Assembly (NCBI GenBank): GCA_020724805.1 | Contig: DYGI01000001.1 | Coordinates: 239,157 to 303,156, forward strand | Direction: 5' to 3' | DNA length: 64,000 nucleotides | Source: Candidatus Microgenomatus sp. | Lineage (GTDB): Bacteria > Patescibacteriota > Minisyncoccia > UBA6257 > GWB1-50-10 | Part shown: positions 1 to 64,000 of the stretch, one piece after another | How the letters are laid out: each line of letters begins with the position of its first letter | Position numbering within the stretch: the stretch's first letter is position 1 | Notes under the pieces: model-generated | Told to the model about the DNA's origin: nothing | Seen by the model: only the letters and a program-made list of their open reading frames with translations | Database searches by the model: none | Program-made: the position numbers and the translations under genes

Positions 1-649
1 GCTTTTTCTGAACTTCGATACGGCGGCTATTGTACCTTACACCACCGCCCAGCAATACATTTTCGGCATCAAATATTTCCACCGCATCGTGGTGGAGGCG
101 GACACGGAAGCGAATGTGCCGGCAACCATCGAAGATGTGAAGGCCACACTCCGCGCCTCGCACGGCATCGATAATCCGGAGAAGGACGATTTTTTCCTCG
201 AGACGCAGGCGGATGCCATGGAGACCGTGGGAACCATTACGAACGTTTTGACGCTTTTCCTTGCTGCCGTAGCCGCAATTTCGCTTGTGGTGGGGGGCGT
301 CGGCATTATGAACATCATGCTTGTTTCCGTGACCGAGAGAACGAGAGAGATAGGGTTAAGGAAGGCGGTGGGTGCCAAAGATACCGATATCATGCTCCAA
401 TTCCTTCTTGAAGCCGTGATTCTCACCGTACTCGGAGGGCTTGCGGGCATTATGCTCGGCGCATTTTTCTCTTTCCTCATTTCACTGGTGTTGGGACGCA
501 CGCTTGCGGTGAACTGGGAATTCGTGTTTCCGTTCGGGGCGGCAGCCTTGGGCATTGCGGTCGCGGCCGTGGTAGGACTCGTGTTCGGACTTTACCCCGC
601 GCGTGTGGCTTCAAAGAAGAGCCCGATAGAAGCGCTCAGATATGAATAG
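1..649 (+). CDS. ABC transporter permease, MacB/FtsX family (C-terminal part; 5' end lies outside window)
   Basis: Reading frame open from window edge. FtsX signature GVGIMNIMLVSVTERTREIGLRKAVGAK followed by TM helices. Stop TAG at 647-649. Confidence 0.8.
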   Translation, partial: LFLNFDTAAIVPYTTAQQYIFGIKYFHRIVVEADTEANVPATIEDVKATLRASHGIDNPEKDDFFLETQADAMETVGTITNVLTLFLAAVAAISLVVGGVGIMNIMLVSVTERTREIGLRKAVGAKDTDIMLQFLLEAVILTVLGGLAGIMLGAFFSFLISLVLGRTLAVNWEFVFPFGAAALGIAVAAVVGLVFGLYPARVASKKSPIEALRYE

Positions 650-1013
650 TTTGTTAGAATTGAGAAACATGATTTCCATCGACGATTTTAAGAAAATTGA
701 GCTGAAAGCGGGGAAGATATTGTCCGCAGAAAAGGTGGAGGGGTCGGAAAAATTAGTAAAACTCTCGGTGGATTTGGGCCCTTCGACAGGCTCAGGGCAG
801 GCGAGAGACGTGCGGCAGGTTTTGGCGGGAATCGCGGCCACATATCCACCGGAGACGCTGACAGGAAAACAAATCGTGGTGGTTGCAAACCTTGAGCCAC
901 GCCCGCTCATGGGCATGGAAAGCCAGGGAATGTTGCTTGCGGCGGAAAGCGAGGAAGGGCCGATCCTCCTTACTCCCGAGAAGGCCGTTACTCCGGGGGC
1001 GAAAATACGTTAG
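642..1013 (+). CDS. tRNA-binding domain protein (CsaA/Trbp111-like, MetRS C-terminal-like)
   Basis: 123 aa. Motifs DFKKIELKAGKILSAEKV...KQIVVVANLEPRPLMGMESQGMLLAA typical of CsaA/Myf tRNA-binding fold. ATG overlaps upstream stop. Confidence 0.75.
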   Translation: MNSLLELRNMISIDDFKKIELKAGKILSAEKVEGSEKLVKLSVDLGPSTGSGQARDVRQVLAGIAATYPPETLTGKQIVVVANLEPRPLMGMESQGMLLAAESEEGPILLTPEKAVTPGAKIR

Positions 1014-1014
1014 T

Positions 1015-1962
1015 ATGGAAGATATGGAAAAAATTAAAAGTTCGCCGCGGGACATCTTTTTGCACCTTCTCTCCATCATCGCGCTCTACGCGTCCGCGAC
1101 CGCATTTCTCACGCTCGCGTTCCAACTCATCAATCTGTGGTTCCCGGACATATTGGATATGGGGGGGTACTACGCGTATGCGGGAGCACGGAACGCTATC
1201 CGGTGGTCATTGGCTTCCCTTATCGTCATCTTCCCCGTCTATTTTTTCACGGCGCGGCTCCTTCGGAAGGAATATGAAATGGAGCCCGAAAAGCGCGAAT
1301 TGCGTGTCCGCAAGTGGCTCATCTCATTCACGCTTTTTGTGGTGGCGCTTACCTTGATTGGAGACCTTGTGTCGCTCCTCTCGCACTTTTTGGAGGGAGA
1401 GCTTACCGCGCGGTTCGCGCTCAAAGTGCTCGCGGTTGCTTTTGTGGCGGGCGCAATCGGTGCCTATTATCTTTGGATATTGAAAGCGAAGCCGGTGACT
1501 GCGGGTGCGCGATACGTCGCTTCGGGAATTCTTCTTGTCATATTTGCGGGTGTAGTGGTTGGCTTCGTGTATGCGGGGAGCCCGGCCGAGGAGCGGCTTC
1601 GGCGCATCGATATGGAGCGCGTGAATCATCTCCAAGTGATACAGAGCCAGGTGGTGAACTATTGGCAGGCGAAAGAAAGACTTCCCGAAAACCTCGAGGC
1701 GCTTGCGGACAACATTCGCGGATACGGAATTCCTGCTGATCCCGAGACCGGCGCACCATACGAATATCGCGCGACGGGGCCACTCGCGTTCGAGCTATGT
1801 GCCACGTTCATGCGGCAAAGCGAAGGGATGATGGAGGGAGAGTCGCCGATGATGATGGGGAGACCTTACTACAGCGGTATTTCCGAGAATTGGAACCATG
1901 AAATGGGACGGCACTGTTTTTCGCGTACCATCGACCCCGATATCTACCGCCCTTTACCGTAA
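1015..1962 (+). CDS. polytopic membrane protein with C-terminal GspG/PulG-like pseudopilin motif
   Basis: ATG at 1015 just after upstream stop. Several TM helices. C-terminal block RIDMERVNHLQVIQSQVVNYWQAKERLPENLEALADNIRGYGIPADPETGAPYEY matches T2SS/T4P pseudopilin core. The ORF-track start at 883 overlaps the previous gene and is rejected. Confidence 0.55.
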   Translation: MEDMEKIKSSPRDIFLHLLSIIALYASATAFLTLAFQLINLWFPDILDMGGYYAYAGARNAIRWSLASLIVIFPVYFFTARLLRKEYEMEPEKRELRVRKWLISFTLFVVALTLIGDLVSLLSHFLEGELTARFALKVLAVAFVAGAIGAYYLWILKAKPVTAGARYVASGILLVIFAGVVVGFVYAGSPAEERLRRIDMERVNHLQVIQSQVVNYWQAKERLPENLEALADNIRGYGIPADPETGAPYEYRATGPLAFELCATFMRQSEGMMEGESPMMMGRPYYSGISENWNHEMGRHCFSRTIDPDIYRPLP

Positions 1963-2233
1963 AAAAGGAATGACATCATTTCTCGTCCATACACTTCCGG
2001 TTGTTACGCTTTTTGTTGGCACGTTTCTCATCATGTGCCTTATTGCACTTGGCGAACGGGAGGCCTTAAAAGCGAAAGAATAACTACAAACACATCTTTC
2101 AAACTCAAGGACCTCCCGCTTGCAGAGGTCCTCGTTTTTGTCCGAAGGCGGTCCGGGAAACATCTTAGCTCGCCTTCAGACCGAAACCGTAGGTCTGAAA
2201 CTGTTCTTTCATAACCATTATAGAGGAGGTTAT

Positions 2234-2446
2234 ATGCTTACTGAATTTTCGCGGCGCGCCGATGACGCGCCACTCCTTCGGGAGAATCTGCGAATGATGC
2301 GCGAGGCATATCACGAGAAGCAGCGGGAGTATCTCCGCGCGCTCGGAAAACGACGTCGCGGTGAACATAACGGCGTCGTACGCAACATGCGAATGAAGTT
2401 AAGGGAGCTCCAAATAGCGCTCGACACCATACGAGCAAGCGTTTGA
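2234..2446 (+). CDS. hypothetical protein (70 aa)
   Basis: Strong SD AGAGGAGG 6 nt upstream of ATG 2234. Followed by intrinsic terminator. Confidence 0.4.
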   Translation: MLTEFSRRADDAPLLRENLRMMREAYHEKQREYLRALGKRRRGEHNGVVRNMRMKLRELQIALDTIRASV

Positions 2447-2460
2447 GGGCTATACCAAAA

Positions 2461-2487
2461 GGAACCGTCACCTCGGTTCCTTTTTAT
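2461..2487 (+). terminator. rho-independent terminator
   Basis: GGAACCG-tcacct-CGGTTCC stem followed by TTTTTATT. Confidence 0.7.
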
Positions 2488-2543
2488 TGGTGTGGGTTGA
2501 ACAGGGCCGTGAGGACCAATAGGATGAATAGGTCTTACGGGAT

Positions 2544-4607
2544 ATGTTCCAACTAATCTCAAAATTTAAACCGGAGGGAGACCAACCGAAGGCGATTCGC
2601 GAACTGACCGATGGGCTTGCCAAGGGTCACCGATATCAGACGCTTCTTGGTGTCACCGGTTCGGGGAAAACCTTCACCGCGGCGCACGTAATTGCGAACG
2701 CGAATAAACCTGCCCTTGTTATCGCGCACAACAAAACCTTGGCCGCGCAGCTCACGAACGAGCTTCGCGAACTTTTCCCCAAAAATTCGGTGCACTACTT
2801 CGTTTCGTATTACGACTATTACCAGCCGGAGGCGTATATGCCGACCACCGATACCTACATCGGCAAGGAGGCAATGATAAATGAGGAAATAGATAAATTA
2901 CGCCACGCAGCGACTTCCGCGCTTCTCACGCGAAGCGATGTGATTGTGGTAGCGTCCGTGTCGTGTATCTACGGTCTTGGCGCGCCCGAAGTGTACCGCG
3001 AGAACATTTTTCACCTGAAGCGCGGTGCGCCGATAGATCGCCCGACGTTTACGCGCAAGCTTGTGGAGCTCCACTACACGCGGACGACCGCGGACCTGAA
3101 GCGAGGGACATTTCGTACTCGGGGCGACCAGTGGGAAATAATGCCGCCGGACCGGGAACTTATTTACACGCTTGAGGTGAAGCCCGCCCGCAACGCTTCG
3201 CGTAGCGATGCGGGCGGGAACAGCGTTATTGAGAAAGTGTATGAAGTTGACCCGGTGCGCGGGTTTGTGCCCGGAGAAACCGAAGAGATTCCAGAAGTGA
3301 CCATTGCTCCCGCAAAGCATTTCATTACCCCGAAAGAAGAGCGCGACCGCGCCATCAAGGCCATCAAAGAAGAGTTAAAGGGGCAACTCAAAAAGTTCGA
3401 AAAGGAAGGAAAACTGTTGGAAGCCGAGCGACTTGAGCGGCGCACGAAATTCGACCTCGCGATGATACGCGAGGTAGGGTACTGCAACGGCATCGAGAAC
3501 TATTCGCGCCATCTCTCGGGGCGCGCGGCAGGCGAGCCACCCGACACACTTTTGGATTACTTTCCCCGTTCGACAAGCTCAGGGCAGGCCGATTTCATCA
3601 CAATAATAGACGAATCGCACGTGACCGTGCCGCAGATTGCCGGTATGTACGAGGGGGACGCGTCGCGAAAAAAGACGCTCATTGAATACGGATTCCGGCT
3701 TCCTTCGGCCGCCGACAACCGTCCGCTTCGATTTGCCGAGTTTGAAAAACGGGTGGGGCAAATCATATTTACGTCCGCCACTCCCGGGCCATTTGAAAAG
3801 AAAGTGAGCACGCAGACAGTGGAGCAAATTATTCGCCCAACCGGTCTTGTGGATCCGAAGGTGACGCTTCTTCCGGCGAAGGGCCAGGTTGCCGACCTTA
3901 TTCCCCGCATAGAAGCGCGCGCGAAAGAGAAGGAGCGAGTGCTCGTGACAACGCTCACAAAAAAAATGGCGGAGGACCTCGCAAGTTATCTCGAGGAGAA
4001 AAAAATGAAGGTTGCCTATTTGCATAGCGACGTGAAGACGATGGACCGCATCCGCATACTTACGAATCTCAGGAAGGGGACGTACGACGTGCTCGTTGGC
4101 GTGAACCTTCTCCGTGAGGGGCTCGACCTTCCCGAGGTCTCGCTCGTCGCCATTTTAGATGCCGACAAGGAAGGATTCCTGCGGAGCGAGACCTCGCTTG
4201 TACAGACCATCGGGCGCGCGGCACGGCACATCCGCGGCGAGGTGCTGCTCTATGCTGACCAGATGACCGGTTCCATCGCTCGCGCGGTGAAGGAAACCGA
4301 GCGGCGCAGAAAGATACAACTTTCCTACAATAAAACCCACAACATCACACCGACATCCATTGAGAGAGAAATAAAGGACATTCTCCCCGCGGACGCGGAA
4401 AAAATATTGAAACTTGAAGCAAAGCCGGTACCTCGCTCGGGCCGTGCGCGCGAGGCGCTTATTAAGGAAAAAGAAGCGGCAATGAAGGAAGCGGCGGGAG
4501 AGTTGAATTTTGAGCTTGCCGCTATCCTCCGGGATGAAATAAGAATTTTGAAGAGCGGCAATAACAAAAAAGGCCCTTCGAATATTCGAGGGGCCCCCGT
4601 GCGGTGA
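2544..4607 (+). CDS. uvrB: excinuclease ABC subunit B
   Basis: 687 aa. N-terminal GVTGSGKTFT Walker A, IIDESHVTVPQ, C-terminal UVR motif ELAAILRDEI. Confidence 0.95.
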   Translation: MFQLISKFKPEGDQPKAIRELTDGLAKGHRYQTLLGVTGSGKTFTAAHVIANANKPALVIAHNKTLAAQLTNELRELFPKNSVHYFVSYYDYYQPEAYMPTTDTYIGKEAMINEEIDKLRHAATSALLTRSDVIVVASVSCIYGLGAPEVYRENIFHLKRGAPIDRPTFTRKLVELHYTRTTADLKRGTFRTRGDQWEIMPPDRELIYTLEVKPARNASRSDAGGNSVIEKVYEVDPVRGFVPGETEEIPEVTIAPAKHFITPKEERDRAIKAIKEELKGQLKKFEKEGKLLEAERLERRTKFDLAMIREVGYCNGIENYSRHLSGRAAGEPPDTLLDYFPRSTSSGQADFITIIDESHVTVPQIAGMYEGDASRKKTLIEYGFRLPSAADNRPLRFAEFEKRVGQIIFTSATPGPFEKKVSTQTVEQIIRPTGLVDPKVTLLPAKGQVADLIPRIEARAKEKERVLVTTLTKKMAEDLASYLEEKKMKVAYLHSDVKTMDRIRILTNLRKGTYDVLVGVNLLREGLDLPEVSLVAILDADKEGFLRSETSLVQTIGRAARHIRGEVLLYADQMTGSIARAVKETERRRKIQLSYNKTHNITPTSIEREIKDILPADAEKILKLEAKPVPRSGRAREALIKEKEAAMKEAAGELNFELAAILRDEIRILKSGNNKKGPSNIRGAPVR

Positions 4608-4620
4608 ATACGCACGACTG

Positions 4621-5283
4621 CTAGAAAATGGCGCGGACGGAAATGGCGGCCATCATGTCGCGTGGTTCGAACGAGCGGTTCGAATCCCATCGCCCGATGA
4701 GCACCATCGCCGACACGGATATCGGCATGGCGATTGGCTGAAGATCGATGCGCGGCCCCGCGCCTTTTCCGTCTTCGGCGTAGACGCCGCATCCGAGCCA
4801 ACGCGCGACTCGTATCTTGAGGCGCGCCTCCCACCAATAAATCTGGTTCGGGCCTGCGTCGACCACGCAGTCGAGGTAGTAGAAATTCCTTGACCCCGCG
4901 AGCGCAGTGAGATCATTGCCGAGCCAGAGGCGTCCCCGGAGATAGTAGAAGTTCTCGAGCGGGTTGCCGTTGATGCCCGCACCGAGCTCCACCCCGATAT
5001 AGGGAATGGGGGCATAGGAAAGGCCGGCGACGAGGGCGCTATGCGGTGCCCAGTCGTTGTTGGCGCGCGCGAACGCGAACCACCCCACTTTTTCCCTCCC
5101 TGAGATCCAGAAGTAGCTCTGGAAATAGGCGGTCCCATAGGCGGTTGCCCCGGACGAGTCGAAATACCACCTTCCTTCCACCAAACCACCTTTCATTTCC
5201 TCTTCCTCGGAGACGGCTTGCGATCGGGCGGGGATTGGGACGCACCACGCAAGAAGCGTAAGTGCGAAGAATACCTTCTTCAT
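4621..5283 (-). CDS. secreted beta-rich protein with OMP-like C-terminus
   Basis: Signal peptide MKKVFFALTLLAWCVPIPARSQA. Aromatic-rich. Ends ...AAISVRAIF (terminal Phe with alternating hydrophobics, the beta-barrel OMP signature). Confidence 0.55.
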   Translation of the reverse strand: MKKVFFALTLLAWCVPIPARSQAVSEEEEMKGGLVEGRWYFDSSGATAYGTAYFQSYFWISGREKVGWFAFARANNDWAPHSALVAGLSYAPIPYIGVELGAGINGNPLENFYYLRGRLWLGNDLTALAGSRNFYYLDCVVDAGPNQIYWWEARLKIRVARWLGCGVYAEDGKGAGPRIDLQPIAMPISVSAMVLIGRWDSNRSFEPRDMMAAISVRAIF

Positions 5284-5425
5284 GTCGGTTCCTCCTAGAT
5301 AGTGTCGAATTGTGAGTGTATTACTGTACTAAGGTTTACAATTTTTTCACCCACGAGTCAAGTTTTTTATGAAAAGCCCCCACCAGAGTCATTGGTAGGG
5401 GCGATGTAGGATGAGCACCCGAATG

Positions 5426-5911
5426 TCAATTGTCCATCGGGCGCCATGGTTTCTTTTTCAACGCGTGACGGACTTTCGTATCCCCGCTGTCTTTCGGGAC
5501 GGCGGAAACTTGTAGAGTCCGTGTCATGGGGGCGCTGACGTGCGTTTGTTCGCGCTTGATATCGCGTGATGCGGTATCGAGGGGAGCAGTAGTGCGCCGC
5601 GTTTCCTTCGACAGTTTCGTTGCGGCGGGTTTTTGGTGAACCACCAGTGAGACCCTTTTCTTTATGAGGTGGGGAATCGACGAGTGATCGACGTGCGGAC
5701 GAACGGCGGAGTCTGGTAATGGCGATGGTGAAATCGTCTTCTTCGGGGTTGTGGGCACCACGCGGGTGATTTTGGCGACGCCGTCTTCTTGTGCCTCAGG
5801 GCGCTCGAAGAAACACACGACACCTACGCCCATAAGGAGAACAAGAAGCGCGAGCGACATCCATATCAACCAGCGTTTTTTCTGCCCACTTCGTGGCTCT
5901 TTGGTTTTCAC
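5426..5911 (-). CDS. hypothetical membrane-anchored protein
   Basis: 161 aa. Single N-terminal TM (WLIWMSLALLVLLMGVGVVCFF), then low-complexity basic region. No recognisable domain. Confidence 0.4.
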   Translation of the reverse strand: MKTKEPRSGQKKRWLIWMSLALLVLLMGVGVVCFFERPEAQEDGVAKITRVVPTTPKKTISPSPLPDSAVRPHVDHSSIPHLIKKRVSLVVHQKPAATKLSKETRRTTAPLDTASRDIKREQTHVSAPMTRTLQVSAVPKDSGDTKVRHALKKKPWRPMDN

Positions 5912-6070
5912 AATATCACCTTCGTTTGTTTTAGTTATATGGGGTTATGCTGCGCGCACTATATCACCGTGCCTACATATTGACAAGATGGTGATGCCGT
6001 GGGATACATTGTGACAGTACTACCCTATAGGAAATCCTATATTTCACAACAACTAAAAGGAAAAATCGCC

Positions 6071-7612
6071 ATGAAGCGATTATTCGCAGTATTAGCGGTG
6101 CTGTGGTGGTGCGGCGAGCGGAGCATGGCGCAGCATATTGTTTCCGCAATCCGCACCGTCCGCGTCGCCGAACGCATCGAGGCATACAGTGCTGAAGGGG
6201 TGTTCATGGGGGCCTTTAAGGCATCTCTTCTGAACACCGTGTACCCGGTGCCGACCATCATCGGAGACCAATTCCTCGATTCGAAAGATCTCCGGCGGAC
6301 CGATTCCGCATCGGTGGGAACCGGTGCATGGCGTGTCGAAATGAACACCTCGGCGGATAGCATCAGCCGCTATCTCGTCATCATAAAGACGGTGCCCGCG
6401 ATGACCGTTCCCGCGAGCATCAATACCGATTTCCGGGTTCCGACATGGGTTACGAATCGGGTGCGCGTTGCGGAAAGTTTTTTCCGTGACGATGTGCCGG
6501 TCGTGAACTCCGGTCTCGACACGATCTTCGCAAGTGCAAGCTATCAAACCTCCACCCTTCAATTTCCGTCCGTGACCGGACAGGTGAATCAATGGGTACT
6601 GTGGGTCTCCTATATGTATGGAGAAGAAGGGCACCTTGTGCTCTTTTTCGACCAAGTGGTTGCCCCAGGAGGTGTGGTGTTGGAAAACGGAGAAGCAGGG
6701 GCTGATGTAACGGCTCCCGGTGCTCCTTCGGGTATGACGCTCACCGCGACTTCCGCCACCTCGGCGGATGCTCGCGCAACTGCACCGGCAGACGCCGATG
6801 TGGGAGGCGTGGTATTCGAACTTGACACCTCGCCGGCATTTACCAACCCAACACGAGTGATCGCATTCGCGACTCCAGGAGTGGAGGTGGTCAATACCTT
6901 CATTAATCTTGCGCCATCGACGCTGTATTACTGCAGGGCGGCGGCGCGCGACGTATCGGCAAACCAAGGAACATTTTCCGCGGTCGATACGGCGATGACC
7001 TTCACCTCAACGGGGAGTGGACTACCGGGAGCACCTACCAGTTTTGTGCTTACCGGAGCCTCATCTTCATCGGTGGTAGCGGTGTTCGAGCACGGTGTGG
7101 GCGCTATGTATACCGAAGTGCAACTTACCGAAGGGCTTTCTTTCGGAAGTTCGTACTCCGTGCAATTGGTTGCGGCGACCCCAGGAGCTCCCGGATTCGC
7201 GATTTTTACGGGGCTTCCGGCAAACCGAACCTTTGCGGGGAGAGCGCGCTCGGTGAACCAGGACGGACTTTCGGCATATGCGCCGCAGGACACCGGACGA
7301 ACATTCACCGTGACGACCGGCGTGGAGAAGTGGAGTGAAGCGCCGCATGCGTTTGCGCTCCACGGCAACTTCCCGAATCCATTCAATCCCACGACCATGA
7401 TCCGCTACGATGTGGGGGAAGAGGCAGTTGTGAGCATTACGGTGTACGACGTGCTCGGACGGACGATGGACGAACTGCTCTTGCGAGAACTGCGGGGCCC
7501 CGGCCGTTACGACGTGACGTGGAACGCTTCAGCGCATCCGAGCGGCATCTACTTTTGCCGAATGGAAGCGGGAAGGTTTACCGCGACGACGAAGATGCTT
7601 CTTGTGCGGTAG
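6071..7612 (+). CDS. secreted protein with T9SS-type (Por_Secre_tail-like) C-terminal sorting domain
   Basis: ATG 6071 with AAGGA SD. Signal peptide MKRLFAVLAVLWWCGERSMA. C-terminal ~80 aa FPNPFNPTTMIRYDVGEEAVVSITVYDVLGRTMDELLL...GIYFCRMEAGRFTATTKMLLVR matches the T9SS CTD consensus. Confidence 0.6.
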   Translation: MKRLFAVLAVLWWCGERSMAQHIVSAIRTVRVAERIEAYSAEGVFMGAFKASLLNTVYPVPTIIGDQFLDSKDLRRTDSASVGTGAWRVEMNTSADSISRYLVIIKTVPAMTVPASINTDFRVPTWVTNRVRVAESFFRDDVPVVNSGLDTIFASASYQTSTLQFPSVTGQVNQWVLWVSYMYGEEGHLVLFFDQVVAPGGVVLENGEAGADVTAPGAPSGMTLTATSATSADARATAPADADVGGVVFELDTSPAFTNPTRVIAFATPGVEVVNTFINLAPSTLYYCRAAARDVSANQGTFSAVDTAMTFTSTGSGLPGAPTSFVLTGASSSSVVAVFEHGVGAMYTEVQLTEGLSFGSSYSVQLVAATPGAPGFAIFTGLPANRTFAGRARSVNQDGLSAYAPQDTGRTFTVTTGVEKWSEAPHAFALHGNFPNPFNPTTMIRYDVGEEAVVSITVYDVLGRTMDELLLRELRGPGRYDVTWNASAHPSGIYFCRMEAGRFTATTKMLLVR

Positions 7613-7684
7613 CAGTTTATAACGGGTGCCTCCGAACCATTGGTTCGGAGGCGCTTTATTTTTCAGCGGTTTGGTGTGGTGAAG

Positions 7685-7713
7685 TTGACACTGTTTCGAA
7701 AAAGGGGTATACC
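7685..7713 (+). promoter_or_regulatory. sigma70-like promoter (TTGACA-N17-TATACC), near-leaderless
   Basis: TTGACA at 7685-7690, TATACC at 7708-7713. ATG of downstream CDS at 7724. Confidence 0.4.
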
Positions 7714-7723
7714 ATTTACCACG

Positions 7724-9670
7724 ATGGTTATGACAAATTTTCTTATCCTAGGGCGGAATACCGCATGCCTTGCCATGCTTTTTGTAGTGGCGTTTTTCCT
7801 CTTGTTTCCTCAACTTTCGGGGGCGCAAGTAGTGGTGGTGGACTCCGTAACGCTTACACCTTCCGTCTCCGGCACCTCGGTGACGCTTAGCTGGACCACG
7901 TTGGCCGAGACCGCGCTGCATGAAGTACGTTACGCGACGAGCCCGCTCGACGAGTCGAACTGGAGCTCCGGGTCCGTAGCTGGAGGAGTGCCGGGACCGG
8001 TTCCTAACGCGGATCAGAACGTAACAATTTCCGGACTTGCTGCGAGTACGCCTTACTATTTCGGCTATCGGTATGAAACCACCTTCGGCGGGGTAGGATT
8101 CGCATTTACTTCCGCGACCACCGAAAGCGACGGTGGGGGAGGTGATATTTTTGCGCCCGGTCCTGTCTTGAACCTCACCGCCACGGCCGCAGGCACCACT
8201 GCGATTGCGCTTTCGTGGACCGCTCCTTCGGACACGGACATTGCGAACTACGATGCGCGTTGGAGTACGAGTCCCATCAATGCCTCCAATTTTAATTCCG
8301 CAACGGCTATTTCGGGAGTTCCTCTCCCCATCCCGAATGCATCCCAGAACGTCACGGTGGGAGGGCTCACGGCGGCGACCACTTATTATTTTGCGATAAA
8401 GGTTCTCGACACGGTGGGGAACGAGTCGCCCATCGCGACTGCGTCCGCGACGACCGGGAGTGATGGCGGCGGAGGTGGCGGTGGTGGAGGCAGCGGCGGA
8501 GGTGGTGGCGGTAGCGGAGGAGGAAGTGGCGGGGGCGGAAGCTCGAGCCCTGTCTCCTTCTTCATTAACAACGGTGATGAGAAAACGACCACGACGACCG
8601 TGACGCTCAATATAAATGCACCGAATGCCACGCGGATGCAGTTTTCACGCGAGAACAATTTTGCGGGCGCAACGTGGCTTCCTTATGCAACCACCTCGAT
8701 ATGGGAATTGACTCTTCCCAATGGAGAAAAGACGGTCTATGCAAATTTTGTGCGCGACCTTCAAGCGTTCGGAGTAGGCGCGTATGAGAACATCGGTACC
8801 GCGTGGGATTCCATCGTGCTTGAAGCGGCGACGTCCACCATTCCCGCGGCGATTCCTGAACCCGTAGTGGTAGAGACACTTCCTCCGACACCTGCTCCCG
8901 TTCCCGCGCCGGCACTTCCACTCGCGACGCTTGAGAGGGATCTCGTGAGTTTCAACTCACTCATGGTGAACTGGGGCGCGCATACGGTTCGGATACCACA
9001 AGATTTGAATCGTGATTTTGTGGTGGACGGCGTTGATGTGCGCGAGTTTCTTGGGGAATGGACGCGCTCGGCGGACGAAGAACGCGCCTCGCTCACCAAG
9101 GATCTTTTTGGGAATACCATTGTGACGCTCACGCCGGGTGAAATACGCGAGATGGAAGACAGCGAATTCATGATTACCTTCCTCGCGCATCCCGCGGAAG
9201 GACGGAATTACACCGCGCAAATTTCATTTACTTTTCCGCCTGAGCTCGCAGAGTTCGTGTCGTTCACTTACTCAGGCGGTTGGGTTCCGGTCATTCGCGA
9301 TAGTTTTGATGTCAGCGACAATACGCACGGCCTTCTCGTGAAAACCGCCGGTCATCCGGAGGGATTTTCGGAGCCTACTATCTTCGGTTTTGCGCGTTTT
9401 CGTGCAAAGGCCGCAGGTGAGGGGGTCTTTGCCTTCCGGAACAACGGCTTTTCGCTCGACGGCGAGGGGAACGACGTGCTCTCCGCGTCCCTCGGCGGAG
9501 CCTCACTCGCATTCGAAAGCAACGTGTCGGCTCCTGCGCTTTTCCTCGCGAACGTGCTCACGCTGTGGCGCGAAGGGAACATGACGGCGACGCTGGTGAC
9601 GTTTGCGCTTCTCTTCATTGTGTATTTTGTCTCGCGGCGCCGCACTCGGGCCGTACGGAAGGTTTTGTAG
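7724..9670 (+). CDS. cell-surface protein: two FN3-like domains, Gly/Ser linker, dockerin-like segment, C-terminal TM anchor
   Basis: Signal/TM CLAMLFVVAFFLLFPQLSGA. Repeated TLSWT...YYF blocks (FN3-like). GGGGGGGGGSGGGGGGSGGG linker. DLNRDFVVDGVDVREFL (dockerin-like Ca-binding repeat). C-terminal TM plus basic tail TLVTFALLFIVYFVSRRRTRAVRKVL. Confidence 0.6.
   Translation: MVMTNFLILGRNTACLAMLFVVAFFLLFPQLSGAQVVVVDSVTLTPSVSGTSVTLSWTTLAETALHEVRYATSPLDESNWSSGSVAGGVPGPVPNADQNVTISGLAASTPYYFGYRYETTFGGVGFAFTSATTESDGGGGDIFAPGPVLNLTATAAGTTAIALSWTAPSDTDIANYDARWSTSPINASNFNSATAISGVPLPIPNASQNVTVGGLTAATTYYFAIKVLDTVGNESPIATASATTGSDGGGGGGGGGSGGGGGGSGGGSGGGGSSSPVSFFINNGDEKTTTTTVTLNINAPNATRMQFSRENNFAGATWLPYATTSIWELTLPNGEKTVYANFVRDLQAFGVGAYENIGTAWDSIVLEAATSTIPAAIPEPVVVETLPPTPAPVPAPALPLATLERDLVSFNSLMVNWGAHTVRIPQDLNRDFVVDGVDVREFLGEWTRSADEERASLTKDLFGNTIVTLTPGEIREMEDSEFMITFLAHPAEGRNYTAQISFTFPPELAEFVSFTYSGGWVPVIRDSFDVSDNTHGLLVKTAGHPEGFSEPTIFGFARFRAKAAGEGVFAFRNNGFSLDGEGNDVLSASLGGASLAFESNVSAPALFLANVLTLWREGNMTATLVTFALLFIVYFVSRRRTRAVRKVL
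8465..8543 (+). repeat. low-complexity GGN/GGC codon tract (poly-Gly/Ser linker)
   Basis: ggcggcggaggtggcggtggtggagg... tract inside CDS 7724-9670. It generates a spurious poly-Pro antisense ORF (8386-8658). Confidence 0.8.
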
Positions 9671-9762
9671 AAAACCGCCTGAAACCAACTTGCGGATACG
9701 CGTGGTACCGCGTATTCTCGGATAGTACCCCCTAGGACCCTTGTCCTCGGGGCACTTCTTGT

Positions 9763-12273
9763 ATGCATGACAAAATAATCATCAAGGGAGCGCGTGAGCA
9801 TAACTTAAAGAACGTGAATCTTACGATTCCGCGGGGGAAGCTCGTGGTATTTACCGGACTCTCGGGGTCGGGGAAGAGTAGCCTCGTGTTCGACACTATA
9901 TTCGCCGAAGGGCAGCGACGTTATATTGAGTCGCTTTCGGCCTACGCCCGCCAATTCTTGGGGCGATTCGATAAACCCGACGTGGACGAAATAGAAGGAC
10001 TAAGTCCCGCGATCGCCATCGACCAGAAAAGCCACAGCGCGAACCCGCGTTCCACGGTGGCGACCATTACCGAGATTTACGACTATCTTCGTGTGCTTTT
10101 CGCGCGCGCAGGCACGCCGCACTGTCCCACGTGCGGCCGCGAGATAAAAAAATTGACGAACGAGGAAATCGTGGACGTGGTAATTCAACTCGCGAAAGAA
10201 AACACATCCGACAAGAACATCGTTATTCTCGCCCCTGTGGTGCGCGGTCGGAAAGGGGAATATTATCAACTGCTTTATGACTTTTTGAACGCGGGATTTT
10301 CCGAAGTGCGCGTGGACGGGAAATTATTGTCGCTTCGTGAACGGATAGAGCTTTCCCGTTACAAACAGCACACCATAGAGCTTTTGGTGGACCGCATTCC
10401 CGCCCGACTCGATTTTTCGGACAAAGATAATCGCCTGCGACTTTCCGAGGCAGTGGAGACCGCATTGAAATATGGCGGACACGTGGTGACCGTGGTGACG
10501 GACAAAGAAACGGCGCTTTCGGCTCAATTCACCTGTCCCCACGACGGATTCTCGTTTCCCGAGATAGAGCCACGCCTTTTTTCGTTCAATAGTCCGTTTG
10601 GTGCATGCGAAACGTGCAACGGGCTCGGTACCGAATCGCTTTTTTCAGAAAAAATATGTCCGGTTTGCGAAGGGCGACGTTTAAGGAAAGAAGCGCTTAA
10701 TGTACTTATAAACGGGAAAAACATCGCGCAGGTCGCCGCATTCGCGGTGGAAGACGCCGAACGATTTTTCCGCTCACTCGGAGTGAAAACAGATTCCGCG
10801 AAAGCGATTATCGAAGCGCCACTCCGCGAGATAAAAAGTAGGCTCGGGTTTCTTTCGGATGTGGGGCTCGAGTATCTCACTTTGGATCGAAGGGCGGGGA
10901 CACTTTCGGGGGGTGAAGCGCAGAGGATACGACTTGCCTCGCAGATAGGGTCGCGCCTCACCGGCACGCTCTATGTGCTCGATGAACCGACCATTGGGCT
11001 CCATCAGCGTGACAATGCAAAGTTGCTTACCACGCTTTTGGAACTTCGAGATCTCGGAAACTCGGTGCTGGTAGTGGAACACGACGAAGAGACCATCCGT
11101 ACCGCGGATCACCTGGTGGACATCGGCCCGGCGGCGGGAGTCCATGGGGGAGAAGTGGTTGCGGAAGGGGCAATGCCCGCGCTTTTGAAGAATGAGAAGA
11201 TTCACTCTCCCACGCTCGATTATCTGCGAGGAAAGAAATTTATCGAAGTGCCGGCGGAGCGCCGGCGCGTCACGAAGGACCATGAGCATCTGCGCATTGT
11301 CCGCGCGCGGGAAAATAATTTGAAGGACGTAAATGTGGAAATACCCCTCAGACGGTTCGTAGCGATTACCGGCGTTTCCGGGTCAGGGAAGTCCTCGCTC
11401 GTCTACGATGTGCTTTATAAAACGCTCGCAAACCGGTGGAATGGGGCAGCATATAAAGCCGGCGCGCACGAAAAAATGACGGGTACGGAATACATGAACC
11501 GCGTAGTGAATGTCGACCAATCTCCGATTGGAAGAACGCCGCGCTCGAACCCCGCGACCTATGTGGGCGCGTGGACACATATTCGCGATCTTTTCGCCGC
11601 GACGGAAGACGCGCGCGTACGCGGATACCGGCCCGGAAGATTCTCGTTCAATGTGAAGGGCGGGCGGTGCGAGAACTGCGAGGGGCACGGGCTTATCGCA
11701 ATCGAGATGCACTTTTTGCCCACGGTCTATGTTTCGTGCGATGTCTGCAAGGGCAAGCGCTTTGATCGCGAGACCTTGGAGGTGGAGTATAAAGAGAAAA
11801 ATATATACGACGTGCTTCAGATGACGGTGGAGGAGGCGGTGGAATTTTTTGACGACATTCCGTGGCTCTACGACCGGTTAAAGATTTTGGAAGAGGTGGG
11901 GTTGGGGTACATCACGCTCGGCCAATCGGCGACCACGCTTTCGGGCGGAGAAGCTCAGCGCATCAAGCTTGCGGCCGAGCTTGGCAAGCGCGATACACGG
12001 AAAACGCTCTATCTTCTAGATGAACCGACGACAGGACTTCACTTCGCGGACGTGGACCAGCTTTTGAAGGTACTCCAGCGCCTCGTGGACCGCGGGAACA
12101 CGGTCATTGTGATTGAACACAACTTGGATGTCATCAAAACCGCGGACTGGGTCATCGACCTCGGTCCCGAGGGAGGGGAGCGTGGCGGCGAGATAGTGGC
12201 GGTGGGCACGCCCGAGGATATCGCGAAGAAAGGCAAGAGTTTTACCGGGCAATATTTGAAAAAGGTGTTGTAG
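9763..12273 (+). CDS. uvrA: excinuclease ABC subunit A (short form lacking the insertion domain)
   Basis: 836 aa. Two ABC cassettes (GLSGSGKSSL, GVSGSGKSSL, LSGGEAQR twice) and zinc modules. The segment between CETCNGLG and CPVCEG is only ~15 aa. Confidence 0.9.
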   Translation: MHDKIIIKGAREHNLKNVNLTIPRGKLVVFTGLSGSGKSSLVFDTIFAEGQRRYIESLSAYARQFLGRFDKPDVDEIEGLSPAIAIDQKSHSANPRSTVATITEIYDYLRVLFARAGTPHCPTCGREIKKLTNEEIVDVVIQLAKENTSDKNIVILAPVVRGRKGEYYQLLYDFLNAGFSEVRVDGKLLSLRERIELSRYKQHTIELLVDRIPARLDFSDKDNRLRLSEAVETALKYGGHVVTVVTDKETALSAQFTCPHDGFSFPEIEPRLFSFNSPFGACETCNGLGTESLFSEKICPVCEGRRLRKEALNVLINGKNIAQVAAFAVEDAERFFRSLGVKTDSAKAIIEAPLREIKSRLGFLSDVGLEYLTLDRRAGTLSGGEAQRIRLASQIGSRLTGTLYVLDEPTIGLHQRDNAKLLTTLLELRDLGNSVLVVEHDEETIRTADHLVDIGPAAGVHGGEVVAEGAMPALLKNEKIHSPTLDYLRGKKFIEVPAERRRVTKDHEHLRIVRARENNLKDVNVEIPLRRFVAITGVSGSGKSSLVYDVLYKTLANRWNGAAYKAGAHEKMTGTEYMNRVVNVDQSPIGRTPRSNPATYVGAWTHIRDLFAATEDARVRGYRPGRFSFNVKGGRCENCEGHGLIAIEMHFLPTVYVSCDVCKGKRFDRETLEVEYKEKNIYDVLQMTVEEAVEFFDDIPWLYDRLKILEEVGLGYITLGQSATTLSGGEAQRIKLAAELGKRDTRKTLYLLDEPTTGLHFADVDQLLKVLQRLVDRGNTVIVIEHNLDVIKTADWVIDLGPEGGERGGEIVAVGTPEDIAKKGKSFTGQYLKKVL

Positions 12274-12282
12274 AATAGTTAT

Positions 12283-13578
12283 GTGGAAGGAGAGTTTATC
12301 TCCGATGAGGAGGTGGAAGCGTATGAGCGGCGCGCAGATCCGGTGCGGCGCTCGGCGCGATGGTCTCTCGCCGCGGTTGCCGCGGCGTTTGCGCTCATAG
12401 GGGCCGCGTATTTGTGGGGAGCGTGGGGAGGCGGGAGTAAACTTACCGCATCGCTTCTTGGTGATGCAGGCGAAAAAGGTGAGGTCTTTATGCTGAAAAG
12501 CGCAGCCAGCGATGCGAACGCTCAGATATCCCAAGGAAACATCGCTGCTTTTTCCGCCGCGTGTGGCTACGAAAGCGGTCCTTCGACCAGTCCTTCGTTG
12601 CACTCAGGACAAGCAATTTCAGTTGTATTTAGTGAAATTGCTTGGATGGGGACGGAGGAAGGGGCGCAGTATGAATGGATAGAAATCGCGAACACCGGCA
12701 ATGCGCCCGCGGATATGAGTGGGTGGAGCGTGGTGGATAAGGATGAGCAGATACAGTTTTTATTTTCGAAAAGCGCGAACATCCCGGCGGGCGGCTTTAT
12801 GCTTTTTGCGCGGAGCGCGGATCGGGTAGGGAGCGTGAAGGCTGATTTCCGTTACACTGGCAATCTGAAAAATGAGGACGAAGGCTTGCGACTTTTCAAT
12901 GAGAAGTGTGAGGTGATGGACGAAGTACTCGCCGCGCCAAAGTGGCCGGCGGGGGATGTAAAAACCAAGAGAACTATGGAGAGGAACTTCGTGACGAAGA
13001 GCTGGCATACCTCAGCGGAAGTGGGTGGAACACCAAAAGCGGCGAATTCTCGCGGAATTGACGGGGGAAATAAAAAAGTAGAAGCGGATAGCACAGAGGT
13101 GGCGGCGACATCTACTCCCCCTCATCCATCCCCGACTCAGGGAATGGCGAGTTCGACGGGCTCACCACAGGTGGTAATAAGCGAAGTGATGGCGGGGAAA
13201 GATGGTGCGGCGAATTGGGATTTCGTAGAGCTTCATAACGCGGGGACAAGCGCGGTGAATCTCACCGGGTGGAGTGTAAAAAAGAAAAGTTCCACAGGAA
13301 ATGAATCGGCGCTCGTGACCTCATCGCGGTTTGAAGGGAAAACAATTTCCGCGGGCGGCTATTTACTTCTCGCCCACCCGGACTATACCGGCGTGCCCGC
13401 GGCGGACGTGGTGTGGCCTAAGTCGTATGTGCTCGCATACACAAATAATGCGGTGGTGCTCTACGGTGCGAATGGCGTGAAGGCAGATGAAATATCATGG
13501 ACGGAAATTCCGAAAGGACAATCATACGCGGAAATAAACGGTGCGTGGGCGGTGTCTTTTCCGACACCCGGGCAGTAG
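12283..13578 (+). CDS. membrane-anchored protein with two lamin-tail (LTD) domains
   Basis: GTG start. TM WSLAAVAAAFALIGAAYLWGAW. Two LTD-like blocks (SVVFSEIAWMG...WIEIANTGNAPADMSGWSV and QVVISEVMAG...WDFVELHNAGTSAVNLTGWSV). Confidence 0.6.
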   Translation: MEGEFISDEEVEAYERRADPVRRSARWSLAAVAAAFALIGAAYLWGAWGGGSKLTASLLGDAGEKGEVFMLKSAASDANAQISQGNIAAFSAACGYESGPSTSPSLHSGQAISVVFSEIAWMGTEEGAQYEWIEIANTGNAPADMSGWSVVDKDEQIQFLFSKSANIPAGGFMLFARSADRVGSVKADFRYTGNLKNEDEGLRLFNEKCEVMDEVLAAPKWPAGDVKTKRTMERNFVTKSWHTSAEVGGTPKAANSRGIDGGNKKVEADSTEVAATSTPPHPSPTQGMASSTGSPQVVISEVMAGKDGAANWDFVELHNAGTSAVNLTGWSVKKKSSTGNESALVTSSRFEGKTISAGGYLLLAHPDYTGVPAADVVWPKSYVLAYTNNAVVLYGANGVKADEISWTEIPKGQSYAEINGAWAVSFPTPGQ

Positions 13579-13676
13579 TGAGTTTGACCACCATAAAAGT
13601 GCATGATAAGGTGTGAAAACATTCCTCACGGGATGTGTGGTTCTTTTCAACAACCTTTCAATTCCATGGAGGTTCT

Positions 13677-13907
13677 ATGCATGCTCGCTTCAGCTGTTCG
13701 CACGGGTGCGGAGAAGGCACCGCGTACAAGCTTGGTGTCACCACCCAGCTTGTGAATGGGGAAATGGTCGATGTCTGCGAGAAGCATCGGAAGCCGGTGA
13801 AGCAAATCACCAAGGCGAAGATGAGTGGTCACGCGAAGTTGTTCCAGAAGAAGGGTCCCCCGGCGAGCAGGAAAGTTATGACACCGATCGCGCTTGCGTT
13901 TCGGTGA
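13677..13907 (+). CDS. small Cys/His-rich hypothetical protein
   Basis: SD TGGAGG before ATG 13677. MHARFSCSHGCGEG...CEKH, a possible metal-binding motif. Confidence 0.35.
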   Translation: MHARFSCSHGCGEGTAYKLGVTTQLVNGEMVDVCEKHRKPVKQITKAKMSGHAKLFQKKGPPASRKVMTPIALAFR

Positions 13908-13951
13908 GCATCGTGGAGAAAGGTAGATTGAGTGTAGTGCAGTTGGAATAT

Positions 13952-13990
13952 GCCCCGCGGCGGTATGCGCGCGGGGCACTTTGTTTTTTC
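13952..13990 (+). terminator. rho-independent terminator
   Basis: GCCCCGCG-gcggtatg-CGCGGGGC followed by actttgTTTTTT. Confidence 0.7.
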
Positions 13991-13996
13991 ACCACA

Positions 13997-14025
13997 TTGA
14001 CTTTTTCTGTAAAATATGTTAGCAT
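13997..14025 (+). promoter_or_regulatory. sigma70-like promoter TTGACT-N17-TAGCAT
   Basis: Hexamers at 13997-14002 and 14020-14025, upstream of the SD-led ATG at 14073. Confidence 0.45.
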
Positions 14026-14072
14026 TCCAGGCAGGAAGCTTTCATTCACCCACCTTCTCAAGGAGGTGATAT

Positions 14073-14402
14073 ATGTCAGGTGGTAATTGTCCTCGGTGCC
14101 ATGCGCTGCTCGACGAAGAAAAGAGCCCATATCCAAGCCACGTTCGGTGGGTATGTCGGGAAGCGTGTGGATACACTAAAGACGTGTATCAACCGACAAG
14201 TATTCTGTCGGTCACAAGCGGGAACGAAACCGATCGACACCTGAAACCCATCATGACCCCCGGTCTCACTGGAGTTGATACCGAGACCGCGATGGATTTT
14301 TGGTCCGACCATTGTGAAACGTGGGGGCCTTCGGGGTGTGAAGCGCGGTTTCGGGCGCGCAAGGGAGTCCCGGTACATTCGCGACGGCGTGCGACGCGGT
14401 AG
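14073..14402 (+). CDS. zinc-ribbon-like hypothetical protein
   Basis: SD AAGGAGGTG. N-terminal CPRCH...CREAC pairs. Confidence 0.4.
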   Translation: MSGGNCPRCHALLDEEKSPYPSHVRWVCREACGYTKDVYQPTSILSVTSGNETDRHLKPIMTPGLTGVDTETAMDFWSDHCETWGPSGCEARFRARKGVPVHSRRRATR

Positions 14403-14430
14403 TTGCACGCCTCATCGCTAGGAAAGAAGA

Positions 14431-14466
14431 GCCCAACTTCGTGTCATGAAGTTGGGCTTTTTCTTT
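14431..14466 (+). terminator. rho-independent terminator
   Basis: GCCCAACTTC-gtgtcatg-GAAGTTGGGC followed by TTTTTCTTTTT. Confidence 0.8.
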
Positions 14467-14493
14467 TTCCGAAACGTTATACTAACTGAAAGG

Positions 14494-15057
14494 ATGTCCT
14501 CCATCATCAAGCTTTTCATGGTTGTCTTTGGTATCGTGCTTGGTGTGTCGCTTATCGGCGTGCCTTATTTTTCCTCCCTTTTTTCTCTGGAGAACAAGGG
14601 CGAGGTGAAGATAAAAGACCAGATTATCGTGGTGGATATTGTGAACGAGCCGGAAACCCGTGCGCGCGGACTTTCCGGACGGGAAAGTCTCGGAGTGAAC
14701 GAGGGGATGCTCTTTATTTTCGATAGTGCCGACTACTACCCCTTTTGGATGAAGGATATGAAGTTTCCCATTGATATTGTATGGATTGCGGACAACCGAA
14801 TCGTGGGATTTGAAGAGCGCGTGTCTCCGGAACCAGGAGTGCCCGATCGTGAACTGAAAAGTTATGTGCCACCGGAGCCGATAGATAAAGTGCTTGAACT
14901 CGCGGCTGGACGCGTGCGACTTCTTCGGGCGGAGGTAGGCGATGCCGTGCGCGTGCGACGCCTTATCGCGGGCGGCGCACTTCTCCCTTCCTTTGAGGAC
15001 TTTGCGAACGCACTCGCCGAGTGGCGTTCCCTCCGGACGGACGTAAGGGTATACTAA
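14494..15057 (+). CDS. DUF192 (COG1430) domain protein
   Basis: N-terminal TM, then GMLFIFDSADYYPFWMKDMKFPIDIVWI, typical DUF192. Confidence 0.7.
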   Translation: MSSIIKLFMVVFGIVLGVSLIGVPYFSSLFSLENKGEVKIKDQIIVVDIVNEPETRARGLSGRESLGVNEGMLFIFDSADYYPFWMKDMKFPIDIVWIADNRIVGFEERVSPEPGVPDRELKSYVPPEPIDKVLELAAGRVRLLRAEVGDAVRVRRLIAGGALLPSFEDFANALAEWRSLRTDVRVY

Positions 15058-15062
15058 AACCG

Positions 15063-16082
15063 ATGAAGAAACGCGTCGCAATAAACGGATTTGGCCGCAT
15101 CGGCCGACTTTTCTTCCGACTTGGATTTGGAGCAAAAGATTTTGAGATAGTGGCGGTGAACGATCTCGGGGATGTTGCGAACCTCGCGCATCTCCTGCAG
15201 TACGATTCGGTGTATGGGCGCTACGAAAAAGAAGTGAAAGTGCGACAAGGAGCATTGATGGTGGGAGGGAAACGCATCAAGTTTCTGCAGGAAAAAGATC
15301 CCGCAAAACTTCCGTGGAAGAAAATGAAGGTGAATCTTGTGGTGGAAGCCACGGGTGCGTTCGAATCGTACGAAAAAGCGAAGGTGCATTGTGCGGCGGG
15401 TGCGAAACGCGTGGTCTTGACTGCGCCCGCGAAGGACGACGACGGCGCGCTTGGAAAAACCGTGCTCATGGGAGTGAACGAGAGCGAGATGAAAGGAGTG
15501 ACGATGACCTCGAACGGATCCTGCACTACGAACGCGGCTTCCCCAATCATCGCGGTGATGGCGGAGCGCCCCGGCATCAAAAAGGCGGTATTGAACACCG
15601 TGCACGGATATACCGCGACCCAAAATCTTGTGGATGGCCCCACCCGAGGGAAAGATTTTCGGCGTGGGAGAGCCGCGGCGGTGAACATAGTGCCTTCCAC
15701 CACCGGTGCGGCCATCTCGGTCACGCGCGCGTTTCGTCCTCTCGCGGGGCGGTTCGACGGTATTGCTATGCGCGTGCCGGTCATTGCCGGTTCGGTGGCA
15801 GACATCACGTTTCTCGCAAAGCGCAAAACTTCAGTGGATGAGGTGAACAATATTTTCAGGCGCGCCGCAAAATCTCCCAAGTGGAGAGGGATTCTTGCCG
15901 TGGCCGAGGGCCAGCTGGTATCGTCCGATATCGTAGGGGAGCCGTATGGCGCAATCGTGGACCTTGCATTCACCAAAGTAGTGGATGGCGACCTCGTGAA
16001 GGTTCTCGCGTGGTATGACAACGAGTACGGATACGCGGCCATGCTTTTGAAGCACGTTTCCCGTGCACTCACACTCCATTAA
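15063..16082 (+). CDS. gap: glyceraldehyde-3-phosphate dehydrogenase
   Basis: INGFGRIGR Rossmann start. SNGSCTTNAASP catalytic Cys region. WYDNEYGY C-terminus. Confidence 0.92.
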   Translation: MKKRVAINGFGRIGRLFFRLGFGAKDFEIVAVNDLGDVANLAHLLQYDSVYGRYEKEVKVRQGALMVGGKRIKFLQEKDPAKLPWKKMKVNLVVEATGAFESYEKAKVHCAAGAKRVVLTAPAKDDDGALGKTVLMGVNESEMKGVTMTSNGSCTTNAASPIIAVMAERPGIKKAVLNTVHGYTATQNLVDGPTRGKDFRRGRAAAVNIVPSTTGAAISVTRAFRPLAGRFDGIAMRVPVIAGSVADITFLAKRKTSVDEVNNIFRRAAKSPKWRGILAVAEGQLVSSDIVGEPYGAIVDLAFTKVVDGDLVKVLAWYDNEYGYAAMLLKHVSRALTLH

Positions 16083-17109
16083 AGTTTCCGTTATTGTCGC
16101 CGCGTCCGTGGAAATCGTGGTCGCGGTGTTTTTAGTTTTCATCGCATACCAGGTACAGCTTGCGATGCGCCACACCGCACGCGCGGCATTTCAAACGAAC
16201 CTCGTTATCAACCGAATAGCGACACGTGCCGCAGAACTCGCACAACCTAAGGGCGCCACGCTCCTTTTCGTCGGCGACGTGATGCTCGCGCGCGGTGTGG
16301 AGTTCTATACGGAACGTGAAGCCGGAGGAGACTTTCGATTTCCTTTCGCGCGAGCCTCTTCCACGCTCCGCGCGGCGGATCTCACCGTGGGGAATTTGGA
16401 GCATCCCGTTTCCGCGCGCGGGAAAAATCAAGGGAGCCAATATTCTCTTCGCGCAAAGCCGGAGGCGCTTGCCGGTCTCGCGGATGCGGGCTTCGATGTG
16501 GTTTCGCTTGCCAATAACCACATTTGGGACTGGGGTACGGATGCGCTCTCCGACACATTTCTCCATTTGGATGCCGCCGGCATTCGCTTCGTCGGCGCGG
16601 GCATGAATGAGAGCGAAGCAAATCGTCCGCTCATAATGGAGCTCAAAGGCAACTCCATCGTGTTTGTCGGGTGGACAAACTTGTACCCGGAAGGGTTGGA
16701 GGCGAAAGGCGACGAGCCGGGCATCAGCCGTTTCCGCGAAGACGAAGCGGCGGCGCAGGTAAGCAACCTCGCTGCCACGAACGATATCGTGGTGGTGCTC
16801 ATCCATTTTGGCGACGAATACAAAACGAACGCGAATGAGGTACAAAAAAAGATAGCCCGCGCGCTTGTGGATGCCGGCGCCGACCTTGTGGTTGGCCATC
16901 ATCCGCACGTGGTGGAAGAGGTGGAGAGATATCGGGAAGGCTGGATCGCCTACAGTTTAGGGAACTTTGTTTTTGACCAGGGGTTTTCTGAGGAAACCAT
17001 GCGTGGCCTTGCGCTCCGCGTCGCGGTGAAGGATGGGCGCGTGGAAAACGTAGAGGAGTTACACACGCAGATGAATGCGCATTTCCAGCCCGCATTCATT
17101 GATAATTAA
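16063..17109 (+). CDS. CapA/PGA_cap family metallophosphatase-like protein
   Basis: GTG start overlapping gap end. N-terminal TM. LLFVGDVMLARG...ANNHIWDWG...VVGHHPHVV motifs. Confidence 0.65.
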   Translation: MHSHSIKVSVIVAASVEIVVAVFLVFIAYQVQLAMRHTARAAFQTNLVINRIATRAAELAQPKGATLLFVGDVMLARGVEFYTEREAGGDFRFPFARASSTLRAADLTVGNLEHPVSARGKNQGSQYSLRAKPEALAGLADAGFDVVSLANNHIWDWGTDALSDTFLHLDAAGIRFVGAGMNESEANRPLIMELKGNSIVFVGWTNLYPEGLEAKGDEPGISRFREDEAAAQVSNLAATNDIVVVLIHFGDEYKTNANEVQKKIARALVDAGADLVVGHHPHVVEEVERYREGWIAYSLGNFVFDQGFSEETMRGLALRVAVKDGRVENVEELHTQMNAHFQPAFIDN

Positions 17110-17138
17110 GAGCTAATAATCGATAATTCAATCACTAT

Positions 17139-17606
17139 ATGGTCATTTATCTCGGTTCGGACCATCGCGGATTTGAAATAAAGGAACATCTGAAGAACGC
17201 GCTTGCGGCGCGGGGATACCCCGTGGTAGATCTGGGGCCCGCCGCGTATGACGAGAGCGATGATTATACCGACATTGCCGCCGCGCTTGCGAAGAAAGTG
17301 AGTGCGAATATGGAAACAAGTCGCGGTATTCTTCTCTGTGGTTCCGGAGTGGGAGTGTCGGTGGTAGCGAATAAGTTTCCCAATATTCGCGCGGCGCTTG
17401 TCATGATTCCCGACCAAGCCTTCGACAGCAGGAACGACGACGACGCGAACATATTGGCGCTCGGTACGAATTATCTTGATGCGGCCGCGGCAGAGAAAAT
17501 AGCGGTGACATGGCTTGCCACCCCATTCTCAAAAGAACCGCGGTTTGCGCGTCGACTCCAAGAACTTACAAAAATAGAGGCGGACGCATTGCGTCGTCCG
17601 GAGTAG
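17139..17606 (+). CDS. rpiB: ribose-5-phosphate isomerase B
   Basis: IYLGSDHRGFEIKEHL...LLCGSGVGVSVVANKF. RpiB/LacAB family. Confidence 0.9.
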   Translation: MVIYLGSDHRGFEIKEHLKNALAARGYPVVDLGPAAYDESDDYTDIAAALAKKVSANMETSRGILLCGSGVGVSVVANKFPNIRAALVMIPDQAFDSRNDDDANILALGTNYLDAAAAEKIAVTWLATPFSKEPRFARRLQELTKIEADALRRPE

Positions 17607-17738
17607 CGCATGGACCCCGTTAGAAGCAACTCAGCGACTCAATAATAGATAATGATATGCCTGTGAAATATTTAACCAACCGATTAAATCCGTGTAATAC
17701 GGGCGCGCACGTGGGCGCACCCTGCTTCTAACGGGATG
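17607..17738 (+). repeat. intercistronic structured element, copy A (diverged): SD + mini-ORF MDPVRSNSATQ + long-range stem + start codon of rpe
   Basis: CCCGTTAGAAGCA at 17617-17629 is the reverse complement of TGCTTCTAACGGG, which ends 1 nt before ATG 17736. Inner hairpin CCGTG-TAA-TACGG. Shares its architecture with copies at 31395 and 49511. Confidence 0.6.
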
Positions 17739-18398
17739 GAGGTGATTCCTACCATCAATTGCGGCGACGAAGCATGCGTGCGGCGGGGGCTCGGCGTCGT
17801 GGCGATTCTCGGAGCGGATAAGATTAAGTTCGACGTGTCGGATGGTTCATTCGCGTCCACGGTGACGTGGAACGAGCCCGCGAAACTCCGGAGCATGTTG
17901 GAAAAAGAAGGGTTGGGAGAATCGGAGATCGAGGTGCACCTTATGGTGAAGGATGTGAAGTCGGCGCTCAAGGTTTGGCTTGAAGCGGGGATACGTCGTG
18001 CGATAGTCCATATAGAGGTGTTCCCGAAAGGGAAAGAGTTGGATTTTTTCCATGAAATTGAAAGCATGTGCGTTGCGGCGGGAACAGAACTCGGTCTCGC
18101 GATTGCGCCCGAAACGGCGGTGGATGAACTTGTTGCCTATCTCGGTGAAACGCTTTTTGTGCAACTCCTCGCGGTAAAACCGGGTCCCGCAGGCCAAAAG
18201 TTCGACGAGGGGACGTTTGAAAAACTTGAATTCCTCCGCGACCGCGCGCCTGAGCTGATGATAGAAATCGACGGGGGAGTAACGCCGGCAATCGCGCGAC
18301 GACTCAAGGAAGCCGGCGCCGATGCGGTGGCGTCTTCCTCGTATATTTTCGGCGAGCGCGACCACCGCGCCGCATACCGGGAACTTTTGGACGCGTAA
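17736..18398 (+). CDS. rpe: ribulose-phosphate 3-epimerase
   Basis: 220 aa. HLMV, AVKPGPAGQKF, IEIDGGV motifs. Confidence 0.88.
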   Translation: MEVIPTINCGDEACVRRGLGVVAILGADKIKFDVSDGSFASTVTWNEPAKLRSMLEKEGLGESEIEVHLMVKDVKSALKVWLEAGIRRAIVHIEVFPKGKELDFFHEIESMCVAAGTELGLAIAPETAVDELVAYLGETLFVQLLAVKPGPAGQKFDEGTFEKLEFLRDRAPELMIEIDGGVTPAIARRLKEAGADAVASSSYIFGERDHRAAYRELLDA

Positions 18399-18400
18399 GC

Positions 18401-18428
18401 GAACCTGCCGGCAGGCAAGGTTTTTTTA
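18401..18428 (+). terminator. rho-independent terminator
   Basis: AACCTGCC-GGCAGG(caa)GGTT followed by TTTTTTT. Confidence 0.7.
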
Positions 18429-18439
18429 TTTGGGGTATA

Positions 18440-19324
18440 ATGGAGAAAATCATAATTCTTTCTATGGAACCTTTACACGAGGAAAAGCTGAAATATCTTG
18501 AGGAGCTGGCCGTACGGATGCGGGAAACCCTCATCCAAACACTCGTGGAGGCGGGGAGCGGACACTCGGCGGGACCTTTAGGGATGGCCGACATTTTCGC
18601 CGCGCTCTATTTCCATGTGTTAAACCACAATCCGAAAAAGCCCGACTGGGCCGAGCGCGACCGGCTCATACTTTCGAATGGCCACATCACGCCCATTCGC
18701 TATGTGGCGATGGCGTACGCGGGGTATCTGCCGCTGGAAGAGCTGAAAACATTACGGAAAATTCACTCGCGCCTGCAGGGGCACCCGCACCGTACGTCGC
18801 TCCCGGGCATTGAAACCACGTCGGGACCTTTGGGGTCCGGGCTTTCGCAGGCCATCGGTGTCGCACTCGCGGCGAAGCTGGACCACAAGAAATATCGTAC
18901 GTACTGTGTGATGTCCGACGGCGAGCACCAGGAAGGGAACACGTGGGAAGCCATTATGTTTGCGGGGAAGTACCGAATTTCCAATCTCACCGCGATTGTG
19001 GACCGGAACAACATTCAGATAGACGGTGCGACGGAAGACGTAATGCCTTTGGAATCTTTGCGCGCGAAATATGAGGCATTCCGCTGGAACGTCATTGAGG
19101 TGAACGGGCACAACATTGAGGAATTTGTGGATGCGGTGCATGAGGCGCGCGCAATTTTTGAAAAGCCAACCGTCATCATCGCACACACGATTCCCGGAAA
19201 AGGTGTGAGTTTTATGGAGGGCGACTACACATGGCACGGCAAAGCGCCGAAAAAAGACGAGGCGAAAGTGGCGCTTCACGAGCTTCGAACGCTCGGGAAG
19301 CGCATAAAATCCGAGCACGAATAA
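18440..19324 (+). CDS. transketolase, N-terminal (TPP-binding) subunit
   Basis: GSGHSAGPLGMADIF...GHPHR...GPLGSGLSQAIG. Split transketolase. Confidence 0.9.
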   Translation: MEKIIILSMEPLHEEKLKYLEELAVRMRETLIQTLVEAGSGHSAGPLGMADIFAALYFHVLNHNPKKPDWAERDRLILSNGHITPIRYVAMAYAGYLPLEELKTLRKIHSRLQGHPHRTSLPGIETTSGPLGSGLSQAIGVALAAKLDHKKYRTYCVMSDGEHQEGNTWEAIMFAGKYRISNLTAIVDRNNIQIDGATEDVMPLESLRAKYEAFRWNVIEVNGHNIEEFVDAVHEARAIFEKPTVIIAHTIPGKGVSFMEGDYTWHGKAPKKDEAKVALHELRTLGKRIKSEHE

Positions 19325-19325
19325 T

Positions 19326-20315
19326 ATGCTGGAACCATCCTCCAAGTTAAATAACAACATGTTCAAGCCCGAAGCCGAAAAGCGTGCGACACGGGACGGG
19401 TACGGCGAGGGTTTGGTTGTCTTGGGTGACACCAATAAAAGCGTAGTGGCCCTGACCGCGGACCTTGCCGAGTCCACGCGCGCGGAAAGCTTCGCAAAAA
19501 AGTATCCGGAACGGTTCTTTGAATGTGGTGTTGCGGAGCAGAACATGGCGACGATTGCGGCCGGGCTTGGTATCAGCGGTAAAATTCCCTTCATTTCCTC
19601 CTACGCCACGTTTTCACCGGGCAGGAACCTTGAGCAAATACGGACGACAGTCGCCTATAACGATTCCAATGTGAAGATTGCGGGACACCACGCCGGCATC
19701 TCCGTGGGGCCGGACGGGGCGACGCACCAAGCAACCGAGGATATCGCATGGATGCGCACTATGCCGAATATGAAAGTCGTGGTGCCGTGCGATGCGGTGG
19801 AAGCGAAGAAAGCGACTGTGGCGGCTGCAAAAGTGAAAGGACCCGTGTATCTGCGGTTCGCACGCGAGAAAACTTCCGTCATCACAACCGGAAAAACCCC
19901 GTTCACACTCGGAAAGGCGGAACTGTTTTGGGATTCCAAAAAACCGGAGGTAGGCATCGTCGCATGCGGCATCATGGTGGCGCAGGCTTTGCGCGCTGCG
20001 CAGGAGCTCAAAGCAGACGGGATGGAAGTTGCGGTATTGAATGTGCACACCATTAAACCTTTGGACGGTTCCGCGCTCCGCGCGCTCGGCAATCGCACCG
20101 GCGCTCTGGTGGTCGCCGAGGAGCATCAAGTGGCCGGAGGGCTGGGAGGCGCCGTCGCCGAATTCTTTGCGAAAGACGGGCCACTTCCTATAGAATTCGT
20201 GGGACTCAACGACACCTTCGGCCAGTCGGGCCGCCCCGAGGAACTTTTGGAGTTCTACGGCATGGGAGTCGGTGACATAAAAAACGCGGTAAAGCGCGCA
20301 AGAAAAAGAAAATAA
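19326..20315 (+). CDS. transketolase, C-terminal (pyrimidine-binding) subunit
   Basis: GEGLVVLGD...ECGVAEQNM...GPDGATHQ. Immediately follows the N-terminal subunit. Confidence 0.9.
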   Translation: MLEPSSKLNNNMFKPEAEKRATRDGYGEGLVVLGDTNKSVVALTADLAESTRAESFAKKYPERFFECGVAEQNMATIAAGLGISGKIPFISSYATFSPGRNLEQIRTTVAYNDSNVKIAGHHAGISVGPDGATHQATEDIAWMRTMPNMKVVVPCDAVEAKKATVAAAKVKGPVYLRFAREKTSVITTGKTPFTLGKAELFWDSKKPEVGIVACGIMVAQALRAAQELKADGMEVAVLNVHTIKPLDGSALRALGNRTGALVVAEEHQVAGGLGGAVAEFFAKDGPLPIEFVGLNDTFGQSGRPEELLEFYGMGVGDIKNAVKRARKRK

Positions 20316-20316
20316 C

Positions 20317-21321
20317 ATGTTTGACATCATCACTATAGGCACCGCAACGCGGGACGTATTTCTCAAAAGTGCGAAATTCAAAGTGCTCCGGGACCCGGAG
20401 CATTTGAAAAAGCTCGGATTTGTTACCGGCGAAGCGGAATGTTTTGCGATGGGAAGTAAGATTGCCGTGGATGCCCCGGTATTCGCGTTCGGGGGCGGCG
20501 CAGTGAATGCGGCAGTGACCTTCGCGCGGCAAGGTCTCAAAACCGGCGCGGTTATAAAAGTGGGAGACGATGAAAGCGGCGAAGCGCTTTTAGAAAACTT
20601 GAAGCATGAGCGTATTACCGCGTTCGCCGCGCGAGATAAAAAAATTGCCACCGCATATTCCGTGGCGCTCCTCACCGCGGGAGGAGAGCGCACTATCCTT
20701 TCCTACCGGGGAGCGTCGGAAGACCTTTCGCATCGCGATATCCCGTGGAACAAACTTTCGGCAAAGTGGGCATATATCACGCCGGGAGCGCTCCCTATGG
20801 TACTCGTACGGGAACTTGTGGCGTTCTTGAAAAAGCGGGGCACCTCGGTTGCCATGAATCCTTCCGGGGCCTACGTGGCAATGGGGGCGGAGAAATTGAA
20901 GCCGCTTCTTGCCGCGCTCGATGTGGTCATTGTGAACCGCGAAGAAGCAACGCTTCTCACCGGATTTGATTTCTCAAAAGAAAGAAAGATTTTCAAGAAA
21001 TTCGACGACCTGGTGCCAGGACTTGCGGTGGTAACCGACGGGCCGCGCGGCGCAAAAGTTTCGGACGGGCGCTACCTCTACACCGCGGAAACTTTCAAGG
21101 AGAAAAAACTGGCGGATCGCACGGGAGCGGGGGATGCGTTCGGTTCCGGTTTTGTGGCCGGACTTATAGAAAAGCGTGATATCCATTACGCGCTTCGTCT
21201 GGCATCCGCGAACGCGACCTCGGTGGTTGAACAGATAGGAGCCGAGGAAGGCATACTCACGAAAAAGGATTTTGCCGCAAACCGTTTCAAATATCTGAGT
21301 TTGGACGTTGAGCCGCTCTGA
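20317..21321 (+). CDS. PfkB-family carbohydrate kinase (ribokinase-like)
   Basis: DRTGAGDAFGSGFVAGL PfkB signature 2. N-terminal GGGAVNAA. Confidence 0.8.
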   Translation: MFDIITIGTATRDVFLKSAKFKVLRDPEHLKKLGFVTGEAECFAMGSKIAVDAPVFAFGGGAVNAAVTFARQGLKTGAVIKVGDDESGEALLENLKHERITAFAARDKKIATAYSVALLTAGGERTILSYRGASEDLSHRDIPWNKLSAKWAYITPGALPMVLVRELVAFLKKRGTSVAMNPSGAYVAMGAEKLKPLLAALDVVIVNREEATLLTGFDFSKERKIFKKFDDLVPGLAVVTDGPRGAKVSDGRYLYTAETFKEKKLADRTGAGDAFGSGFVAGLIEKRDIHYALRLASANATSVVEQIGAEEGILTKKDFAANRFKYLSLDVEPL

Positions 21322-21326
21322 TAGCG

Positions 21327-22559
21327 ATGGCTACCGTGGAACAACTTGCGAAGATTCTCGGCGTGGATGCCGCGATGCTCGAGAAGCTCGAGAAGGCCAT
21401 GGCGGCGCGCACGGGCCGCGCAGGAGTATTGGGATCCATTGCGGAACGAAACGCGGAAACTATAGAACGTACGCTTCGCGCGTTGAATAGCGGCGATCGC
21501 TCGGCCGAGCATGTAAAGGGAGTGTTGCGAACCGCCATTGTGGAACACGAAAAAAGACTCCTCGCCCTCGTGGAAAGGGAAAATGGCGCGTCCCCATTCG
21601 AAAAAGCGGCCTCGCTTGCGAAGAAGGTCACGAGATCAGGGAAAGGTTTTTTTCTCAAAAAAGAAATTGCGCGTGAAATATTGCGGAAGCGTCCACCCGC
21701 GAATCTCATCAACTACCTCGGGGTAACAACAATTGAGGAAGCGTTTTCGGGTCGTGACGTTACCGAGCTCTTTAGCGCGCTGCGCTTCGTGGAATCGGAT
21801 GAGTGGATGCATGCGACCTTTGACGCGGCATACAGCGAATTCACCGCGGCCGACTTCGAAGAGCGGGATACGGAAATCCGCGTGTTAGGATCCGAATGGC
21901 ACGAAATATCGCGGAAGTTTGTGGCGAAAAAGCACCATAACGTGAGCCATCTGAAAGAATTCGGCGTCATTTTCGTGAACCCCATCCAGGAAGATATCCC
22001 CGGGAAATTTTTGAGGGATTTTGCACTCCTTTTGCACTACTTCCATGAAGTTGAATTTTATTCAAAACTTTTCCGCCGTTACTCGCGCGAAGCGAACTTC
22101 GCCGAGCGTCTCAAAATGTTTTTGCGGGGCGATGTGCCCGAGGTGTACCAGGCGGGTGACGGCGAGTGGCTTATTGTGCAGCGTTATCTTGCGAAGGAGA
22201 ATCCCGCAGATCCGCGCCTTTCGTTGCCGCGCGTGAATCCTGAATCTCTTCACTGGGCGCGGGGCGAGCGCGATCTCACGAGCTTCAGGGCGCCAGATGC
22301 TCACCTCGATCTTACTTTGTGGCACGACCTTGATTGGGTCGGCGGTATTTTTGCCGATGGTAATGAACAGACAGTGAGTTTTGACTTGGAGGACAACGCA
22401 ATGTCGCTCGTGTCATTTATGGAAGGGAAGAACGAAACATTCAATTATCACCAGCGTGAGAGTATGTGGACCAAGATATTCGAGGAATATGTGGGCGGAG
22501 AGGAAAAGATGGAGGAGCTGCTCATAGAGAATTTTGACAAAGGAATCATCCAATTCTAA
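21327..22559 (+). CDS. hypothetical protein (410 aa) embedded in a sugar-phosphate metabolism cluster
   Basis: Long ORF tightly packed between the PfkB kinase and fba. No motif I can recognise. Confidence 0.5.
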   Translation: MATVEQLAKILGVDAAMLEKLEKAMAARTGRAGVLGSIAERNAETIERTLRALNSGDRSAEHVKGVLRTAIVEHEKRLLALVERENGASPFEKAASLAKKVTRSGKGFFLKKEIAREILRKRPPANLINYLGVTTIEEAFSGRDVTELFSALRFVESDEWMHATFDAAYSEFTAADFEERDTEIRVLGSEWHEISRKFVAKKHHNVSHLKEFGVIFVNPIQEDIPGKFLRDFALLLHYFHEVEFYSKLFRRYSREANFAERLKMFLRGDVPEVYQAGDGEWLIVQRYLAKENPADPRLSLPRVNPESLHWARGERDLTSFRAPDAHLDLTLWHDLDWVGGIFADGNEQTVSFDLEDNAMSLVSFMEGKNETFNYHQRESMWTKIFEEYVGGEEKMEELLIENFDKGIIQF

Positions 22560-22561
22560 CC

Positions 22562-23470
22562 ATGCAAACTTTGTCAGCGGTCATACGAGCCGCGGAAACA
22601 AAAAAAATCGCGATAGGACACTTCAATATTGCGAACTTGGAGCAGTTGAAGGCCATCGCGCATGTGGGAGTGAGGTTGAATGTGCCGGTCATCATCGGAG
22701 TTTCGGAAGGGGAGCGAGAGTATCTCGGCGTGCACCATGTGCGGGATTTGGTGGACAGTTATAACAAGGAACACGCAAAGACGGATGGTTTTCGCTTATT
22801 TCTGAACGCGGACCACACGAAGTCGATTGAGAAGGCAAAGGAAGCGGCGGCGAACGGGTTCGACGCGGTTTTGTTCGACGGTTCAAAACTCACGTTTGAG
22901 GAAAATATTACGCGTACGAAAGAAACGATACGGGCGGTAAAGCGGGGGTGGAAATTCTGGCGGAAGGATGTGCTTGTGGAAGGGGAATTGGGATATATCG
23001 GGGGAGCTTCGGAAATACGCGATAGTGTTCCCGAGGGTGCGGCGATAAAATCCGAGGACCTTACGAAACCTGAGGACGCCGCGCGATTTGTGAAAGAAAC
23101 CGGCGTGGATATGCTTGCGCCCGCGGTGGGAAACATCCACGGGATGCGAGCAGACGCTTCTGACCCTGCGCTCGATATCGCGCGAATTAAAGCGATAAAA
23201 GATGCCCTTCGACAAGCTCAGGGTAAACCGGTGTCGCTCGTGCTTCACGGCGCTTCGGGGAATACCGATGAAGATTTACGTGCCGCGATAGAAGCGGGGA
23301 TATCCGTCGTTCACATTTCTACCGAGCTTCGCGCCGCATGGCGGAAAAGTCTGGAAGGAGAACTTACGGAACACCCAAAGGAAGTCGCGCCTTACAAGGT
23401 AATGCCCGATGTACTCGCGGCGATGGAAGAAGTGGTGGAGCATCACCTTCGTCTTTTCAATCGGCTCTAG
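22562..23470 (+). CDS. fba: class II fructose/tagatose-bisphosphate aldolase
   Basis: [10 protein letters not shown]...DHTKS...LVLHGASG...VHISTEL. Class II aldolase family. Confidence 0.85.
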
Positions 23471-23490
23471 ATTCTGGTACGCTTTTCGCT

Positions 23491-24231
23491 ATGGCCGATG
23501 AGGTAAAGAAAATCATTATAGAAATTCGCGCGGGCGCGGGGGGCGACGAGGCATCGCTTTTTGCGGGCGACCTTGCGCGAATGTATCAGCGCTATGCGAC
23601 AAAACGAGGATGGCGTTTTTCCACCCTCGATGCTTCGGAATCCGGCGCGCGCGGGTATAAAACATTAGTGGCTGAAATAGCGGGCGCGGGCGCGTATGAG
23701 GCGCTGAAACAGGAATCAGGCGTGCATCGCGTGCAGCGCGTGCCGGTGACCGAACGACAAGGACGCGTGCACACCTCAACCGCCTCGGTGGCGGTGCTCC
23801 CCATCGTGGAGGCGAAGGCGGTGGATATCAAAGAAAGTGATTTGGAGGTGACGTTCTCGCGCGCGGGCGGCCCCGGCGGTCAGAATGTGAACAAAGTGGA
23901 AACCGCGGTGCGAATACTCCACAAGCCGACTGGAGTGGTGGTCGGTTCGCGTGAAGAGCGGAGCCAACACGCGAATCGCGAACGTGCAATAGAGGTGCTC
24001 CGCGCGAAGCTCTATGAGGCGCAGCAACTCCAGGCGGTCGGGTCGGTATCCGAACTCAGAAAAGAGCAGATAGGGAGCGGGGACCGCTCGGAGAAGATTC
24101 GCACCTATAACTTCCCTGACGATCGCATTACCGACCATCGTATCGGGAAGAAATTTTCGAACATCGAAAAAATACTCGAGGGGAATCTCGATAAGATAGT
24201 TGAAGCTTTCACGGGAACTACCGTGAAGTAA
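23491..24231 (+). CDS. peptide chain release factor 1-type protein lacking N-terminal domain 1
   Basis: 246 aa. Starts directly at [18 protein letters not shown] (domain 2). PVT decoding tripeptide, GGQ ([12 protein letters not shown]), C-terminal [14 protein letters not shown]. Confidence 0.8.
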
Positions 24232-25612
24232 TCGCGGGGGAAAGAACCGAAGCGTTGGTGCGAAGAACCGAGATATCCTTCTCAAATTCGTTTGCCTGGG
24301 TGACCACCGGGTCGCCATACCAGAAACGATATTTATACCAGTTACCACCCGCATAGTATTTCGCCGCGGCGCAACGCTCGATAAGGGTTTGGTAGGACAC
24401 CTGGTTTTTGTTTGCTTCCGCGTAGCTCTTACAACTTGAAGAATCCAAAAGGTCCTTCATGTAGACCGCAGTCGCGGCGAACGCGTCCGAATTGTTCCAT
24501 GGGCTCGGAGGGTTATTTCCTGTGACATTGGCGATTTTCGCCTCATAGATTTTCCACGTCGAAGGAATGAACTGTGCGGGACCCATGGCGCCGCCGTATG
24601 AACCGTGCGAAGAAATTGGACACGAGACTTTGGCAAACTCCGAGTCGGGGTCAATGCCGAGGCGCTTCAATAGGTCAAGGAAATATGGCTTGTCGCGTGT
24701 GGGGTGCATGGCGGTGGCATAGGAACAGCGTCCTACATTCTTTCCGAGAAGCGATTCGCGGTGGAGAATGGCGAGGATAAGGGCGGAGCGTACGCCGGTC
24801 GCGCTTTCCGCGAGCTTTGCATAGTCGTAGGCCGCCTCAAAGGTAAGCTCGCCGCCGCCGAGGAGTTGGAATATGCGCGTGCGGATTTGCGCGGCACTTT
24901 GCTGGGTTTGTGTGAGAATTTTCTGATATTCCGATTCCTTTCCTTTCGTTGCCTGAAGGAGTTTGTTTTTCTGCGATTGGGTCGTTTGTACACTACTCTT
25001 TTGCGCTTCCTGGATGCGGCGGAAATTCTCGGTATCCTCCTTTTTCGTCGCAAGTTGGTCTTTTTGCACTACGAGGTCCTCCCGAAGCCTTGTGATTTCC
25101 GCAAGCGACACGCGAAGGTTTTCCTGTACCAAAGTGACGTTCTCGATGTAGCCGAAAAAGTCGGAAAGTTCACGTTCCGAAAGGATCACTTCCATGAGAC
25201 CCGCGCGGTCGCTCTCATAGAGGTCGCGAAGGTATTTTCCTATAGCGTCTTTGTGCGAGCCGATATTATTTTCGGTGCGGTTTATTTGGCGCTGAGTTTC
25301 GTTGATTTCTTCATTCAACTTTGCAAGTTCGAGGTTCAGCGCTTTGATCTGTGTATTTGCTTTGGCTATCTTCGCATTCAGTGCGGAGATTTCGTTCGAG
25401 AGCGTTTTCCCTTCGGCCCGGTATTTCGCGATGGTCGCTTCGTGCTCTTCTATCTGACGTTCGAGCTCGGCGAGCTGACCCTCAAGCGCGCGTCGTTCTT
25501 CCTCACTTCCTGTCTGGGCGTAGACGGAGGCGATGGGGGAATAATAAGCGAACAAAACAGGCGCGCCGAGGAGCGCGAAGAAGGAAAAATAAATAAAAAC
25601 TGTCCGTTTCAT
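24218..25612 (-). CDS. coiled-coil protein with C-terminal lytic transglycosylase (MltB/SLT-like) domain
   Basis: TM then long coiled coil. [11 protein letters not shown]...[13 protein letters not shown] transglycosylase motif. Confidence 0.7.
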
Positions 25613-25707
25613 ACCTTCTCTACCAAGTATAACGACGAAAGACGATTTTGAGAACAAAAACCCCGATGGAAGGTCGGGTTCGTCGGTGCCGTCATCGGCG
25701 AACGGTT

Positions 25708-26352
25708 CTACTCTTTCTTTTCTTCGCCCGCAGGAGCGGGTTCGGTGGCGGACGCTGCTTCGGCGGGAGTTCCTTCGGCAACGGGGGCAGGCGCGGGAGC
25801 TTCCTCCTTCGCGTGCTCGCGTACCGTGGCGAGCGTAGTGTCGGCAGGAACGTGAAGTTTTACCGAGGGAGGAATTGAAAGATCTTTGACCGCGATGGAA
25901 TCGCCCGGCTTTCTGAGCGCGTCGACCGGTACCTCGATCTTATGAAGGAGATTTTCGGGGAGCGCTTCGATCTCTATTTCACGCACGACTTCGACGATCA
26001 TGAACCCTTCTTTCGTGGCGGGAGCCGTTCCCACGAACACCACCGGCACTTTTGCGTGCACCTTTTCGCCTTTCTTGATGGCGTGGAAATCTATTGCGAG
26101 CACTTCATCGGTTAAAGGGTCGCGCAAAACCTCAGCAATGACCGCGGGGACGGTGCCGTTGTCGGTGGTGAGTGAAATAATGGTGTGACTTCCCGCGGCG
26201 CGGTAAAGCGTCACAAATTCTTTCAAAGGAACGGCGACGTGAATGTTTTCAATCCCGCGACCGTAGATTTCCGCGGGCACCAACCCTTCGTGGCGGAGAT
26301 TCTTCGTTTTTTTGCCGAATACGTTCCGGTTTTGTACCTTTAGCTCCGTCAT
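25708..26352 (-). CDS. rplY: 50S ribosomal protein L25/general stress protein Ctc
   Basis: Ribosomal L25 family N-terminal region with acidic/Ala-Pro C-terminal tail. Confidence 0.85.
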   Translation of the reverse strand: MTELKVQNRNVFGKKTKNLRHEGLVPAEIYGRGIENIHVAVPLKEFVTLYRAAGSHTIISLTTDNGTVPAVIAEVLRDPLTDEVLAIDFHAIKKGEKVHAKVPVVFVGTAPATKEGFMIVEVVREIEIEALPENLLHKIEVPVDALRKPGDSIAVKDLSIPPSVKLHVPADTTLATVREHAKEEAPAPAPVAEGTPAEAASATEPAPAGEEKKE

Positions 26353-26356
26353 GGAA

Positions 26357-26611
26357 TTATTTCGCGCGCGCTTTCTTTACCTTCTTCACTTTCTTGATGG
26401 GGGACGCCTTTGCGGTGCGTGCGCGGAAGCGTTCCACGCGTCCCGTGGTGTCGACGAGCGACTGTTTGCCGGTGTAGAACGGGTGGCATTTGGAGCAGAT
26501 TTCGACGTGAAGTTCCGGCACCGTGGCGCCGACCGTAAAGCGTTCACCGCAGGCGCACGTTACCTTGGCTTTCGGATAATATTGGGGGTGGATTCCTTCT
26601 TTCATAGCCAC
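26357..26611 (-). CDS. rpmE: 50S ribosomal protein L31
   Basis: [23 protein letters not shown]...[11 protein letters not shown]31 with zinc ribbon. Confidence 0.9.
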
Positions 26612-26635
26612 GTTATTCTACATAAAACCTTTGTA

Positions 26636-26663
26636 TTGACAAGGGGAACCCCTTTCCTATAAT
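26636..26663 (+). promoter_or_regulatory. sigma70-type promoter TTGACA-N16-TATAAT (rRNA promoter)
   Basis: Consensus hexamers about 150 nt upstream of the 16S 5' end. Confidence 0.6.
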
Positions 26664-26785
26664 AGGGACGCCTATGAAGAACTTTGTTTTACATAGCGCG
26701 TCCATTAATAAGTGCATAACCCGCTTTTGTTGCAGCAACAGAAGCGCGGTATACCAGTGAAGATTTTTTTCGTTGTCCTAGTCAG

Positions 26786-26812
26786 CGACTGGCAATTGCC
26801 AGTCGTATTTTT

Positions 26813-26814
<2 letters not shown>
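26786..26814 (+). terminator. perfect 20-nt palindrome plus T-run abutting the 16S 5' end (terminator-like or processing stem)
   Basis: CGACTGGCAATTGCCAGTCG followed by TATTTTTT. Lies between the rRNA promoter and the mature 16S start. Confidence 0.4.
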
Positions 26815-28301
<1,487 letters not shown>

Positions 28302-28509
28302 TAGTACACTTATCTTTTTCATTCCGAAGGGAGGGAGAAAGATAGCGAGCGAAAGATAGGAGGAGAGTGGAACGCGAACTCGTTTTTCGTTCCGCTCTCA
28401 GCCAGATCACGCGAATCCGTGAGGATTCAACAGGTGTTGGCCACTCAGCCTTAAGTTGGTGGCTCTAGGACAACGAAAAAAGTTTTTGGTGGTATACTGA
28501 AAATCAAAC

Positions 28510-28890
28510 ATGGCGGAAATAAAACGCATTCTTTTAGTTGAGGACGAACCTCTTTTGGGAAATCTTTTGAAGCAGCGCCTTGAGAAGGAGGGGTTCGAGA
28601 TAGTCCTTGCGCGCGACGGCGAGGAAGCGCTCGCGAAACTTCGCGAATCGAAGCCCGATCTCATTCTTCTCGACATAATTCTTCCGAAAATCTCTGGGTT
28701 CGAGCTTTTGGAGACCCTTCAAGCGGACCCCCAGTTCGAACGGGCGCCCGTCATCGTCATTTCGAATTTGGGTCAAGAGAGCGACGTGGCGCGGGGGCAG
28801 GCCCTTGGTGCTATTCAGTATTTCGTGAAGGCAAAGGTTTCCATAGAAGAGCTTGTGGAACACGTGAAAACGTTCCTGAGGGGACACTAA
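28510..28890 (+). CDS. response regulator, receiver domain only (CheY/PilH-like)
   Basis: ILLVEDEPLL...DLILLDIILPKISGFELL...KAKV. Single REC domain. Confidence 0.85.
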   Translation: MAEIKRILLVEDEPLLGNLLKQRLEKEGFEIVLARDGEEALAKLRESKPDLILLDIILPKISGFELLETLQADPQFERAPVIVISNLGQESDVARGQALGAIQYFVKAKVSIEELVEHVKTFLRGH

Positions 28891-28923
28891 GGTTATCCAC
28901 TGTTTTAATTTTTAACGAAAGGT

Positions 28924-28929
28924 ATAATA
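28924..28929 (+). promoter_or_regulatory. -10 hexamer TATAAT upstream of pilin gene
   Basis: Perfect TATAAT 32 nt upstream of ATG 28961. The -35 is weak. Confidence 0.35.
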
Positions 28930-28960
28930 AAAACGAAGATAATAATTGTATTCAGTACGC

Positions 28961-29527
28961 ATGAAACCGAAAGGATTCACCCTCATTGAGCTTCTCGTGG
29001 TCATCGCAATCCTCGCCGTTCTCGCGGTCGCGGTGGTTTTGGTGTTGAACCCCGCAGAGCTCATCAGGCAGGCACGCGACACCACGCGAATTTCCGACAT
29101 TGCGGCACTGAACAGCGCCGTCGCGCTTTTTCTTGCGGACGTGACAAGCCCCACATGGAGTGCAACAGTTAGGTGTACGAGCGGAACGGAGACTGTGGTA
29201 GGCGCGGCGTGCACTTTAAATGCATCGACCACGGTGGACGGAACGGGGTGGGTGAACCTCGATTTCACCGATATCTCGAGCGGCTCGCCTCTGCCGCGTC
29301 TCCCTATCGACCCGGTGAACGATTCGGGTTCCGCTACTTGCGCAGGAGCAGTGGATGGTTGTTACTACGGATATCGTTCGTCGGCAACGACAGGGAAGTA
29401 TAAGATTTTTGCGAACATGGAGAGCGTGAAATACACCACGGGTGGCGGTTCGGATGTGGAGTCTAATACGAAAGACGGAGGCAATGTGAATACCTGGTAT
29501 GAGGTAGGGAGTGACATGTCTCTTTAG
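28961..29527 (+). CDS. type IV pilin (prepilin-type N-terminal cleavage/methylation domain)
   Basis: MKPKGFTLIELLVVIAILAVLAVAVV: G-1, F+1, E+5 class III signal. 189 aa. Confidence 0.8.
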   Translation: MKPKGFTLIELLVVIAILAVLAVAVVLVLNPAELIRQARDTTRISDIAALNSAVALFLADVTSPTWSATVRCTSGTETVVGAACTLNASTTVDGTGWVNLDFTDISSGSPLPRLPIDPVNDSGSATCAGAVDGCYYGYRSSATTGKYKIFANMESVKYTTGGGSDVESNTKDGGNVNTWYEVGSDMSL

Positions 29528-29531
29528 TGAT

Positions 29532-29567
29532 TGCGCGGTTTCCGCGCGCCGCCTTCGGGCGTTTTTT
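29532..29567 (+). terminator. rho-independent terminator (tandem hairpins plus T7)
   Basis: GCGCGG-tttc-CGCGCG and CGCC-ttcg-GGCG followed by TTTTTTT. Confidence 0.6.
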
Positions 29568-29622
29568 TGTTATGAAAGGTGCAAGACTTTCTCTCCGTGA
29601 GATAGGCGAAGCCGCCATCTCA

Positions 29623-29675
29623 CGGGGTGCGCGAGGTATGCTAAAATTCATGATGAATATGAATTTTAATACCTC
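29623..29675 (+). promoter_or_regulatory. nested palindrome immediately upstream of pilB (candidate operator)
   Basis: GAGGTAT-gct-AAAATTCAT-gatgaat-ATGAATTTT-a-ATACCTC, ending 4 nt before ATG 29679. Confidence 0.35.
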
Positions 29676-29678
29676 AGC

Positions 29679-31394
29679 ATGATCAATCTCCCGAACGAGA
29701 AATTGAAAGAAATCGTAGTTCGTGCGGGTGCGGTGGATGAAACGATGTTCGACGCGGTAGGAGAAGAAGCCGCGCGGAAACGCCAAAGCCCCGTCGAGAT
29801 CCTCATTTCGCGCGGACTCATCTCGAAAGATTATTTCCTTATATTGGTGGCGAAAGCGCTCGGGGTTGAGCGTGTGAATTTAGGTGTGGTAAAGATTGAC
29901 GAACAAGTACTTCATCTACTTCCCGAGGATGTGGCGCGTCGAAGGAAGGTGATTCCGTTCGGCGCGGAGCCCGACGGGCGTTACAAGGTGGCGATGGAGG
30001 ACCCCACCGATCTTGAGACCATCGACTTTTTGACGTTGCGGCTCAATGGTCCTGTGAAGCCGTATCTCGCGGACGATGACGATTTAAACCGCGGTTTCAC
30101 GGTCTACCAGAAGCGCCTTACACAGGACTACAAGAAAGTCATTGAAGAGAGCGTGCAGGAATCCCTGCGGTCCAAAACGCAGGGAGGGCTGGAAGAGGCC
30201 GCGGAGGACCTTCCTATCGTTGCTATCGTCGACAATCTCCTCGAATATGCCATCTCTTCCCGCGCGTCTGATGTGCATTTCGAGATGCTCGACGACGGCA
30301 TTCTCGTGCGGTACCGCATCGACGGTATTTTGCACGAGATTATCCGAATGCCGAAAGAGGTGCACCCGGCGGTCGTCGCGCGCATTAAGATACTTTCGAA
30401 CCTTCGCGTCGACGAGCACACGCACCCTCAGGACGGACGTTTCCGATACAAGCTTGGAGGGAACGTTATCGACGTTCGCGTATCGGTCATCCCGACATTC
30501 TATGGAGAAAAAATGGTCCTTCGGCTTCTCTCCGCGGCACAGAAGCCGCTTTCGCTCGGCGAGCTCGGCATCATGGAGAACGATTCGAAGTCGATAGAAA
30601 CCGCGATTTCAAAAACCTACGGTATGGTGCTCGCGTGCGGACCCACCGGTTCCGGTAAAACCACAACGCTCTATTCCATCTTGAATCTCTTGAATAAGCC
30701 GGACGTGAACATTGTGACCATCGAAGACCCTATCGAGTACGATATGCGCTATGTGAACCAGATGCAGGTGAACGTGGCGGCCGGCATTACGTTCGCATCG
30801 GGGCTCCGCTCGGTGCTTCGCCAGGATCCGAACGTTATCATGGTCGGTGAGGTGCGTGATGCTGAGACCGCGAACATTTCGGTACAGGCGGCTTTGACCG
30901 GCCACCTGGTGCTTTCATCGCTCCACACGAATGATGCGCCGACCGTGGTGCCGCGCCTCATTGATATGGGTATCCCGCCATTTTTAGTCGCGGCGGTATT
31001 GAACGACATCATCGCGCAGCGCCTCGTGCGGAAGGTTCACTTGGACTGCATCGAATCCTACGTGCCAGAGAAAAGCGTGCTCGAAACCATTGCGCGCGAG
31101 CTTGAATCGCAGGGAGTGGATCCGCGTACCGTGAAATTGCCGAAAACGTTCTATCGTGGAAAGGGATGCACGGCGTGCGGTGGTACGGGGTATTTTGGAC
31201 GTCTCGGCATCTTCGAAGTACTCCCGGTTTCCGAAGCGGTGCGAAAACTCATCATTTCGGACGAATTCAACCTTGATAATCTCCGGAAGGTCGCGCGTGC
31301 GGAGGGAATGGTGACCATGTTCGAAGACGGACTTCGAAAAGTGGAACGGGGCATTACCACCATCGCGGAATTGTTTAGAGTGATAAGAGAGTAA
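29679..31394 (+). CDS. pilB: type IV pilus assembly ATPase PilB (GspE family)
   Basis: 571 aa. N-terminal GspII_E_N-like region. Walker A GPTGSGKTTT. Tetracysteine CTACGGTG. Confidence 0.92.
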   Translation: MINLPNEKLKEIVVRAGAVDETMFDAVGEEAARKRQSPVEILISRGLISKDYFLILVAKALGVERVNLGVVKIDEQVLHLLPEDVARRRKVIPFGAEPDGRYKVAMEDPTDLETIDFLTLRLNGPVKPYLADDDDLNRGFTVYQKRLTQDYKKVIEESVQESLRSKTQGGLEEAAEDLPIVAIVDNLLEYAISSRASDVHFEMLDDGILVRYRIDGILHEIIRMPKEVHPAVVARIKILSNLRVDEHTHPQDGRFRYKLGGNVIDVRVSVIPTFYGEKMVLRLLSAAQKPLSLGELGIMENDSKSIETAISKTYGMVLACGPTGSGKTTTLYSILNLLNKPDVNIVTIEDPIEYDMRYVNQMQVNVAAGITFASGLRSVLRQDPNVIMVGEVRDAETANISVQAALTGHLVLSSLHTNDAPTVVPRLIDMGIPPFLVAAVLNDIIAQRLVRKVHLDCIESYVPEKSVLETIARELESQGVDPRTVKLPKTFYRGKGCTACGGTGYFGRLGIFEVLPVSEAVRKLIISDEFNLDNLRKVARAEGMVTMFEDGLRKVERGITTIAELFRVIRE

Positions 31395-31523
31395 GGATAT
31401 GAATCCCGTTAGCGGCAACTAATATCATGTTCATGTTTCACCGTATAAATCCAAAAAATCGTAATATAAAGGTCTCGTGGCACAACCACGGTCGCCTTGG
31501 GGCGACCTACCTCTAACGGGATG
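31395..31523 (+). repeat. intercistronic structured element, copy B (SD + mini-ORF MNPVSGN + two GC hairpins + start codon of pilC)
   Basis: AAGGAT-ATGAATCCCGTTAGCGGCAACTAA, then AAAGGTCTCGTGGCACAACCACGGTCGCCTTGGGGCGACCTACCTCTAACGGG-ATG. About 85% identical to copy C outside the central loop. Confidence 0.6.
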
Positions 31524-32729
31524 AAATATCGTTATATTGCATCACAGCAGGATGGACGCGTGGTTGAGGGAGACCTCGAGGCGCGTGATATGACCGAGGC
31601 GCTCGCCACTCTCGGGAAAAACCAATTAAAACCGGTGAGTTTGAAACCGCTCGAAGAAGCGGCCAAGCGGTCATTTGCGCTGTTCAGAGGGAAAATGACG
31701 TTGACTGATCTCGTGTTCATGTCGAAATACCTCTCGCTCATGTTGAAAGTGGGAACGGGACTTTTGGAAGCAATAAATATTCTCGTGGCTGACATCAAAA
31801 AGCCCGCGGTGCGCGACATTCTTCTTGAGATTCGCACTACCTTGGAGCAAGGTCAGCCGTTCTACACCACATTCGCGAAGTATCCGCGTGTTTTCGGGAG
31901 CGTGTATGCAAACCTCGTAAAAGCAGGAGAAGCATCGGGTGACCTTGAACATGTGTTTGAGGATCTCACCGAGGATCTCACCAAACAAAAAGACCTCAAG
32001 GACAGGGTGCGCGGCGCCTTGATATACCCAATTCTTCTTCTCATTGGGTCAGTGCTTATCCTCTCGTTTCTTGTGGGGTTCGCGCTCCCAAAGATCGCAG
32101 ACGTCTTTCTCCAAGGCGGATTCGAGCCTCCACTTTTCTCGCGCATCGTCTTTTCCGTCGGGCTTTTCTTCAGTGATTACGGGATCTATTTCCTAGGAAT
32201 TTTTCTTGTGCTGGTCGTGATGGTGTGGCGACTCTATATTGCGTCCCCATTCTTCAAGAAATTTATTTTAGGAATATTTGCCGAGATTCCCCTCATTCGT
32301 GATGTGGTGCAGAAGATCGCGCTCCAGCGATTTGCGTCTACCTTCTCCTCGCTTATCCGCGCGGGAATGCCCATTACCGACGCCTTGGAGATTACCGCAA
32401 CCGCGGCGGGGAATGTGGAACTTTCGGAGTCATTAATGCGCATTTCGCGCGAGGGTCTCATGAAAGGGCTCACCATCGGCGAGGCGTTCAAGCGCGAACC
32501 TTTCTTTCCGCAGACCGTCGCGAGCCTCATGTCCATCTCTGAAAAGGCGGGGCATTTAGATGAAGTGCTGGGAACTCTCTCCGATTTCTACGCCAAAGAA
32601 ATAGACGCGTCGGTAAAATCACTCGTGTCATTCTTGGAACCGCTTCTCCTCGTCTTGATTGGTGCGGTCATCGGCGTTATCGCGCTTGCCATTATTGTGC
32701 CTATCTATCAATTGACCACCCAGTTTTAA
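31521..32729 (+). CDS. pilC: type IV pilus inner-membrane platform protein PilC (GspF family)
   Basis: MKYRYIASQQDGRVVEGDLEA... typical PilC N-terminus. Two GspF repeats with TM helices. Confidence 0.9.
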   Translation: MKYRYIASQQDGRVVEGDLEARDMTEALATLGKNQLKPVSLKPLEEAAKRSFALFRGKMTLTDLVFMSKYLSLMLKVGTGLLEAINILVADIKKPAVRDILLEIRTTLEQGQPFYTTFAKYPRVFGSVYANLVKAGEASGDLEHVFEDLTEDLTKQKDLKDRVRGALIYPILLLIGSVLILSFLVGFALPKIADVFLQGGFEPPLFSRIVFSVGLFFSDYGIYFLGIFLVLVVMVWRLYIASPFFKKFILGIFAEIPLIRDVVQKIALQRFASTFSSLIRAGMPITDALEITATAAGNVELSESLMRISREGLMKGLTIGEAFKREPFFPQTVASLMSISEKAGHLDEVLGTLSDFYAKEIDASVKSLVSFLEPLLLVLIGAVIGVIALAIIVPIYQLTTQF

Positions 32730-32785
32730 AAAATTGATTCTTATTGAAACATTGAAAATTGAATCATTATGAAGATTGAAAGGTT
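32730..32785 (+). repeat. AT-rich TTGAAR-unit element R1
   Basis: aaaaattgattcttattgaaacattgaaaattgaatcatt runs into the ATG of the four-helix-bundle gene. Same unit family as R2-R5. Confidence 0.6.
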
Positions 32786-33152
32786 CGAAGATCTACCGAT
32801 ATGGAAAGATGCGCGCGTACTTATTCAAATAATCTACAAACTCTCAGCCCCATGGAAAGATTTTTCATTGCGAGACCAAGTAAGACGAGCGGCAGTTTCC
32901 GCGATTTCCAACATCTCTGAAGGGTTTGAGCGCGGTTCTAATCGGGAATTTATACAATTTCTCTATATTGCGAAAGGCTCATTAGGAGAACTTCGCGCGC
33001 AACTTTACGTTGCATATGATGTGCGAATGGTAGGTAAAGAAAATTTTGAAAAATGTCTCGCGCAATGCGAGGTAGTTTCAAGGGGCATCAGCCGTTTCGT
33101 GGGATATTTGAGAAAATCCCCACTTACCAAAGAAAGGCACAAATCCAGATGA
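32769..33152 (+). CDS. four-helix-bundle protein (23S rRNA IVS protein / Avd-like family)
   Basis: 127 aa. ...AISNISEGFERGSNREFIQFLYIAKGSLGELRAQLYVA matches the TIGR02436/PF05635 family. Confidence 0.75.
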   Translation: MKIERFEDLPIWKDARVLIQIIYKLSAPWKDFSLRDQVRRAAVSAISNISEGFERGSNREFIQFLYIAKGSLGELRAQLYVAYDVRMVGKENFEKCLAQCEVVSRGISRFVGYLRKSPLTKERHKSR

Positions 33153-34324
33153 ACAAGGAATCTTTCAATTCTTCAATGGTTCAATCGCGTGGCGCGCGAA
33201 GCGCGTTCACGCTCATAGAAATGTTGGTGGTGGTTGCACTCACCGTTGCTATTGCGACCGCAGGTTTTCTCGGCCTTTCGGGATATCGCAACAAGCAAGC
33301 GCTCGAATCGGGCCTCGATGAACTCCGCGCGGCGGTGGAGGCAACGAAGCGTCGTTCGGTAGCGCAGGAGGAAGGAAGCCGGTGGGGGATGCGGTTTACA
33401 AACGCGACTTCCGGCATTTCCTCATACTCTGTCTTTCAGGGAAGCTCATATTCCACGAGCGGTATCGACCGTACCTACTCGTTCCGTGACCCCGTGGGGT
33501 TCATGAATCCGTCCGCTTCATCCACCTACGATGTGGTGTTTGCCCCGCTCTCCGGAGCGCTCTCGGAAAATAAAGTGTTCACGCTCGGCGGGGGCTTAAA
33601 AGGTTTTATCGGAGACCTTATTCTTCGCACTATCGGGTCCATCACCGCGCGCACCGATCAAGACGTGGTGGGATATTGGCACTTGGATGAAGGAACGGGA
33701 ACCGCCGCCTACGACTCCTCTGGTTACGGAAATACCGGCACACTCACGAACGGTCCGACGTGGCAATCAGGGACGAGCTGTAGGGCGGGAGGATGTCTAA
33801 ATCTAAACGGTTCGACGCATTACATACAGTACGGGAACGTTTTGAATATGGGTCTTGATGACTGGACGATTTCTGCGTGGGTCAATACAACAGATTCCTC
33901 GCTGACTAATCGGTATTATTTGAGCAAATCAAGAGCGGCAGCGCAAAACTACCGCTACGGTTTATTTATTAGCTCGAGCACACAATCGGGAGGGATATTT
34001 ATGCAGGGGAATGGGGGTGCCGATGTGGCGGTGAGCGGGAATGTAGCCGTCAATAACGGCCAATGGCACCACTTAGTCTCCGTTTTTGACAGAGACAACA
34101 ACGCCTCACTCTACATTGATGGCGCTTTGAATGCGAGCGGAACTATTTCGCAATGGGCAAGCGCAAATATGGTATCAAACAACCCTTTTAGAATAGGGTC
34201 GTACACTGCGTCTGATAATACTACGCCAACGCTATTTTTCCCCGGATCGGTGGACGAATTTCGTGTCTGGAGCCGGGCGCTCTCCGCGAGCGAGATTGAA
34301 GCGCTCTATAATGACCTTAAGTAA
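33149..34324 (+). CDS. type IV pilin-like protein with C-terminal LamG (concanavalin-like lectin) domain
   Basis: RSAFTLIEMLVVVALTVAIATAG pilin-type N-terminus (A at -1). LamG hallmarks WHLDEGTGTAAYDSSGYGNTGT...VDEFRVWSRALSASEI. Confidence 0.7.
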   Translation: MNKESFNSSMVQSRGARSAFTLIEMLVVVALTVAIATAGFLGLSGYRNKQALESGLDELRAAVEATKRRSVAQEEGSRWGMRFTNATSGISSYSVFQGSSYSTSGIDRTYSFRDPVGFMNPSASSTYDVVFAPLSGALSENKVFTLGGGLKGFIGDLILRTIGSITARTDQDVVGYWHLDEGTGTAAYDSSGYGNTGTLTNGPTWQSGTSCRAGGCLNLNGSTHYIQYGNVLNMGLDDWTISAWVNTTDSSLTNRYYLSKSRAAAQNYRYGLFISSSTQSGGIFMQGNGGADVAVSGNVAVNNGQWHHLVSVFDRDNNASLYIDGALNASGTISQWASANMVSNNPFRIGSYTASDNTTPTLFFPGSVDEFRVWSRALSASEIEALYNDLK

Positions 34325-34400
34325 ATGAAATTGAAAATTAAAAAATTGAAAATTGAACGATTGAATAGCAAATTTTTCAATCTTTCAATCCTTCAATCAC
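34325..34400 (+). repeat. AT-rich TTGAAR-unit palindromic element R2 (overlaps annotated 5' end of next CDS)
   Basis: ATGAAATTGAAAATTAAAAAATTGAAAATTGAACGATTGAATAGCAAATTTTTCAATCTTTCAATCCTTCAATCAC. Imperfect palindrome of tandem subrepeats. Confidence 0.6.
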
Positions 34401-35695
34401 ATTCGCGCTCCGGTCAATCATTGGTAGAAGTCGTCATCGGGCTCGCCATTGGGGCGATACTCATGGGTACCGCGGCCTTTGCGGTGACCACCATGCTCAA
34501 AACCAACCTCACTTCGGAAAAGTCTCAATTCGCCTCACGGTTCGCGCAGGCGCTTGCGGACAATGTACGCTCCTATGCGGTGGGGAATTGGGATTCGCTC
34601 TACAGCCTTACCAAGGCCACGAGTTCACATTATTTTTTGAACGCGTCCGGCACCACATTCTTTGTGGTGGAAGGCGAAGAGGGGATGTGGGATGGGGACG
34701 TAACTAGCGGACTCGTGGGACAGTGGAAATTCGACGAAGTGGAGACCACGACCAGCACGACCACCTATGATGCAACAGGCAATAGAAACCATGGGACTCT
34801 CGGGGGTAGCCCTACGAGAAGCACATCAACATGCAAAATTTCCAATTGCCTCACTTTCAACGGATCTAGCAATGGTGTCAGTGTTTCCGATAGTGCCACT
34901 TTCGACTTCGGGGCCGGAGATTTTTCGGTGGCGGTTTGGGTTAATCCTGCGGGAGGAGGAACGGGAGATACCCAAGACATGCTTGTTTCCAAAACATCCT
35001 ATCCGAGCGGTTTTAACAATCGTGGCCCCGGTTTCTACCTTGGAAGAGCCAACGATAGTTATTGGTCATTCATGGTGGCCGACAGCCCGGATGTGGGAGG
35101 TAATAAAGTGAATACCGGACAGAATCCTTCAGGATGGTTTCATCTTGCGGGCATTTCGGAAGGAGGAGTTCTTAAAATGTATTTGAACGGCACGCTTATG
35201 AGCACCACTACAAGGACCGTGGGGTCGGTAGATAATAGCGTGAATCTTTATTTCGCATACCGTCCTAGTGCGTGGTATTTCGGAGGAAGTTTGGACGACG
35301 TTCGTCTTTATAACCGTGCGCTCTCCGCAGATGAAGTTCGCCAACTTTGGAACTCGGGAGTGTATGAGCGTTTCTTTACCATTGAAAATGTGTGTCGCAC
35401 GAACGATGCCTCGAGCACTATCGCTTCAACCGCACCGTGCAGCGGAACACTCGAAGACGGTTCAACCCAATGGATTACGAGCTATACGCAGTGGGTCACG
35501 GGTGCGGGAACGAACGAAGTGACGATTCCTTCCATCATTGCGCGGTGGCAAAATGCGGTATTTCACCAGAGCGACTGGTCGGGAGGCGCGGCGAGCGAAG
35601 GCGCGGTCGTAGAGCCTACCAACAAGTTCTCAAGTTCCACGAATGCTTCGACGACCGGCGGGGTCATACAGATACAGAATCTCTCACAGCAATAA
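34325..35695 (+). CDS. type IV pilin-like protein with LamG domain (second paralog; true start uncertain)
   Basis: Cleavage-type motif SGQSLVEVVIGLAIGAILMG (G-1, E+5). LamG motifs WKFDE...GNRNHGTL...LDDVRLYNRALSADEV. The first 25 codons are encoded by repeat R2. A TTG start near 34363 is possible. Confidence 0.65.
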   Translation: MKLKIKKLKIERLNSKFFNLSILQSHSRSGQSLVEVVIGLAIGAILMGTAAFAVTTMLKTNLTSEKSQFASRFAQALADNVRSYAVGNWDSLYSLTKATSSHYFLNASGTTFFVVEGEEGMWDGDVTSGLVGQWKFDEVETTTSTTTYDATGNRNHGTLGGSPTRSTSTCKISNCLTFNGSSNGVSVSDSATFDFGAGDFSVAVWVNPAGGGTGDTQDMLVSKTSYPSGFNNRGPGFYLGRANDSYWSFMVADSPDVGGNKVNTGQNPSGWFHLAGISEGGVLKMYLNGTLMSTTTRTVGSVDNSVNLYFAYRPSAWYFGGSLDDVRLYNRALSADEVRQLWNSGVYERFFTIENVCRTNDASSTIASTAPCSGTLEDGSTQWITSYTQWVTGAGTNEVTIPSIIARWQNAVFHQSDWSGGAASEGAVVEPTNKFSSSTNASTTGGVIQIQNLSQQ

Positions 35696-35700
35696 AGAGG

Positions 35701-35780
35701 TTATTGAAGAATTGAGAGATTAAAGAATTGAAGAATTAGGAGATTAATAAAGAATTTTTCAATCTTTCAATTTTCAATAC
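35701..35780 (+). repeat. AT-rich TTGAAR-unit palindromic element R3
   Basis: attgaagaattgagagattaaagaattgaagaatt ... aatttttcaatctttcaattttcaat. Left and right halves are reverse complements. Confidence 0.6.
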
Positions 35781-35805
35781 CCATCTATAGGTTTATACTT
35801 TACTT

Positions 35806-36207
35806 ATGGCAACGATAAGGAACTTCCATGAAAAGTTAGAACAAGATCTCCAACGGGTAACCGCGGAGATCGAGCGCCGCAGGGAACGCGCACCCGAAAT
35901 CGCATCACGCGAAGTGGTGAGGCAGTCCATTATTGCGGCAATACCTCAAGCACCTGTTTCGGAGAGGGTCGAGGCCTCTCCCTCTGGTTCTTCACCGGCC
36001 GCGCCGGAGCGAATTCCCGCATATCTTAATGAGGAATCTCCTGAAATAAAGGCGGAGGTGGAACGACTCGTATCGCTGGCGTTCGAGAAGGGCATTTCAT
36101 CGGCAGTGGAAGAGGCGGCAAAAAAGTCCCCGTTCGTACTTGATGCGTTCCACGATGCGCTTGCGGATAAACTTCTGCCGGAATTGGAGAAAAGAGGAAT
36201 AATTTAA
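35806..36207 (+). CDS. hypothetical protein (133 aa, predicted helical)
   Basis: ORF between R3 and R4. Charged, helical composition. No motif recognised. Confidence 0.45.
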   Translation: MATIRNFHEKLEQDLQRVTAEIERRRERAPEIASREVVRQSIIAAIPQAPVSERVEASPSGSSPAAPERIPAYLNEESPEIKAEVERLVSLAFEKGISSAVEEAAKKSPFVLDAFHDALADKLLPELEKRGII

Positions 36208-36264
36208 AAATTGAAGAATTGAAGCATTGAATGATTAATTTTTCAATTTTCAATTTTCAATTTA
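36208..36264 (+). repeat. AT-rich TTGAAR-unit palindromic element R4
   Basis: aaaaattgaagaattgaagcattgaatgattaatttttcaattttcaattttcaattt, ending 4 nt before ATG 36269. Confidence 0.6.
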
Positions 36265-36268
36265 TTTT

Positions 36269-38641
36269 ATGACCCCATTCACCATCATTTTTCTTGTGGT
36301 GCTCGCCGGTGCGGGCGTCGGTTTTTATTGGTGGACACGGAGGAATACGCGTCGGCGTCTTGCGGAAGGGCTTCGGAAGAAGTTGTTTCTTATCCGGTTT
36401 CCGCGTGCTACGGGAGAAAAAGCCGGAAATGCGGAAGAAGTGGCGCGCGCGGTCGCGCTTTCTGAGCAGTTGGTGACCGCGCTCGCGGTTCCCGGTGAGT
36501 CCATCACTTTTGAGATCGCGGTACCTTACGTAGGGGAAGAGATACATTTTTACGCAGCAGTTTCCCGCGGAATGGCAGAACCTTTTATTCGACAAGTGCA
36601 ATCGCTGTGGAGCGACGCACGGGTGGAACCGGCGGATGATTACAACGTGTTCCACTATGGAGGAACCGTCGCAGGCGTGACGCTTCGTGAATCTTCCCGC
36701 TTCCTTCTCCCGCTGCGTACCTATCGCGAGGTGGGCAGCGACACATTCCTTTCCATTCTCGGCGGTCTCACGAAAGTGAATGCAGTAGGAGAAGGGTGTG
36801 CCATACAGTATGTGGTGAGGCACGCTAAGAAAGACGCAAAGCGTGAACTTACTGGAGTGCGAAAGGGGCTAGAAAAGGGGATGCCGCTCTCACATTTTCT
36901 CGATGAAAAAAAAGCTGCGCTCGCCGATCTTAAACATGCGGTTGCACCCCAGAAGAAGGACGAGAAAAAAGGTGCACAGGAGCCGGTGCGCGATGAACGA
37001 GGGGAAAAGTTGGTGGAGAGCAAACTCTCGCGACCGCTCTTCGAAGTGAATGTGCGCGTGGTCGTTTCGGCGCCCACCCCTCACCGCGCGGAAGGGTTGC
37101 TTTCCGAGCTCACTACTGGCTTCACACAGTTCGACGTGCCGGAAAGGAATAGCTTCAAGTTGGTGAGACCGAAACAGATGAATACGTTCGTGCGCCAGTT
37201 TTCGTTCCGCGAATTTTCTCCGGAAGACGCCATGGTGTTGAATGCAGAAGAATTTGTGAGCATTTTCCACTTGCCGACTCCGTGGACCATACTTCCGCGC
37301 ATACGCATGGTGAAAAGCCGGGAAGCGCCACCGCCGGCGAAACTTCCTTCCCAGGGAATGCTCCTTGGGGAGAGCGTCTACCGTGGCGAGCGTCGTCCCG
37401 TAAAACTTGCGGACGAGGATCGCCGGCGTCATCTCTATCTCGTAGGGCAGACCGGCACCGGGAAAAGCACGCTCATCACCTCGCTTGCCGCGCAGGATAT
37501 GGCAAACGGGAAAGGGCTTGCGCTCATCGATCCTCATGGCGACTTGGTTGAGCGCCTTATGGCGCTTGTGCCGCCGGCGCGGATGAATGATGTGGTGGTA
37601 TTCGACCCATCCGACCTCGAACTTCCCGTAGGGGTGAACATGATAGAGCACGACCCCGCGAACCCGGAGCAAAAAACGTTCATTGTGAACGAGCTTCTTG
37701 GAATATTCGACAAACTCTACGATCTCAAAGCGACCGGAGGGCCGATGTTCGAACAATATATGAGAAATGCGCTTCTCCTTCTCATGGAAGATGCCGCGCA
37801 TGAACCCGCCACACTCATGGAAGTGCCGAGGGTATTCACCGACGGGGCGTGGCGCGCACAAAAACTTGCGCGTATCACAAATCCCACCGTGCAGGATTTC
37901 TGGGAGAAGGAAGCGGTAAAAGCGGGCGGCGAAGCGGCGCTTGCAAACATTACGCCTTACGTGACCTCGAAATTCGCAGCGTTCACCGCGAACGATTATA
38001 TGAGGGTCATTGTGGGCCAAACGCGCTCCGCATTCAATTTTCGGGAGCTTATGGACGGGGGAAAAATACTTTTTGTGAATTTGGCGAAAGGGAAAATAGG
38101 AGATCTCAACGCGTCGCTTCTCGGTATGATTATTGTGGGTAAGATCCTTATGGCAGCACTCTCCCGCGGAGACATGCAGGAGCAATCGCGCCGCGATTTC
38201 AACCTTTTCATCGACGAGTTCCAGAATTTCACCACCGATTCCATTGCAACCATTCTTTCGGAGGCGCGGAAGTATCGGTTGAATCTCACCATTGCCCACC
38301 AGTTTTTGGGTCAGCTTACCGAGAAGATCAGAGATGCGGTATTCGGCAACGTTGGTTCGCTTCTCGTGTTCCGCGTGGGGGCGCCGGATGCGGAGCTTTT
38401 GGCAAAACAGCTTGGCGGCGCATTCACTCCCGACGATCTTACCAACCTCGATAATTTTCGCGGCTCCCTGAAGCTTTTGGTGGATGGAGAAACCGCGCCT
38501 CCGTTCTCGCTTGCGCTTACGCCGGCGCTTCATGGAGACGACTCGCTTCGCACATCAATTAAAGAACGTTCCCGTACAAGATACGGGAGACCGCGCGAGG
38601 AAGTGGAGAGGGAAATACGGGAGCGGCTTCGGAAAATATGA
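36269..38641 (+). CDS. membrane-anchored T4SS-type ATPase (VirB4/TraG-VirD4-like, FtsK-HerA superfamily)
   Basis: 790 aa. N-terminal TM. About 350-aa unknown domain. Walker A LYLVGQTGTGKSTL. Walker B/TraG-D_C-like block NLFIDEFQNFTTD...ARKYRLNLTIAHQFLGQL. Confidence 0.75.
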   Translation: MTPFTIIFLVVLAGAGVGFYWWTRRNTRRRLAEGLRKKLFLIRFPRATGEKAGNAEEVARAVALSEQLVTALAVPGESITFEIAVPYVGEEIHFYAAVSRGMAEPFIRQVQSLWSDARVEPADDYNVFHYGGTVAGVTLRESSRFLLPLRTYREVGSDTFLSILGGLTKVNAVGEGCAIQYVVRHAKKDAKRELTGVRKGLEKGMPLSHFLDEKKAALADLKHAVAPQKKDEKKGAQEPVRDERGEKLVESKLSRPLFEVNVRVVVSAPTPHRAEGLLSELTTGFTQFDVPERNSFKLVRPKQMNTFVRQFSFREFSPEDAMVLNAEEFVSIFHLPTPWTILPRIRMVKSREAPPPAKLPSQGMLLGESVYRGERRPVKLADEDRRRHLYLVGQTGTGKSTLITSLAAQDMANGKGLALIDPHGDLVERLMALVPPARMNDVVVFDPSDLELPVGVNMIEHDPANPEQKTFIVNELLGIFDKLYDLKATGGPMFEQYMRNALLLLMEDAAHEPATLMEVPRVFTDGAWRAQKLARITNPTVQDFWEKEAVKAGGEAALANITPYVTSKFAAFTANDYMRVIVGQTRSAFNFRELMDGGKILFVNLAKGKIGDLNASLLGMIIVGKILMAALSRGDMQEQSRRDFNLFIDEFQNFTTDSIATILSEARKYRLNLTIAHQFLGQLTEKIRDAVFGNVGSLLVFRVGAPDAELLAKQLGGAFTPDDLTNLDNFRGSLKLLVDGETAPPFSLALTPALHGDDSLRTSIKERSRTRYGRPREEVEREIRERLRKI

Positions 38642-39354
38642 AGGTAGTGGTTGCAAACTGGAAAATGAATCCCGCAACGCCGCGGGAAGCAGTAAAACTC
38701 GCACGCGCCGAGGACAAGCTAAAGGTCATCGTCGCGCCTCCGTTCCCGTTCCTTGAGGATGTGGGGAGAGTGTTGAAGAGGGCGACGCTTGGCGCGCAGG
38801 ATGCATTTTGGATTTCCCGCGGCGCATATACCGGGGAAGTTTCAGTGCAACAGTTGAAGAGGCTTCGTGTATCCTACGTTATTGTCGGACACTCGGAGCG
38901 GCGCGCCCAAGGAGAAACGAACGGCATGGTCCGGAAAAAAGTAGAAGCGGTTCATGCCGCCGGCCTTACCCCGATACTTTGCGTGGGTGAGCCGTGGCCA
39001 GTGAGGAAAAAAGGGTTCGCGGCGGCGAAACGTTATGTAGCGCGCCAACTCCACGCAGCGCTTTCGGGTACCCGAAAAAAATTAATTGTGGCATACGAAC
39101 CTGTATGGGCCATTGGGTCTGGAAAAGCGGACAGTCCGGCGGAAGCGGCGGAGATGGCTGATTTTATAAAGGAGTTATTGATTGTGAGTTACCGGTCATC
39201 AGTGAAGGTTTTGTATGGAGGTTCGGTCACCCCGCGCAATGCTCGTGCATTTCTCAAGGCGCGAGCACTTGATGGAGCGTTGGTAGGGGGTGCGAGTTTG
39301 CGTCCGCGCGACTTTACCAAAATAATAAGCGCTATCAATGTCGCGAACCGTTAA
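38638..39354 (+). CDS. tpiA: triosephosphate isomerase
   Basis: VVANWKMN, VIVGHSERR, ILCVGE, YEPVWAIGSG motifs. Confidence 0.9.
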   Translation: MKVVVANWKMNPATPREAVKLARAEDKLKVIVAPPFPFLEDVGRVLKRATLGAQDAFWISRGAYTGEVSVQQLKRLRVSYVIVGHSERRAQGETNGMVRKKVEAVHAAGLTPILCVGEPWPVRKKGFAAAKRYVARQLHAALSGTRKKLIVAYEPVWAIGSGKADSPAEAAEMADFIKELLIVSYRSSVKVLYGGSVTPRNARAFLKARALDGALVGGASLRPRDFTKIISAINVANR

Positions 39355-40045
39355 ACAATTCATATACGGAGCGGGGTATCTCATGTTTGTCGCGCTCATC
39401 GTAATCGCAGCGCTCCCTTCGCGGGAACCCGAACCGGCGGCGACCACTCCGAATGCGGGGTCGTTTCGTCAGCTCGAGATGCGCGGACCAGTGACTGTTA
39501 TGACCGCTGCGGACGGAAATGTCGCATTGCTTGCGCGCGTGCGGAATCCGAACGAAACCTATCTCGCCGCGCCTTTTTCATATTCGTTTCGCGTGACAGG
39601 GAATGGTGGAGCGGGGATGACCACGCCGGTTCGTACCGAAACGCTGTATCCGCTCGAGACCTCCGCAATTTTGGAGATCGTTCCATCACCGACGTTCACG
39701 GAAGACTCCGAAGTCGCTCTTTTGTTGGGAAACCCCACATGGGCCGGTATTGAGTTTTCGCTTCGTCCTTCTCTCGCGCTAAGAAATGTGGCCACCCGCG
39801 TGGACAGCATCGGCCTTTTGGTGGAGGGAACGGTGACGAACGCCGGGGCAGTTGCGGCGTCACGCGCGCGAATACTTGCGATAGTGAACGACGCGAACGG
39901 TTTTCCTCTTTTTGCGGCGCAGACCGTGCTCGAGAATCTTGCGGGAGGTGCCTCACGAGATTTTTTCATCCGTTTTCCCCGCGATGAAGGACTTGCAACG
40001 CGCGCGCTGCCCGACAAAACCGAAATTCTCATTTACGCGCAATGA
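39338..40045 (+). CDS. hypothetical membrane-anchored protein
   Basis: N-terminal TM YLMFVALIVIAAL then beta-rich region. Overlaps tpiA end and ftsW start (operon packing). Confidence 0.45.
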   Translation: MSRTVKQFIYGAGYLMFVALIVIAALPSREPEPAATTPNAGSFRQLEMRGPVTVMTAADGNVALLARVRNPNETYLAAPFSYSFRVTGNGGAGMTTPVRTETLYPLETSAILEIVPSPTFTEDSEVALLLGNPTWAGIEFSLRPSLALRNVATRVDSIGLLVEGTVTNAGAVAASRARILAIVNDANGFPLFAAQTVLENLAGGASRDFFIRFPRDEGLATRALPDKTEILIYAQ

Positions 40046-41121
40046 TAAAATACCCTTTCCGCGCGCTTGATTGGCGCATGATGGTGGCTCTTTTTGTTAT
40101 TGTGGGTGCAAGTGCAACCACGCTCGCTTCCATCGCTCCCGATTTCCTTCTTCGCCAGATCCTGTGGTATGCATTGGCGCTCCTTGTGATTGGCGTAGGG
40201 GCAATAGTGGATTGGCGCTGGCTTGGCGGGGAACGTTGGTTTCGTCTCGGCTTGTATTGGTTCGCGCTTTTCCTACTCGTGGCGACCCATCTTCAAGGTA
40301 CCGTCATTCGCGGTACCACAAGCTGGCTCGTAGTAGGAGGGTTTCAGTTCGAACCTTCAGAACTTATGAAGCTGGCGCTTATTGTGCTCCTCGCGCATTT
40401 TTTTGCGCGGCGGCATCTTGAAGCATGGCGGGGGAGGAACATTCTTTTCTCGCTGGTCGCGGTGGGCGTTCCGGTTTCGCTTATCATGGCGCATCCCGAC
40501 CTTGGTTCCGCACTGATGGTGTTCACGATATGGGTGGGAATATTTCTTGCGAGCGGCATTCATATAAAACGATTTTTGATTGGAGTCGGACTCGCGTGTA
40601 TCGGCGTGGCGCTTCTTTGGAGTTTTGTGTTTGCGCCATATCAGAAAGCCCGCATCACCGGGTTTTTATTCCCGGAGCGTGACCCGCTCGGCACGAGTTA
40701 CAATGTCATTCAATCAAAGATAGCGGTGGGCTCCGCTGGTTGGTTGGGAAAAGGATTCGGAGGAAGTACCCAAGCGCGTCTCGGGTTTCTTCCCGCAGCA
40801 CACAATGATTTTCTTTTTGCGGCGTTCGCGGAAGAATGGGGTGCACTCGGTGCGCTTATTCTTATTGCGGCGTATCTCGTGCTCCTCGCGCGAATTCTTT
40901 CGATTGGCGCCCGCGCACGCGACAATTATTCTCGATTCCTTTCTATAGGGGTTGCAACACTTTTTCTCGCGCAATTTTTTGTGAATGTGGGATCGAATGT
41001 GGGGCTTTTGCCGGTCACCGGACTCACATTTCCTTTCTTTAGTTATGGGGGATCGAGCCTCTTGACGTCGGCCTTGCTCCTCGGTATCATTCAACATATT
41101 CACGTTGAGTCCTCAAGGTAA
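40042..41121 (+). CDS. SEDS-family peptidoglycan glycosyltransferase (FtsW/RodA)
   Basis: About 10 TM helices. Motifs GGFQFEPSELMK, PAAHNDFLFAAFAEEWG, FFSYGGSS. Confidence 0.85.
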   Translation: MIKYPFRALDWRMMVALFVIVGASATTLASIAPDFLLRQILWYALALLVIGVGAIVDWRWLGGERWFRLGLYWFALFLLVATHLQGTVIRGTTSWLVVGGFQFEPSELMKLALIVLLAHFFARRHLEAWRGRNILFSLVAVGVPVSLIMAHPDLGSALMVFTIWVGIFLASGIHIKRFLIGVGLACIGVALLWSFVFAPYQKARITGFLFPERDPLGTSYNVIQSKIAVGSAGWLGKGFGGSTQARLGFLPAAHNDFLFAAFAEEWGALGALILIAAYLVLLARILSIGARARDNYSRFLSIGVATLFLAQFFVNVGSNVGLLPVTGLTFPFFSYGGSSLLTSALLLGIIQHIHVESSR

Positions 41122-41140
41122 ACAAGGAGGGAGGGTTGGT

Positions 41141-42172
41141 TTGCGCTTTCTTTTTTCACTAAGCGCATGCCTCATCCTTCTCACAGGAGTCGCGTATTTT
41201 TTTTACGGTCTCCAGCCTGTGGCTACCGAATTCTCGCAGAATATAGAACGTGCGAGGGAAGAAGGGGAAACGCGTGAAGGAACGGTGGTCAAATTTACAA
41301 TTGCAAAAGGGGAAGGATTTCGAGAAATTGGCGGAAAGCTTTCACAAGCCGACCTCGTCCGCTCACTCTCCGTATTCAAGCTGTATGCACTTCTTGCCGG
41401 ACGCGCGCAGAGATTTCAACCGGGCGTCTACGAACTTTCTCCGGCAATGAGCGTACCGAACATCGTATCGGTGCTTACGGCGGGGAGCCAGGGCGATGTG
41501 TTGGTCACAATCCCTGAAGGCTCGTCCTTGAAGGATATAGACGGAATCCTTGCCGAATCGGGAGTGATACGGAAGGGGGCGCTTACAGCCTTGAGGCCGG
41601 AATCGTTCGTGCTGGAATTCCCGCTCCTCGCACGCGTGACCTCGCTTGAAGGCGTGCTCTTCCCCGACACGTATTACTTTACGGTTGATTCGACGGCAGA
41701 ATCGGTGGCGCGGCGAATGCTTGAAAATTTCATGCGGAAGGGAATGCCGCTTGTCGAAGATGAGACCGATTGGTATGAAGCGGTAATCCTCGCCTCACTC
41801 CTTGAACGAGAGGTGATCACCTTTGCCGACAGGCAGATAGTGGCAGGGATACTCTTGAAGCGCATCCGGATAGGCATCCCACTCCAAGTGGATGCGACCA
41901 TAAGCTATGCAAAATGTGCTGGAAGCTATCGTGAGTGCGAAAATGTGAAAATTGCCCGGAGCGATCTTGGATTTCCATCTCCTTATAACACATACACCCA
42001 CCGCGGATTTCCTCCCACTCCAATCGCAAACCCGGGAAGCGCCACATTGAGAGCCGCAGCGGAACCGGTAGCGAGCCCCTACCTTTACTATCTTTCTGCA
42101 TCAGGCACACAAGAAACGATTTTTTCACGAACCCTTGATGAACATAACGCGAATCGAGCGAGATACCTCTAA
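41141..42172 (+). CDS. mltG: endolytic murein transglycosylase MltG (YceG-like)
   Basis: TTG start after SD GGAGGGAGG (an alternative TTG at 41105 overlaps ftsW). TM then YceG motifs GVYELSP...LEREV...ISYAK...YNTYT. Confidence 0.8.
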   Translation: MRFLFSLSACLILLTGVAYFFYGLQPVATEFSQNIERAREEGETREGTVVKFTIAKGEGFREIGGKLSQADLVRSLSVFKLYALLAGRAQRFQPGVYELSPAMSVPNIVSVLTAGSQGDVLVTIPEGSSLKDIDGILAESGVIRKGALTALRPESFVLEFPLLARVTSLEGVLFPDTYYFTVDSTAESVARRMLENFMRKGMPLVEDETDWYEAVILASLLEREVITFADRQIVAGILLKRIRIGIPLQVDATISYAKCAGSYRECENVKIARSDLGFPSPYNTYTHRGFPPTPIANPGSATLRAAAEPVASPYLYYLSASGTQETIFSRTLDEHNANRARYL

Positions 42173-42187
42173 CCATTAAGAGCACTC

Positions 42188-45100
42188 ATGGGATATAAAC
42201 CCAAAACATTTTCGTCCTATCAAGGACACGCGTACCCGTTGCCGAATCTCGTGGAAATACAGACGAGGTCGTACGATTGGTTCCTTCGTGAAGGGCTTCG
42301 CGAGCTTCTGGATGAAATCTCGCCCATTAGTGACCACACAGGTGGAGAGCTCGAACTCCACTTCATGGACTATCATTTCGACGAGCCGAAGTACACGGAA
42401 GAGCAGGCGAAAGAAAAGGACCAGACCTACGAAGCGGCGCTCAGAGTGAAACTCAAGTTGGTGCATGTGGGGACGAAGCATGCGGAGGTGCAGGAAGTGT
42501 ATCTCGGCGATTTCCCGCTCATGACCGAGCAGGGAACTTTCATTATCAACGGTGTGGAGCGCGTCGTAGTTTCCCAACTTGTGCGCAGTCCCGGCGTGTA
42601 TTTTTCGGCGAACGTGTTCCGTGGCAAGAAACTGTTCGGCGCGAAAGTTATCCCGAACCGCGGCGCGTGGTTGGAATTCGAGACCGAATCAGACGGATTC
42701 ATCGGAGTGAAGGTTGACCGGAAGCGCAAAGCTCCCGTGACCCAACTTCTCCGGGTGTTCGGGTTTGAAACGGTCGAAGAAATCCTCCAAGAGTTTAAAG
42801 ATGTGGACACGGGAACGGTGCGCCACCTTGAAGCAACGCTCAAAAAAGATGAGGCAGAAACGCGCGCGGACGCGTTCGTGGGAGTTCACCACCGGCTCCG
42901 CCCGGGCGATCTTACCACCGCAGAGAACGCGAAATCGTTCGTGGAATCCATCTTTTTCCGGTTCGACCGATACGACCTTTCGCGCGTCGGGCGCTTTAAA
43001 TTGAATCAGCGGCTTGCCTTCACCAAAAAAGAGGGGGGCCTTATGGATAAGGAGGACCTGGTGGCTATCTTGAAGGAAATAATCCGTTTGAATAATACCC
43101 CCGATGCGGAACCGGACGATATCGACCACCTTGGAAATCGCCGCATTCGTGCGGTCGGAGAACTTGTGCAATCCCGTCTCCGTGTGGGATTTGCCCGCCT
43201 GCGGCGCGGTGTGCAGGACCGCATGTCCACTTTGGACCGCAAGACGCTCCAGCCGGTCCAGCTCGTGAACTATAAATTGCTCACCTCCGTGGTGCGTGAC
43301 TTTTTCTCGTCCTCGCAGCTTTCGCAATTCATGGACCAGGTGAACCCGCTTGCGGAGCTTGAACACAAGCGCCGCCTTTCCGCGATGGGACCAGGTGGTC
43401 TTACCCGTGAAAGAGCGGGATTCGAAGTGCGCGACGTACACCCTTCGTACTACGGACGTATTTGTCCCATTCAGACCCCGGAAGGCGCGAATATCGGGCT
43501 TGTGTCCGCGCTCGCAAGCTACACGCGCGTGAACGAATTCGGATTTTTGGAAACGCCGTATTACAAAGTAGAAAAAGGAACGGTGACGAAGGACATCGTA
43601 TGGCTCGACGCGTTCGAGGAACAACAAGTGAACATTGCGCAGGCCGACACGCTGCGTGACGAACATGGGAAGTTTCGTGAAGCGGTGGTGCCTGCGCGGG
43701 TGAGAGGAGAAGCCGGTACCTGCAAGCGCGACGAGATAGATTATGTGGATGTATCGCCCACACAACTTGCTTCAGTATCCACGTCGCTCATCCCGTTCCT
43801 TGAACACGATGACGCAAACCGCGCACTCATGGGCTCCAACATGCAACGCCAAGCGGTACCGTCACTGCGCCCGCAGGCGCCTTTGGTAGGCACCGGCGAA
43901 GAGGAGCGCGCGGCGCGCGATTCACAGCGTGTAATTGTGGCGCAGGCAGAGGGAGTGGTGACGGAAGCGGATGCAACCGGTATCACGATAAAAACCGCGA
44001 AAGGAATCGAAAAACATCCGCTCATCAATTTCGTGCGCTCGAATGCGACTACCTGTCTCTCGCAACGACCCCTCGTTACCGTGGGAGACAAGGTAAAAAA
44101 AGGGACGCCGCTCGCGGACGGTCCCGCGACCGAAAATGGCGTTCTCGCCCTTGGGCAAAATCTTTTGGTGGCATTCCTCCCGTGGCGCGGGAGAAACTTC
44201 GAGGACGCTATCATTCTTTCCGAGCGCGTAGCGATGGAGGATCGCTTTACTTCCATTCACATCGAAACCTTCGTGTGTTCGGTGCGAGAGACGAAGATAG
44301 GTCCGGAGATAACCACTATGGACATTCCGAACGTTGCGGAAGACAAGCTTCGTAACTTGGACGAGGAAGGTATCGTGCGCATCGGCGCTGAGGTGCGCCC
44401 CGGCGACATACTTGTAGGCAAGATCTCGCCCAAAGGGGAGTCTGAGCTTACCTCCGAGGAGCGTTTGCTTCGTGCAATTTTCGGCGAAAAGGCGCGTGAC
44501 GTGAAGGACACTTCACTCACGCTTCCGCACGGAAAACAAGGACGGGTCATCGGCATTAAAATTTTCTCGCGCGAACGGGGGGACAAACTCGAGCCCGGCA
44601 TCATTAAGAAGGTGCAGATTGAGGTGGCGCAGCTCCGTAAGGTGCGTGCGGGCGATAAGCTCGCGGGTCGCCACGGGAACAAGGGCGTAATCTCACAGAT
44701 CCGTCCGGTGGAAGATATGCCTCACCTCGCGGACGGTACTCCGGTGGATGTTATTTTGAACCCGCTCGGGGTCGCCTCGCGCATGAACTTAGGACAAATA
44801 TTGGAAACTCATCTCGGATTTGCCGCACAGAAGCTCGGGTACCACGCCGCCGTGCCGAATTTTGTGGGCGCGACCGAGGAAGATATACGTACGGAACTCA
44901 GAGCAGCGGGAATCCGTGAGGATGGAAAGTCGGAATTGTGGGATGGGGTAACGGGCGAGAAATTCAAAGACCCCGTGACCGTCGGCATCATCTACGTCAT
45001 GAAGCTCCATCACCTTGTGGAGGACAAAATCCACATGCGTTCCACCGGTCCTTACTCGCTCATTACCCAGCAGCCTTTGGGAGGGAAAGCGCAGCTTGGA

Positions 45101-45379
45101 GGTCAGCGCTTCGGAGAAATGGAAGTGTGGGCACTCGAAGGGTATGGGGCGGCACACACGCTCCAGGAAATGTTGACCATTAAATCGGACGACGTGCTTG
45201 GTCGCTCGGCGGCGTTCGAATCCATCATTCGCGGGTCGGATATCAAAAAACCGAACGTGCCGGCATCTTTCAGCGTACTCGTGTCGGAGTTGAAGGCTCT
45301 CGGACTTTCTATCGGATATGAAACAGAGGAAGGCGCGCCGTCGGACGAACTTCCTGAGGGGATCACTGATGTCACTTAA
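42188..45379 (+). CDS. rpoB: DNA-directed RNA polymerase subunit beta
   Basis: 1063 aa. Conserved RpoB blocks throughout (e.g. [33 protein letters not shown]-like, [21 protein letters not shown]). Confidence 0.97.
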   Translation: [1063 protein letters not shown]

Positions 45380-45383
45380 ATCT

Positions 45384-54159: not shown

Positions 54160-55621
54160 CGAGGCGGCGAATCGCGGAATTGCGCGGGGCATTCAACACG
54201 CTCCGTATTTGTTTTTTTGCGAGTGAGGTCTTTACGAAACGAAGCCAGTCCTTAGACGGTTTCTTTCCTTTTTGAGTGACGATTTCCACAATGTCGCCCG
54301 AACGGAGCGGGGTGTCGAGCGGCACCATTTTTCCGTTCACCCGCGCACCGGTACATTGATCTCCAATGTCCGAGTGGATATGGTACGCGAAATCCACCGG
54401 GGTGGCATCGGCGGGGAGGTCGATAATGTCGTTTTCGGGCGTGAGCGCATAGACGCGGTCTCGGAAGAAATCAGTTTTCACCGCCTCCTGGAACTCACCG
54501 GGGTCGGTAAAGGTGCCCTGCCAGTTTCTTAATTGCTCAACCCAACGAAGCTCCTGCTTGTCGCGGATGCCGCTCCACACGTTCGCGTTTTTCTGATTGC
54601 GCGCCTGTTGATAGGCCCAGTGGGCCGCGATGCCGAGTTCCGCTTCGGCGTGCATCTCTGGTGTCCGTATCTGGAACTCAGTGACCTTGCGGTCTACGCA
54701 AAACACGGCGGTATGGAGTGAGCGGTACCCATTAGACTTCGGTCGCGCGATGTAATCCTTGAAGCGTCCGGAAAAAGGAGGCCATTCCTGATGTATCACG
54801 CCGAGCGCCGCGTAGCACGCCTCAACAGAAGGAACGATGACGCGGACCGCAACGAGGTCATAGATTTTCCCGAGGTCTTTGTCGTGGCGCAGGAGCTTCT
54901 TATAAAGACTATAGTGCCGTTTCGCTCTTGCGTCAGTTGATACCACAGGAATCGAATGGGTTTTGAGAAGTGTTTCCACTTTCGGCACGAGTGCGTGCGC
55001 ATACGCAAGCCGTTCCTCGTATGGTTCCTTCACCAACTTTTCGAGCTCCTCATATTCTTTTGGGAGCACGTGGGGGAATGCGAGATCCTCCAATTCGCCG
55101 GAAAGTTTTTGCATACCGAGTCGATAGGCTAAGGGGCCGTAGAGTTCCAAAGTTTCCCATGCGAACGTGCGGCGCCGCTCGAGCGGCAGGCTCGCAAGAG
55201 TTCGCATATTGTGGAGGCGGTCGGCGAGTTTTACGAGGAGCACGCGGATATCCTCAGCGAACGACACAATGAATTTTCTGAGGTTTTCGGACTCATCGCC
55301 GCTTTCTTTGGTGATGCCCGCGGTGGCGTGGGGAAGGTTTTTAAGTTTGGTGAGGCCTTCCACAAGGGAACGTACCTCGGGGCCGAACTCGCGGCCAACG
55401 TCGTCCAAAGTAAATGAGGTGTCTTCCACCACGTCGTGGAGAAGTGCCGCCGCAACGGACGTTTCATCCAGACCCCATTCCGCGACAGTTCCTGCCACCG
55501 CTTTGCAGTGGGTAAAATAAGGGTCGCCCGACGCGCGCTTCGTGTCCTTATGCGCCTCGGCGGCGAACGTGTATGCCCGCCCCACAAGGCTTTTTGCGCC
55601 GTATTTCGCGAGAAGATCCAT
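54095..55621 (-). CDS. rel: bifunctional (p)ppGpp synthetase/hydrolase, short Rel/SpoT form (HD + synthetase + TGS, no ACT)
   Basis: HD domain HDVVEDT. Synthetase YRSLHTAV. TGS GARVNGKMVPLDTPLRSGDIVEI. Start taken at MDLLAKYGAK (an alternative start lies 13 codons upstream). Confidence 0.88.
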   Translation of the reverse strand: MDLLAKYGAKSLVGRAYTFAAEAHKDTKRASGDPYFTHCKAVAGTVAEWGLDETSVAAALLHDVVEDTSFTLDDVGREFGPEVRSLVEGLTKLKNLPHATAGITKESGDESENLRKFIVSFAEDIRVLLVKLADRLHNMRTLASLPLERRRTFAWETLELYGPLAYRLGMQKLSGELEDLAFPHVLPKEYEELEKLVKEPYEERLAYAHALVPKVETLLKTHSIPVVSTDARAKRHYSLYKKLLRHDKDLGKIYDLVAVRVIVPSVEACYAALGVIHQEWPPFSGRFKDYIARPKSNGYRSLHTAVFCVDRKVTEFQIRTPEMHAEAELGIAAHWAYQQARNQKNANVWSGIRDKQELRWVEQLRNWQGTFTDPGEFQEAVKTDFFRDRVYALTPENDIIDLPADATPVDFAYHIHSDIGDQCTGARVNGKMVPLDTPLRSGDIVEIVTQKGKKPSKDWLRFVKTSLAKKQIRSVLNAPRNSAIRRLVNNPPPEDGSGHRGIPRRNKK

Positions 55622-55738
55622 ATGGATACTTATCGTACCCCACTTTTTTCCTCTTGACACGATGGGTGTGGCGCATAGAATATCTCTGCATTAGCAGTAA
55701 ATGGTCGTTACTGCTAAAACAAAAAATAAAAAAATTAG

Positions 55739-56029
55739 ATGAAATTTAAACCACTTTCGAACCGTGTGCTTGTAGAGGCTGTAGAGGATGTTGAAAAGGC
55801 AACAAAGTCTGGCATCGTGCTTCCTGATACTGCGAATGGGAAGCAGTATGTAAAAGGGACGGTAGTAGCAATAGGTCCGGGTAAATTTACCGACAGTGGT
55901 GGACAACTCCCTCTCTCTGTAAAAATTGGAGATGTTGCGATTTTCGAAAAATACAGCGGCACTGAAATTACGATTGAAAACAATAAATATATTGTCGTTA
56001 GGGAAGATGAAATTCTAGGTATTGAATAA
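55739..56029 (+). CDS. groES: co-chaperonin GroES
   Basis: MKFKPLSNRVLVEAVEDVEKATKSGIVLPDTA. 96 aa. Confidence 0.92.
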   Translation: MKFKPLSNRVLVEAVEDVEKATKSGIVLPDTANGKQYVKGTVVAIGPGKFTDSGGQLPLSVKIGDVAIFEKYSGTEITIENNKYIVVREDEILGIE

Positions 56030-56034
56030 AAATT

Positions 56035-57672
56035 ATGGCAAAGCAGATCAAATTCAACGAAGACGCACGTGCGGCGATGAAAAAAGGCATCGACAAGCTC
56101 GCGGAAGCGGTGCGAATGACTTTGGGTCCCCGCGGGCGCGCGGCGGTCATTGAGAAAAGCTATGGAGCGCCGCAGGTTACTTTTGACGGCGTCACGGTCG
56201 CGAAGGAGATAGAGCTTGAGGACAAGTACGAAAATCTCGGCGCCGAGTTTTTGAAACAGGCGGCCGACAAAACGAACGACAACGTGGGCGACGGAACCAC
56301 CACTTCTGTCGTGCTCGCTCACGCGATGATAGAAGAGGGGGAACGGCTTATCCAAGGGAAAGGGTTCAATGTTATTAAACTTTCCGAGGAGCTCAAAAAA
56401 GGCTCAGAGGCAATTGTAAAAAGTTTGGAAAAGCAAAAAGAATCCATTAACGACGCTAAAAAAATAGAAGAAGTTGCTACTCTCTCGGCAAAGGATGGAG
56501 AGATTGGGAAACTTATCGCCGAGGTGTTTGGTAAAGTGGGGCGTGAGGGAGTGGTGACCATTGATGATTCGAACACGGTTGGGAATTCCTACGAGATGGT
56601 GGAAGGCATGCAGTTCGACCGGGGGTACGTCTCGCCTTACATGGTGACGAGCCAGGAGAGGATGGAGGCGGCGATTGAGGACCCGGCAATACTCGTGACC
56701 GACCGCAAAATTTCGTCAATTCAGGAATTGCTTCCTCTTTTGGAAAAGCTGGTGCAAGGCGGGAAAAAGGAACTCGTTATCATCGCGGAAGAAGTGGAAG
56801 GCGAGGCGTTGACCACGCTCGTCCTGAACAAGCTCCGCGGAGTGTTCAGCGTGCTTGCGGTCAAAGCTCCCGGTTTTGGTGACCGGAAGAAAGAGATGCT
56901 TCAGGATATCGCGGTCGTCACGGGCGCTACGCTCATCTCGGAGGATCTCGGAAAGAAATTGGAAAATGTGGGAATGGACGAACTCGGACACGCACACCGC
57001 GTGGTTTCCGATAAGGACAAAACGACCATCGTGGGTGGGAAGGGAGACAAAAAAGCCATTGAAGAGCGCGTGAAACAAATCCGCGAACAAGTGAAACGCA
57101 CGGACTCCGACTACGACAAAGAGAAATTGAATGAACGGCTCGGCAAGCTTGCGGGAGGTGTCGCGGTCATCAAGGTGGGCGCACCGACCGAGTCCGCACA
57201 AAAAGAATTGAAGCAACGTGTGGAAGATGCCGTGGCAGCGACCCGCGCGGCGATGGAGGAGGGAATTGTGCCTGGAGGAGGCATCGCACTCTTTAATGTC
57301 ACGTATGATACGGTGTCGCTTCAGGAAAATGCGAAGTCGGTCGCTGACGCAGTTCGGGTGATTCTTAAACGTGCATTGGAGGCGCCTCTTACCGCGATTG
57401 TCGCAAATAGTGGAGAATCGGTTGAAAAAGTAGTAGAGGAACTTAAGAAGAGAGGCAAGGACGATCTTTGGAAAGGGTTCAATGCCGCTAAAAACGAACT
57501 TGAAGACTTAAAGAAAGCTGGCATCATTGATCCGCTAAAAGTGACAAAAACAGCATTCTTGAACGCGGTTTCAGTTGCATCTACCTATCTCACTATCGGT
57601 GCGGCAGTCTCGGAAATCCCGAAGAAAGAAGTTCCGCCCGCGGGCGGAATGCCGGGAGGGATGGATTATTGA
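56035..57672 (+). CDS. groEL: chaperonin GroEL
   Basis: [34 protein letters not shown]... Ends GGMPGGMDY. Confidence 0.97.
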
Positions 57673-57703
57673 TAAGCGCCAGGTATCAAGCGTTAGGCGC
57701 TAA

Positions 57704-57740
57704 CCCCCACACCTATTGCGTAGGTGTGGGGGTTTGATTT
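57704..57740 (+). terminator. rho-independent terminator
   Basis: CCCCCACACC-tattgcg-TAGGTGTGGGGG followed by TTTGATTT. Confidence 0.75.
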
Positions 57741-57800
57741 AGGGTGGGGACAGTTCAATACCATACCATACCACACCAATCATCACTCACGAGGTGCAGC

Positions 57801-59543
57801 ATGTCAGACAAAACCGTTGTGCCGGGTCCGTACCAATGGGTGCGGCAACCCGTGGGATACCACTTCACTCCACTTGAAGAAATGGCGCTTCGCCGGTTCT
57901 TCACCAACGTGAATCTGCGCGTGTTCTTCATCTACGGCTTGCCACCGTCGGTGCAGGCGGCGCTCCTCTCGATGTATTCGAGAATGGAAAATGAGCGCGG
58001 TATCCGCGGGCATTTCGTCGACAATCTTCTCCCTCTCATACTTCTGAGTTTCTCGAAGGAGTTTGAAAAGGAGCCGGAAAGCGACGAGGAACTCAAGGGG
58101 CTTGTCCAAGGGATGCAGAAGTTTGTGAGGGAGCATCAGTTGGTCACCCTCGATCGATTCGTCGGGTATTCGGTGGAACACGAGAAGTTGCTCAGAGATT
58201 TCATCGATGCCGCGGCGAACCCGAAATACTTCGAGAAGCTCGCGTCATCGCCGCGATTCCGCTGGTTCATGACGCTTTTCTTGGACAAGTACGGGCACAA
58301 CTCCATCGCGCGGGGCGCAATGCTCACGTTTGGCGCCGAGGATGTTTCTATCCTCGCGGCAAAGTCTATGGAATGGGGTCGCCCTGGCGCCGGCTACATT
58401 GAGCTCTCCACCCGCTTCGTGCGGATGGACAAGGCAGATCTTTACCCGTTCTGGAATGAACTGTCGATCGGTGAATTTGATCGGGATCTCGTCCAAGACG
58501 TGGAAAAGGAAACGCGCGAAGCGCTCGGGCTCTACCAGGCGCTCATGAAAGAGGGTGAACTTGAGGCGTTTTTCAGCGAATTACATCGCGCGCGCGTGCC
58601 GGAAAAGGAACTCGCCGCGGCGGTGAAGGGCGAGGCGTGCGATCTCCTCGGCAATCTTTTGCCGGCGGCAACTCTCACTTCACTGGGCGTTTCGGTGAGC
58701 GGAGAGGCCTTTCCCGAGCTCATCAGGCATCTCATTCTCGATAACACCTCTGAAAATGTCGCGCTTGCCAACCTCATTATGGAGGAATCAAAAAAGGTGG
58801 GCGGCGACCAGTTTCTGAGACACGTCGAGGTAACGGCGGCAAAGCGATGGGATTGGTCGTATCTTGAGACCAATAACTTCCGGAACGGCGCCGGGCTCAT
58901 GAATCCCGCTATCATCGACTGGATAGGGGACGAGCATACGCGTCTTATGGCGAAGATGGCGCTTGCGTGCCAGGATCGCAAAGGAGGAATCGATGCGCTG
59001 AAGCCGGACGTTTCCGATCGTGGGCCGTATGACAAACTCCCGAACCAGTTCGAATACTTCTCTGGTTTCTTCCGGGGAGTGATGAGCTTCCGGGGATGGC
59101 GCGATCTCCATCGGCAGGGATTCTGCACACATTTCCGCACGTATCTCACGCCGGAAATCGGATTCTACCGGTACGACAAGCCCGCACCTTCATGGCTTGA
59201 TGTTCGTTTCAGTGAAGTGCATGCGGTGAACGCCATGCTCTATCAGCGCATGCGAACTGCCGGTCTCTCCGAAGAGGCGTGCCAGTACCCGCTTTCGTTG
59301 GGGAACATGGTGGGATTCCAGGCGGGAGGAAATCTCGCGCAGTGGGAGTTCGTGCTCTGGCAACGGAGCAAGTTCTCGGTGAATCACGAGGTGCGACAGG
59401 TTGCGCTCCAGATGGATGCTGCGCTTTGCAAGGCGTATTCCTTCTGGAAGGATATCGCTCGTACCGACCGCACTCCCGCATATCTCTTTGCGCGGACCTC
59501 GAAGGGAATTCCCTACGAACCTGCGGCAGAGACGGTAGGGTAG
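57801..59543 (+). CDS. hypothetical protein (581 aa), weak ThyX-like (flavin-dependent thymidylate synthase) resemblance
   Basis: SD GAGGTG before ATG 57801. Motif-level resemblance only (AALLSMYSRMEN, FRGWRDLHRQG). Not verified. Confidence 0.4.
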   Translation: MSDKTVVPGPYQWVRQPVGYHFTPLEEMALRRFFTNVNLRVFFIYGLPPSVQAALLSMYSRMENERGIRGHFVDNLLPLILLSFSKEFEKEPESDEELKGLVQGMQKFVREHQLVTLDRFVGYSVEHEKLLRDFIDAAANPKYFEKLASSPRFRWFMTLFLDKYGHNSIARGAMLTFGAEDVSILAAKSMEWGRPGAGYIELSTRFVRMDKADLYPFWNELSIGEFDRDLVQDVEKETREALGLYQALMKEGELEAFFSELHRARVPEKELAAAVKGEACDLLGNLLPAATLTSLGVSVSGEAFPELIRHLILDNTSENVALANLIMEESKKVGGDQFLRHVEVTAAKRWDWSYLETNNFRNGAGLMNPAIIDWIGDEHTRLMAKMALACQDRKGGIDALKPDVSDRGPYDKLPNQFEYFSGFFRGVMSFRGWRDLHRQGFCTHFRTYLTPEIGFYRYDKPAPSWLDVRFSEVHAVNAMLYQRMRTAGLSEEACQYPLSLGNMVGFQAGGNLAQWEFVLWQRSKFSVNHEVRQVALQMDAALCKAYSFWKDIARTDRTPAYLFARTSKGIPYEPAAETVG

Positions 59544-59604
59544 CAGCTCATGTCCCGTCCCGATGCATTCGCATCGTGGACGGGATTTTTGTTATAATGC
59601 TTGT

Positions 59605-60159
59605 ATGAAAAAGCAATGGTGGATTGTGATTGTGGTTGTAGCGGTAACACTCCTTTATGGATGGAGCGCGTACAACGGTTTTGTGGGGAAAAATGAGGCA
59701 GTGGGCGGGCAATGGGCGCAGGTGGAAACGGCGTACCAGCGGCGCTTCGACCTCATCCCTAACCTCGTCGAGTCGGTGAAGGGAATTATGGCGCAGGAGC
59801 AGGAGGTGTTCGGGGCGATTGCCGAGGCGCGCACGCGCTACGCGGGCGCGGGGACGATTGATGAAAAAGCGGCTGCGGCGACGCAGGTGGAAAGCGCTTT
59901 GGGGCGACTCCTCGTCATTATGGAAAATTATCCCCAGCTTCGGTCGGTAGAAAGCGTGAATTCCCTTATGGTGGAGCTTGCGGGGACGGAAAACCGCGTA
60001 GCGGTGGAGCGGCGGCGTTTCAACGACGCGGTGCGCGAACTGAACGTGGCGGTGAAGCGCTTTCCCGGCAATATAGTCGCGAACATCTTCGGTTTTGATG
60101 AGCGTGCATATTTTGAGGCGGCGGACGGTGCGGAAGAGGCGCCGCAGGTGGAGTTCTAA
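59605..60159 (+). CDS. lemA: LemA family protein
   Basis: N-terminal TM then LemA core QRRFDLIPNLVESVKG...ENYPQLRS...RRRFNDAVRELN. Confidence 0.85.
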   Translation: MKKQWWIVIVVVAVTLLYGWSAYNGFVGKNEAVGGQWAQVETAYQRRFDLIPNLVESVKGIMAQEQEVFGAIAEARTRYAGAGTIDEKAAAATQVESALGRLLVIMENYPQLRSVESVNSLMVELAGTENRVAVERRRFNDAVRELNVAVKRFPGNIVANIFGFDERAYFEAADGAEEAPQVEF

Positions 60160-60160
60160 G

Positions 60161-61027
60161 ATGAAGCAAGTTCTCTCGCTTGCTCTTTTTGCGGGGCTCC
60201 TTGGAGTCCCGCTCTTCGCTTCCGCGTATGTAAGCCCCGGGGCGCCCACGGGTTTTGTGAACGATTTTGCGGGAATGTTTGCGCCGAGCGAGGTTACTGA
60301 TTTGGAGGCAAAGCTTGCGGCGTACGCGCAATCGAGCGGCAATGAACTCGCCGTAGTAACAGTGCCGACGCTCGCCGGCGATCCCATCGAAGACTACGCG
60401 GAGACGCTCTTTAAAGAATGGGGCATCGGTAAGGCAAAGGAAGACAACGGCATACTGTTTCTTATCGCGCAGGATGACCGGGAGATGAGGATCGAGGTGG
60501 GGTATGGGCTTGAGCCGGAGCTTACCGACACGGAGAGCGCTGTCATCATTCGGAATATTCTGATACCCGCATTTCAAAGCGGAGCGTACGGAAGGGGAGT
60601 GATGGAGGCGGTGGACGCGGTGGTGGAAGCCATCGGTGGGGAGTATTTACCTCCGCCCGCGCCGACGCCCTCGATGACCTTTAACTGGTTCTGGGCGCTC
60701 GTGTTCATCCCCGTGTGGCTCGCGAGTATTCTCGGGCGGTCAAAGTCATGGTGGGCGGGGGGCGTTATCGGCGGCGTTTTTGGTGTTGTAATCGGTTTCA
60801 TGTCCGGATTTCTATGGGCCGGTATTGCGGCGATTGTGGTTTTCACGCCGCTCGGACTCCTCTTTGATTTTGCGGTATCGCGCGCGTACGCGCGCGGAAA
60901 AGCCAGCGGTCATTTTCCATGGTGGATTGGCGGAGGCCACGGCGGCGGACACGGAGGATTTGGTGGGGGATTTGGCGGTTTCGGTGGTGGCCACTCGGGC
61001 GGCGGCGGCGCGAGTGGACGGTGGTAA
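60161..61027 (+). CDS. TPM-domain (TLP18.3/DUF477) protein with Gly-rich C-terminal tail
   Basis: Signal peptide. TPM core ELAVVTVPTL...NGILFLIAQDDREMRIEVGYGLE. TM helices. GGGHGGGHGGFGGGFGG tail. Typical lemA-TPM pairing. Confidence 0.8.
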   Translation: MKQVLSLALFAGLLGVPLFASAYVSPGAPTGFVNDFAGMFAPSEVTDLEAKLAAYAQSSGNELAVVTVPTLAGDPIEDYAETLFKEWGIGKAKEDNGILFLIAQDDREMRIEVGYGLEPELTDTESAVIIRNILIPAFQSGAYGRGVMEAVDAVVEAIGGEYLPPPAPTPSMTFNWFWALVFIPVWLASILGRSKSWWAGGVIGGVFGVVIGFMSGFLWAGIAAIVVFTPLGLLFDFAVSRAYARGKASGHFPWWIGGGHGGGHGGFGGGFGGFGGGHSGGGGASGRW

Positions 61028-61056
61028 AAGTTCGTTATAAGTTAATAGTCGGTCAT

Positions 61057-61144
61057 GGAGGAGTCGCCTAGAGGCCTATGGCGCGCGCTTGGAAAGCGCG
61101 TTTGGCGCAAGCCATCGTGGGTTCGAATCCCACCTCCTCCGCCA
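61057..61144 (+). tRNA. tRNA-Ser (anticodon GGA)
   Basis: GGAGGAG acceptor. Anticodon loop CTTGGAAA (GGA). Long variable arm. GTGGGTTCGAATCCCAC T-arm. CTCCTCC-G-CCA 3' end with encoded CCA. Confidence 0.85.
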
Positions 61145-61761
61145 TGGAGAAATTTAAAACATTCACCATGTGGTTTACGCTCGCGCTCATTGTCGCGGGT
61201 TTTGTGTCGTTCGAACTTCCTGATGGCGAGGAGCCGACGTTTTGTACGTTGGACGCCATGCAGTGCCCGGACGGTTCCTACGTGGGTCGCACGGGACCGA
61301 AATGCGAATTTGCGGCGTGTCCCGCCCCGGAAGCCGACAAGGATTGGGCGACTCTGACCGATGAAGAAACCGGCATTTCCTTCCGGTATCCGGAGAAATT
61401 TTTCACCATTTATATAGATGCGTACGATTGGCCGCCGCAGGTACGGACGATGGAGGGCCCTCTCGTGTGCGCAGAGGCAGGAGAAATAGACGGACGCGCC
61501 GGAAGAACCGAAGAGCGCATGGTGGACGATAGAATATATTGTGTGACGGAAGTGGTGGGTGTGGCGGCGGGAAGCATGTACACGCAGTATGCCTACTCGT
61601 TCGAGAAGGATGGAAGGGTAGTCATTCTCACCCTTACCTCCCGGGCCTCGCAGTGTGGTAACTACGAAGACCCCTTGAGAGACGAATGCGAGCGGGAGCG
61701 GGAGGCGTTCGATATTGATGGCGTTATCGATAGGGTGGCAAGGAGTGTGCGGTTTGAGTAA
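61144..61761 (+). CDS. hypothetical secreted/membrane-anchored Cys-rich protein
   Basis: ATG overlaps last base of tRNA-Ser. TM FTMWFTLALIVAGFVSF. Several Cys pairs. The ORF-track start inside the tRNA is rejected. Confidence 0.45.
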   Translation: MEKFKTFTMWFTLALIVAGFVSFELPDGEEPTFCTLDAMQCPDGSYVGRTGPKCEFAACPAPEADKDWATLTDEETGISFRYPEKFFTIYIDAYDWPPQVRTMEGPLVCAEAGEIDGRAGRTEERMVDDRIYCVTEVVGVAAGSMYTQYAYSFEKDGRVVILTLTSRASQCGNYEDPLRDECEREREAFDIDGVIDRVARSVRFE

Positions 61762-61770
61762 AATGGAGCT

Positions 61771-62196
61771 ATGAACAATAAAGCAGTGTGGTACGCGGTC
61801 GGCGGGCTTGTCGTGCTCGTCGCGGCATATTTTCTTTTTATGAACGATTCGAACGTACGGGTGCTTTCGGGCGGTTTGAAAGTCGAAGACATGCTGGTGG
61901 GAACGGGCGCGGAAGCGGTGACGGGCGCTACGGTCTCGGTGCATTACATGGGGTGGCTTACGGACGGCAAGAAATTCGACAGTTCGCTTGACCGGGGCGA
62001 GCCCTTCTCCTTCCCGCTCGGCGCCGGATATGTCATCAAGGGATGGGACGAAGGCGTGGTGGGGATGAAAGTGGGTGGCAAGCGTAAACTCACCATTCCG
62101 CCTGAACTCGGTTACGGAAGCGCCGATGTGGGAGGCGGCCTCATTCCGCCGAACTCCACACTTATCTTCGAAGTGGATCTTTTGGCGGTGAATTAA
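61771..62196 (+). CDS. FKBP-type peptidyl-prolyl cis-trans isomerase
   Basis: TM anchor then [16 protein letters not shown]...[26 protein letters not shown]. Confidence 0.85.
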
Positions 62197-62774
62197 TGAA
62201 ACGAGTATTTATTGTGCACGGATGGGGTGGGTACCCCGACGAAGGATGGTTCCCGTGGCTTAAAAAAGAAATGGAGGCAAGGGGATTTGAGGTTCACGTG
62301 CCTTCCATGCCGAATCCGTTGACTCCCACGATGGAGGAATGGATTCCCTATCTCGCACGCGCGGTGGGAGAGCCCGACCTGCAAACCTATTTTGTGGGCC
62401 ACAGCATCGGGTGCCCCACCATCATCCACTATCTTGCCACGCTTCCTCGAGGTGCGCGTGTGGGGGGCGTGGTGTTTGTGGCACCGTGGTTCATGTTGAA
62501 AAATTTGGAATCTGAGGATGAAGAGAAAATAGCGGCTCCATGGCTCACCACTCCTGTGGATTTTGATAAGGTGAAAGCGGCCACCTCACGTTTTAAAGCT
62601 ATATTCTCAGACGACGACCCTTTTGTGTCGTACGACGACAATGCCCCGATTTTTCAAGAGAAACTTGGCGCGGAGATAGTGTTGGAGCGCGGGAAACAGC
62701 ATTTGAACGGCGAAGCAAACGTCACCGAGCTTCCGTCTGCGCGCGACGCGCTTTTGGAAATGGCGGGTGGATAA
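62196..62774 (+). CDS. alpha/beta-hydrolase (RBBP9/YdeN-like serine hydrolase)
   Basis: FIVHGWGG...YFVGHSIGC (GxSxG nucleophile elbow)...APWF. Confidence 0.7.
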   Translation: MKRVFIVHGWGGYPDEGWFPWLKKEMEARGFEVHVPSMPNPLTPTMEEWIPYLARAVGEPDLQTYFVGHSIGCPTIIHYLATLPRGARVGGVVFVAPWFMLKNLESEDEEKIAAPWLTTPVDFDKVKAATSRFKAIFSDDDPFVSYDDNAPIFQEKLGAEIVLERGKQHLNGEANVTELPSARDALLEMAGG

Positions 62775-62838
62775 ACCAGAGTTACTTTTCTTTTCCGTGA
62801 TCGTATAGTTATTCAAAGGCCGACCATTTTTATTTGCT

Positions 62839-63585
62839 ATGAACGACACCAATAAATCGACTGTAGGAGCGTTGATTCTGGGTCTCTCGCTCATCATTGG
62901 ATTTGCCGCACACGGGTGGCTTTTTTCGCAGGGGAGAGTAGTGGACACCGTTACCGTGACGGGGTCCGTAAAAACGAAAGTGACCGCGGACCTCGCAAAA
63001 TGGACCGCGAGTTTTTCCCGTCAGGCCACCAAAGCGAATGTGAAGGAAGTGCTTTCGCTTTCCGCCCGCGATAACCAATCTATTCGAGAGTTCATTATGG
63101 GTCTTGGGATTCCGGAGAATGCCATCACATTTCTTCCTACTAACACCGACCCCCTCTATGAGGGGAAGGAATCGCAGTACGGTGGATATATTCCGAGCCA
63201 GGAAGTGACAGGGTACAACGTGAGACAAGAGGTGCGGGTGGAAAGCGCGGATATCGCGAAGATCGAAGAGTTGGCATCCAAGGCGAAAGACCTTGTGGAT
63301 CGCGGTGTGGTGCCCGAGTATCAGAGGACGGAATATTTCTACACCAAGCTCGCGGAGCTTCGTCCGCAACTTTTTGCGGATGCGACGAAGGATGCGTACG
63401 AACGCGCGAAGGCAATTGCGAGCGGCACCGGAGCTACGGTAGGCGCCTTGAAAACCGCCAAGACGGGCGTTATCCAAATTCTCGCCCCAAACTCCTTGGA
63501 TGTTGCTGATTGGGGAGCATACGACACTTCCACAAAAGAGAAGGAAATAAGCGCGACGGTGACGGTTTCATTCGCGCTCAAATAG
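62839..63585 (+). CDS. SIMPL-domain (DUF541) protein
   Basis: TM then SIMPL family core (GYNVRQEVRVES...AKAIASGTGATVGALKT...). Confidence 0.8.
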   Translation: MNDTNKSTVGALILGLSLIIGFAAHGWLFSQGRVVDTVTVTGSVKTKVTADLAKWTASFSRQATKANVKEVLSLSARDNQSIREFIMGLGIPENAITFLPTNTDPLYEGKESQYGGYIPSQEVTGYNVRQEVRVESADIAKIEELASKAKDLVDRGVVPEYQRTEYFYTKLAELRPQLFADATKDAYERAKAIASGTGATVGALKTAKTGVIQILAPNSLDVADWGAYDTSTKEKEISATVTVSFALK

Positions 63586-63605
63586 CGGAATAAGTTGATT
63601 CTTAC

Positions 63606-63637
63606 AAAACAAGTTGCTCCGCAGCTTGTTTTGGTTT
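63606..63637 (+). terminator. rho-independent terminator
   Basis: AAAACAAGTTGC-tccgc-AGCTTGTTTT followed by GGTTT. Confidence 0.5.
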
Positions 63638-63739
63638 AGGGTCAATACAGACCCCACCACAATTCAATCCACTAAACCCGTTCCGATGGAGGAGCCATCG
63701 CGAATCCTCGGCGAAAGTCGGGACGAAAGGAGGTGTGTG

Positions 63740-64000
63740 ATGATACGCGAGAAAACTATCACCTGGTACCTATATTCGGACGATGTCCATACGCAAGCCG
63801 CTATTGTTCGGGAGCTCGACCCCAACAAGGATTTTGCGTTGGGTAAGATGTGCGCCGACGGCACTTCCAAGAATTTATGGAAGACCGACTATACACTCAT
63901 CACTCGGCTCAAGAAGAGCGTGAAAAAAGGTGAGGCGTATGATTTCCTGGTCTATTGGCAGGAAAACGACGGCCCCATCAAGCTTTTCGAAGGATTCCCG
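63740..64000 (+). CDS. hypothetical protein (3' end outside window)
   Basis: SD AAGGAGGTG then ATG 63740. Frame open to window end (MIREKTITWYLYSDDVHTQAAIVREL...). Confidence 0.5.
   Translation, partial: MIREKTITWYLYSDDVHTQAAIVRELDPNKDFALGKMCADGTSKNLWKTDYTLITRLKKSVKKGEAYDFLVYWQENDGPIKLFEGFP

Follow-up and report, generated by a model that had tools for sequence, protein, structure and literature searches.

A short repeat inserted in-frame into conserved genes of a Patescibacteria genome recurs across bacterial phyla

REP/REPIN sequences and their RAYTs are the described system closest to the repeat analyzed here: REPs are GC-rich repeats of 20–40 nt that form hairpins, lie mostly outside genes and are presumed to move as single-stranded DNA. 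They are often arranged as inverted dimers between convergent genes and, like our repeat, sometimes sit in-frame in genes for DNA repair and replication. Two superfamilies, with an unpaired GTAG or CGTC tag at one end, are distinguished (Di Nocera et al., 2013; PMC3733652), and in-frame intragenic copies have been documented in, among others, uvrB of R. conorii, tRNA synthetases and the uvrA genes of several species (PMC3733652). RPEs are selfish repeats residing in-frame within functional ORFs, where they yield tolerated surface peptides and vary in presence among orthologs; those of the RPE-1 type are palindromes of ~100–150 bp and restricted to Rickettsia (PMC3733652). PARCELs, coding repeats whose DNA shows dyad symmetry, have a punctate distribution across distant microbes that has been ascribed to horizontal transfer, but form 25-residue tandem domains in ORFs of unknown function, unlike the single 8-codon inserts in housekeeping genes and the intergenic hairpins described below. 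MITEs are 50–500 bp long, have terminal inverted repeats and duplicate their target site, whereas our motif spans 24 nt and shows no duplication in a pair of filled and empty alleles. The uptake sequences DUS and USS are specific to families of competent bacteria and occur about once per kb. Like the motif, they are short and occupy permissive coding frames; they are enriched in genome-maintenance genes, form inverted pairs that act as terminators and spread by recombination without target duplications.

The window, i.e., the whole 64-kb stretch of Candidatus Microgenomatus DNA under analysis, contains three canonical copies of the motif, all on the + strand, as recovered by a pattern search allowing ≤3 mismatches; the same search gave 0 matches in 100 dinucleotide-preserving shuffles of the window, so that the motif there is not a product of chance. 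These copies are near-identical versions of CC-TTCGACARGCTCA-GGGCAGGC. The first (CCTTCGACAGGCTCAGGGCAGGC, 780..802, beginning one base after the 779 given in an earlier note on this DNA) encodes PSTGSGQA in-frame in a gene (ORF 642–1013) that the same note had called CsaA-like and that can be refined to a Trbp111/CsaA-type tRNA-binding domain protein (PF01588 in orthologs). The second (CGTTCGACAAGCTCAGGGCAGGC, 3567..3589) encodes RSTSSGQA in-frame in uvrB (ORF 2544–4607), and the third, matched by the pattern at 23206–23228 (CCTTCGACAAGCTCAGGGTAAAC) and comprising 24 nt in full (CCTTCGACAAGCTCAGGGTAAACC, 23206..23229), is read in a second frame as LRQAQGKP in fba (ORF 22562–23470), which encodes a class II fructose-bisphosphate aldolase (FBA). 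The earlier note's central observation, that one near-identical string recurs in unrelated genes, was thus borne out by these three main copies, their excess over shuffled sequence and the predicted translations, the third in a different frame, as well as by two degenerate relatives in an LTD protein (ORF 12274–13578), both of which are present.

Both LTD relatives are on the + strand. In the first, which spans 12580..12614 (the range 12579–13613 reported previously being a typographical error), the first 12-nt half of the motif is duplicated (CCTTCGACCAGT-CCTTCGTTGCA-CTCAGGACAAGC, encoding PSTSPSLHSGQA); it lies in the linker that precedes the first of the LTD domains, and the ortholog in related locus L123 has an uninterrupted copy at the same position (CCTTCGGCGGGCTCAGGGCAAGT, GPSAGSGQV). 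The second (GTTCGACGGGCTCACCACAGG, 13151..13171) encodes SSTGSPQV in the linker preceding the other LTD domain and represents a sister subfamily, TTCGACRGGCTCACCAC, in which CCAC comes after the 13-nt core. L067 has this form too, as does a related genome, L153, where it lies in-frame in a transketolase gene (GGTTCGACAGGCTCACCACGA). The window has three canonical copies in 64 kb and related CPR loci have one to three copies per 14–21 kb; the density is ~1 per 7–20 kb, and the 16S rRNA in the window contains nothing similar to the motif within three mismatches.

Alignment of UvrB, the tRNA-binding protein and FBA with solved structures placed gaps at exactly the positions of the motif, as expected of true insertions: the copies add 6–8 residues to a loop that is without them in solved structures and in the closest orthologs. 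The tRNA-binding protein shows an 8-residue gap relative to PDB entries 1pyb and 8vtz precisely at copy 1, and the syntenic orthologs in L123 and L124 are empty at this position; in L124 and L121, the motif resides instead at another loop of the same gene. With two alternative loops of one gene occupied in relatives, the motif is, as judged from these alignments, both recurrent and mobile. In UvrB, the insert sits directly before helicase motif II (DESH), within a coil between H336–339 and E352–356 of the AlphaFold model, and amounts to seven codons, not the eight first assumed, relative to both Bacillus caldotenax UvrB and an empty ortholog. The site is empty in an ortholog with 85% identity and occupied by a different palindrome in one with 90% identity. 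FBA carries six extra residues in the insert region relative to its PDB homologs, and among 118 FBA homologs, 93 have no insert and 11 have inserts resembling LRQAQGK.

No sense frame of the unit contains a stop codon, and one of them yields a flexible Pro/Ser/Thr/Gly peptide, which raises the question of whether the feature acts at the protein level, as a linker of the PSTSSGQA type that is either convergently selected or inherited with its proteins. The PST(S/G)SGQA frame is indeed the commonest among copies in long, putatively genic ORFs (~22/44), every CPR copy runs in the sense direction, and the LTD protein has the peptide in the linkers before both of its domains. But two frames are used within the window (LRQAQGK in the aldolase being the second) and all three sense frames elsewhere, the third, FDKLRAG, occurring in other genomes; in other genomes, some two-thirds of the copies are not within long ORFs; the segment is absent from solved homologs and closest orthologs; and UvrB genes with DNA identities of only 65–68% use the same codons in the insert, including those for the six-fold-degenerate serine. 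We therefore regard selection on the peptide as extremely improbable.

Comparison of inserts with their host genes led to the same level of explanation. At 68% and 65% identity between uvrB genes overall, the insert matches at 21/21 and 19/21 nucleotides (P = 3e-4 and 0.009). In fba, the match is 22/24 nucleotides for the L153 ortholog, with 72% identity across the gene, and 21/24 nucleotides for a gene of 61% identity. Because inserts are far better conserved than the synonymous sites of their hosts, the motif is best viewed as an element at the level of nucleotides. The earlier argument to this effect, made from the use of two frames, therefore holds, and is strengthened by the identical codons and the empty close orthologs.

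An alternative history is a single ancient insertion per host gene, acquired in an early ancestor of the Paceibacteria and followed by vertical inheritance, decay and repeated loss, with no ongoing mobility. UvrB inserts have one CCC-CAY/CGT junction in common and form a series of decay states, from the pristine motif to HSADSGQA and possibly on to HTEDGKP, the latter present in 32/93 UvrB homologs; likewise, FBA inserts share a GK variant of their own (GGT AAA CC / GGC AAG CC). For these particular features, old orthologous insertions held by nucleotide constraint, or recombination, fit as well as repeated de novo insertion. Set against a purely vertical history is the persistence of pristine nucleotides at saturated synonymous divergence. 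Moreover, the nearest neighbors of motif-bearing UvrB and FBA sequences are mostly without the motif, parsimony demands 17 changes for FBA and 36 for UvrB, and loss would have to have restored the ancestral AVKIPLV exactly on many occasions. A near-isogenic pair of filled and empty FBA alleles has 93% nucleotide identity, i.e., only 7% diverged overall (GCCGTTAAAA vs GTCCTTCAACAAGCTCAGGGCAAGCCGT; net +18 nt; host 36% GC): a few bases have been replaced, and there is no target-site duplication. Copies in other phyla are also left unexplained, and we consider one ancient insertion per gene quite unlikely. Import of the FBA insert on a long recombination tract was considered as well, and no sign of such a tract was seen, as the flanks within ~100 nt are no more similar than the rest of the gene.

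The unit itself, ~24 nt in length, is built from the conserved 13-nt core TTCGACARGCTCA, a short stem that encloses this core and varies in sequence (usually CCC/GGG), and CAGGC downstream of it. Across copies, the stem pairs covary (CCC/GGG, TCC/GGA, TGG/CCA, CCG/CGG, TGC/GCA and GGGC/GCCC) to give 3–5 bp around the core; the conserved part of the unit is the 13-nt loop plus the 3' tail, and the stem is variable. Single genic copies of the window fold no better than their shuffles (z ~0 to +1.1). In other genomes, the motif also forms 24-nt tandem arrays, within which half-units can be duplicated (e.g., L115), and an inverted doublet from Sphingobium (L149, 2945–3025), lying between convergent genes, folds with z = -4.95; inverted doublets are absent from the window and a minority among the 120 loci listed. 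We also asked whether the motif serves as the loop of a hairpin made by its host sequence, but flanking inverted repeats of ≥7 nt accompany 24% of copies, as compared with 8% in a control, and are thus a minority feature rather than a rule. Searches against Rfam at gathering thresholds with the window and 18 motif-bearing loci returned rRNA and tRNA only, and a permissive search with the Sphingobium doublet gave hairpin matches at chance level.

Several of these properties differ from those of the described palindromic repeats. Read directly, its consensus (CCCTTCGACARGCTCAGGGCAGGCTCT) contains no GTAG, CTAC, CGTC or GACG and hence lacks the tags of the REP superfamilies; its single copy is no significant palindrome, conservation residing in loop and 3' tail and not in the stem; and each REP/REPIN family is confined to a lineage in which it is passed on vertically, whereas the motif is identical across a dozen or more phyla, plasmids and viral contigs. 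The earlier comparison with RPEs holds for behavior, in that insertions are in-frame, loop-located and tolerated, but not for membership: with inserts of 18–24 nt, a single copy that is not palindromic and a pan-bacterial distribution, the motif differs from the Rickettsia elements in size, structure and range.

The orientation of the motif is not random with respect to base composition. GC skew was positive on the motif-bearing strand at 95/131 loci (P = 2.6e-7) and also when only non-genic copies were counted (56 vs 15), whereas a control repeat family showed no bias (37 vs 35). Gene orientation as the source of this polarity was not supported by two crude coding-strand proxies. The motif is thus tied in its orientation to the G-rich strand, presumably the leading strand, for which GC skew is only a proxy. 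This strong strand bias is a trait in common with KOPS/AIMS, chromosome-orienting sequences that FtsK recognises and that reverse direction at the origin and at dif, and suggests that the motif might be a polar DNA signal under selection, i.e., a KOPS/AIMS-like or other protein-binding site that coding regions tolerate only at permissive loops. Consistent with a signal of this type, orientation is independent of gene strand, the inserts of orthologous uvrB and fba genes are conserved well above synonymous expectation, and GGCAGGC occurs nine times on the + strand of the window and never on the - strand. In addition, GGGCAGGC of the motif agrees at 7/8 positions with the FtsK-orienting sequence of E. 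coli, GGGNAGGG, a partial match. Yet many G-rich words are strand-skewed in the window regardless, and KOPS are bare octamers, which leaves the conservation over all 24 nt, the covarying stem, the tandem arrays and the insertions into genes without explanation. Inverted doublets would cancel polarity, the presence of the motif in viral contigs and plasmids is not accounted for, and its density, at ~1 per 7–20 kb, is low. A selected polar signal therefore appears unlikely, though less so than the alternatives treated above.

The exact 21-mer was detected in at least 120 species genomes from a dozen or more phyla, among them Acidobacteriota, Chloroflexota, Verrucomicrobiota, Proteobacteria and Bacteroidota, in unrelated flanking sequence and against a chance expectation that we calculate as ~0.5. 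Among cultured bacteria, Sphingobium, Variovorax and Polaromonas carry it on plasmids or chromids, and a Lysobacter isolate has it in its genome. It also occurs in 23 viral contigs, whereas 5,426 E. coli genomes all lack it. In other phyla, the motif lies in-frame in AlaRS, UvrA, DnaX, glycosidases and PfkB. A contaminant, an adaptor or an assembly artefact was rejected as the source, given that copies lie in-frame in conserved genes and that cultured isolates as well as independent assemblies from short reads and from long reads contain them. Terminator-like placement was similarly dismissed, as non-genic copies show no preference for sites downstream of same-strand genes (14 vs 12 within 100 nt). 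We found no description of the motif in the literature searched.

This breadth bears directly on the possibility, raised in the earlier note, that the motif is an uptake sequence, in this case of the CPR competence or pilus machinery, amplified by biased uptake and homologous recombination (molecular drive) in the manner of Neisseria DUS or Haemophilus USS. Such a signal would fit the permissive coding frames, one of them in a genome-maintenance gene, the variable presence among close relatives, the short replacement patches devoid of target-site duplications, the inverted pairs between convergent genes in Sphingobium and the conservation of nucleotides above synonymous expectation. But uptake signals are lineage-specific, and the 21-mer extends over a dozen or more phyla and viral contigs; the window has ~1 copy per 20 kb, the motif there being 10–20 times sparser than the ~1 per kb of DUS/USS; and polarity relative to the replication strand is no known property of USS. 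The uptake idea is accordingly unsupported, and we judge it very unlikely.

The motif may also be the footprint of a mobile element, as proposed before, although without two of the usual marks: there is no target-site duplication, and neither a transposase nor any other protein recurs within ~4 kb of the motif among the 120 loci listed. All-against-all clustering of ORFs from these loci found any one family to be common to at most six of them. No RAYT association emerged within ~4 kb at the 120 loci listed, a result that says little about RAYTs, the single-copy, IS200/IS605-like Y1 transposases that REPs often flank.

New copies arise as short replacement patches without target-site duplication, and also occur as inverted doublets and 24-nt tandem arrays. 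Together with the strand polarity and the distribution, this makes it somewhat more likely than not, in our assessment, that we are dealing with a REP/RPE-like repeat, miniature and non-autonomous, whose action is at the level of nucleotides and whose copying is strand-specific. At the replication fork, copying would run via a single-stranded intermediate, either by HUH/RAYT-type processing of the hairpin or by microhomology-guided short-patch repair templated by another copy. In the tiny, gene-dense CPR genome of 570 kb, selection would then retain copies that are in sense orientation, comprise multiples of three bases and fall into surface loops, with the loops of UvrB, the aldolase and the tRNA-binding protein serving as putative recurrent hot spots; spread between phyla would be horizontal, and the encoded peptides may be passengers with no function of their own.

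A bolder version of this reading is rather doubtful, if less so than a selected polar signal. In it, the motif would be a pan-bacterial "micro-element" of 24 nt that lacks a transposase of its own and crosses phyla, possibly via phages, plasmids or taken-up DNA. Short-patch templated repair or hairpin processing would write it into chromosomes at the replication fork in a strand-specific manner, making it a general, hitherto undescribed source of new loops in essential proteins such as UvrB, UvrA, DnaX, AlaRS and the aldolase. A second insert in uvrB, as well as inserts encoding PPAGG, LPAGRQ and RRSxSEGG, behave similarly, and the motif would be just one family among several. If the reading as a mobile repeat holds, one 24-base sequence would be letter-identical in CPR/Patescibacteria, Acidobacteriota, Chloroflexota, Verrucomicrobiota and sphingomonads, entering repeatedly at the same permissive loops of conserved housekeeping and DNA-repair proteins, and would offer a searchable marker for very small selfish or drive-assisted DNA that is missed by gene callers and repeat finders. 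Its polarity relative to the replication strand would provide a handle on the copying mechanism, testable in cultivable Sphingobium. It would likewise account for many spurious "hypothetical proteins" containing peptides of the FDKLRAG, LRQAQG or SLSKG type and for many of the odd 6–8-residue indels in CPR proteins, making such indels risky as phylogenetic signatures.

Within the 64-kb window, a search for CCTTCGACARGCTCAGGGCAGGC that allowed at most three mismatches returned exactly three sites, all on the + strand, against none in 100 dinucleotide-preserving shuffles, which confirms the near-identical strings that the earlier note had seen in uvrB, a CsaA-like gene and fba. They lie in the genes for a Trbp111/CsaA-type tRNA-binding protein (motif at 780-802, ORF 642-1013; read PSTGSGQA), for UvrB (3567-3589, ORF 2544-4607; RSTSSGQA) and for class II fructose-bisphosphate aldolase (FBA; 23206-23228, ORF 22562-23470), the last read in another frame as LRQAQGKP, such that more than one frame is indeed used. 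Both weaker copies reported in the LTD protein are also present: At 12580-12614 the first 12-nt half of the motif is duplicated, and at the matching position the LTD ortholog of a related genome holds a copy that is not interrupted; the copy at 13151-13171 is of a sister subfamily, TTCGACRGGCTCACCAC, found in-frame in a transketolase of a relative as well.

Alignment to solved structures places extra residues exactly at the motif in all three proteins: seven relative to Bacillus caldotenax UvrB, eight relative to Aquifex Trbp111, and about six in the aldolase. The clean eight-codon insertion described for UvrB therefore holds as an insertion, but one of seven residues. By its best UvrB matches, to Jorgensen-, Brenner- and Liptonbacteria, the window's organism is a member of CPR/Patescibacteria; the window lies on a contig of 570,864 bp. 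The order FtsX, tRNA-binding protein, DUF5671, UvrB is conserved on related CPR contigs, which allows orthologs to be compared directly. A UvrB 85% identical to the window's has an empty motif site (CCC AAA GAC TTC), and one 90% identical (locus L124) has a different insert there, the 16-nt perfect palindrome TCCGCCAGCTGGCGGA, encoding SPPAGG. The tRNA-binding orthologs lack the window's insert, and two bear the motif in another of the protein's loops. The UvrB insert is modelled by AlphaFold as coil, with a helix on one side and the beta strand of helicase motif II on the other.

In orthologous genes, the same loop position may either hold the element or lack it. In the 93 of 120 UvrB homologs that fitted our loop-extraction pattern, the loop has no insert in 44, a six-residue HTEDGKP-type sequence in 32, an STSSGQA-like insert in about nine, and other repeat-like peptides in the remainder. 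Similarly, the site is empty in 93 of 118 aldolases and holds an LRQAQGK-like insert in 11 and NLPAGRQ in seven, while others have RRSxSEGG-type inserts at a second loop. The closest neighbours of motif-bearing UvrB and FBA sequences are mostly empty, and on neighbour-joining trees parsimony requires 36 changes of state in UvrB and 17 in FBA. Two aldolase genes with 93% DNA identity differ by GCCGTTAAAA versus GTCCTTCAACAAGCTCAGGGCAAGCCGT, a net gain of 18 nt with a few bases replaced, and neither a target-site duplication nor a divergent tract flanking the insert was found in this pair. A purely ancient insertion followed by loss, to which the common CCC-CAY/CGT junction and graded decay of the UvrB inserts and the GK variant common to the FBA inserts would point, is contradicted by this near-isogenic filled/empty pair and by the pristine nucleotides of the inserts. 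Part of the pattern may still represent old insertions, constrained or refreshed, and repeated insertion fits the same data.

It seems that several short GC-rich insert families use these same permissive loops. CPR aldolases (homologs P0123, P0130, P0132, P0142, P0158, P0173 and others) have NLPAGRQ at the motif site, RRSxSEGG/SESGGG-type inserts follow GNIHGM, and the UvrB hot spot has similar inserts, RRSLGEGGP and RKHGLARMNARMNTD.

That the element acts at the nucleotide level and that its conservation is of DNA, not protein, the core of the earlier interpretation, can be put more strongly. The window's copies use two reading frames, and copies elsewhere use all three in the sense direction; the sense strand is stop-free in every frame, and TGA occurs in one antisense frame. 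The UvrB genes of three lineages have a DNA identity of 65-68% and the same codon at just 37-46% of identical amino acids, yet their inserts are identical at 21/21 and 19/21 nt (P = 3e-4 and 0.009), including three six-fold-degenerate serine codons. Aldolase inserts are identical at 22/24 and 21/24 nt, compared with 72% and 61% for the corresponding genes, and the motif (61% GC) is nearly canonical even in CPR genes on contigs with 36-42% GC. A role as a protein linker is contradicted by the several frames used and by the many copies outside long ORFs.

The exact 21-mer TTCGACARGCTCAGGGCAGGC occurs in at least 120 species-representative genomes, where by our own calculation chance would give about 0.5 matches in 596 Gb. 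Among the matches listed, about half are from Acidobacteriota; others are from Chloroflexota, Verrucomicrobiota/PVC, Planctomycetota, Proteobacteria, Bacteroidota, Fibrobacter, Myxococcota, Nitrospirota, Gemmatimonadota, Chlamydiota, Actinobacteria, Eremiobacterota and Ignavibacteriota, and two are from other CPR genomes. Flanks are unrelated between genomes, conservation reaching no further than CCC leftward and about TCT rightward. Plasmids or chromids of cultured Sphingobium also bear the motif, at up to 10 places per replicon, as do those of Variovorax, Polaromonas, Comamonas and Trichlorobacter; it is further found in 23 IMG/VR viral contigs and the genome of a Lysobacter isolate, and in none of 5,426 complete E. 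coli genomes. Judged by ORF length, about one in three copies in other phyla seems to be genic; ten checked genic copies are in-frame (AlaRS, UvrA, DnaX, GH43, GH106, PfkB kinase and others), and the AlaRS copies of two CPR genomes lie at differing positions. Unrelated genomes from other phyla (L001-L120) also have other short motifs in common (GTCATCCTGAGCGAAGCG, GGGCTTTAGCCCCTGAG, GTGGGGACAGCCG), and in Chloroflexota heptamer tandem repeats often flank the motif (e.g., GACGAGT in loci L003 and L054).

With each locus oriented by the motif and GC skew of the surroundings taken as a proxy for the leading strand, the motif is strand-polar: Skew is positive on the motif strand in 95 of 131 loci (P = 2.6e-7), in 60 of the 75 with |skew| > 0.03, and in 56 non-genic copies versus 15 with negative skew. 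The bias is unrelated to two crude coding-strand proxies, position after gene ends does not explain it, and a second dispersed repeat analysed identically has none (37 vs 35). In the window and all related CPR loci, copies are on the G-rich strand in sense orientation. A rival explanation is a selected polar DNA signal; the motif includes GGGCAGGC, which partly resembles KOPS. The uptake sequence proposed earlier is unlikely, given this polarity, the low density of the motif and its spread across phyla.

A 13-nt core, TTCGACARGCTCA, is invariant. Because the 3-5 bases on each side are complementary and covary (CCC/GGG, TCC/GGA, TGG/CCA, CCG/CGG, TGC/GCA, GGGC/GCCC), they suggest a small hairpin with a conserved loop. 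Folding of the isolated genic copies in the window is not significant; two Sphingobium copies, lying between convergent genes, are arranged as an inverted doublet (z = -4.95). In loci outside the window, copies are also arrayed in tandem with a period of 24 nt (8 codons), and 12-nt halves are duplicated. Host inverted repeats flanking the motif are enriched (24% vs 8%) but not the rule. The motif has no link to a nearby transposase: no protein family recurs near it in 120 loci. The motif matched no Rfam family in the window or in motif-bearing loci, and we found no description of the string or its encoded peptides in the literature.

The motif is best placed among the REP/RPE-like miniature repeats, as a new variant that is strand-polar and unusually promiscuous. 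Intragenic REP insertions, documented in uvrB, uvrA, polymerases and tRNA synthetases (PMC3733652), and Rickettsia RPEs, the likeness raised earlier, are the closest documented phenomena; however, the motif is not lineage-specific as these are, lacks the GTAG or CGTC tag of REPs, and is far shorter than RPEs. As a proposed mechanism, it would spread horizontally and be copied via a single-stranded intermediate at the replication fork, by either HUH/RAYT-type hairpin processing or microhomology-guided short-patch templated repair, and in gene-dense CPR genomes selection would retain only in-frame, sense, loop-located copies.

The window contains further repeats. A second in-frame UvrB insert (3183-3218, + strand; CCCGCCCGCAACGCTTCGCGTAGCGATGCGGGCGGG) forms a perfect stem of 10 bp (-19.3 kcal/mol, z = -4.3); the peptide it encodes, PARNASRSDAGG, lies at a beta-hairpin tip that is missing from B. 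caldotenax UvrB. At least 120 metagenome contigs contain the insert's 22-nt loop as an exact match, between CCCGCCC/GGGCGGG stems and in unrelated surroundings, and some of these copies adjoin tRNA T-arm-like GGTTCGA sequences; this family has no GC-skew polarity. A perfect 18-nt palindrome, TTCCGCCCGCGGGCGGAA (57632-57649, +), encoding VPPAGG and near-identical to the SPPAGG insert of L124, lies near the end of ORF 56026-57672, whose C-terminal tail (...GGMPGGMDY) looks chaperonin-like. A/T-rich repeat clusters, ATTGAAAATTGAA and TTGAAAGATTGAA, occur in both orientations at 32751-36260 and 50338-50366; GC is lowest (0.498) at 32-36 kb, and this region could be iterons, origin-like or regulatory. 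About 21 nt (GAGTCCCACCCTGGGCACAAA, - strand) overlap the 3' end of a tRNA gene (51920-52002, -), with a second copy 166 nt off (51750-51775 and 51916-51941), a pair that looks like the attachment-site remnant of an integrated element. Repeats of 16-20 nt, GATATGAATCCCGTTAG and CCTCTAACGGGATGAA, occur in both orientations at three places (31396-31525, 49511-49645 and 17727). Finally, the sequence that ends CPR protein 5999-7612 (+), ...FPNPFNPTTMIRYDV..., is of a kind typical for C-terminal sorting domains of type IX secretion, and a uvrB neighbour on related contig L154 (4401-6095) matches Pfam Por_Secre_tail, which is unexpected outside the Bacteroidota/FCB group.

Follow-up and report, generated by a model that had tools for sequence, protein, structure and literature searches.

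A short palindrome-ended insertion at the rpe start codon of a Microgenomatus genome, probably derived from a GIY-YIG nuclease element

Between rpiB and rpe the 64-kb window, i.e. the whole stretch of 64,000 nucleotides that was analysed, carries a palindrome-ended segment (copy A, 17610–17740) which is, with a probability of about 0.75, a non-autonomous, internally deleted MITE in the broad sense from a family of very small GIY-YIG elements of the ultra-small Patescibacteria. Copy A was inserted, its target is duplicated on both sides, it belongs to a widespread family which includes elements with a GIY-YIG gene, and the paired positions of this family covary. Four features of MITEs were found, namely terminal inverted repeats, target duplication, presence and absence at orthologous sites and a small, non-coding, multicopy character. 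A search of open-access papers and preprints gave no prior description of the element family.

Copies in the window and in the family

All features of the window described here lie on the plus strand. The rpiB stop codon TAG (17604–17606; ORF 17139–17606, Pfam LacAB_rpiB, E 1e-41) is followed by the left target copy ATGGA (17610–17614), which was delimited by the empty sites of relatives and by flank covariation at −4/−3 and +3/+4. The ATG of this target copy is a decoy which opens a mini-ORF of 11 codons, MDPVRSNSATQ (ATG at 17610 to TAA at 17645), in which the 5′ terminal inverted repeat CCCGTTAGAAGCA (17616–17628) reads PVRS; the mini-ORF is probably a relic of the nuclease leader described below. 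The adjoining AT-rich interior (17629–17689) is collinear with full-length elements and with the short copy L179, and by its position would represent the decayed 5′ portion of the ancestral nuclease ORF. A small hairpin, CCGTG-TAA-TACGG (17690–17702; four Watson-Crick pairs and one G·T), ends in ACGG, a motif which precedes the inner hairpin throughout the family and which in full-length elements lies within ..CTACGG.., the codons for L-R of DLRKRF. The inner GC-rich hairpin GGGCGCGC-ACGTG-GGCGCACCC (17701–17722), indicated by the fold and by family covariation, contains one C·A mismatch on the plus strand and abuts the 3′ terminal inverted repeat TGCTTCTAACGGG (17723–17735), which in full-length elements encodes the nuclease C-terminus ..LSLTG. 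The right target copy ATGGA (17736–17740) provides the true start codon of rpe (17736–18398; product Pfam Ribul_P_3_epim, E 9e-29).

Copy B (31399–31523) lies between a T2SSE ATPase and a T2SSF platform gene (pilB/pilC-like), with its decoy ATGAAT at 31399–31404 and the true ATG at 31521. Its arms CCCGTTAGCGGCA (31405–31417) and TACCTCTAACGGG (31508–31520) contain two mismatches (8 bp + 2 bp + 1 bp), and its small hairpin is CGTGG-CACAA-CCACG. Copy C (49516–49641) occupies the rpsF|ssb junction, with the decoy ATGAAT at 49516–49521 and the true ATG at 49639; its arms CCCGTTAGAGGCA (49522–49534) and TGCCTCTAACGGG (49626–49638) are perfect and extend to 15 bp if the flanking AT/AT is counted. 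The interior of copy C has ATGATTTAC (M-I-Y), which resembles the start of the nuclease ORF. A sigma-70 promoter was not found inside copy C; one is present in the 3′ end of rpsF. Short copies of this kind are 101–131 nt long and non-coding, and three of them lie in the 64 kb.

The first-pass annotation had described the perfect 13-bp long-range pairing of copy A, with A-T at stem position 10 where copy C (like copy B) has G-C, its 11-codon mini-ORF, a small hairpin differing from that of copies B and C and the two mismatches in the stem of copy B, and each of these descriptions is borne out by the sequence. The exact 13-mer of copy A occurs in the window only at its two arm sites, and the same architecture is present three times in the window and at over 350 further sites, so that a chance origin of the pairing was dismissed.

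The more than 350 related copies were collected from genomes and metagenomes of Patescibacteria. The genome scan gave 113 stretches with 120 copies; these come from no fewer than 44 genome assemblies, which belong for the most part to Saccharibacteria and Paceibacteria/Parcubacteria lineages, and a single MAG has up to eight pattern matches. The metagenomes contributed 103 contigs, with abutted ends and with tandem arrays whose units are separated by RT-NN-AY. Mini-versions of 30–80 nt with the same ends and tandem arrays of short units were found as well. The outer 8–9 bp of the arms (CCCGTTAGA/TCTAACGGG) are nearly invariant in sequence, and the patterns used for sampling fix much of the arms: in each arm the outer 8 bp and positions 11–13 were set by the search pattern, whereas pair 10 was free on both sides. 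Phage DNA was searched by blastn against phage records and by two pattern scans of viral contigs; these searches were empty, and hence there is no sign of a phage vector.

Insertion at start codons

In four relatives (L114, L115, L116/L117 and L118), whose Rpe proteins are 73–81% identical, the rpiB|rpe junction carries no element and the two genes lie 1–7 nt apart. These empty sites read stop-N(1-7)-ATGGAGGT..., and the rpe orthologues begin with ATGGAGGT, ATGGAAAT or ATGGAAGT. The rpsF|ssb junction is empty in the relatives L119 and L122. At the filled sites ATGGA...ATGGA surrounds copy A and ATGAAT...ATGAAT surrounds copy C. Since the junctions of the relatives are empty and ATGGA is duplicated on both sides, copy A is an insertion at the rpe start codon and not a locally diverged regulatory RNA; it is fixed, being present in all four assemblies with identical rpe. 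The first-pass annotation had proposed that orthologous junctions be collected; the absence of the element from the four relatives speaks against a compensation in place.

The extent of the duplication was derived from the flanks of family copies. The flank pairs −4/+3 and −3/+4 share mutual information of 0.42 and 0.54 bits, and the flank dinucleotides are identical in 81 of 123 copies, where 33 were expected and 48 was the maximum of 5000 shuffles. The pair −1/+1 covaries as a complement (T..A or C..G); the inverted repeat therefore comprises 15 bp, and this 15-bp repeat, AYCCCGTTAGARGCA, was found across the family. Because the pairs −2/+5, −5/+2 and −6/+1 show no covariation, a fixed duplication of 5 or 6 bp was discarded, and the bases at these positions belong to the element ends or reflect a target preference. 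The duplication is imperfect, being exact in 66% of the copies and off register by ±1 nt in about 10%.

A start codon adjoins 101 of the 123 copies; among harmless ATGRA sites in the window, start codons make up about 27% (18 starts vs 48 intergenic sites). A start codon in the −6 register is present in 59 of the 123 copies, with mini-ORFs ranging from 7 to 78 codons. The mini-ORF is not conserved across the family.

GIY-YIG elements and the origin of the short copies

Spacings between the feet peak at 30–50, 60–80, 100–125 and 275–280 nt. Seven full-length copies of 275–280 nt were found, with the same feet and flanks as the short copies, and each carries between CCCGTTAGA...TCTAACGGG (about 275 bp) one gene for an 85-aa GIY-YIG nuclease. 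The ORF matches the GIY-YIG domain PF01541 above cut-off (E 5e-15 and 9e-17). Its nearest solved proteins are UPF0213 BH0048 (1zg2, E 1e-12) and UPF0213 EF2693 (1ywl), the match to SLX1 (7cq2) is marginal (E 0.0096) and that to TIGR01453 is weak and below threshold; the enzyme is a GIY-YIG nuclease of the UPF0213/Slx1-like type. An alignment of the full-length relatives revealed invariant Y5, Y15, R25, H29, E49/E61 and N75.

The arms are part of the reading frame. The 5′ arm of full-length copies gives the leader MNPVRD, and the ORF continues across the 3′ arm (...KRFLSLTG) to end on the TGA within the ATGA of the host gene, in line with gene calls in which the nuclease gene overlaps the next gene by 4 nt. 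More than 6000 close homologues of the nuclease were retrieved, and 2672 clusters at E<1e-10. The arm-encoded KRFLSLTG forms the end of 100 of the best 120 of these, and 29 of the best 120 are 93–98 aa long, nearly all beginning with a leader of the type MNPVRDxxxM. In about 1.5 Mb of element-enriched DNA the GIY-YIG gene is the only coding capacity found between the feet, no transposase-sized ORF was found there, and GIY-YIG is likewise the only gene found next to the feet; the rare spacings of more than 800 nt contain host genes of an ordinary kind, e.g. a gyrB fragment or a YebC-like gene. No GIY-YIG gene is present in the 64-kb window, where the best profile match has an E value of 0.36.

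The copies of about 115 nt are probably internally deleted forms of the GIY-YIG elements of about 275 nt, as suggested by several intermediates. The short copy L179 (121 nt) equals the full-length L125/L163 minus about 155 nt between an internal inverted repeat, and its hairpin is this internal inverted repeat of the nuclease gene, ACGGAAACGCTTTA / TAAAGCGTTTCC, closed up. Furthermore, tblastn unveiled N-terminal nuclease remnants of 27 residues with 67–70% identity in the short copies L129, L173 and L179. The interiors of copies A–C gave no significant similarity to full-length elements in nhmmer and profile searches; in nhmmer only the ends aligned (E 0.08–0.4). The window copies are consequently linked to the full-length elements through shared ends, flanks and architecture and through the intermediate copies.

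Paired ends, mobilisation and known systems

At arm pair 10, 123 copies comprise 76 A-T, 41 G-C, two G-T, one A-C and three others, and further matched arm variants (AGAGACA/TGTCTCT, AGAAGTA/TACTTCT) occur. At least three switches between A-T and G-C were found among clearly related copies (L006/L060/L107 vs L056; L043/L045 vs L044; L047 vs L100), L047 vs L100 being G-C vs G·T at this pair. A parsimony count of 26 such switches on a k-mer tree was set aside, the tree being poor. The difference between copies A and C had been read as a double change which arose in place. This reading did not hold up, as copy A is an independent insertion, and its inner hairpin type (GGG..CGC...GCGCACCC) is also present in copies of other genomes (L016, L038, L048, L052 and L105), all of which carry A-T at pair 10. 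Since copies with the same hairpin were already A-T elsewhere, A-T vs G-C is best taken as a family polymorphism of the terminal repeats, matched between the ends, and not as a paralogue double substitution.

The inner hairpin occurs in 75 distinct sequences with the pairing kept. In 84 aligned copies the covariation score for the two helices was 0.310; column shuffles gave 0.113 (none of 500 reached the observed value) and slid partners gave 0.04–0.085. The first-pass annotation had suggested a formal covariation test, and covariation was indeed found. Its statement that pairing is conserved rather than sequence holds only in part, the outer 8–9 bp being nearly invariant in sequence. Selection on pairing, likewise claimed there, is corroborated by the matched pair 10 and the 75 hairpins; that this points to an RNA helix is not. 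The matched base changes are evidence of selection on paired ends, not of RNA function, and covariation which preserves pairing does not distinguish RNA from DNA. Matched ends are expected at the DNA level, since a mobile element with a target duplication carries these arms as its terminal inverted repeats.

A functional RNA helix, in which the co-transcribed stem and hairpins would act in the mRNA, perhaps after exaptation of a mobile element, is an improbable explanation of copy A. Possible roles are a site for RNase III or other processing, a stabiliser, or control of access to the rpe start codon. The window copies lie between co-directional genes, 1–7 nt apart in relatives, and are almost certainly co-transcribed; copies B and C have strong folds (−40.7 kcal/mol, z −3.2, and −46.7 kcal/mol, z −5.3), and the covariation is significant. 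A helix of this length would be an unusual substrate, since RNase III substrates usually span about two helical turns and the stem of 13–15 bp, which opens into a multi-branch interior, is shorter. A precedent is given by the Correia inverted repeats of Neisseria (CREE/NEMIS), which form an RNA stem that is cut by RNase III in the mRNA (PMC10969869). The strands do not favour RNA, however: in the three window copies sense and antisense give folds of about equal quality, and for copy A the antisense strand folds better (z −4.1) than the sense strand (z −1.05). In sense orientation the inner hairpin shows no preference for G·U over A·C mismatches (31 vs 33), which argues for constraint at the DNA level over selection on a sense-strand RNA, whereas arm positions 10–13 show a weak G·U excess (18 vs 7 A·C) that could stem from RNA- or strand-level selection or from mutation bias. 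The orientation to the gene is strongly biased (of 90 copies whose hairpin is clear, 70 have the hairpin side toward the host gene and 6 have it on the far side), but hairpin orientation equals nuclease ORF orientation and the bias is accounted for by the design of this ORF. In addition, the same ends flank a protein-coding element, the mini-versions and the tandem arrays, relatives manage without the element at the same junctions, and Rfam 15 gave at the three loci no family at gathering score and only noise at E up to 10. A role of the stem in bringing an SD near was dropped, as an anti-SD is missing from the 16S gene and the regions upstream of genes show no enrichment of SD-like motifs. 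By analogy with the Correia elements, an RNA-level effect such as RNase III cutting may be added to the mobile-element origin.

Two other accounts concern the manner of spread. The short copies might be conventional MITEs moved by an ordinary transposase (DDE or serine) of a longer element with the same ends, with the GIY-YIG copies as passengers; groups with a 2–3-bp duplication, e.g. IS30, IS5/ISL2 or IS607, would be candidates. Terminal inverted repeats with a short target duplication are a transposase hallmark, nucleases alone do not transpose DNA, and abutted ends only 2 nt apart are reminiscent of junctions of the IS30/IS3 type or of the crossover site of a serine recombinase. Against this stand the 1.5 Mb of enriched DNA without a transposase-sized ORF between the feet and a GIY-YIG frame which is built into both arms, from the MNPVRD leader to the LSLTG tail ending in ATGA, and we regard a transposase origin as quite unlikely. 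Slightly less likely still is spread by homing only, with short copies arising as deletions in place and neither transposition nor selection on the ends. GIY-YIG proteins are classical homing endonucleases, and the excess of copies at start codons over the ATGRA background would fit translated full-length insertions. Yet many unrelated loci are occupied, beyond the reach of homing, single genomes hold short copies of almost the same sequence at separate loci (L053 with two, L045 with three; also L014/L026), short units form tandem arrays, and arms and hairpin of short copies still covary after coding capacity was lost.

The abutted ends form a 13–15-bp inverted repeat around AT-NN-AT, which prompted the idea of lox/dif-like tyrosine or IS607-like serine recombination. 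It was rejected, as no recombinase was found and the GIY-YIG parent is simpler. Integron attC sites, which have the order R″(RYYYAAC)...R′(GTTRRRY) and occur in cassette arrays with an integrase, were likewise rejected: the arms GTTAGAR...YTCTAAC have the opposite polarity on both strands and are without cassette context.

On the preferred reading, copy A is a remnant of a GIY-YIG element. The elements of the family lie at AT|NN|A, overwhelmingly on the ATG of host genes, and owing to the short duplication of the target and to the element's own ends (AY...RT) an ATG is found on either side. From the left one, full-length copies can be read, with the host's translation start signals, through the 5′ arm into the nuclease (MNPVRD...), whose stop overlaps the regenerated host start codon (ATGA). 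After loss of most of the nuclease gene, copy A would have retained its two arms, a decoy ATG with a meaningless mini-ORF, the AT-rich remnant and the inner hairpin, the last formed by closure of the internal inverted repeat on either side of the lost segment. The nuclease, acting in trans for short copies, may recognise the ends in paired or extruded form along with the conserved foot, and cut with the 2-nt stagger typical of GIY-YIG enzymes; the complementarity of arms and hairpin would then be selected on DNA by this recognition. We know of no GIY-YIG enzyme that catalyses transposition, and with an 85-aa nuclease without strand-transfer activity, reinsertion would conceivably need host ligation or repair. 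A 2-nt 3′ overhang, described as characteristic of GIY-YIG endonucleases (PMC2761285), matches the 2-bp duplication and was counted in favour of the nuclease model.

More tentatively, and with somewhat less than even odds, the units of about 275 bp may be autonomous transposable elements outside the DDE, DEDD, HUH, serine, tyrosine and Cas1 classes, whose sole protein, the GIY-YIG nuclease, recognises the paired ends of the element and which as start-codon parasites spawn derivatives of 30–125 nt. If so, no smaller DNA element that mobilises itself would be known; they would parasitise host start codons, being translated from the initiation site of the host and returning the ribosome to the host gene via the ATGA overlap, their palindromic derivatives would fill operon junctions throughout the Patescibacteria, and the covariation noted in the first-pass annotation would be the footprint of structure-specific DNA recognition. 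Mobilisation by the nuclease would represent a new, extremely compact way for DNA to move, with insertion kept harmless through start-codon regeneration and coupled translation, and a compact structure- or sequence-specific nuclease may be of practical interest.

Among known systems, the Correia elements duplicate a fixed TA, and to our knowledge no partner enzyme has been firmly identified for them; in contrast, the Patescibacteria element duplicates a variable NN in AT|NN|A, regenerates a start codon, has a GIY-YIG coding parent and is spread over phylum-level lineages. Both have a non-coding body of about 100–150 bp which ends in terminal inverted repeats and is flanked by a target duplication of 2 bp, and Correia copies occur by the dozens per genome, often just upstream of genes and co-transcribed (PMC10969869). 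ERIC/IRU sequences are imperfect palindromes of about 127 bp in transcribed intergenic operon regions with an orientation-dependent effect on mRNA stability (PMC10969869). They differ in having no sequence relation, in not lying on start codons and in being without a known nuclease-gene parent. REP/REPIN sequences are short palindromes outside genes, in which a conserved GTAG foot is joined to a stem that varies and covaries; they are arranged singly, as doublets or in clusters, and their hairpins are presumably recognised by a small nuclease-like enzyme of their own (RAYT, Y1 HUH). Unlike these, the present family has a GIY-YIG instead of an HUH enzyme, with the gene inside the palindrome and not REP-flanked, shows a target duplication and lies at start codons rather than after stop codons.

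I-TevI, I-BmoI and the T4 Seg proteins share the GIY-YIG domain, the selfish location between host genes and cutting with a 2-nt 3′ stagger (PMC2761285). Unlike the bare 85-aa domain of the element protein, they comprise 200–300 aa with separate DNA-binding domains and one cognate site, and have neither terminal inverted repeats nor MITE derivatives. In sequence, the solved proteins nearest to the nuclease are UPF0213/COG2827 (YhbQ-like) proteins and, as a marginal match, Slx1. The latter acts on branched DNA as a structure-specific nuclease, which fits recognition of paired or extruded ends. Proteins of both kinds are regarded as normal components of the cell with an unknown or a repair function, and we know of no description of them as cargo of palindrome-ended mobile units. 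In the same host group, GIY-YIG ORFs, i.e. the same protein family, were reported in non-intron insertions of CPR rRNA genes by Tsurumaki et al. 2024 (PMC11270868), where neither inverted ends nor a duplicated target, nesting at start codons or short derivatives are described.

The recurrent, highly conserved "spacer with mini-ORF" of about 115 nt at operon junctions of Patescibacteria, whose streamlined genomes have few recognised mobile elements, thus finds an explanation, and many small genes annotated as "GIY-YIG nuclease family protein" or "excinuclease ABC subunit C" in these genomes are parts of palindrome-ended selfish units. For RNA-motif discovery, caution is advisable, since strong covariation in intergenic palindromes can stem from the ends of mobile DNA. 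Finally, the decoy ATG misleads gene callers, resulting in N-terminally extended or fused ORFs (P0364, P0367).

Insertion of the element at start codons

Copy A of the palindrome-ended element (17610-17740) lies between rpiB and rpe, with the terminal inverted repeats, or arms, CCCGTTAGAAGCA (17616-17628) and TGCTTCTAACGGG (17723-17735), copy B (31399-31523) between the T2SSE ATPase and T2SSF platform genes and copy C (49516-49641; arms CCCGTTAGAGGCA and TGCCTCTAACGGG) between rpsF and ssb. Re-reading of the three copies confirmed the sequence description in the first-pass annotation, including the two mismatches in the stem of copy B and the 11 codons of the mini-ORF in copy A. Each copy opens with ATGRAY a few bases 3' of the preceding gene's stop codon and ends in ...CGGG, followed at once by the ATG of the next gene; no Rfam family matched at any of the three.

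The closest Rpe homologues (73-81% identical) come from Brennerbacteria/Jorgensenbacteria-type genomes. These relatives lack the element: rpiB ends 1-7 nt before rpe and the junction reads stop-N-ATGGAGGT..., versus TAG-CGC-ATGGA-C[element]ATGGA-GGTG in the window. All four assemblies with an identical Rpe carry copy A. Likewise, the rpsF-ssb junction is empty in two relatives (caaTAGaagcaATGAAC) and filled in the window (ATGAAT[element]ATGAATCTG). The downstream gene therefore has its start-codon region in two copies, one on each side of the element, and the upstream copy makes the "mini-ORF". The element was gained at start codons with a short duplication, the ATG being regenerated.

A family scan of one genome per species with the pattern CCCGTTAG-NN-GCA...T-N-C-N-TCTAACGGG yielded 113 stretches with 120 further copies from at least 44 assemblies. 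Oriented by the GC hairpin adjoining one arm, most copies are flanked as ...ATGRAT|CCCG...CGGG|ATGRA.... The flank pairs -4/+3 and -3/+4 covary as direct repeats (0.42 and 0.54 bits), the pair -1/+1 covaries as complement (T..A or C..G), and the flank dinucleotides are identical in 81 of 123 copies versus 33 expected. From this we concluded that the element is AY-CCCGTTAGARGCA...TGCYTCTAACGGG-RT with a duplication of ~2 bp; the repeat appears to be 5-6 bp long, and the ATG is regenerated on the right, because the element ends mimic the target (AT|NN|A). Flanks such as GTTGAC..GTTGAC, CTTGC..CTTGC and TCAAT..TCAAT in some copies indicate that the repeat is not bound to ATG.

Start codons that open an ORF of 60 codons or more adjoin the hairpin-side end in 87 of the 123 copies, the other end in 14 and neither end in 22, and the preceding gene's stop is often the TGA of ATGA or a TAG within the 5' arm. 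Start codons make up only 18 of the 66 harmless ATGRA sites in the window yet adjoin 101 of the 123 copies, so that further target determinants, or selection, must play a part. At its 3' end the 16S gene (26808-28310) reads TAGTACACTT after GGATC (28296-28420), the canonical anti-Shine-Dalgarno being CACCTCCTT, with no CCTCC within 110 nt after TAGTACACTT, and SD-like motifs upstream of genes are not enriched (10 of 57 rough gene calls versus 14.6% background); an element directly before the ATG thus cuts no gene off from a Shine-Dalgarno sequence.

The GIY-YIG parent and its short derivatives

The carriers are nearly all Patescibacteria (Saccharibacteria, Paceibacterota, Jorgensen-, Yanofsky- and Harrisonbacteria); a few assemblies bear the source labels Planctomycetota, Omnitrophota or Elusimicrobiota. 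Scanning metagenomes for abutted ends (TCTAACGGG-N4-9-CCCGTTAGARGC) gave 103 contigs, in which head-to-tail arrays are common, with RT-NN-AY, mostly 6 nt, between units. The spacing between feet, the conserved outer arm parts, falls into classes of about 30-50, 60-80, 100-125 and 275-280 nt. The last class contains an ORF whose product matches the GIY-YIG catalytic domain PF01541 (E 5e-15 and 9e-17). Among proteins of solved structure, BH0048 and EF2693 of UPF0213 come closest to it, followed by SLX1 as a marginal hit (E 0.0096). Four of these copies carry an intact 85-aa ORF and three are degraded. The ORF starts ~20 nt inside the 5' arm and crosses the 3' arm (...KRFLSLTG); its stop is the TGA of the flanking ATGA, which gives a 4-nt overlap with the start codon of the host gene, as independent gene calls confirm. 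Several full-length copies have their nuclease ORF in frame with the duplicated host ATG. Database homologues number more than 6000; of the 120 best, 100 have KRFLSLTG as their C-terminus and 29 are 93-98 aa long, nearly all of the latter led by an MNPVRDxxxM-type leader (host ATG plus arm). The homologues, all from Patescibacteria, are named "GIY-YIG nuclease family protein", "putative endonuclease" or "excinuclease ABC subunit C" in the source. At E<1e-3 a profile search returned 15,415 clusters, of which 2,672 reach E<1e-10; in one cluster the leader reads MNPVRG, corresponding to an arm of the copy C type.

The short copies (~115 nt) are kin to these GIY-YIG units and are deletion products of full-length elements. 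A 121-nt copy (collected stretch L179) is collinear and nearly identical with the full-length copies of L125 and L163 over the first ~100 and last ~22 nt and lacks ~155 nt between the internal inverted repeat ACGGAAACGCTTTA ... TAAAGCGTTTCC, encoding DLRKRF and LKRFL. Such a deletion yields exactly the hallmark of short copies, an arm-adjacent hairpin preceded by ACGG. Furthermore, tblastn unveiled N-terminal nuclease remnants in short copies (67-70% identity over 27 residues). Near-identical short copies at different loci of one genome (L053, L045, L014/L026) show amplification within genomes. Copies B and C, whose interiors are 78% identical and which are each other's closest relatives, retain ATG(A/T)TT(T/C)A.. 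near the nuclease start position and ..(C/T)ACGG 5' of the hairpin. The hairpin type of copy A differs from theirs and is common to L016, L038, L048, L052 and L105, all A-T at arm pair 10. The interiors of the window copies are too diverged for a significant match to full-length elements, and the 64-kb window holds no GIY-YIG gene. Copy A is what is left of a GIY-YIG mini-element nested at a start codon.

Several variants accompany the family. Mini-versions of 30-42 nt are plain hairpins with a CCCGTTAGA/TCTAACGGG foot (L142 456-521, L178 1202-1243, L196 1513-1554), some in tandem 6 nt apart. An AC...GT-ended subfamily always has GTTGAC on both sides, usually away from start codons (L005, L011, L036, L075, L102); it also occupies many metagenome loci (spacers GTTGAC/GTCAAC). 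Several contigs of the subfamily are labelled Planctomycetota, and a 950-codon ORF in L005 stops on the TGA of the flanking GTTGAC. In the collected protein P0364 a short element interrupts the GIY-YIG ORF in frame (..YPVRGRSPRGG...ASNGV..), and in P0367 an element fuses the ORF with the gene that follows; both are cases of nested insertion and of miscalled genes, to which the open reading frames in the arms give rise. Other inverted repeats, such as CCCCGCACCTTTTAAGC...GCTTAAAAGGTGCGGGG and CCTGCCTGCGCCGC...GCGCGGCAGGCAGG, bracket small GIY-YIG ORFs with 31-54% identity to those studied (L137 5047-5295; L161 1699-1932; L034 5199-5429 = L008 2993-3223; L082 4848-5084), one directly after a tRNA 3' end; several families of palindrome-ended GIY-YIG units may exist.

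Selection on the pairing of the element ends

The first-pass annotation had taken the G-C/A-T change at arm pair 10 between copies C and A as the sign of a functional RNA helix. With pair 10 left free on both sides in the search pattern, A-T was counted 76 times, G-C 41, G-T 2, A-C 1 and others 3, and its state differs among related copies (L006/L060/L107 vs L056; L043/L045 vs L044; L047 G-C vs L100 G·T). Further matched arm variants are AGAGACA/TGTCTCT and AGAAGTA/TACTTCT, and the inner hairpin, which adjoins the 3' arm, keeps its pairing through 75 sequence versions. The covariation score of 84 aligned copies was 0.310 versus 0.113 in shuffles (0/500), slid partners reaching at most 0.085. 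The complementarity of the element ends is under selection, and the family covariation thus bears out the inference of selected pairing at family level, whereas the difference between A and C is a polymorphism between independently inserted copies.

Whether RNA or DNA is the constrained molecule was judged from 145 distinct copies of 95-135 nt, all read in the direction of the nuclease ORF, which for most is also that of the host gene. A helix selected as sense RNA is expected to accept G·U much more readily than A·C. In the inner hairpin this asymmetry is absent (Watson-Crick 1040, G·U 31, A·C 33; p = 0.9), and in arm positions 10-13 it is weak (525, 18 and 7, respectively), where a strand-biased mutation rate could also be the source of the G·U excess. 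RNA folding was far better than for shuffled sequence in B and C, and in A on the antisense strand only. A constraint at DNA level fits the similar folding of both strands, the target duplications, the tandem arrays and the same ends around a coding element. The orientation bias of the copies (70 vs 6) arises because the parent must be translated from the host start and end on ATGA. The evidence therefore points to mobile-DNA ends rather than a dedicated RNA helix; an RNase III effect like that of Correia elements is conceivable by analogy.

Proposed mobility, known systems and neighbouring repeats

The binding site of the nuclease would be the invariant foot, where a dimer would probably sit either on both identical ends or on a hairpin/cruciform that has been extruded, in keeping with the enzyme's Slx1-like relatives. 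The enzyme would cut AY/RT boundaries and AT|NN|A targets with a 2-nt 3' stagger, which is said to be characteristic of GIY-YIG enzymes (PMC2761285). With matching overhangs the element could be excised, form circles or tandems and be reinserted via host ligation or repair, and the non-palindromic NN (mostly GA) would also set the orientation of insertion.

The short copies are similar in build to Correia and ERIC elements, and the parent is similar to free-standing GIY-YIG homing endonuclease genes; unlike those genes, the parent is a bare catalytic domain within inverted repeats, at many loci and with MITE-like offspring. GIY-YIG ORFs in non-intron, not homing-like insertions are known from CPR rRNA genes, reported with no ends, duplications or derivatives (PMC11270868). 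Recent surveys and reviews of prokaryotic MITEs make no mention of Patescibacteria, GIY-YIG or start codons, and no description of the family was found in open-access papers and preprints; there is a fair chance that the element represents a new class of transposon.

At the rpsF-ssb junction of two relatives (L120 1404-1500, L121 1400-1500) lies a different spacer of ~97 nt, without CCCGTTAG feet and full of ACGAAT / ATTCGT repeats, which may be another repeat or insertion family targeting the same place. A promoter-like TTGAAA-18-TACAAT within the 3' end of rpsF (49479-49508), a little before copy C, is conserved in empty-site relatives and may serve ssb-rpsR as an internal promoter. Several gene ends, e.g. 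those of the T2SSF gene and rpsR, are closely followed by AT-rich repeats of the ATTGAA(N)ATTGAA type (32743-32768, 34324-34384, 35706-35766, 36197-36265, 50337-50370), and a AATTTTCAATTTTCAAT run in L222 is similar. Directly upstream of rpiB in Brennerbacteria GCA_016183535.1 (L116 865-1928) lies an IS3-type transposase pair (HTH_Tnp_1 + rve), which is unrelated to the element studied.

Follow-up and report, generated by a model that had tools for sequence, protein, structure and literature searches.

Does a type IV pilus gene cluster that shares a locus with a conjugation-type ATPase gene encode one machine or two? This question is raised by positions 28510-38641 of the window, that is, the whole 64,000-nucleotide stretch analysed here, which comes from a genome of the candidate phyla radiation (CPR; Patescibacteria). 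A preliminary description proposed a pilus-coupled hybrid system for translocation. The gene order that it gave is borne out: REC, major pilin, PilB, PilC, a PF05635 gene, two LamG pilins, a 133-aa protein (p133) and a 790-aa ATPase, all on the + strand. However, we consider it reasonably probable that the region consists of two neighbouring, separable units, an ordinary CPR pilus cluster and an autonomous motor formed by p133 and a VirB4/VirD4-family ATPase. What was taken for a "hybrid machine" is probably a pair of neighbours.

The first unit is probably an ordinary type IV pilus core cluster of the monoderm/CPR type, comprising a CheY-like regulator, the major pilin, PilB, PilC and two paralogous modular minor pilins. 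It begins with the following features:

28510-28890, + strand: REC-only (CheY/PilH-like) response regulator that opens the pilus cluster (Pfam Response_reg 4e-25, without output domain)
28961-29527, + strand: major type IV pilin, likely ATG start (N_methyl 1.5e-9, TIGR02532; leader MKPKG/FTLIELL)
29546-29572, + strand: terminator-like GC hairpin and T-run directly 3' of the major pilin gene (GCGCCGCCTTCGGGCGT TTTTTTG; consensus match only)
29679-31394, + strand: PilB/GspE-type assembly ATPase with N-terminal MshEN domain (T2SSE 1.8e-118, MshEN 7e-16)
31497-32729, + strand: PilC/GspF platform protein (T2SSF 1.4e-51 in two stretches; GspF 8e-81)

The regulator holds the same position in the related loci L001, L084 and L085, and in L084 the gene for ribosomal protein L31 lies upstream as it does in the window. 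The reading frame of the major pilin opens earlier, at TTG 28946, and PilB scores 530 bits against TIGR02538, below the equivalog cut-off of 675. Among the scanned ORFs of the window, several of which matched nothing, there is no secretin (PilQ), PilM/N/O, PilT or prepilin peptidase, as had been stated before, and no relaxase, VirB4 cluster, ComEC or reverse transcriptase. Absence of PilQ is the normal state of CPR type IV pili, and PilT, PilM/N/O and PilD are usually encoded away from the pilus cluster in CPR genomes (PMC6744442). The missing secretin counts against a special "hybrid" reading.

Both minor pilins carry a lectin module:

33176-34324, + strand: modular minor pilin 1 (LamG1) with C-terminal Laminin_G_3 lectin module (Laminin_G_3 1.4e-27, N_methyl 7e-4; N-terminal matches to ComGD and GspH)
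34325-35695, + strand: modular minor pilin 2 (LamG2) with Laminin_G_3 module, paralogue of pilin 1 (Laminin_G_3 5.8e-23, N_methyl 4.6e-5)

LamG1 has the leader MVQSRGARSA/FTLIEM and an alternative start at 33149. The leader of LamG2 reads ...SG/QSLVEVV, and its homologues have short leaders (M..SG/QSLVEIL); the real start of LamG2 is probably an internal TTG. The two lectin modules are 29% identical. The earlier suggestion that these proteins are tip adhesins is plausible. A known case is PilC of S. sanguinis, a minor pilin of modular build that carries a ConA-like lectin module; in this species, lectin-type modular minor pilins are located at the pilus tip (PMC9934059). The LamG pilins share this design of a minor pilin with a lectin-type module, and by analogy their lectin modules would most likely be located at the tip, where they would recognise glycans of a host or surface.

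The gene located between PilC and LamG1 had been labelled "Avd-like". It is enclosed by the arms of a palindrome:

32743-32763, no strand: left arm (ATTGAAn x3) of the palindrome around the PF05635 gene (repeat scan)
32769-33152, + strand: PF05635/TIGR02436 four-helix-bundle gene ("23S rRNA IVS protein"; 23S_rRNA_IVP 3.6e-30)
33164-33185, no strand: right arm (nTTCAAT x3), overlapping the 5' end of LamG1; L084 is arranged alike

The gene occupies the same site in L084 and is absent from L085, L001, L092 and L093. A reverse transcriptase and a TR/VR repeat were sought near it, and neither was found. A role as DGR Avd was rejected on these grounds and the label falls with it. The gene is an insertion that only some relatives have; it lies within the loop of an intergenic hairpin and belongs to neither the pilus nor the ATPase system. 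The "modular acquisition" once suggested for the accessory block applies at most to this gene, and not to the rest of the block.

The second unit is a two-gene module present across Paceibacteria, in which soluble p133 is combined with a membrane-anchored ATPase of the VirB4/VirD4 family. In the window it is followed by tpiA:

35806-36207, + strand: p133, 133-aa soluble helical protein (no family match; partner of the ATPase)
36269-38641, + strand: 790-aa membrane-anchored ATPase (Pfam, PDB sequence search, Foldseek, TM prediction)
38638-39354, + strand: tpiA (context only; TIM 4.2e-70)

The ATPase is composed of a TM anchor (residues 3-22, N-out/C-in), a VirB4-NTD-like N-domain (DUF8128, about residues 36-345) and a P-loop domain with a helical insertion (about residues 360-755; Walker A 393-400, Walker B 648-652). 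The motifs quoted in the preliminary description are real and invariant in 40 homologues (GQTGTGKS 393-400, IDEFQNF 648-654, AHQF 676-679), 39 of which have the N-terminal TM helix. The HMM searches and the N-domain structure prediction proposed there were both run. The former gave scores above the Pfam gathering thresholds for T4SS-DNA_transf (29.7 vs 20.1), TrwB_AAD_bind (27.7 vs 20.5), TraG-D_C (23.3 vs 22) and DUF87 (32 vs 23.2), and the latter gave the VirB4-NTD-like fold. The best PDB sequence matches are TrwB (2.9e-5; 7e-8 with a profile) and DotL, and VirB4 is not among the PDB sequence matches. In Foldseek, the full-length structure model (pLDDT 85.9) aligns with TrwK/VirB4 over about 870 columns (E 1.6e-16) and with TrwB at a TMt of 0.66; structure by itself does not place the ATPase domain among HerA, VirB4 and T4CP. 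The former name, VirB4/TraG-like, is right in pointing to the VirB4/VirD4 branch of the FtsK-HerA superfamily, but the sequence is coupling-protein-like (TrwB/TraD/VirD4) and only the fold of the N-domain is VirB4-like. The proposed analogy to Ced/Ted is loose, with 23 bits against the CedD model, for which the cut-off is 600. Ced/Ted systems are said, in work of Beltran et al. from 2023, to use VirB2-type pilins and not type IV pilins, whereas the window cluster has type IV pilins.

p133 starts with an N-terminal helix, which a P/S/A-rich linker joins to a C-terminal helical domain; the latter bears a conserved D..H..L motif, in which D113, H116 and L119 are invariant. The protein has no match in Pfam, NCBIfam, PADLOC or PDB, and a search for a hydrophobic segment found none. 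Linkage was counted in 72 species-level loci with room upstream of the ATPase. In 49 of them the gene immediately upstream is p133-like and on the same strand, a different small protein takes this place in 16, and four have neither p133 nor a fusion. In-frame p133-ATPase fusions occur in L073 and L077 (that of L026 is unreliable). Moreover, a p133-like domain (E 1e-9 to 1e-13) opens each of the 11 long homologues (667-977 aa). A TM helix is missing from ten of these, and the remaining one has a 2-TM hairpin, so that p133 must be cytoplasmic. The constant partner of the ATPase is p133, not the pilus.

Orphan coupling proteins in Patescibacteria are already known: a 2025 paper counted 5,713 VirD4-like T4CPs in 2,918 genomes, of which just 148 lay near virB4 (PMC12102498). 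What appears to be new is the VirB4-like N-domain, together with the fused p133 partner. The pair might be the coupling protein and adaptor of a chromosomal monoderm-type Patescibacteria T4SS, whose virB4 cluster lies elsewhere, and bring substrates, protein or DNA, to its channel. In sequence the ATPase bears T4CP signatures; T4CP genes are often distant from virB4, and a virB4 cluster with no T4CP close by is present in about 80% of Patescibacteria genomes (PMC12102498). However, one TM helix plus a VirB4-NTD-like domain is a non-canonical T4CP architecture, and most fused forms lack even that helix. The Saccharibacteria T4SS cluster has no recognisable coupling protein (PMC10633639), and small T4CP-binding adaptors are known, e.g., CagZ with Cagbeta (8dol, among the fold matches of the ATPase), but no T4SS gene was found near the pair in an 81-locus neighbourhood survey. 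In S. epibionticum the t4cp homologue is non-essential, whereas the T4SS genes are essential (PMC12102498). We regard this explanation as rather unlikely.

The neighbourhood survey suggested in the preliminary description gave a divided answer: the adjacency recurs in close relatives, and elsewhere the ATPase is mostly distant from pilus genes. Pilus genes adjoin it only in a Jorgensenbacteria-like clade, in which the whole 16S-to-rpoC (rpoBC) region is syntenic. In L084, L085, L092, L093 and L001 the downstream housekeeping order is kept too. The ATPases of these relatives are 56-84% identical to that of the window; persistence of the adjacency over this range was counted against the two-unit reading. 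In 80 other species-level loci, PilB lies near the ATPase once (alone, on the opposite strand), PilC never and LamG three times. The adjacency of the two units probably reflects conserved gene order within the clade, not one machine. In the window, the ATPase stop overlaps the tpiA start (ATGA, 38638-38641); tpiA, ftsW and mltG follow with gaps of -4, -17, -4 and -17, and tight housekeeping genes continue up to rpoBC. The ATPase is packed with these downstream genes at least as tightly as with the upstream pilus genes.

A LamG2-type pilin gene adjoins p133 and the ATPase in L003, L094, L004 and L008, which was also counted against two separate units; L003 and L094 are the two of these with DNA upstream of LamG2 to inspect, and no PilB or PilC gene was found nearby in them. 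The spacers share a further feature:

34330-34397, no strand: A/U-rich palindrome (ATTGAA / TTCAAT repeats) in the LamG1-LamG2 spacer (RNA fold -14.6 kcal/mol, z -3.1)
35706-35778, no strand: ATTGAA-family palindrome in the LamG2-p133 spacer (RNA fold -21.6 kcal/mol, z -3.35)
36198-36266, no strand: ATTGAA-family palindrome in the p133-ATPase spacer (RNA fold -17.6 kcal/mol, z -3.7)

The TTGAA palindromes noted previously are real and far above chance (15 occurrences of ATTGAAN{1,4}ATTGAA vs 0.06 expected), but they delimit no single accessory block, being found in every spacer from the PilC end to the ATPase start. In the window and L084 they mark the spacers of the minor-pilin genes and p133/ATPase and occur almost nowhere else, a third observation counted against the two-unit reading; this sharing would fit co-regulation.

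In a single apparatus, a LamG-tipped pilus would capture DNA or a target, and translocation of DNA or effectors across the membrane would be powered by the VirB4/T4CP-like ATPase together with p133. CPR bacteria do rely on DNA/nucleotide scavenging and type IV pili (PMC6744442). The clade keeps the gene order, but an opposite-strand PMT gene breaks the cluster between LamG2 and p133 in L001 and L093. The palindromes are cluster-specific in the window and L084, yet L085 keeps the order with neither palindromes nor the PF05635 gene. L003 and L094 keep LamG2 beside p133 and the ATPase, whereas PilB and PilC are near-absent beside the ATPase in the 80 other species. Translational coupling, judged from the overlap, would be with tpiA and not with pilus genes, and the fused p133-ATPase forms mostly dispense with the membrane anchor. 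One apparatus is therefore quite unlikely.

Two further readings start from the ATPase family itself, which has more than 6,348 homologues; their names are those of T4SS DNA-binding or DUF87 proteins from Patescibacteria. DUF8128 is carried by 1,809 clusters at 50% identity. The distribution of the family is very broad, and its inheritance appears to be vertical. Its recurrent neighbours elsewhere are housekeeping and envelope genes (PMT-like glycosyltransferases, GtrA, DnaX, FtsQ). It is extremely unlikely that the pair is a defence or DNA-repair ATPase of the HerA/DUF87 type and its accessory protein, in the manner of anti-phage HerA modules or MADS mad8. PADLOC mad8 matches the ATPase domain at 5.9e-18, beside weak HerA models and the DUF87 score, but neither the window nor the 81-locus survey shows an adjacent gene for a nuclease, Sir2, a methylase or another mad component, and p133 matches no defence model. 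Unlike patchy defence islands, the family is strongly conserved (66% mean column identity among 40 homologues) in a stable housekeeping context. That context may instead point to an envelope or cell-cycle function, such as an FtsK-like DNA pump at division or a motor for polyprenol-dependent surface glycosylation. GT-C/PMT-like glycosyltransferases (29 and 17 loci, divergent), DnaX (27 loci), GtrA, GT2, FtsQ and FtsW recur beside a family as widespread as this one, but they may merely mirror conserved Paceibacteria gene order. We know of no mechanistic precedent that ties VirB4/T4CP ATPases to glycosylation, and hold this function to be very improbable.

Returning to an autonomous motor beside a pilus cluster, a working model can be drawn from the observed domain identities and folds, the p133 linkage and fusions, and the neighbour distribution. 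Like its relatives, the ATPase would form a ring on the inner side of the membrane, where p133 may dock at its N-terminal side as an adaptor or regulator. ATP hydrolysis would let the ATPase pass a polymer substrate on to a membrane channel whose genes lie elsewhere. This substrate would most probably be DNA, because of the coupling-protein ancestry and because relatives adjoin relaxase-like genes: short relatives that correspond to the ATPase half only (33-38% identical) are found on contigs that resemble mobile elements, with a Replic_Relax gene and a serine recombinase next to them.

The window is a segment of a patescibacterial (CPR) chromosome, and the nearest named homologues of its ATPase come from MAGs of Candidatus Jorgensenbacteria and Brennerbacteria. 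Its surroundings comprise uvrA/uvrB, genes of glycolysis and the pentose-phosphate pathway, ribosomal proteins L25 and L31 and a 16S rRNA gene, and the ATPase side continues with tpiA, ftsW, mltG, rpoB, rpoC, ssb, parAB, relA, groEL and thyX. No mobile-element genes are present in the window. GC content is 0.50 over 32-36 kb and 0.53-0.55 in the flanks. Rfam detected neither 23S nor 5S rRNA genes anywhere in the 64 kb, which means that the rRNA genes do not form a linked set here. Scans for sigma-70 promoter and terminator consensus sequences showed no enrichment over shuffles. The genes named in the preliminary description are all present in the order it gave, and all lie on the plus strand:

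Genes of the pilus-ATPase region (window coordinates)
26808-28310, complete 16S rRNA gene, directly upstream of the pilus cluster
28510-28890, + strand, REC-only regulator
28961-29527, + strand, major pilin, leader MKPKG/FTLIELL (N_methyl/TIGR02532)
directly after the major pilin gene, terminator-like GC hairpin with T-run
29679-31394, + strand, PilB with MshEN domain (T2SSE 1.8e-118)
31497-32729, + strand, PilC (two T2SSF stretches, 1.4e-51)
32769-33152, + strand, four-helix-bundle gene (PF05635/TIGR02436, 3.6e-30)
ends at 34324 and 35695, + strand, LamG1 and LamG2 (pilin leader and Laminin_G_3)
35806-36207, + strand, p133, a 133-aa protein with no family match
36269-38641, + strand, 790-aa ATPase

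The pilus part is of the usual CPR, monoderm type. PilB is a PilB/GspE-type assembly ATPase (TIGR02538 at 1e-159, yet with 530 bits below the equivalog cut-off of 675), PilC has the two T2SSF stretches of a polytopic PilC/GspF platform, and the class III signal (G/FxxxE with the hydrophobic alpha1-N helix) marks the major pilin as well as the two LamG proteins. The MshEN domain at the N-terminus of PilB (7e-16) is a module that binds c-di-GMP in MshE-type ATPases; the window showed no cyclic-di-GMP enzymes. Secretin, PilM/N/O, PilT and PilD were indeed not found among the ORFs scanned in 64 kb, but the significance once attached to these missing components does not hold. PilB, PilT, PilC, PilM/N/O and PilD are widespread across CPR, where PilQ is absent and PilD, PilM/N/O and PilT are usually encoded elsewhere in the genome (PMC6744442). 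The lectin modules of LamG1 and LamG2, which are paralogues, are 29% identical, and PDB searches with these proteins returned generic lectin matches only. For S. sanguinis, it is established that modular minor pilins carrying a lectin module of ConA type lie at the pilus tip (PMC9934059). By this precedent, the earlier proposal that the LamG proteins may be tip adhesins is reasonable, and such adhesins are of a kind already known. With monoderm type IV pili that bear modular lectin minor pilins (PilC of S. sanguinis) and with CPR type IV pili (T4P), the window has in common PilB, PilC, a major pilin with class III signal, the missing secretin and minor pilins with a ConA/LamG-type lectin module, expected at the tip. 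The window differs in its two paralogous LamG pilins; no Ig-like module was identified, and PilD, PilT and PilM/N/O did not appear among the ORFs scanned in the 64 kb.

The ATPase carries two kinds of signal. At the sequence level, Pfam T4SS-DNA_transf, TrwB_AAD_bind, TraG-D_C and DUF87 each barely exceed the gathering score (score/cut-off 29.7/20.1 for PF02534, 27.7/20.5 for PF10412 and 23.3/22 for PF12696). The top NCBIfam match, SXT_TraD, falls far under its cut-off, as does every TraD/TraG equivalog (e.g., 48.7 vs 366), and the nearest solved relatives in a PDB sequence search are TrwB and DotL. VirB4 is not detectable among PDB chains even with a 40-sequence profile, TIGR00929 gives 14.8 bits against 643, and neither PF03135 (CagE_TrbE_VirB) nor AAA_10 matches at E<=0.01. 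Thus, of the models proposed earlier as a check, TraG-D_C and T4SS-DNA_transf match, whereas AAA_10 and CagE_TrbE_VirB do not. At the N-terminus, PF26449/DUF8128 is precomputed in an identical protein (P0001) and in all 120 homologues among the matches listed. The protein therefore has the DUF8128 plus T4CP/DUF87-type ATPase layout of PF26449 proteins of Patescibacteria, and a profile of the N-domain reaches 1,809 clusters library-wide. PDB sequence and profile searches with this N-domain gave nothing usable. An AlphaFold model built from 40 homologues (pLDDT 85.9) predicts a transmembrane (TM) helix, an Arg/Lys-rich stretch, an alpha/beta domain spanning residues 36-345 and, behind it, a P-loop domain that bears a helical insertion. 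The TM helix and the Arg/Lys-rich stretch behind it are kept in 39 of the 40 homologues, which places the rest of the ATPase in the cytoplasm. With Foldseek, the whole chain aligns with TrwK/VirB4 over about 870 columns (E 1.6e-16), and TrwB matches its C-terminal half (TMt 0.66). The N-domain, whose structure prediction had been called for, appears in this confident model as a VirB4-NTD-like domain; the predicted architecture joins this two-domain VirB4 plan with a TrwB-like ATPase fold bearing an all-alpha insertion. The ATPase is therefore a VirB4 build combined with T4CP-type sequence signatures, and its earlier label, VirB4/TraG-like, was fair. The homologues share Walker A, Walker B and the AHQ motif without variation, suggesting from sequence conservation that the enzyme is active.

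Among known systems, the T4CPs (TrwB of R388, VirD4, TraD, DotL and Cagbeta) provide the top Pfam, NCBIfam and PDB sequence matches and share the P-loop domain with helical insertion and the N-terminal membrane anchoring. The window ATPase differs from them in having a single TM helix where two are usual, an additional 310-residue VirB4-NTD-like domain, a dedicated 133-aa partner that is often fused N-terminally in place of the TM helix, and a chromosomal housekeeping context. Its TM helix does not directly precede the ATPase domain as in T4CPs, there are fused forms without a TM helix, and no relaxase or T4SS channel gene lies near the ATPase in the window or in an 81-locus neighbourhood survey. 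With VirB4 (TrwK of R388; T. pseudethanolicus VirB4) it shares the size of about 800 aa, the NTD plus ATPase domains and a small protein encoded immediately upstream, sometimes as an N-terminal fusion, an arrangement that virB3-virB4 resembles. However, VirB4 signal is missing at the sequence level, and p133 is soluble whereas VirB3 is membrane-embedded. VirB3-, VirB6-, VirB8- or VirB2-like genes do not accompany the ATPase, whose neighbours are p133 and housekeeping genes. The archaeal Ced/Ted systems, whose filaments Beltran et al. are said to have described in 2023 as VirB2-type and not type IV pilins, likewise have a VirB4/HerA-family membrane ATPase outside classical conjugation. The CedD model scores 23 bits here against a cut-off of 600, in the P-loop region only, and neither a CedA-like polytopic protein nor VirB2-like pilins are adjacent to the ATPase. 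Organisms with Ced/Ted additionally employ type IV pili in cell contact (PMC12102498). A defence role, raised by mad8 and HerA matches, was rejected on genomic context; the ATPase does not show the combination of an N-terminal HAS-barrel with a nuclease or effector partner that marks HerA-NurA and defence HerA proteins of the DUF87 type.

The constant companion of the ATPase is p133. The survey covered 80 species-representative GTDB loci (41-55% identity, mean 16 kb) and the loci of closer relatives; the ORFs were labelled by the window proteins and all neighbours were clustered. The single constant neighbour of the ATPase is a small protein encoded directly upstream on the same strand. It is a p133 homologue in 49 of the 72 loci with upstream room and another small protein in 16, while 3 have an apparent in-frame fusion and 4 have neither. 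Of these three, L026 was rejected because its junction is a masked X run, leaving two reliable fusions. These p133 counts come from single-round HMMs, an iterated profile having been discarded after it drifted onto the ATPase through fused ORFs. The other small protein (cluster c4; about 160 aa, e.g., L071 836-1330 and L046 9509-9982) has no recognisable similarity to p133 (hhalign probability 0.2) and was not counted as p133; it may be a partner that is either analogous or strongly diverged. p133 itself has no match in Pfam, NCBIfam, PADLOC or PDB. A conserved signature, D113..H116..L119, lies in its C-terminal helices. Many DUF8128 proteins are 909-977 aa long with DUF8128 beginning near residue 150-220, and all 11 fetched long homologues carry a p133-like domain at the N-terminus (E 1e-9 to 1e-13). 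Ten of them lack a hydrophobic segment, and the remaining one (P0261) has a two-helix hairpin between the domains.

Fusions of p133 and the ATPase
L073 9629-12406, fusion locus
L077 9599-12334, fusion locus
P0197, P0209, P0221, P0236, P0250, P0261, P0269, P0275 and P0297, fusion proteins
P0204 and P0273, shorter fusion proteins of 667-668 aa

By the Rosetta-stone argument, fusions of this kind are evidence for joint action of p133 and the ATPase, and they place p133 in the cytoplasm, attaching on the N-terminal side of the ATPase. The forms without a TM helix imply a soluble form of the motor. Thus, p133 and its ATPase, fused in many lineages, make a concrete and testable two-protein unit.

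The preliminary description had joined the pilus and the ATPase in one hybrid translocation apparatus. The survey speaks against this, since PilC is found in none of the 80 GTDB loci and PilB in one (L053), and LamG proteins occur in 3. The L053 PilB gene does not count as independent pilus linkage; it is a solitary PilB-like gene of opposite strand, surrounded by tyrS, a sigma factor, an AI-2E transporter and ksgA. Recurrent neighbours of the ATPase across the survey are instead GT-C/PMT-like glycosyltransferases, GtrA, DnaX and FtsQ. The full order of pilus genes, LamG, LamG, p133 and ATPase occurs only in relatives whose ATPase is 56-84% identical (L084, L085, L092, L093 and L001), and in this clade the downstream order tpiA, ftsW, mltG, rpoB, rpoC is conserved as well. 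A PMT gene on the opposite strand intervenes between LamG2 and p133 in L001 and L093, and insertions of GtrA, GT2 and GalT genes between ATPase and tpiA vary within the clade. In the window, the stop codon of the ATPase gene overlaps the start of tpiA and the genes that follow are spaced at -17, -4, -17 and +15 bp, whereas 110 bp separate LamG2 from p133. The clade-limited order, the intervening PMT gene and the tight downstream packing make the adjacency look like inherited order in a compact genome. On the side of a single apparatus, a LamG2-type pilin gene adjoins p133 and ATPase in two further loci (L003 and L094), without PilB or PilC nearby, and the ATTGAA palindromes described below are specific to the pilus-p133-ATPase cluster. 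We consider a single apparatus unlikely in view of the survey, and the region probably holds an ordinary CPR pilus cluster with, as its neighbour, an autonomous p133/DUF8128 translocation-type ATPase module. Where genomes are tiny and highly syntenic, tight co-directional packing argues only weakly for a composite machine.

Divergently oriented PMT/GT-C-type glycosyltransferases, together with GtrA, GT2 and GalT, recur beside p133-ATPase across Paceibacteria:

Glycosyltransferase neighbours of p133-ATPase
L001, 7862-9358 and 12385-14834
L093, 7119-8561 and 11352-13670
L092, 11087-12571
L094, 11372-13802
29 + 17 GTDB loci

This recurrence hints at a link to polyprenol-dependent surface glycosylation, or it may merely reflect conserved gene order. 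In L092 (13596-17899), a restriction-modification gene of type IIG (MmeI/Eco57I-like) is inserted between tpiA and ftsW along with a toxin-antitoxin pair, AbiEi/AbiEii; together they form a small defence islet within an otherwise syntenic region.

The palindromes reported for this region are real. The unit ATTGAAN{1,4}ATTGAA occurs 15 times against 0.06 expected, with 14 of the 15 within 32.7-36.3 kb and one further unit at 50361-50374; the stricter pattern TTGAARN{0,12}YTTCAA has no match. One palindrome holds the PF05635 gene in its loop, and three are uninterrupted:

Palindromes of the ATTGAA family
32743-32763, (ATTGAAn)x3, left arm before the PF05635 gene
33164-33185, (nTTCAAT)x3, right arm after it
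34330-34397, between LamG1 and LamG2
35706-35778, between LamG2 and p133
36198-36266, between p133 and ATPase

The spacer palindromes are A/U-rich and fold into hairpins (z-scores -3.1 to -3.7). They had been taken as borders of an acquired block, but the same family fills successive spacers from LamG1 through the ATPase, and modular acquisition finds no footing in them. Possible roles of the palindromes are those of a REP-like element, a site of RNA processing or attenuation, or an operator. In L084 (ATPase 74% identical), the PF05635 gene sits at the same site in the same palindrome (6476-6941), and ATTGAA repeats are likewise confined to the cluster (3309-9943). L085 (81% identical) has neither the gene nor the palindromes, with spacers of 0-33 bp, and the gene is missing also from L001, L092 and L093. 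The gene belongs to the family shared by 23S rRNA IVS proteins and Avd. IVS ORFs sit inside an excised rRNA stem-loop, and the window gene is flanked by inverted repeats as well; it differs in lying outside any rRNA gene and, from Avd, in lacking a reverse transcriptase and template/variable repeats. Indeed, no RVT match among the scanned window ORFs and no TR/VR-like direct repeat were found. Given this and its variable presence, the gene is a passenger, neither a diversity-generating (DGR) Avd nor a system component, and the Avd role assigned to it falls away. Overall, the earlier interpretation keeps its family assignment and tip adhesin, and loses the single apparatus, the Avd role, modular acquisition and the weight of the missing components.

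Patescibacteria, which account for much of bacterial diversity, attach to other cells and scavenge from them as a way of life, and their best-known tools are pili, competence genes and a repurposed T4SS. Among the scanned 64-kb ORFs, several of which are matchless, there is no relaxase, VirB4 cluster, ComEC or reverse transcriptase. Quinonero-Coronel et al. (2025) examined 2,918 Patescibacteria genomes and counted 5,713 VirD4-like T4CP homologues, of which only 148 lie near virB4. Each genome thus has some two orphan 'VirD4-like' genes, to which the survey assigned no role; the S. epibionticum t4cp homologue is not essential (PMC12102498). From its Pfam T4CP scores over threshold and its lack of VirB4 signal, we infer that the window ATPase is part of this population. 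At least one large family of such ATPases has a VirB4-like two-domain build and a dedicated small partner, and is inherited in a housekeeping context. A literature search of incomplete coverage found nothing on DUF8128 and no earlier description of the VirB4-like N-domain or of p133 partners and fusions. On viral or mobile-element contigs from IMG/VR (L086-L091), short proteins of 412-446 aa match only ATPase residues ~351-787 at 33-38% identity, and in L087 (1415-10829; IMGVR_UViG_2898945296_000003) such a T4CP-like gene lies beside a large serine recombinase, Replic_Relax and a second T4CP-like gene. These mobile-element relatives next to relaxase-like genes support, by sequence comparison, descent of the ATPase domain from DNA-transfer coupling proteins, and they are the main basis for proposing that DNA would be the substrate. 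The p133/DUF8128 ATPase may be an intermediate form in the evolution of VirB4 and VirD4. More speculatively, and we hold this quite improbable, DUF8128 and p133 would be an unrecognised third VirB4/VirD4 lineage, widespread in Paceibacteria, serving as a stand-alone cytoplasmic-membrane motor in which a VirB4-type N-domain is joined to a coupling-protein-type ATPase domain; it would be the missing motor that pulls scavenged DNA or another polymer inward downstream of T4P and ComEC. The pilus adjacency in the Jorgensenbacteria-like clade would then be a relic of a functional partnership.

Two other proteins of the window deserve mention. In a 537-aa protein at 5999-7612, Pfam finds Por_Secre_tail, the C-terminal sorting domain of type IX secretion, at 1.7e-6 barely over the cut-off; such a domain is unexpected in a bacterium thought to be without an outer membrane. 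The ThyX-like ORF at 57744-59543 is 599 aa long with its Thy1 domain limited to residues 180-351, and it may encode a thymidylate synthase that is fused or extended in an unusual way, or have a mis-called start.

Follow-up and report, generated by a model that had tools for sequence, protein, structure and literature searches.

Since about 1990, it has been asked where rRNA intervening sequences (IVSs) come from and how they spread. In REPIN/RAYT systems, a protein gene is flanked by inverted short repeats that also occur in gene-less intergenic palindromes, the repeat type following the protein lineage, and Rickettsia palindromic elements (RPEs) are palindromic insertions tolerated inside coding sequence and translated in frame. 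Furthermore, RNase III sites lie between the early genes of phage T7, and REP hairpins stabilise upstream mRNA. The IVP protein family is found inside 23S rRNA IVSs and is related to the DGR protein Avd. For instance, the Coxiella IVS is 428-444 nt long, has a 28-bp terminal stem, carries a sense-oriented ORF belonging to this family and is cut out by RNase III (PMC4990558). In Geobacter metallireducens, sites of classes 1-3 consist of paired sets of 3-5 tandem 7-9-nt (octa- or heptanucleotide) repeats on opposite strands, with the units GTTGCTYN, TCTCCGTS and MTYCTGA (PMC2700814). These sites occur in many copies and in different unit families within one genome, lie between operon genes (nifD-nifK, proB-proA) with IS110 and IS481 inserting beside them, and were taken by the authors for putative sites of IHF/HU or of a global regulator, IVP genes not being linked to them (PMC2700814).

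Palindromic elements of the window

We analysed a stretch of 64 kb (the window) from a Candidatus Microgenomatus genome, that of a tiny uncultured CPR bacterium. For this stretch, the original prediction had proposed a family of five AT-rich palindromes, R1 to R5, punctuating a pilus/ATPase gene cluster. Here, E1 denotes the element that includes R1, E2-E5 correspond to R2-R5, and IVP is the 127-aa gene previously called Avd-like:

32731..32786, + strand: left arm of E1, four ATTGAA units
32769..33152, + strand: IVP gene in the loop of E1; 384 nt, 127 aa, four-helix bundle, PF05635 23S_rRNA_IVP, TIGR02436
33158..33188, + strand: right arm of E1, three TTCAAT units, pairing with 32758-32786
34325..34400, + strand: E2, gene-less palindrome between pilin 1 and pilin 2
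35699..35782, + strand: E3, gene-less palindrome between pilin 2 and a 133-aa gene
36208..36263, + strand: E4, gene-less palindrome between the 133-aa gene and a VirB4/TraG-like ATPase gene
50329..50374, + strand: E5, gene-less palindrome between rpsR (ribosomal protein S18, 50113-50325) and a PAP2 phosphatase gene (50388-50915)

R2-R5 fit the proposed description, each consisting of 2-4 ATTGAANN units, an AT loop and the reverse-complement units, whereas R1 turned out to be a left arm only and hence an incomplete palindrome. Two further details had to be corrected: the subrepeats have a period of ~8 nt instead of 9-10 bp, and the elements do not all end 0-15 nt from a start codon, R3 stopping ~23 nt ahead of the next ATG. 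The pattern TTCAATN{1,3}TTCAAT occurs 15 times in the window, with 0.02 matches expected from shuffles, and every match falls inside the named elements; further clusters of at least three TTGAA/TTCAA words were found nowhere else in the 64 kb. The 3.8-kb region is identical across six independent assemblies, which excludes an assembly artefact. Every element starts 0-8 nt past the stop of the gene before it, and the orientation of the insertions matches that of the host operon.

The left arm of E1 begins 2 nt beyond the pilC stop codon (32727-32729) and holds the IVP start codon (32769). In the minimum-energy fold of 32725-33200, positions 32758-32786 pair with 33158-33185 and enclose the IVP gene, and inverted repeats flank this gene both here and in the related lineage L129. 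The encoded protein matches PF05635 (E = 3.6e-30), TIGR02436 and the solved structure 2GSC (E = 4.6e-14). E1 thus has the architecture of a 23S rRNA IVS, here placed between pilC and a pilin gene. Like the rRNA IVSs with an S23p/IVP ORF in Leptospira and Coxiella burnetii, it measures 0.4-0.5 kb, is bounded by terminal inverted repeats pairing into a stem of ~27-28 bp, carries a PF05635 ORF in the loop on the sense strand of the host transcript, and is sporadic among relatives. In contrast to them, it lies between protein-coding genes and not in a 23S rRNA helix, and the arms of the family consist of tandem 7-9-nt units, with gene-less copies of the same arms at other junctions. A search with Rfam detected 16S rRNA and tRNAs in the window and LSU rRNA neither there nor in 20 IVP loci; at gathering thresholds, no arm was matched in the window or these loci.

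For the DGR accessory protein Avd, an adjacent reverse transcriptase with template and variable repeats would be expected; no reverse-transcriptase Pfam family occurs among the called genes 10 kb to either side. PADLOC returned no match, and the IVP subfamily is nearly absent from viral contigs (1 weak match).

We consider it probable that these elements belong to a family of mobile, IVS-like cassettes and their MITE/REPIN-like derivatives, with insertion sites between a stop and a start codon, in which E1 is the full-length copy and E2-E5 are gene-less versions with adjacent arms, comparable to MITEs or REPINs. The likeness to REPIN/RAYT systems and MITEs consists in an IVP gene flanked by inverted repeats, in gene-less palindromes, and in a unit that follows the IVP lineage. 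However, IVP is a four-helix-bundle protein in which neither an HUH nor a tyrosine transposase motif is known, and the arms described here are internally tandem, lie exactly between stop and start codons in operons and lack a target-site duplication. As for the Geobacter sites, their period and intercistronic position agree with this family by description only, the sequences being unrelated.

The elements also reach into coding sequence. R2 does begin with the ATG that follows the stop of pilin 1, as had been noticed, and at least the right arm of E2 is translated into the leader of pilin 2. Since the element-free lineage L130 has the short leader MKYGNRNG|QSLVEV at this place, the long N-terminus annotated for the second pilin is translated repeat, again as proposed. 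Likewise, the right arm of E1 is translated within the leader of pilin 1, for which 33149 and 33176 are candidate ATG starts; the N-termini of the pilins are thus annotated too long because repeat DNA was read as protein. A right arm running into a pilin gene would merely be translated as a leader peptide and later be cleaved from the mature pilin. This recalls the RPEs, in that a palindrome becomes a translated portion of a host protein, in this case of the pilin leader peptides; the differences are that the translated part lies in a cleaved leader and that a gene-bearing member exists.

Presence and absence in related genomes

The original prediction had listed a MITE family among its three possible roles and a comparison between strains among its checks. 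Of these roles, the MITE family agrees with our results: variation was indeed found at orthologous sites, where close relatives that keep the same operon lack the elements. This genome, L129, L211 and L212/L213 carry IVP at the pilC-pilin junction and TTGAA palindromes at neighbouring junctions. Four lineages (L214, L127, L128 and L130), the closest relative among them, possess neither; their junctions are overlapping or tight (TAATG, ATGA or 6-18 nt) and their pilin leaders short. Clusters of TTGAA/TTCAA words number 21 in ~115 kb from lineages with IVP at the locus versus 0 in ~75 kb from those without. At the junction of E5 (S18-PAP2), g127 has a 3-nt spacer and g129 an insert of different units, GGAGTTTGG, and therefore junction occupancy and element family are not strictly linked.

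Judged from protein identities, the distribution of the elements does not follow phylogeny: this genome is nearer to the element-free g127 (RpoB 92%, RpoC 89.5%) than to the element-bearing g129 (88% and 85%), and IVP identities (68-77%) do not track those of PilC (64-85%). Vertical descent with repeated precise loss can also account for this phyletic pattern, and the IVP identity of 72% between this genome and L129 falls among the values seen for proteins inherited vertically.

The same comparison bears on the suggestion that the elements are integron-like attC sites delimiting exchangeable gene cassettes, to which we give almost no credence. Imperfect palindromes do stand at successive gene boundaries of a co-directional array. 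Yet the genes between them form a conserved syntenic core with the same order in palindrome-free relatives, and the Avd-like gene alone resembles a cassette, a gene whose place inside a palindrome the original prediction had not recognised; no integrase family was matched among the called genes in the 20 kb around the elements, and the tandem ATTGAA units appear unlike attC core sites.

IVP cassettes in metagenomes and their probable mobility

The association of IVP genes with repeat arms extends beyond this locus. Among 69 metagenome IVP loci, the inverted-repeat score exceeds the 95th percentile of the background in 91% and the 99th percentile in 86%; the arms consist of tandem 7-9-nt units that differ between loci and gene lineages, the units co-varying with the IVP lineage, and an IVP locus from Ignavibacteria is likewise flanked by inverted arms of tandem units. 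The neighbours are ordinary, mostly co-directional genes, and no 23S rRNA gene was detected in the 19 metagenome loci plus L129 that were scanned. Left arms start a median of 1 nt past the upstream stop codon, and right arms end a median of 3 nt beyond the first possible downstream start. In L168 and L203, gene-less palindromes of the cassette's own unit occur one gene away from the IVP cassette; L143 and L147 have single clusters of its unit word near the cassette. In other phyla, IVP was found within 8 kb of 3/120 TTCAAT arrays among the matches listed, and the TTCAAT word itself is therefore not diagnostic. In the literature searched, whose incomplete coverage leaves room for earlier work, we found no description of IVP cassettes outside rRNA.

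Two of these loci, L157 and L170, have IVP proteins that are 88% identical and non-homologous flanks. Their DNA homology runs from the outer edge of the left arm, directly after the stop codon, to the outer edge of the right arm, boundaries that indicate a discrete inserted unit. By comparison of the two sequences, a joint movement of arms and gene and a movement of the gene between pre-existing palindromes of the same family would fit equally well. No target-site duplication was detected in 46 cassettes, the longest word common to both flanks averaging 3.26 nt, as in the control, and no transposase or recombinase family was matched among the called genes in the 20 kb around the elements, where IVP is the sole associated gene.

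The IVP gene is under constraint (dN/dS 0.07-0.09; 0.09 against the L129 copy), the ATTGAA unit is retained despite saturated synonymous sites (pS 0.69-0.83), and the arms of L157 and L170 are less diverged than synonymous sites. Such conservation beyond the needs of pairing would be expected if the arms were operator or iteron arrays bound by an IVP pentamer, by IHF/HU or by the partner of the REC protein, and thus host regulatory sites instead of mobile DNA. The co-variation of units with IVP lineage, the co-occurrence of IVP and palindromes, and the interpretation of similar paired repeats in G. metallireducens as global-regulator sites (PMC2700814) point the same way. We nevertheless regard this reading as unlikely, and the promoter or operator role suggested earlier was not borne out: the closest relatives run the same operon and REC gene without such sites, and the elements, beginning at stop codons, take up the space between cistrons rather than promoter positions. 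Moreover, the 7-9-nt period is not that of the helix, promoter sites are not enriched (3 versus 5.7 in shuffles), and the unrelated surroundings of the L157 and L170 cassettes speak for insertion. The one promoter-like site of note within the elements, TTTTCA-17-TATACT, is at E3, just downstream of which lies a conserved TATACT/TATAAT box.

RNA structure and possible modes of tolerance and spread

Folding, which had been put forward as a check, supports the palindromes, as each element beats its own shuffles on both strands (z -2.0 to -5.0). In 53 cassettes, sense-strand G-U pairs outnumber A-C mismatches (72 versus 45, p = 0.016). Given that this bias is modest and that E2-E5, folded on both strands, show no consistent strand preference, selection for RNA structure is not established. 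Nine gene-less copies from four lineages that share terminal inverted repeats align to one consensus, and RNAalifold detected no covariation among them because their sequence is itself conserved. Tested as a general feature, a hairpin around the stop codon upstream was not found; only L129, L211 and L212 have one, at their pilC junction.

The weak G-U bias would agree with hairpins that had formed where they now stand, through slippage or template switching, and were kept as non-mobile RNA-processing or stabilising “punctuation” setting the ratio of pilin to assembly proteins. The same junctions hold different hairpins by lineage (three kinds at pilB-pilC; TTGAA units here versus GGAGTTTGG in g129 at S18-PAP2), and the elements come after pilC, after each of the two pilin genes and after rpsR, places at which genes of one operon may plausibly be expressed unevenly. 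Even so, we find such an origin quite improbable, as one unit is common to five sites here and to the nine aligned copies, four related lineages have none of the hairpins, and the homology boundaries of L157 and L170 indicate an inserted unit.

That the elements are intrinsic terminators or attenuators between genes is very improbable. The hairpins do follow stop codons directly, and a T-rich stretch comes after E4. On the other hand, no terminator-like site was called within any element (9 sites in total versus 9.0 expected from shuffles), which likewise speaks against the attenuator role proposed before; the AU-rich stems contain almost no G-C pairs, and the ATPase, TIM, FtsW and rpoB/C genes downstream are co-directional and have no obvious promoters.

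Returning to the mobile cassette family, we hypothesize that the elements are transcribed together with the host operon and that RNase III may cut their long AU-rich stems, as it does in rRNA IVSs, for which excision has been shown while here we only infer it. Such cutting would separate the cistrons and could thereby make an insertion tolerable. T7 RNase III sites and REP hairpins resemble the elements as long intercistronic stems in one transcript, a likeness of possible mode of action and not of membership; unlike them, the elements have AU-rich, repeat-built stems, and their processing is putative. With an approximate E. coli query, no match to RNase III (rnc) was found in the window, an uninformative result given that the window holds ~11% of the genome. 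As for the mover of the elements, the IVP protein would be the only candidate that is always present; to our knowledge, no catalytic activity has been ascribed to it.

A broader proposal, tentative and, with all its parts taken jointly, rather doubtful, would be that lineages of IVP, the Avd-like four-helix-bundle proteins, are the dedicated trans-acting partners of mobile elements that make up a large class so far unrecognised. For every IVP lineage there would be a specific 7-9-nt unit; the lineage would recognise this unit, spread or maintain the palindromes built from it where a stop and a start codon meet, and be carried within one such palindrome. The rRNA IVSs, operon cassettes and the Geobacter sites would form one superfamily, tolerated through excision of the stems by RNase III.

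Taken together, what we see at this locus and across the survey suggests that the rRNA IVSs represent a single instance of a far broader type of cassette, one that also inserts into ordinary operons. The large orphan family PF05635/TIGR02436 thereby gains a testable setting, namely the binding or moving of its own tandem-repeat arms, and IVP cassettes may likewise account for the paired tandem repeats that were reported from Geobacter and left unexplained. Many IVP genes lie on contigs of < 2 kb, and it is therefore conceivable that the palindromes break metagenome assemblies. Finally, even a bacterial genome of only ~0.57 Mb harbours several families of intercistronic insertions.

A gene-bearing palindrome and its gene-less versions

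Inspection of 32500-36500 and 50200-50500 found the AT-rich elements E1 to E5 as originally predicted, and a word count over the 64 kb gave six clusters with at least three TTGAA/TTCAA words (+/-) and none elsewhere:

32744-32780, ++++, E1 left side
33164-33184, ---, E1 right side
34331-34396, ++++---, E2
35758-35777, --- with a degenerate + arm before it, E3
36211-36260, +++---, E4
50330-50373, +++--, E5

The pattern TTCAATN{1,3}TTCAAT matched 15 times in the window against 0.02 expected (100 shuffles), all 15 inside these clusters. Folding, suggested as a check in the original prediction, showed E2-E5 to be more stable than their own shuffles on both strands (z = -2.0 to -5.0), with no strand preference, and the 3.8-kb region was identical across six independent assemblies (JGI, NCBI, Logan), save for an N run in one. 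Thus, the elements are real and non-random. E1-E4 lie in an operon that reads, all on the + strand, pilB, pilC, IVP, two LamG-domain pilins (pil1, pil2), a 133-aa gene (hyp), a VirB4/TraG-like ATPase and TIM, and E5 lies between rpsR and the PAP2 phosphatase gene, downstream of rpsF-ssb-rpsR. Every element starts 0-8 nt past the upstream gene's stop codon.

Although all five had been taken for palindromes, this holds for E2-E5 only; the first, as delimited, contains direct units alone, and the matching reverse-complement units follow 380 nt downstream (33158-33188). The ORF between these arms (32769-33152) encodes a four-helix-bundle protein of the 23S_rRNA_IVP family, here IVP (PF05635, E = 3.6e-30; TIGR02436; solved structure 2GSC, E = 4.6e-14). 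In the minimum-energy fold of 32725-33200, the stretch 32758-32786 pairs with 33158-33185 around this ORF, and an inverted-repeat finder returned the same arms. E1 is therefore a palindrome whose loop holds a gene, and E2-E5 are gene-less forms of it; the stem measures 27 bp in E1 and between 17 and 30 bp in the other four.

The closest known relative of E1 is the 23S rRNA intervening sequence (IVS). That of Coxiella, 428-444 nt long and closed by a terminal stem of 28 bp, contains an ORF from this family in the sense orientation of the host transcript, is excised by RNase III, and has long been suspected of mobility (PMC4990558). E1 agrees with it in its size, its stem, and the family and orientation of its ORF, the sole difference being location, and excision by RNase III would here be presumed. 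From this likeness we infer that the elements are transcribed along with the operon and that their stems would serve as RNase III substrates, whose cutting would separate the cistrons; such separation, we propose, could be the reason why insertion at stop/start junctions is tolerated. Sense-strand G-U pairs were in modest excess over A-C mismatches in the stems of cassettes, i.e. IVP genes with their two arms (72 vs 45, p = 0.016), and the window contains no rnc gene. IVSs with this ORF were previously known in rRNA genes only: within an incomplete literature coverage we found no paper on IVP cassettes in operons or on their tandem-repeat arms, and Rfam gave no family for either in the window and the IVP loci.

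Distribution among related operons

The window is part of a 570,864-bp metagenome contig, which GCA_020725245.1 also contains, and PilC relatives bear the names Candidatus Brennerbacteria or Jorgensenbacteria (CPR/Patescibacteria). Syntenic operons from eight related lineages revealed the presence/absence variation for which a comparison across strains had been proposed: four lineages, including that of the window (W), carry elements, which are missing in L214, L127, L128 and L130.

IVP at the pilC-pilin junction and TTGAA palindromes in retrieved loci of related lineages (PilC, % to W)
L129: PilC 85%; IVP present; palindromes at the same three other junctions as W
L211: PilC 67%; IVP present; also a palindrome at pilB-pilC
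L212/L213: PilC 65%; IVP present; palindromes at pil1-pil2 and pil2-hyp
L214: PilC 91% (closest); no IVP; no palindromes
L127: PilC 87%; no IVP; no palindromes
L128: PilC 87%; no IVP; no palindromes
L130: PilC 83%; no IVP; no palindromes

In the element-free lineages, pilC and pilin 1 overlap by TAATG or TGATG, or lie 2 nt apart (L214). L130 furthermore has an ATGA overlap between the two pilins, spacers of 18 nt (GGGTATAATGAAAGTGTT) at pilin 2-hyp and 6 nt at hyp-ATPase, and short prepilin leaders (MRRGG/FTLIE and MKYGNRNG/QSLVEV). Judged by these short leaders, the long annotated pilin leaders in the window are translated right arms, in the same frame in both pilins, as had been proposed for the second.

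TTGAA/TTCAA clusters numbered 21 in ~115 kb of the lineages with IVP here vs 0 in ~75 kb of those without. The E5 junction is 3 nt in the genome of L127 (g127), and in that of L129 (g129) it holds a 79-nt insert (L215 9922-10000) of another unit family than E5. That hairpins differ at one junction between lineages would agree with an origin in place, as host "punctuation", but this reading fits only in part, as one unit is common to many sites. W is nearest to g127 (RpoB 92.3%, RpoC 89.5%, ATPase 81%, FtsW 82%) and more distant from g129 (87.7%, 84.7%, 74% and 71%, respectively), and the IVPs of the four carriers show star-like identities (68-77%) that do not track PilC. By these comparisons the distribution of the elements departs from phylogeny, so that they must either have been lost completely several times or have been gained more than once at these junctions.

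IVP cassettes in other genomes

We aligned 35 IVP homologues and retrieved 80 metagenome loci encoding relatives (45-57% identity). In the 69 loci that had 100 nt or more on either side, the upstream 150 nt were aligned with the downstream 150 nt in reverse complement. The median inverted-repeat score was 43, whereas pseudo-genes placed at random in these loci (n = 753) had a mean of 17; of the 69, 91% exceeded the 95th percentile of this background (22) and 86% the 99th (25.5). Arms consist of 3-10 tandem units (7 nt in 36 loci, 8 nt in 10, 9 nt in 8), with a median length of 34 nt. The unit varies by locus (GTCCAAAG, GTTCAAGG, GGTTGCA, AGTTCCAG and others), the two arms being always complementary, and an Ignavibacteria locus has the same design with GAGTT units. 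The left arm starts a median of 1 nt past the upstream stop codon, and the end of the right arm lies 3 nt (median) beyond the first possible downstream start. Neighbours are ordinary genes (lexA, imuA-like, phoU, a GH20 hydrolase), the upstream one being co-directional with IVP in 33/41; none of 19 loci scanned contained a 23S rRNA gene. Complete gene-less palindromes with the cassette's own unit occur one gene away from it in L168 and L203, and L143 and L147 have single clusters of its unit word close by.

The IVPs of L157 and L170 are 88% identical in flanks that are non-homologous on both sides; DNA homology sets in with the left arm's first base, directly past a stop codon in both, and stops at the last base of the right arm. 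Further similar pairs in unrelated contexts are L143-L169 (80%), L163-L170 (75%) and L148-L179 (75%). No target-site duplication was detectable around cassettes. IVP is under strong purifying selection (dN/dS 0.07-0.09), and arm 6-mer similarity follows IVP identity (cosine 0.72 at >=75%, 0.04 at <55%; Spearman p = 6e-53). Synonymous sites have reached saturation between W, L129, L211 and L212 (pS 0.69-0.83), yet the ATTGAA unit is still kept, and nine gene-less copies from these lineages align to one consensus. By analogy with REPIN/RAYT systems, IVP, as the flanked gene, is the obvious candidate mover of the elements, although no catalytic motif is known for it. A DGR was ruled out, since this IVP subfamily hardly occurs in viral contigs and the genes called within 10 kb on either side include no reverse-transcriptase family.

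The conservation of arm sequence would also suit operator or iteron arrays, and the authors of the Geobacter metallireducens genome, who reported paired tandem repeats without a link to IVP, read similar sites in this way (PMC2700814). This explanation, like the promoter/operator role first envisaged, fits in part at best, as the elements are missing in the closest relatives, sit at stop codons and have a 7-9-nt period, and a near-identical cassette pair occurs in unrelated contexts. Terminators or attenuators and integron-like cassettes, likewise originally suggested, were dismissed when their defining features failed. In G. metallireducens, transposase genes of ISGme8 (IS110-family) and ISGme9 (IS481-family) adjoin many class 1 paired octanucleotide-repeat sites, the insertion sequences standing, according to the paper, at a fixed distance from them (PMC2700814, supplementary file 5); such palindromes may thus also be landing sites for other mobile elements.

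The IVP cassette lies directly downstream of lexA in four metagenome loci (L143, L168, L205, L132), and the next gene in L168 and L205 is RecA/ImuA-like, so that the lexA-imuA junction looks like another recurrent site. Intergenic tandem (ATTTTCA)n, (AATGTTC)n and (AATCTTC)n arrays occur among the matches listed (L007-L126) in many phyla (Bacteroidota, Thermoanaerobaculia, Ignavibacteria, Deltaproteobacteria, Chloroflexi, Cyanobacteria, CPR). TTGAA words stand beside a TTCAA array at 24/129 sites among these matches (word-count criterion), consistent with palindromes, and TTCAA-type arrays frequently adjoin arrays of other heptamers.

Other palindromes and junction features

Further features in the window and related loci
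Second intercistronic family: window 17607-17735 and 31395-31520; L127 9890-10000; L128 9874-10000
Other-unit palindromes of g129: L129 9832-10000, pilB-pilC (169 nt); L129 17113-17185, ATPase-TIM (73 nt); L215 9922-10000, S18-PAP2 (79 nt)
HTH gene insertion: L127 12358-12957; L214 2431-3070
-10-like box near the 133-aa gene: window 35788-35805; L130 6536-6553; L214 4322-4336; L127 14233-14262; L129 14225-14252
pilC-end hairpin: L129 11196-11221; L211 2874-2895; L212 7945-7966; window 32721-32736

The second family (126-129 nt in the window, 111-127 nt in L127/L128) has ends CCCGTTAGnnGC...GCnnCTAACGGG that form a long-range stem abutting the next ATG, with compensatory changes in L127 (CCCGTTCGAAAT...ATTTCGAGCGGG); it is missing from L130, and L129 has another palindrome at the corresponding site. 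As the palindromes of g129 differ in their units (CTAAATCC / GGATTTAG, GGAGTTTGG), several unit families coexist within one genome. In lineages without elements, the two pilin genes are separated by an inserted HTH gene of 134-141 aa (weak Trp_repressor match), which has near-perfect palindromes of GCGCTATGCTATAGCATAGCGC-type on either side.

Whether or not E3 is present, every lineage keeps a -10-like box (TATAAT/TATACT) 6-9 nt ahead of the start codon (ATG) of the 133-aa gene, which suggests an internal promoter whose mRNA would have no leader or a very short one. At the end of pilC, the last 9-11 nt pair perfectly with bases just past the stop codon, which lies in the loop; two positions are changed on both sides between L129/L211 and L212, the pairing is weaker in W, and the hairpin is lacking in the element-free relatives and is no general feature of other IVP cassettes. 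The 16S rRNA gene (26808-28310) is solitary, as the window holds no 23S gene. In L127, the stretch that matches by synteny the 16S rRNA gene of the window and L129 bears a LAGLIDADG endonuclease ORF (5540-5968), which could be an rRNA intron.

Follow-up and report, generated by a model that had tools for sequence, protein, structure and literature searches.

A four-helix-bundle gene between pilC and LamG pseudopilin genes as the probable cargo of an IVS-type cassette

The window, by which is meant the whole stretch of 64,000 nucleotides (64 kb) that was analysed, contains a type IV pilus operon with the order pilin gene, pilB, pilC, a gene for a small four-helix-bundle (4HB) protein, two LamG pseudopilin genes, a gene for a 133-aa protein and a DUF8128/TraG-like ATPase gene. 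The 4HB gene is enclosed by two arrays of short tandem repeats, and the same repeat unit forms hairpins that contain no open reading frame (ORF) at further gene junctions. The window genome is of the Parcubacteria type (CPR), and its closest named relatives are Candidatus Brennerbacteria and Jorgensenbacteria. The features are as follows.

31497/31521-32729, + strand: pilC, the upstream neighbour (T2SSF by Pfam)
32730-32792, + strand: left arm, tandem units of about 8 nt (sequence, repeat finder, MFE fold)
32769-33152, + strand: 4HB gene (PF05635/TIGR02436), 127 aa, an ATG-to-TGA ORF in the loop of the split palindrome and probably its cargo
33149-34324, + strand: LamG pseudopilin 1 (LamG1), with N_methyl and Laminin_G_3 by Pfam; its ATG overlaps the 4HB stop codon
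33155-33185, + strand: right arm, (nnTTCAAT)x3, complementary to the left arm (sequence, repeat finder, MFE fold)
34325-34397, + strand: ORF-less ATTGAA-unit hairpin at the LamG1/LamG2 junction (repeat finder, fold z -3.3)
34325-35695, + strand: LamG pseudopilin 2 (LamG2), with a prepilin N-methylation motif and Laminin_G_3
35703-35778, + strand: ORF-less ATTGAA-unit hairpin between LamG2 and the 133-aa gene (fold z -5.1)
36200-36265, + strand: ORF-less ATTGAA-unit hairpin between the 133-aa gene and the DUF8128/TraG-like ATPase gene (z -3.3)
50328-50385, + strand: ORF-less ATTGAA-unit hairpin between rpsR and a PAP2 gene, away from the pilus cluster (z -1.8)

The 4HB protein matches Pfam family PF05635 (23S_rRNA_IVP) with an E of 3.6e-30 and 104.7 bits (cutoff 33.8) over positions 1-105 of the 106 in the profile, which is its sole Pfam domain match, and NCBIfam TIGR02436 ('four helix bundle protein') with 100.5 bits (cutoff 24). 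Both the SNISEGFERGS and the LYIAKGSLGEL motif occur in it, the majority of their residues being invariant across 36 homologues. When the protein was modelled as a monomer by AlphaFold2, with these homologues as input, a confident four-helix bundle of four long helices was obtained (pLDDT 92.3). The family signature that an earlier, sequence-only reading had recognised in this 127-aa gene is therefore confirmed by both profiles, by the motifs and by the predicted fold; its placement of the gene between pilC and LamG pseudopilins is likewise confirmed, with T2SSF upstream and N_methyl and Laminin_G_3 downstream. A single copy of the gene is present in the window. The best match of the protein, both in structure and in sequence, is XCC0516 of Xanthomonas campestris (PDB 2GSC; Foldseek TM 0.84/0.91, 35% identity), a homopentamer of four-helix bundles of unknown function, and the next in structure is 2RLD (TM 0.75/0.88). 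Searched against the PDB, a profile of the 36 homologues matched the same two proteins, XCC0516 (E=1.3e-21) and BT_0352 (2RLD).

The left arm begins directly after the pilC stop codon, which ends at 32729, and is made up of the units ATTGATTC, ATTGAAAC, ATTGAAA, ATTGAATC and then ATGAAGATTGAAAGG, extending into the first codons of the 4HB gene (ATG AAG ATT GAA AGG). After the ORF the right arm reads TTTCAATTC TTCAATGG TTCAATCG. The left pattern can be written as (ATTGAAnn)n and the right as (nnTTCAAT)n, and the repeat finder located units of the left type solely upstream of the 4HB gene and units of the right type solely downstream. In the MFE fold of 32720-33200, nucleotides 32758-32786 pair with about 33155-33185 and the ORF is enclosed between them. 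The motif TTGAAN3TTGAA occurs 22 times in the window against 5.3 expected, a count reached by none of 100 shuffles. The palindromic element that had been noted next to the 4HB start codon is, on the evidence of the repeat finder, the folds and the shuffle test, real. The stop codon of the 4HB gene and the start codon of LamG1 overlap as ATGA at 33149-33152. The 5' end of the LamG1 gene contains the right arm, which gives the pseudopilin a new start region and extends its leader at the N terminus; the arm encodes the portion SFNSSMVQS of a leader that is partly repeat-encoded, MNKESFNSSMVQSRGARSA followed by FTLIE. The leader of LamG2 (FFNLSILQS) is encoded by the right arm of the hairpin at 34325-34397. 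Rfam at gathering thresholds gave only the 16S rRNA (26808-28310) and two tRNAs in the window and no match at the cassette or the hairpins.

The closest homologues of the 4HB protein, with 77, 72 and 68% identity, are encoded at the same place, in the order pilB, pilC, 4HB gene, LamG pseudopilin gene, and both the ATGA overlap and the type of arm are kept there. Synteny with the ATGA overlap is seen in loci L007, L008/L015 and L009, all of which also have the left-arm type, and the overlap is seen in L011 too. Homologues with 54-57% identity are found in pilus clusters as well; the gene that follows immediately is prepilin-like, and TTCAAT or TTGCAAT repeats encode its leader. Among four syntenic orthologues dN was 0.14-0.23 for the 4HB gene, compared with 0.10-0.34 for PilC, 0.10-0.24 for PilB and 0.44-0.67 for the LamG pseudopilin; since dS is saturated between the carrier genomes, dN/dS could mostly not be computed and dN is given here together with a few ratios (0.09-0.28). 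As the 4HB values resemble those of PilB and PilC while synonymous sites are saturated, purifying selection acts on the gene, whose divergence has gone together with that of the operon. The cassette is thus retained at the site between pilC and a pseudopilin gene in several Parcubacteria-type species, four in addition to that of the window, with its protein under purifying selection.

Two relatives have the same operon in a cassette-free form. In L179 (Candidatus Brennerbacteria) and L180, which match the window at 87% identity in PilC and 88-89% in PilB, the stop codon of pilC overlaps the pseudopilin start directly (TGATG and TAATG, respectively), and neither the 4HB ORF nor either arm is present. 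Their pseudopilin leaders, MRNGFSQQHFSKQPLQSGAG followed by FTLIE and MRKG followed by FTLIE, contain no repeat-encoded residues. Because the empty sites lack the ORF and the arms alike, the arms and the ORF behave as one unit, and the cassette is present or absent as a whole. The ORF-less hairpins go with the 4HB gene, since the motif TTGAA(N2-4)TTGAA occurs 7-15 times at three to six sites in the orthologous pilus regions of the carriers as against once and not at all in those of the non-carriers, a comparison of few and related genomes. In trees of PilB and PilC, where the carriers L007 and L009 are the outgroups, L179 and L180 are nested within the cassette-bearing group. The simplest history for these two relatives is that the whole cassette was lost, and transfer among relatives is also possible. 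By eye, no direct repeat was seen at the borders when filled and empty sites were compared. Pfam found neither a transposase domain nor any enzyme in the cassette that would be able to move it, and no recent duplicate copies were seen, so that mobility, if the cassette has it, would rest solely on presence and absence among relatives.

The 4HB gene is probably, therefore, the cargo of an IVS-type cassette that consists of a left array, the ORF and a reverse-complement right array and behaves as one unit. The sequence-only reading had held in reserve that the gene might have been carried in by the abutting palindromic element; this fallback was essentially right and has become the main finding. 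The link to pili is best read as positional rather than functional.

A different account of the same observations is that the 4HB protein has become a domesticated regulator and a working component of the type IV pilus operon in this lineage. It would bind the ATTGAA hairpins at the minor-pilin junctions, whether as RNA or as DNA, and thereby set the minor pilins' relative expression or their processing, while the cassette would be no more than its origin. The conserved position, the ATGA coupling and the purifying selection across species with saturated synonymous sites are all consistent with this, as is the co-occurrence of the hairpins with the gene. Furthermore, all seven of the close Parcubacteria-type loci are in pilus clusters, compared with one of about 159 other loci, and the pilus cluster holds four of the window's five hairpin sites, one per junction. 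However, L179 and L180 have the same operon with neither the gene nor the hairpins, from which it follows that the operon works without the cassette, and relatives of the gene occur in the unrelated operons accBC (Xanthomonas), gmk-nadD (Flavobacterium) and cmr3-cmr2 (in a cas locus). A purely functional link to the pilus was downgraded once these empty-site relatives had been found, and domestication as a regulator would seem rather unlikely overall. Nevertheless, given the seven loci in pilus clusters and the strong purifying selection, the gene could have a real role in the operon.

To assess the arms across the family, two stretches were taken at each gene, one comprising the upstream 120 nt together with the initial 30 nt of the ORF and the other the final 30 nt of the ORF together with the downstream 120 nt. 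The first was aligned locally with the reverse complement of the second, and the best such alignment gave the arm score. In a GTDB set of 83 4HB genes from many phyla, with 45-100% identity and including the window and its close relatives, the score was at least 24 in 88% (median 40), as against 4.2% of 552 control ORFs (median 16; p=6e-46). In an independent metagenome set it was at least 24 in 65% of 75 genes and in 3.1% of 193 control ORFs (p=1e-17). The locus of the window itself has a modest inverted-repeat arm score of 31, values of 28-32 being reached by about 2-3% of control ORFs. RNAduplex energy over 150-nt flanks, which was also tried as a measure of the arms, did not separate 4HB genes from controls; it was replaced by the alignment score because long, loose duplexes dominated it in a manner dependent on G+C.

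The arms of these loci are arrays of units of 7-11 nt, complementary between left and right within each locus. The units vary by locus and include AGTTCAA, AGTCCAA, GGTTGAA, GGGTTTC, ACGTTCG, GGTCTCA, ATTGCAA and others. True pairs of left and right arms had a median score of 38 compared with 16 for arms swapped between loci (p=4e-25), and in 66% of loci the true partner beat all ten mismatched partners. At the median, the left arm ends 21 nt before the start codon and the right arm begins 9 nt after the stop codon. Of 115 loci, 93 have both neighbouring ORFs co-oriented with the 4HB gene, the gaps being 62 and 55 nt at the median, so that the gene typically sits between two cistrons of an operon. 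Extra arrays of the locus's own unit were present within the available 6-12 kb in 14 of 90 loci.

These data also bear on whether there is an element at all, as the arms might be ordinary host hairpins, terminator-like or REP-like, that flank an ordinary small gene by chance. Hairpins with the ATTGAA unit and no ORF do occur at other junctions in the window, and in L014 and L008 neighbouring genes are likewise bracketed by ORF-less hairpins. Chance flanking is, however, very improbable in the face of the strict orientation of left-type and right-type units about the 4HB gene, of empty sites that lack arms and ORF together, and of matching arms with locus-specific units, which 65-88% of some 150 homologous loci spread over many phyla possess, compared with 3-4% of controls. 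Paralogues within one genome also differ in their unit: L013 has four PF05635 paralogues with four different units.

The sequence-only reading had proposed that the gene is a remnant of a diversity-generating retroelement (DGR), or a trans-acting Avd, that diversifies or formerly diversified the LamG pseudopilins. PF05635 is indeed the commonest Pfam family adjoining DGR reverse transcriptases (PMC10053308), and the model of the 4HB protein resembles Avd of a Bordetella phage and of the DGR ribonucleoprotein (4DWL, 8UB7; TM about 0.7). In the Foldseek search 4DWL ranks third, behind 2GSC and 2RLD, with TM 0.73/0.86 and 16% identity, the closest structure being XCC0516, which is not from a DGR, and the profile of the 36 homologues matched no Avd chain in the PDB even at E<=1. 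The kinship to Avd that had been claimed thus holds at the level of the fold and fails at that of sequence; 'Avd-like' is valid for the fold only. No reverse transcriptase of the RVT family was found among the called genes covering the 64-kb window, in agreement with what the earlier reader had seen, and none in the loci of seven related species. Nor was any TR/VR-like repeat found in the window by a repeat finder or by self-BLAST at sensitive settings, as had already been noted by eye, and the mismatches had no adenine bias; among self-BLAST pairs of at least 45 nt involving the LamG genes there was just one, an in-frame paralogous motif that joins the two. The usual targets of DGRs have C-type-lectin or Ig folds. 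The domain in the LamG neighbours is the ConA-like Laminin_G_3, with only this and N_methyl found by Pfam apart from weak related matches, and at the level of assemblies there were no differences in the LamG and 4HB genes among five assemblies of the same population, so that the view of the LamG genes as a DGR target is not borne out either. Since the flanks of the gene are in addition fully accounted for by the cassette arms, the DGR reading is, on what the 64-kb window and the seven related loci contain, already close to refuted and can be given almost no credence, though a distant reverse transcriptase acting in trans is formally conceivable in the rest of the genome of roughly 0.57 Mb; on this evidence the cassette is not part of a DGR. 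As a separate observation on the assemblies, one has 15 differences outside the 4HB and LamG genes, mostly in the 16S rRNA gene, and what looks like a frameshift in another is due to a run of N. A defence or addiction module, such as a toxin-antitoxin-like gene kept by post-segregational effects, would fit a small, patchily distributed gene with a G+C of 0.43 against about 0.51 in its flanks, but is just as hard to credit, given that PADLOC gave no match for the 4HB protein or its 133-aa neighbour and that a single ORF with no partner gene stands here amid housekeeping-type pilus genes.

The cassette type is known from 23S rRNA, where the IVS of Leptospira, Coxiella and Brucella shares with the cassette of the window the same protein family, an ORF in the loop of a long stem, tandem repeats of 7-8 nt directly before the start codon and a total length of about 430-460 nt. 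In Coxiella the inverted repeats at the termini make up a 28-bp stem within which RNase III cleaves, and three to four tandem GACAGAT heptamers stand just before the ATG of the S23p ORF, which is reported as decaying and probably untranslated (PMC4990558). Unlike the 23S IVS, which lies in helix 25 or 45 of 23S rRNA, the cassette of the window is hosted by the mRNA of a pilC-pseudopilin operon, the only rRNA gene in the window being that of the 16S rRNA; its right arm is translated within a prepilin leader and its ORF, unlike that of the Coxiella IVS, is under purifying selection.

The same anatomy is found at the Xanthomonas counterpart. The X. campestris orthologue of XCC0516 (86% identical) shares its strand with accB and accC and stands between the two; its GTG start codon falls within the array GGGAATC-GGGAGTG-GAGAATC-GGGAATC, and after the gene come four copies of ATTCCCN, and the two arrays pair in the fold with a duplex energy of -44.9 kcal/mol. 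The locus differs from that of the window in its unit, GGGAATC rather than ATTGAAnn, in its operon and in its phylum. The GGGAATC heptamer has been recorded at about 186 sites in the X. campestris genome, 70 of them as convergent inverted pairs (PMC4692102). Rehm et al. (2015) found such heptamer arrays in Xanthomonas and Nostoc to be mostly intergenic and conserved in position between species, and read them as G-quadruplex-forming, making no connection with a 4HB gene (PMC4692102). The arms of the 4HB loci resemble these arrays in being short-unit arrays in inverted pairs, although their units are mostly not G-rich.

In REP/REPIN systems a RAYT gene is flanked by inverted short repeats, and the repeats are also dispersed as intergenic hairpins without an ORF. 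The arrangement in the window, with the 4HB gene between inverted arms and four more ORF-less ATTGAA-unit hairpins, is similar. Unlike RAYT, however, the protein is a small helical bundle with PF05635 and no Y1 (HUH) transposase domain, and where REP has single imperfect palindromes the arms consist of 7-11-nt units in tandem array. Avd shares the four-helix-bundle fold with the protein of the window, which has no RT, TR or VR beside it. The comparative sequence data indicate that the operon-resident form of the cassette is widespread. As far as could be found it is apparently undescribed so far: no description of repeat-array arms around PF05635 members outside rRNA was met in the literature, the coverage of which was incomplete, so that an earlier description is possible.

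How an IVS-type cassette might act within the pil operon can be outlined from these features. It would be transcribed by read-through, since a scan for sigma-70 sites and terminators found no promoter-like site upstream of the 4HB gene, with regional counts at or below shuffle expectation. In the RNA the arms would form a stem of roughly 25-30 bp, which by analogy with the IVS of 23S rRNA may be a substrate of the RNase III type and which would sequester the 4HB start together with the first codons of the pseudopilin. Translation of the pseudopilin would be coupled to that of the 4HB gene, with ribosomes that finish the 4HB ORF reinitiating at the overlapping ATG. Avd is a basic protein that binds nucleic acid as well as RT, and a role connected with nucleic acid is thereby suggested for the 4HB family too; by analogy with the Avd pentamer, the 4HB protein may act on nucleic acid, most likely on its own repeat arrays. 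Mismatches in the arms were G:U in 115 cases and A:C in 108, and this lack of a G:U excess gives no pointer to selection on the sense RNA over selection at the level of DNA or homogenisation by slippage. A role in DNA, as a hairpin or cruciform, and homogenisation of the arrays by slippage are thus alternatives to a role in the sense RNA.

A broader reading, which can be put forward only tentatively and is more doubtful than the cassette itself, is that PF05635 proteins and short tandem-repeat arrays constitute a widespread, unrecognised two-part element with a logic like that of RAYT and REPIN. Each 4HB gene would then be a 'master copy' enclosed by its own arrays of 7-11-nt units, and the 4HB protein, probably as a pentamer, would recognise its own unit and either spread and maintain ORF-less hairpins across the genome or control their processing in transcripts.

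The origin, mobility and function of the 23S IVS and of S23p ORFs have been open questions since the early 1990s. In many phyla the anatomy of the IVS, a stem of repeat arrays with a 4HB ORF, is commonly met between genes that code for proteins; the IVS-type cassette is gained or lost as a whole, and ORF-less hairpins of its own repeat unit accompany it. This makes the IVS question testable in a culturable organism for which a structure is solved, namely X. campestris with XCC0516 between accB and accC. A false lead is also removed, in that a PF05635 gene beside surface-protein genes is no evidence of a DGR. A similar caution applies to earlier guilt-by-association readings, for example of 23S_rRNA_IVP genes between cas genes such as cmr3 and cmr2, which were read as CRISPR-linked and which a passenger explanation fits equally well (PMC3936711). 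In the organism of the window the cassette has rewritten the start and the leader of a minor pilin and has put long potential stems at every minor-pilin junction, where they may affect the expression of the pilus genes. The significance of the locus stems from the general pattern and from the link of XCC0516 to the Xanthomonas heptamer rather than from its pilus context. If the reading as a two-part element were true, a single mechanism would underlie the 23S IVS, the GGGAATC arrays of Xanthomonas and the operon hairpins of the Parcubacteria type, and the 'association' of the family with pili, cas and accBC operons would be a passenger effect.

The bracketed layout of the four-helix-bundle cassette, in which a PF05635 gene is enclosed by complementary arms of short tandem repeats, appears also to be used by other small cargos in the pilus clusters of Parcubacteria-type genomes. 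In L011 and L013, two such clusters from related genomes, the bracketed or associated features are:

L011:8923-9486, PDDEXK_3 (PF13366) gene within 47-nt inverted arms
L011:4959-5439, pair of 54-nt arms around ~370 nt, the sole called ORF inside being of 49 aa
L013:5035-5964, PDDEXK_3 and prepilin motif, called as a single 309-aa product
L013:1577-1888, PF05635 gene
L013:6001-6393, PF05635 gene
L013:7182-7742, PF05635 gene
L013:8720-9103, PF05635 gene

The four PF05635 genes are interspersed in a single pilus cluster and the arm unit differs for each of them (AAGTTAAAAAT, AGATTGAA, GACTTATAAGTCCTATTAG and GATACTAATAGATATTT). The repeat arms also encode prepilin leader peptides (SFNLSIFQS...), at 6425-6465 of L013 and at 33159-33185 and 34372-34397 of the window. 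In the leader region of L013 the 8-nt unit CTTTCAAT is repeated four times without a mismatch. One unit more or fewer would put the gene out of frame, so that slippage within the repeat could switch this minor pilin on and off.

A different small gene is found in L179, the Ca. Brennerbacteria locus, which is without the four-helix-bundle cassette, between the two LamG pseudopilin genes:

L179:7357-7960, 134-aa gene with weak matches to HTH_23 and Trp_repressor

The same junction in the window is occupied by a hairpin containing no ORF. An identical copy of the 16-nt palindrome CTATGCTATAGCATAG lies on each side of the 134-aa gene, and this arrangement is a second type of small-gene cassette bracketed by palindromes at pilus-gene junctions.

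Repeats are seen in other gaps between genes of the window, and the rRNA gene directly 5' of the pilus cluster is itself bracketed:

31394-31525, 133-nt repeat, copy 1, in the pilB-pilC gap, running over the TTG codon annotated as the pilC start
49511-49643, 133-nt repeat, copy 2, in the rpsF-ssb gap
26808-28310, 16S rRNA gene
26749-26781 and 28465-28497, inverted repeat around the 16S gene, 33 nt, 85% complementary
36269-38641, 790-aa DUF8128/HerA/TraG-like ATPase, last gene of the pilus cluster, beside the minor pilins
L179:540-968, LAGLIDADG homing-endonuclease gene, 5' of the response-regulator gene

The two copies of the 133-nt repeat are 77% identical, with a core, AAAGGTCTCGYGGCACAACYACGGTYGCCTTGKGGCGACCTRCCTCTAACGGGATGAA, that resembles an RNA motif or structured leader; neither matched Rfam at gathering thresholds. 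The inverted repeat around the 16S gene, the right arm of which is positioned just 5' of the response-regulator gene (28510), is probably the RNase III processing stem of the rRNA. No 23S rRNA gene is present in the window. The counterpart of the LAGLIDADG stretch of L179 is the uninterrupted 16S gene of the window, which suggests an rRNA insertion in L179 that is absent from the window genome. At its other end the pilus cluster terminates with the ATPase gene in all relatives, the product in the window matching the PADLOC model mad8 (E=5.9e-18), DUF87 and T4SS-DNA_transf.

PF05635 genes have also been reported between cmr3 and cmr2 of a cas locus (PMC3936711), and in Flavobacterium columnare a gene for a 'four helix bundle protein' between gmk and nadD has been classed among phage elements (PMC5524665). 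Previously taken for functional or prophage associations, these look like further operon-resident cassettes.
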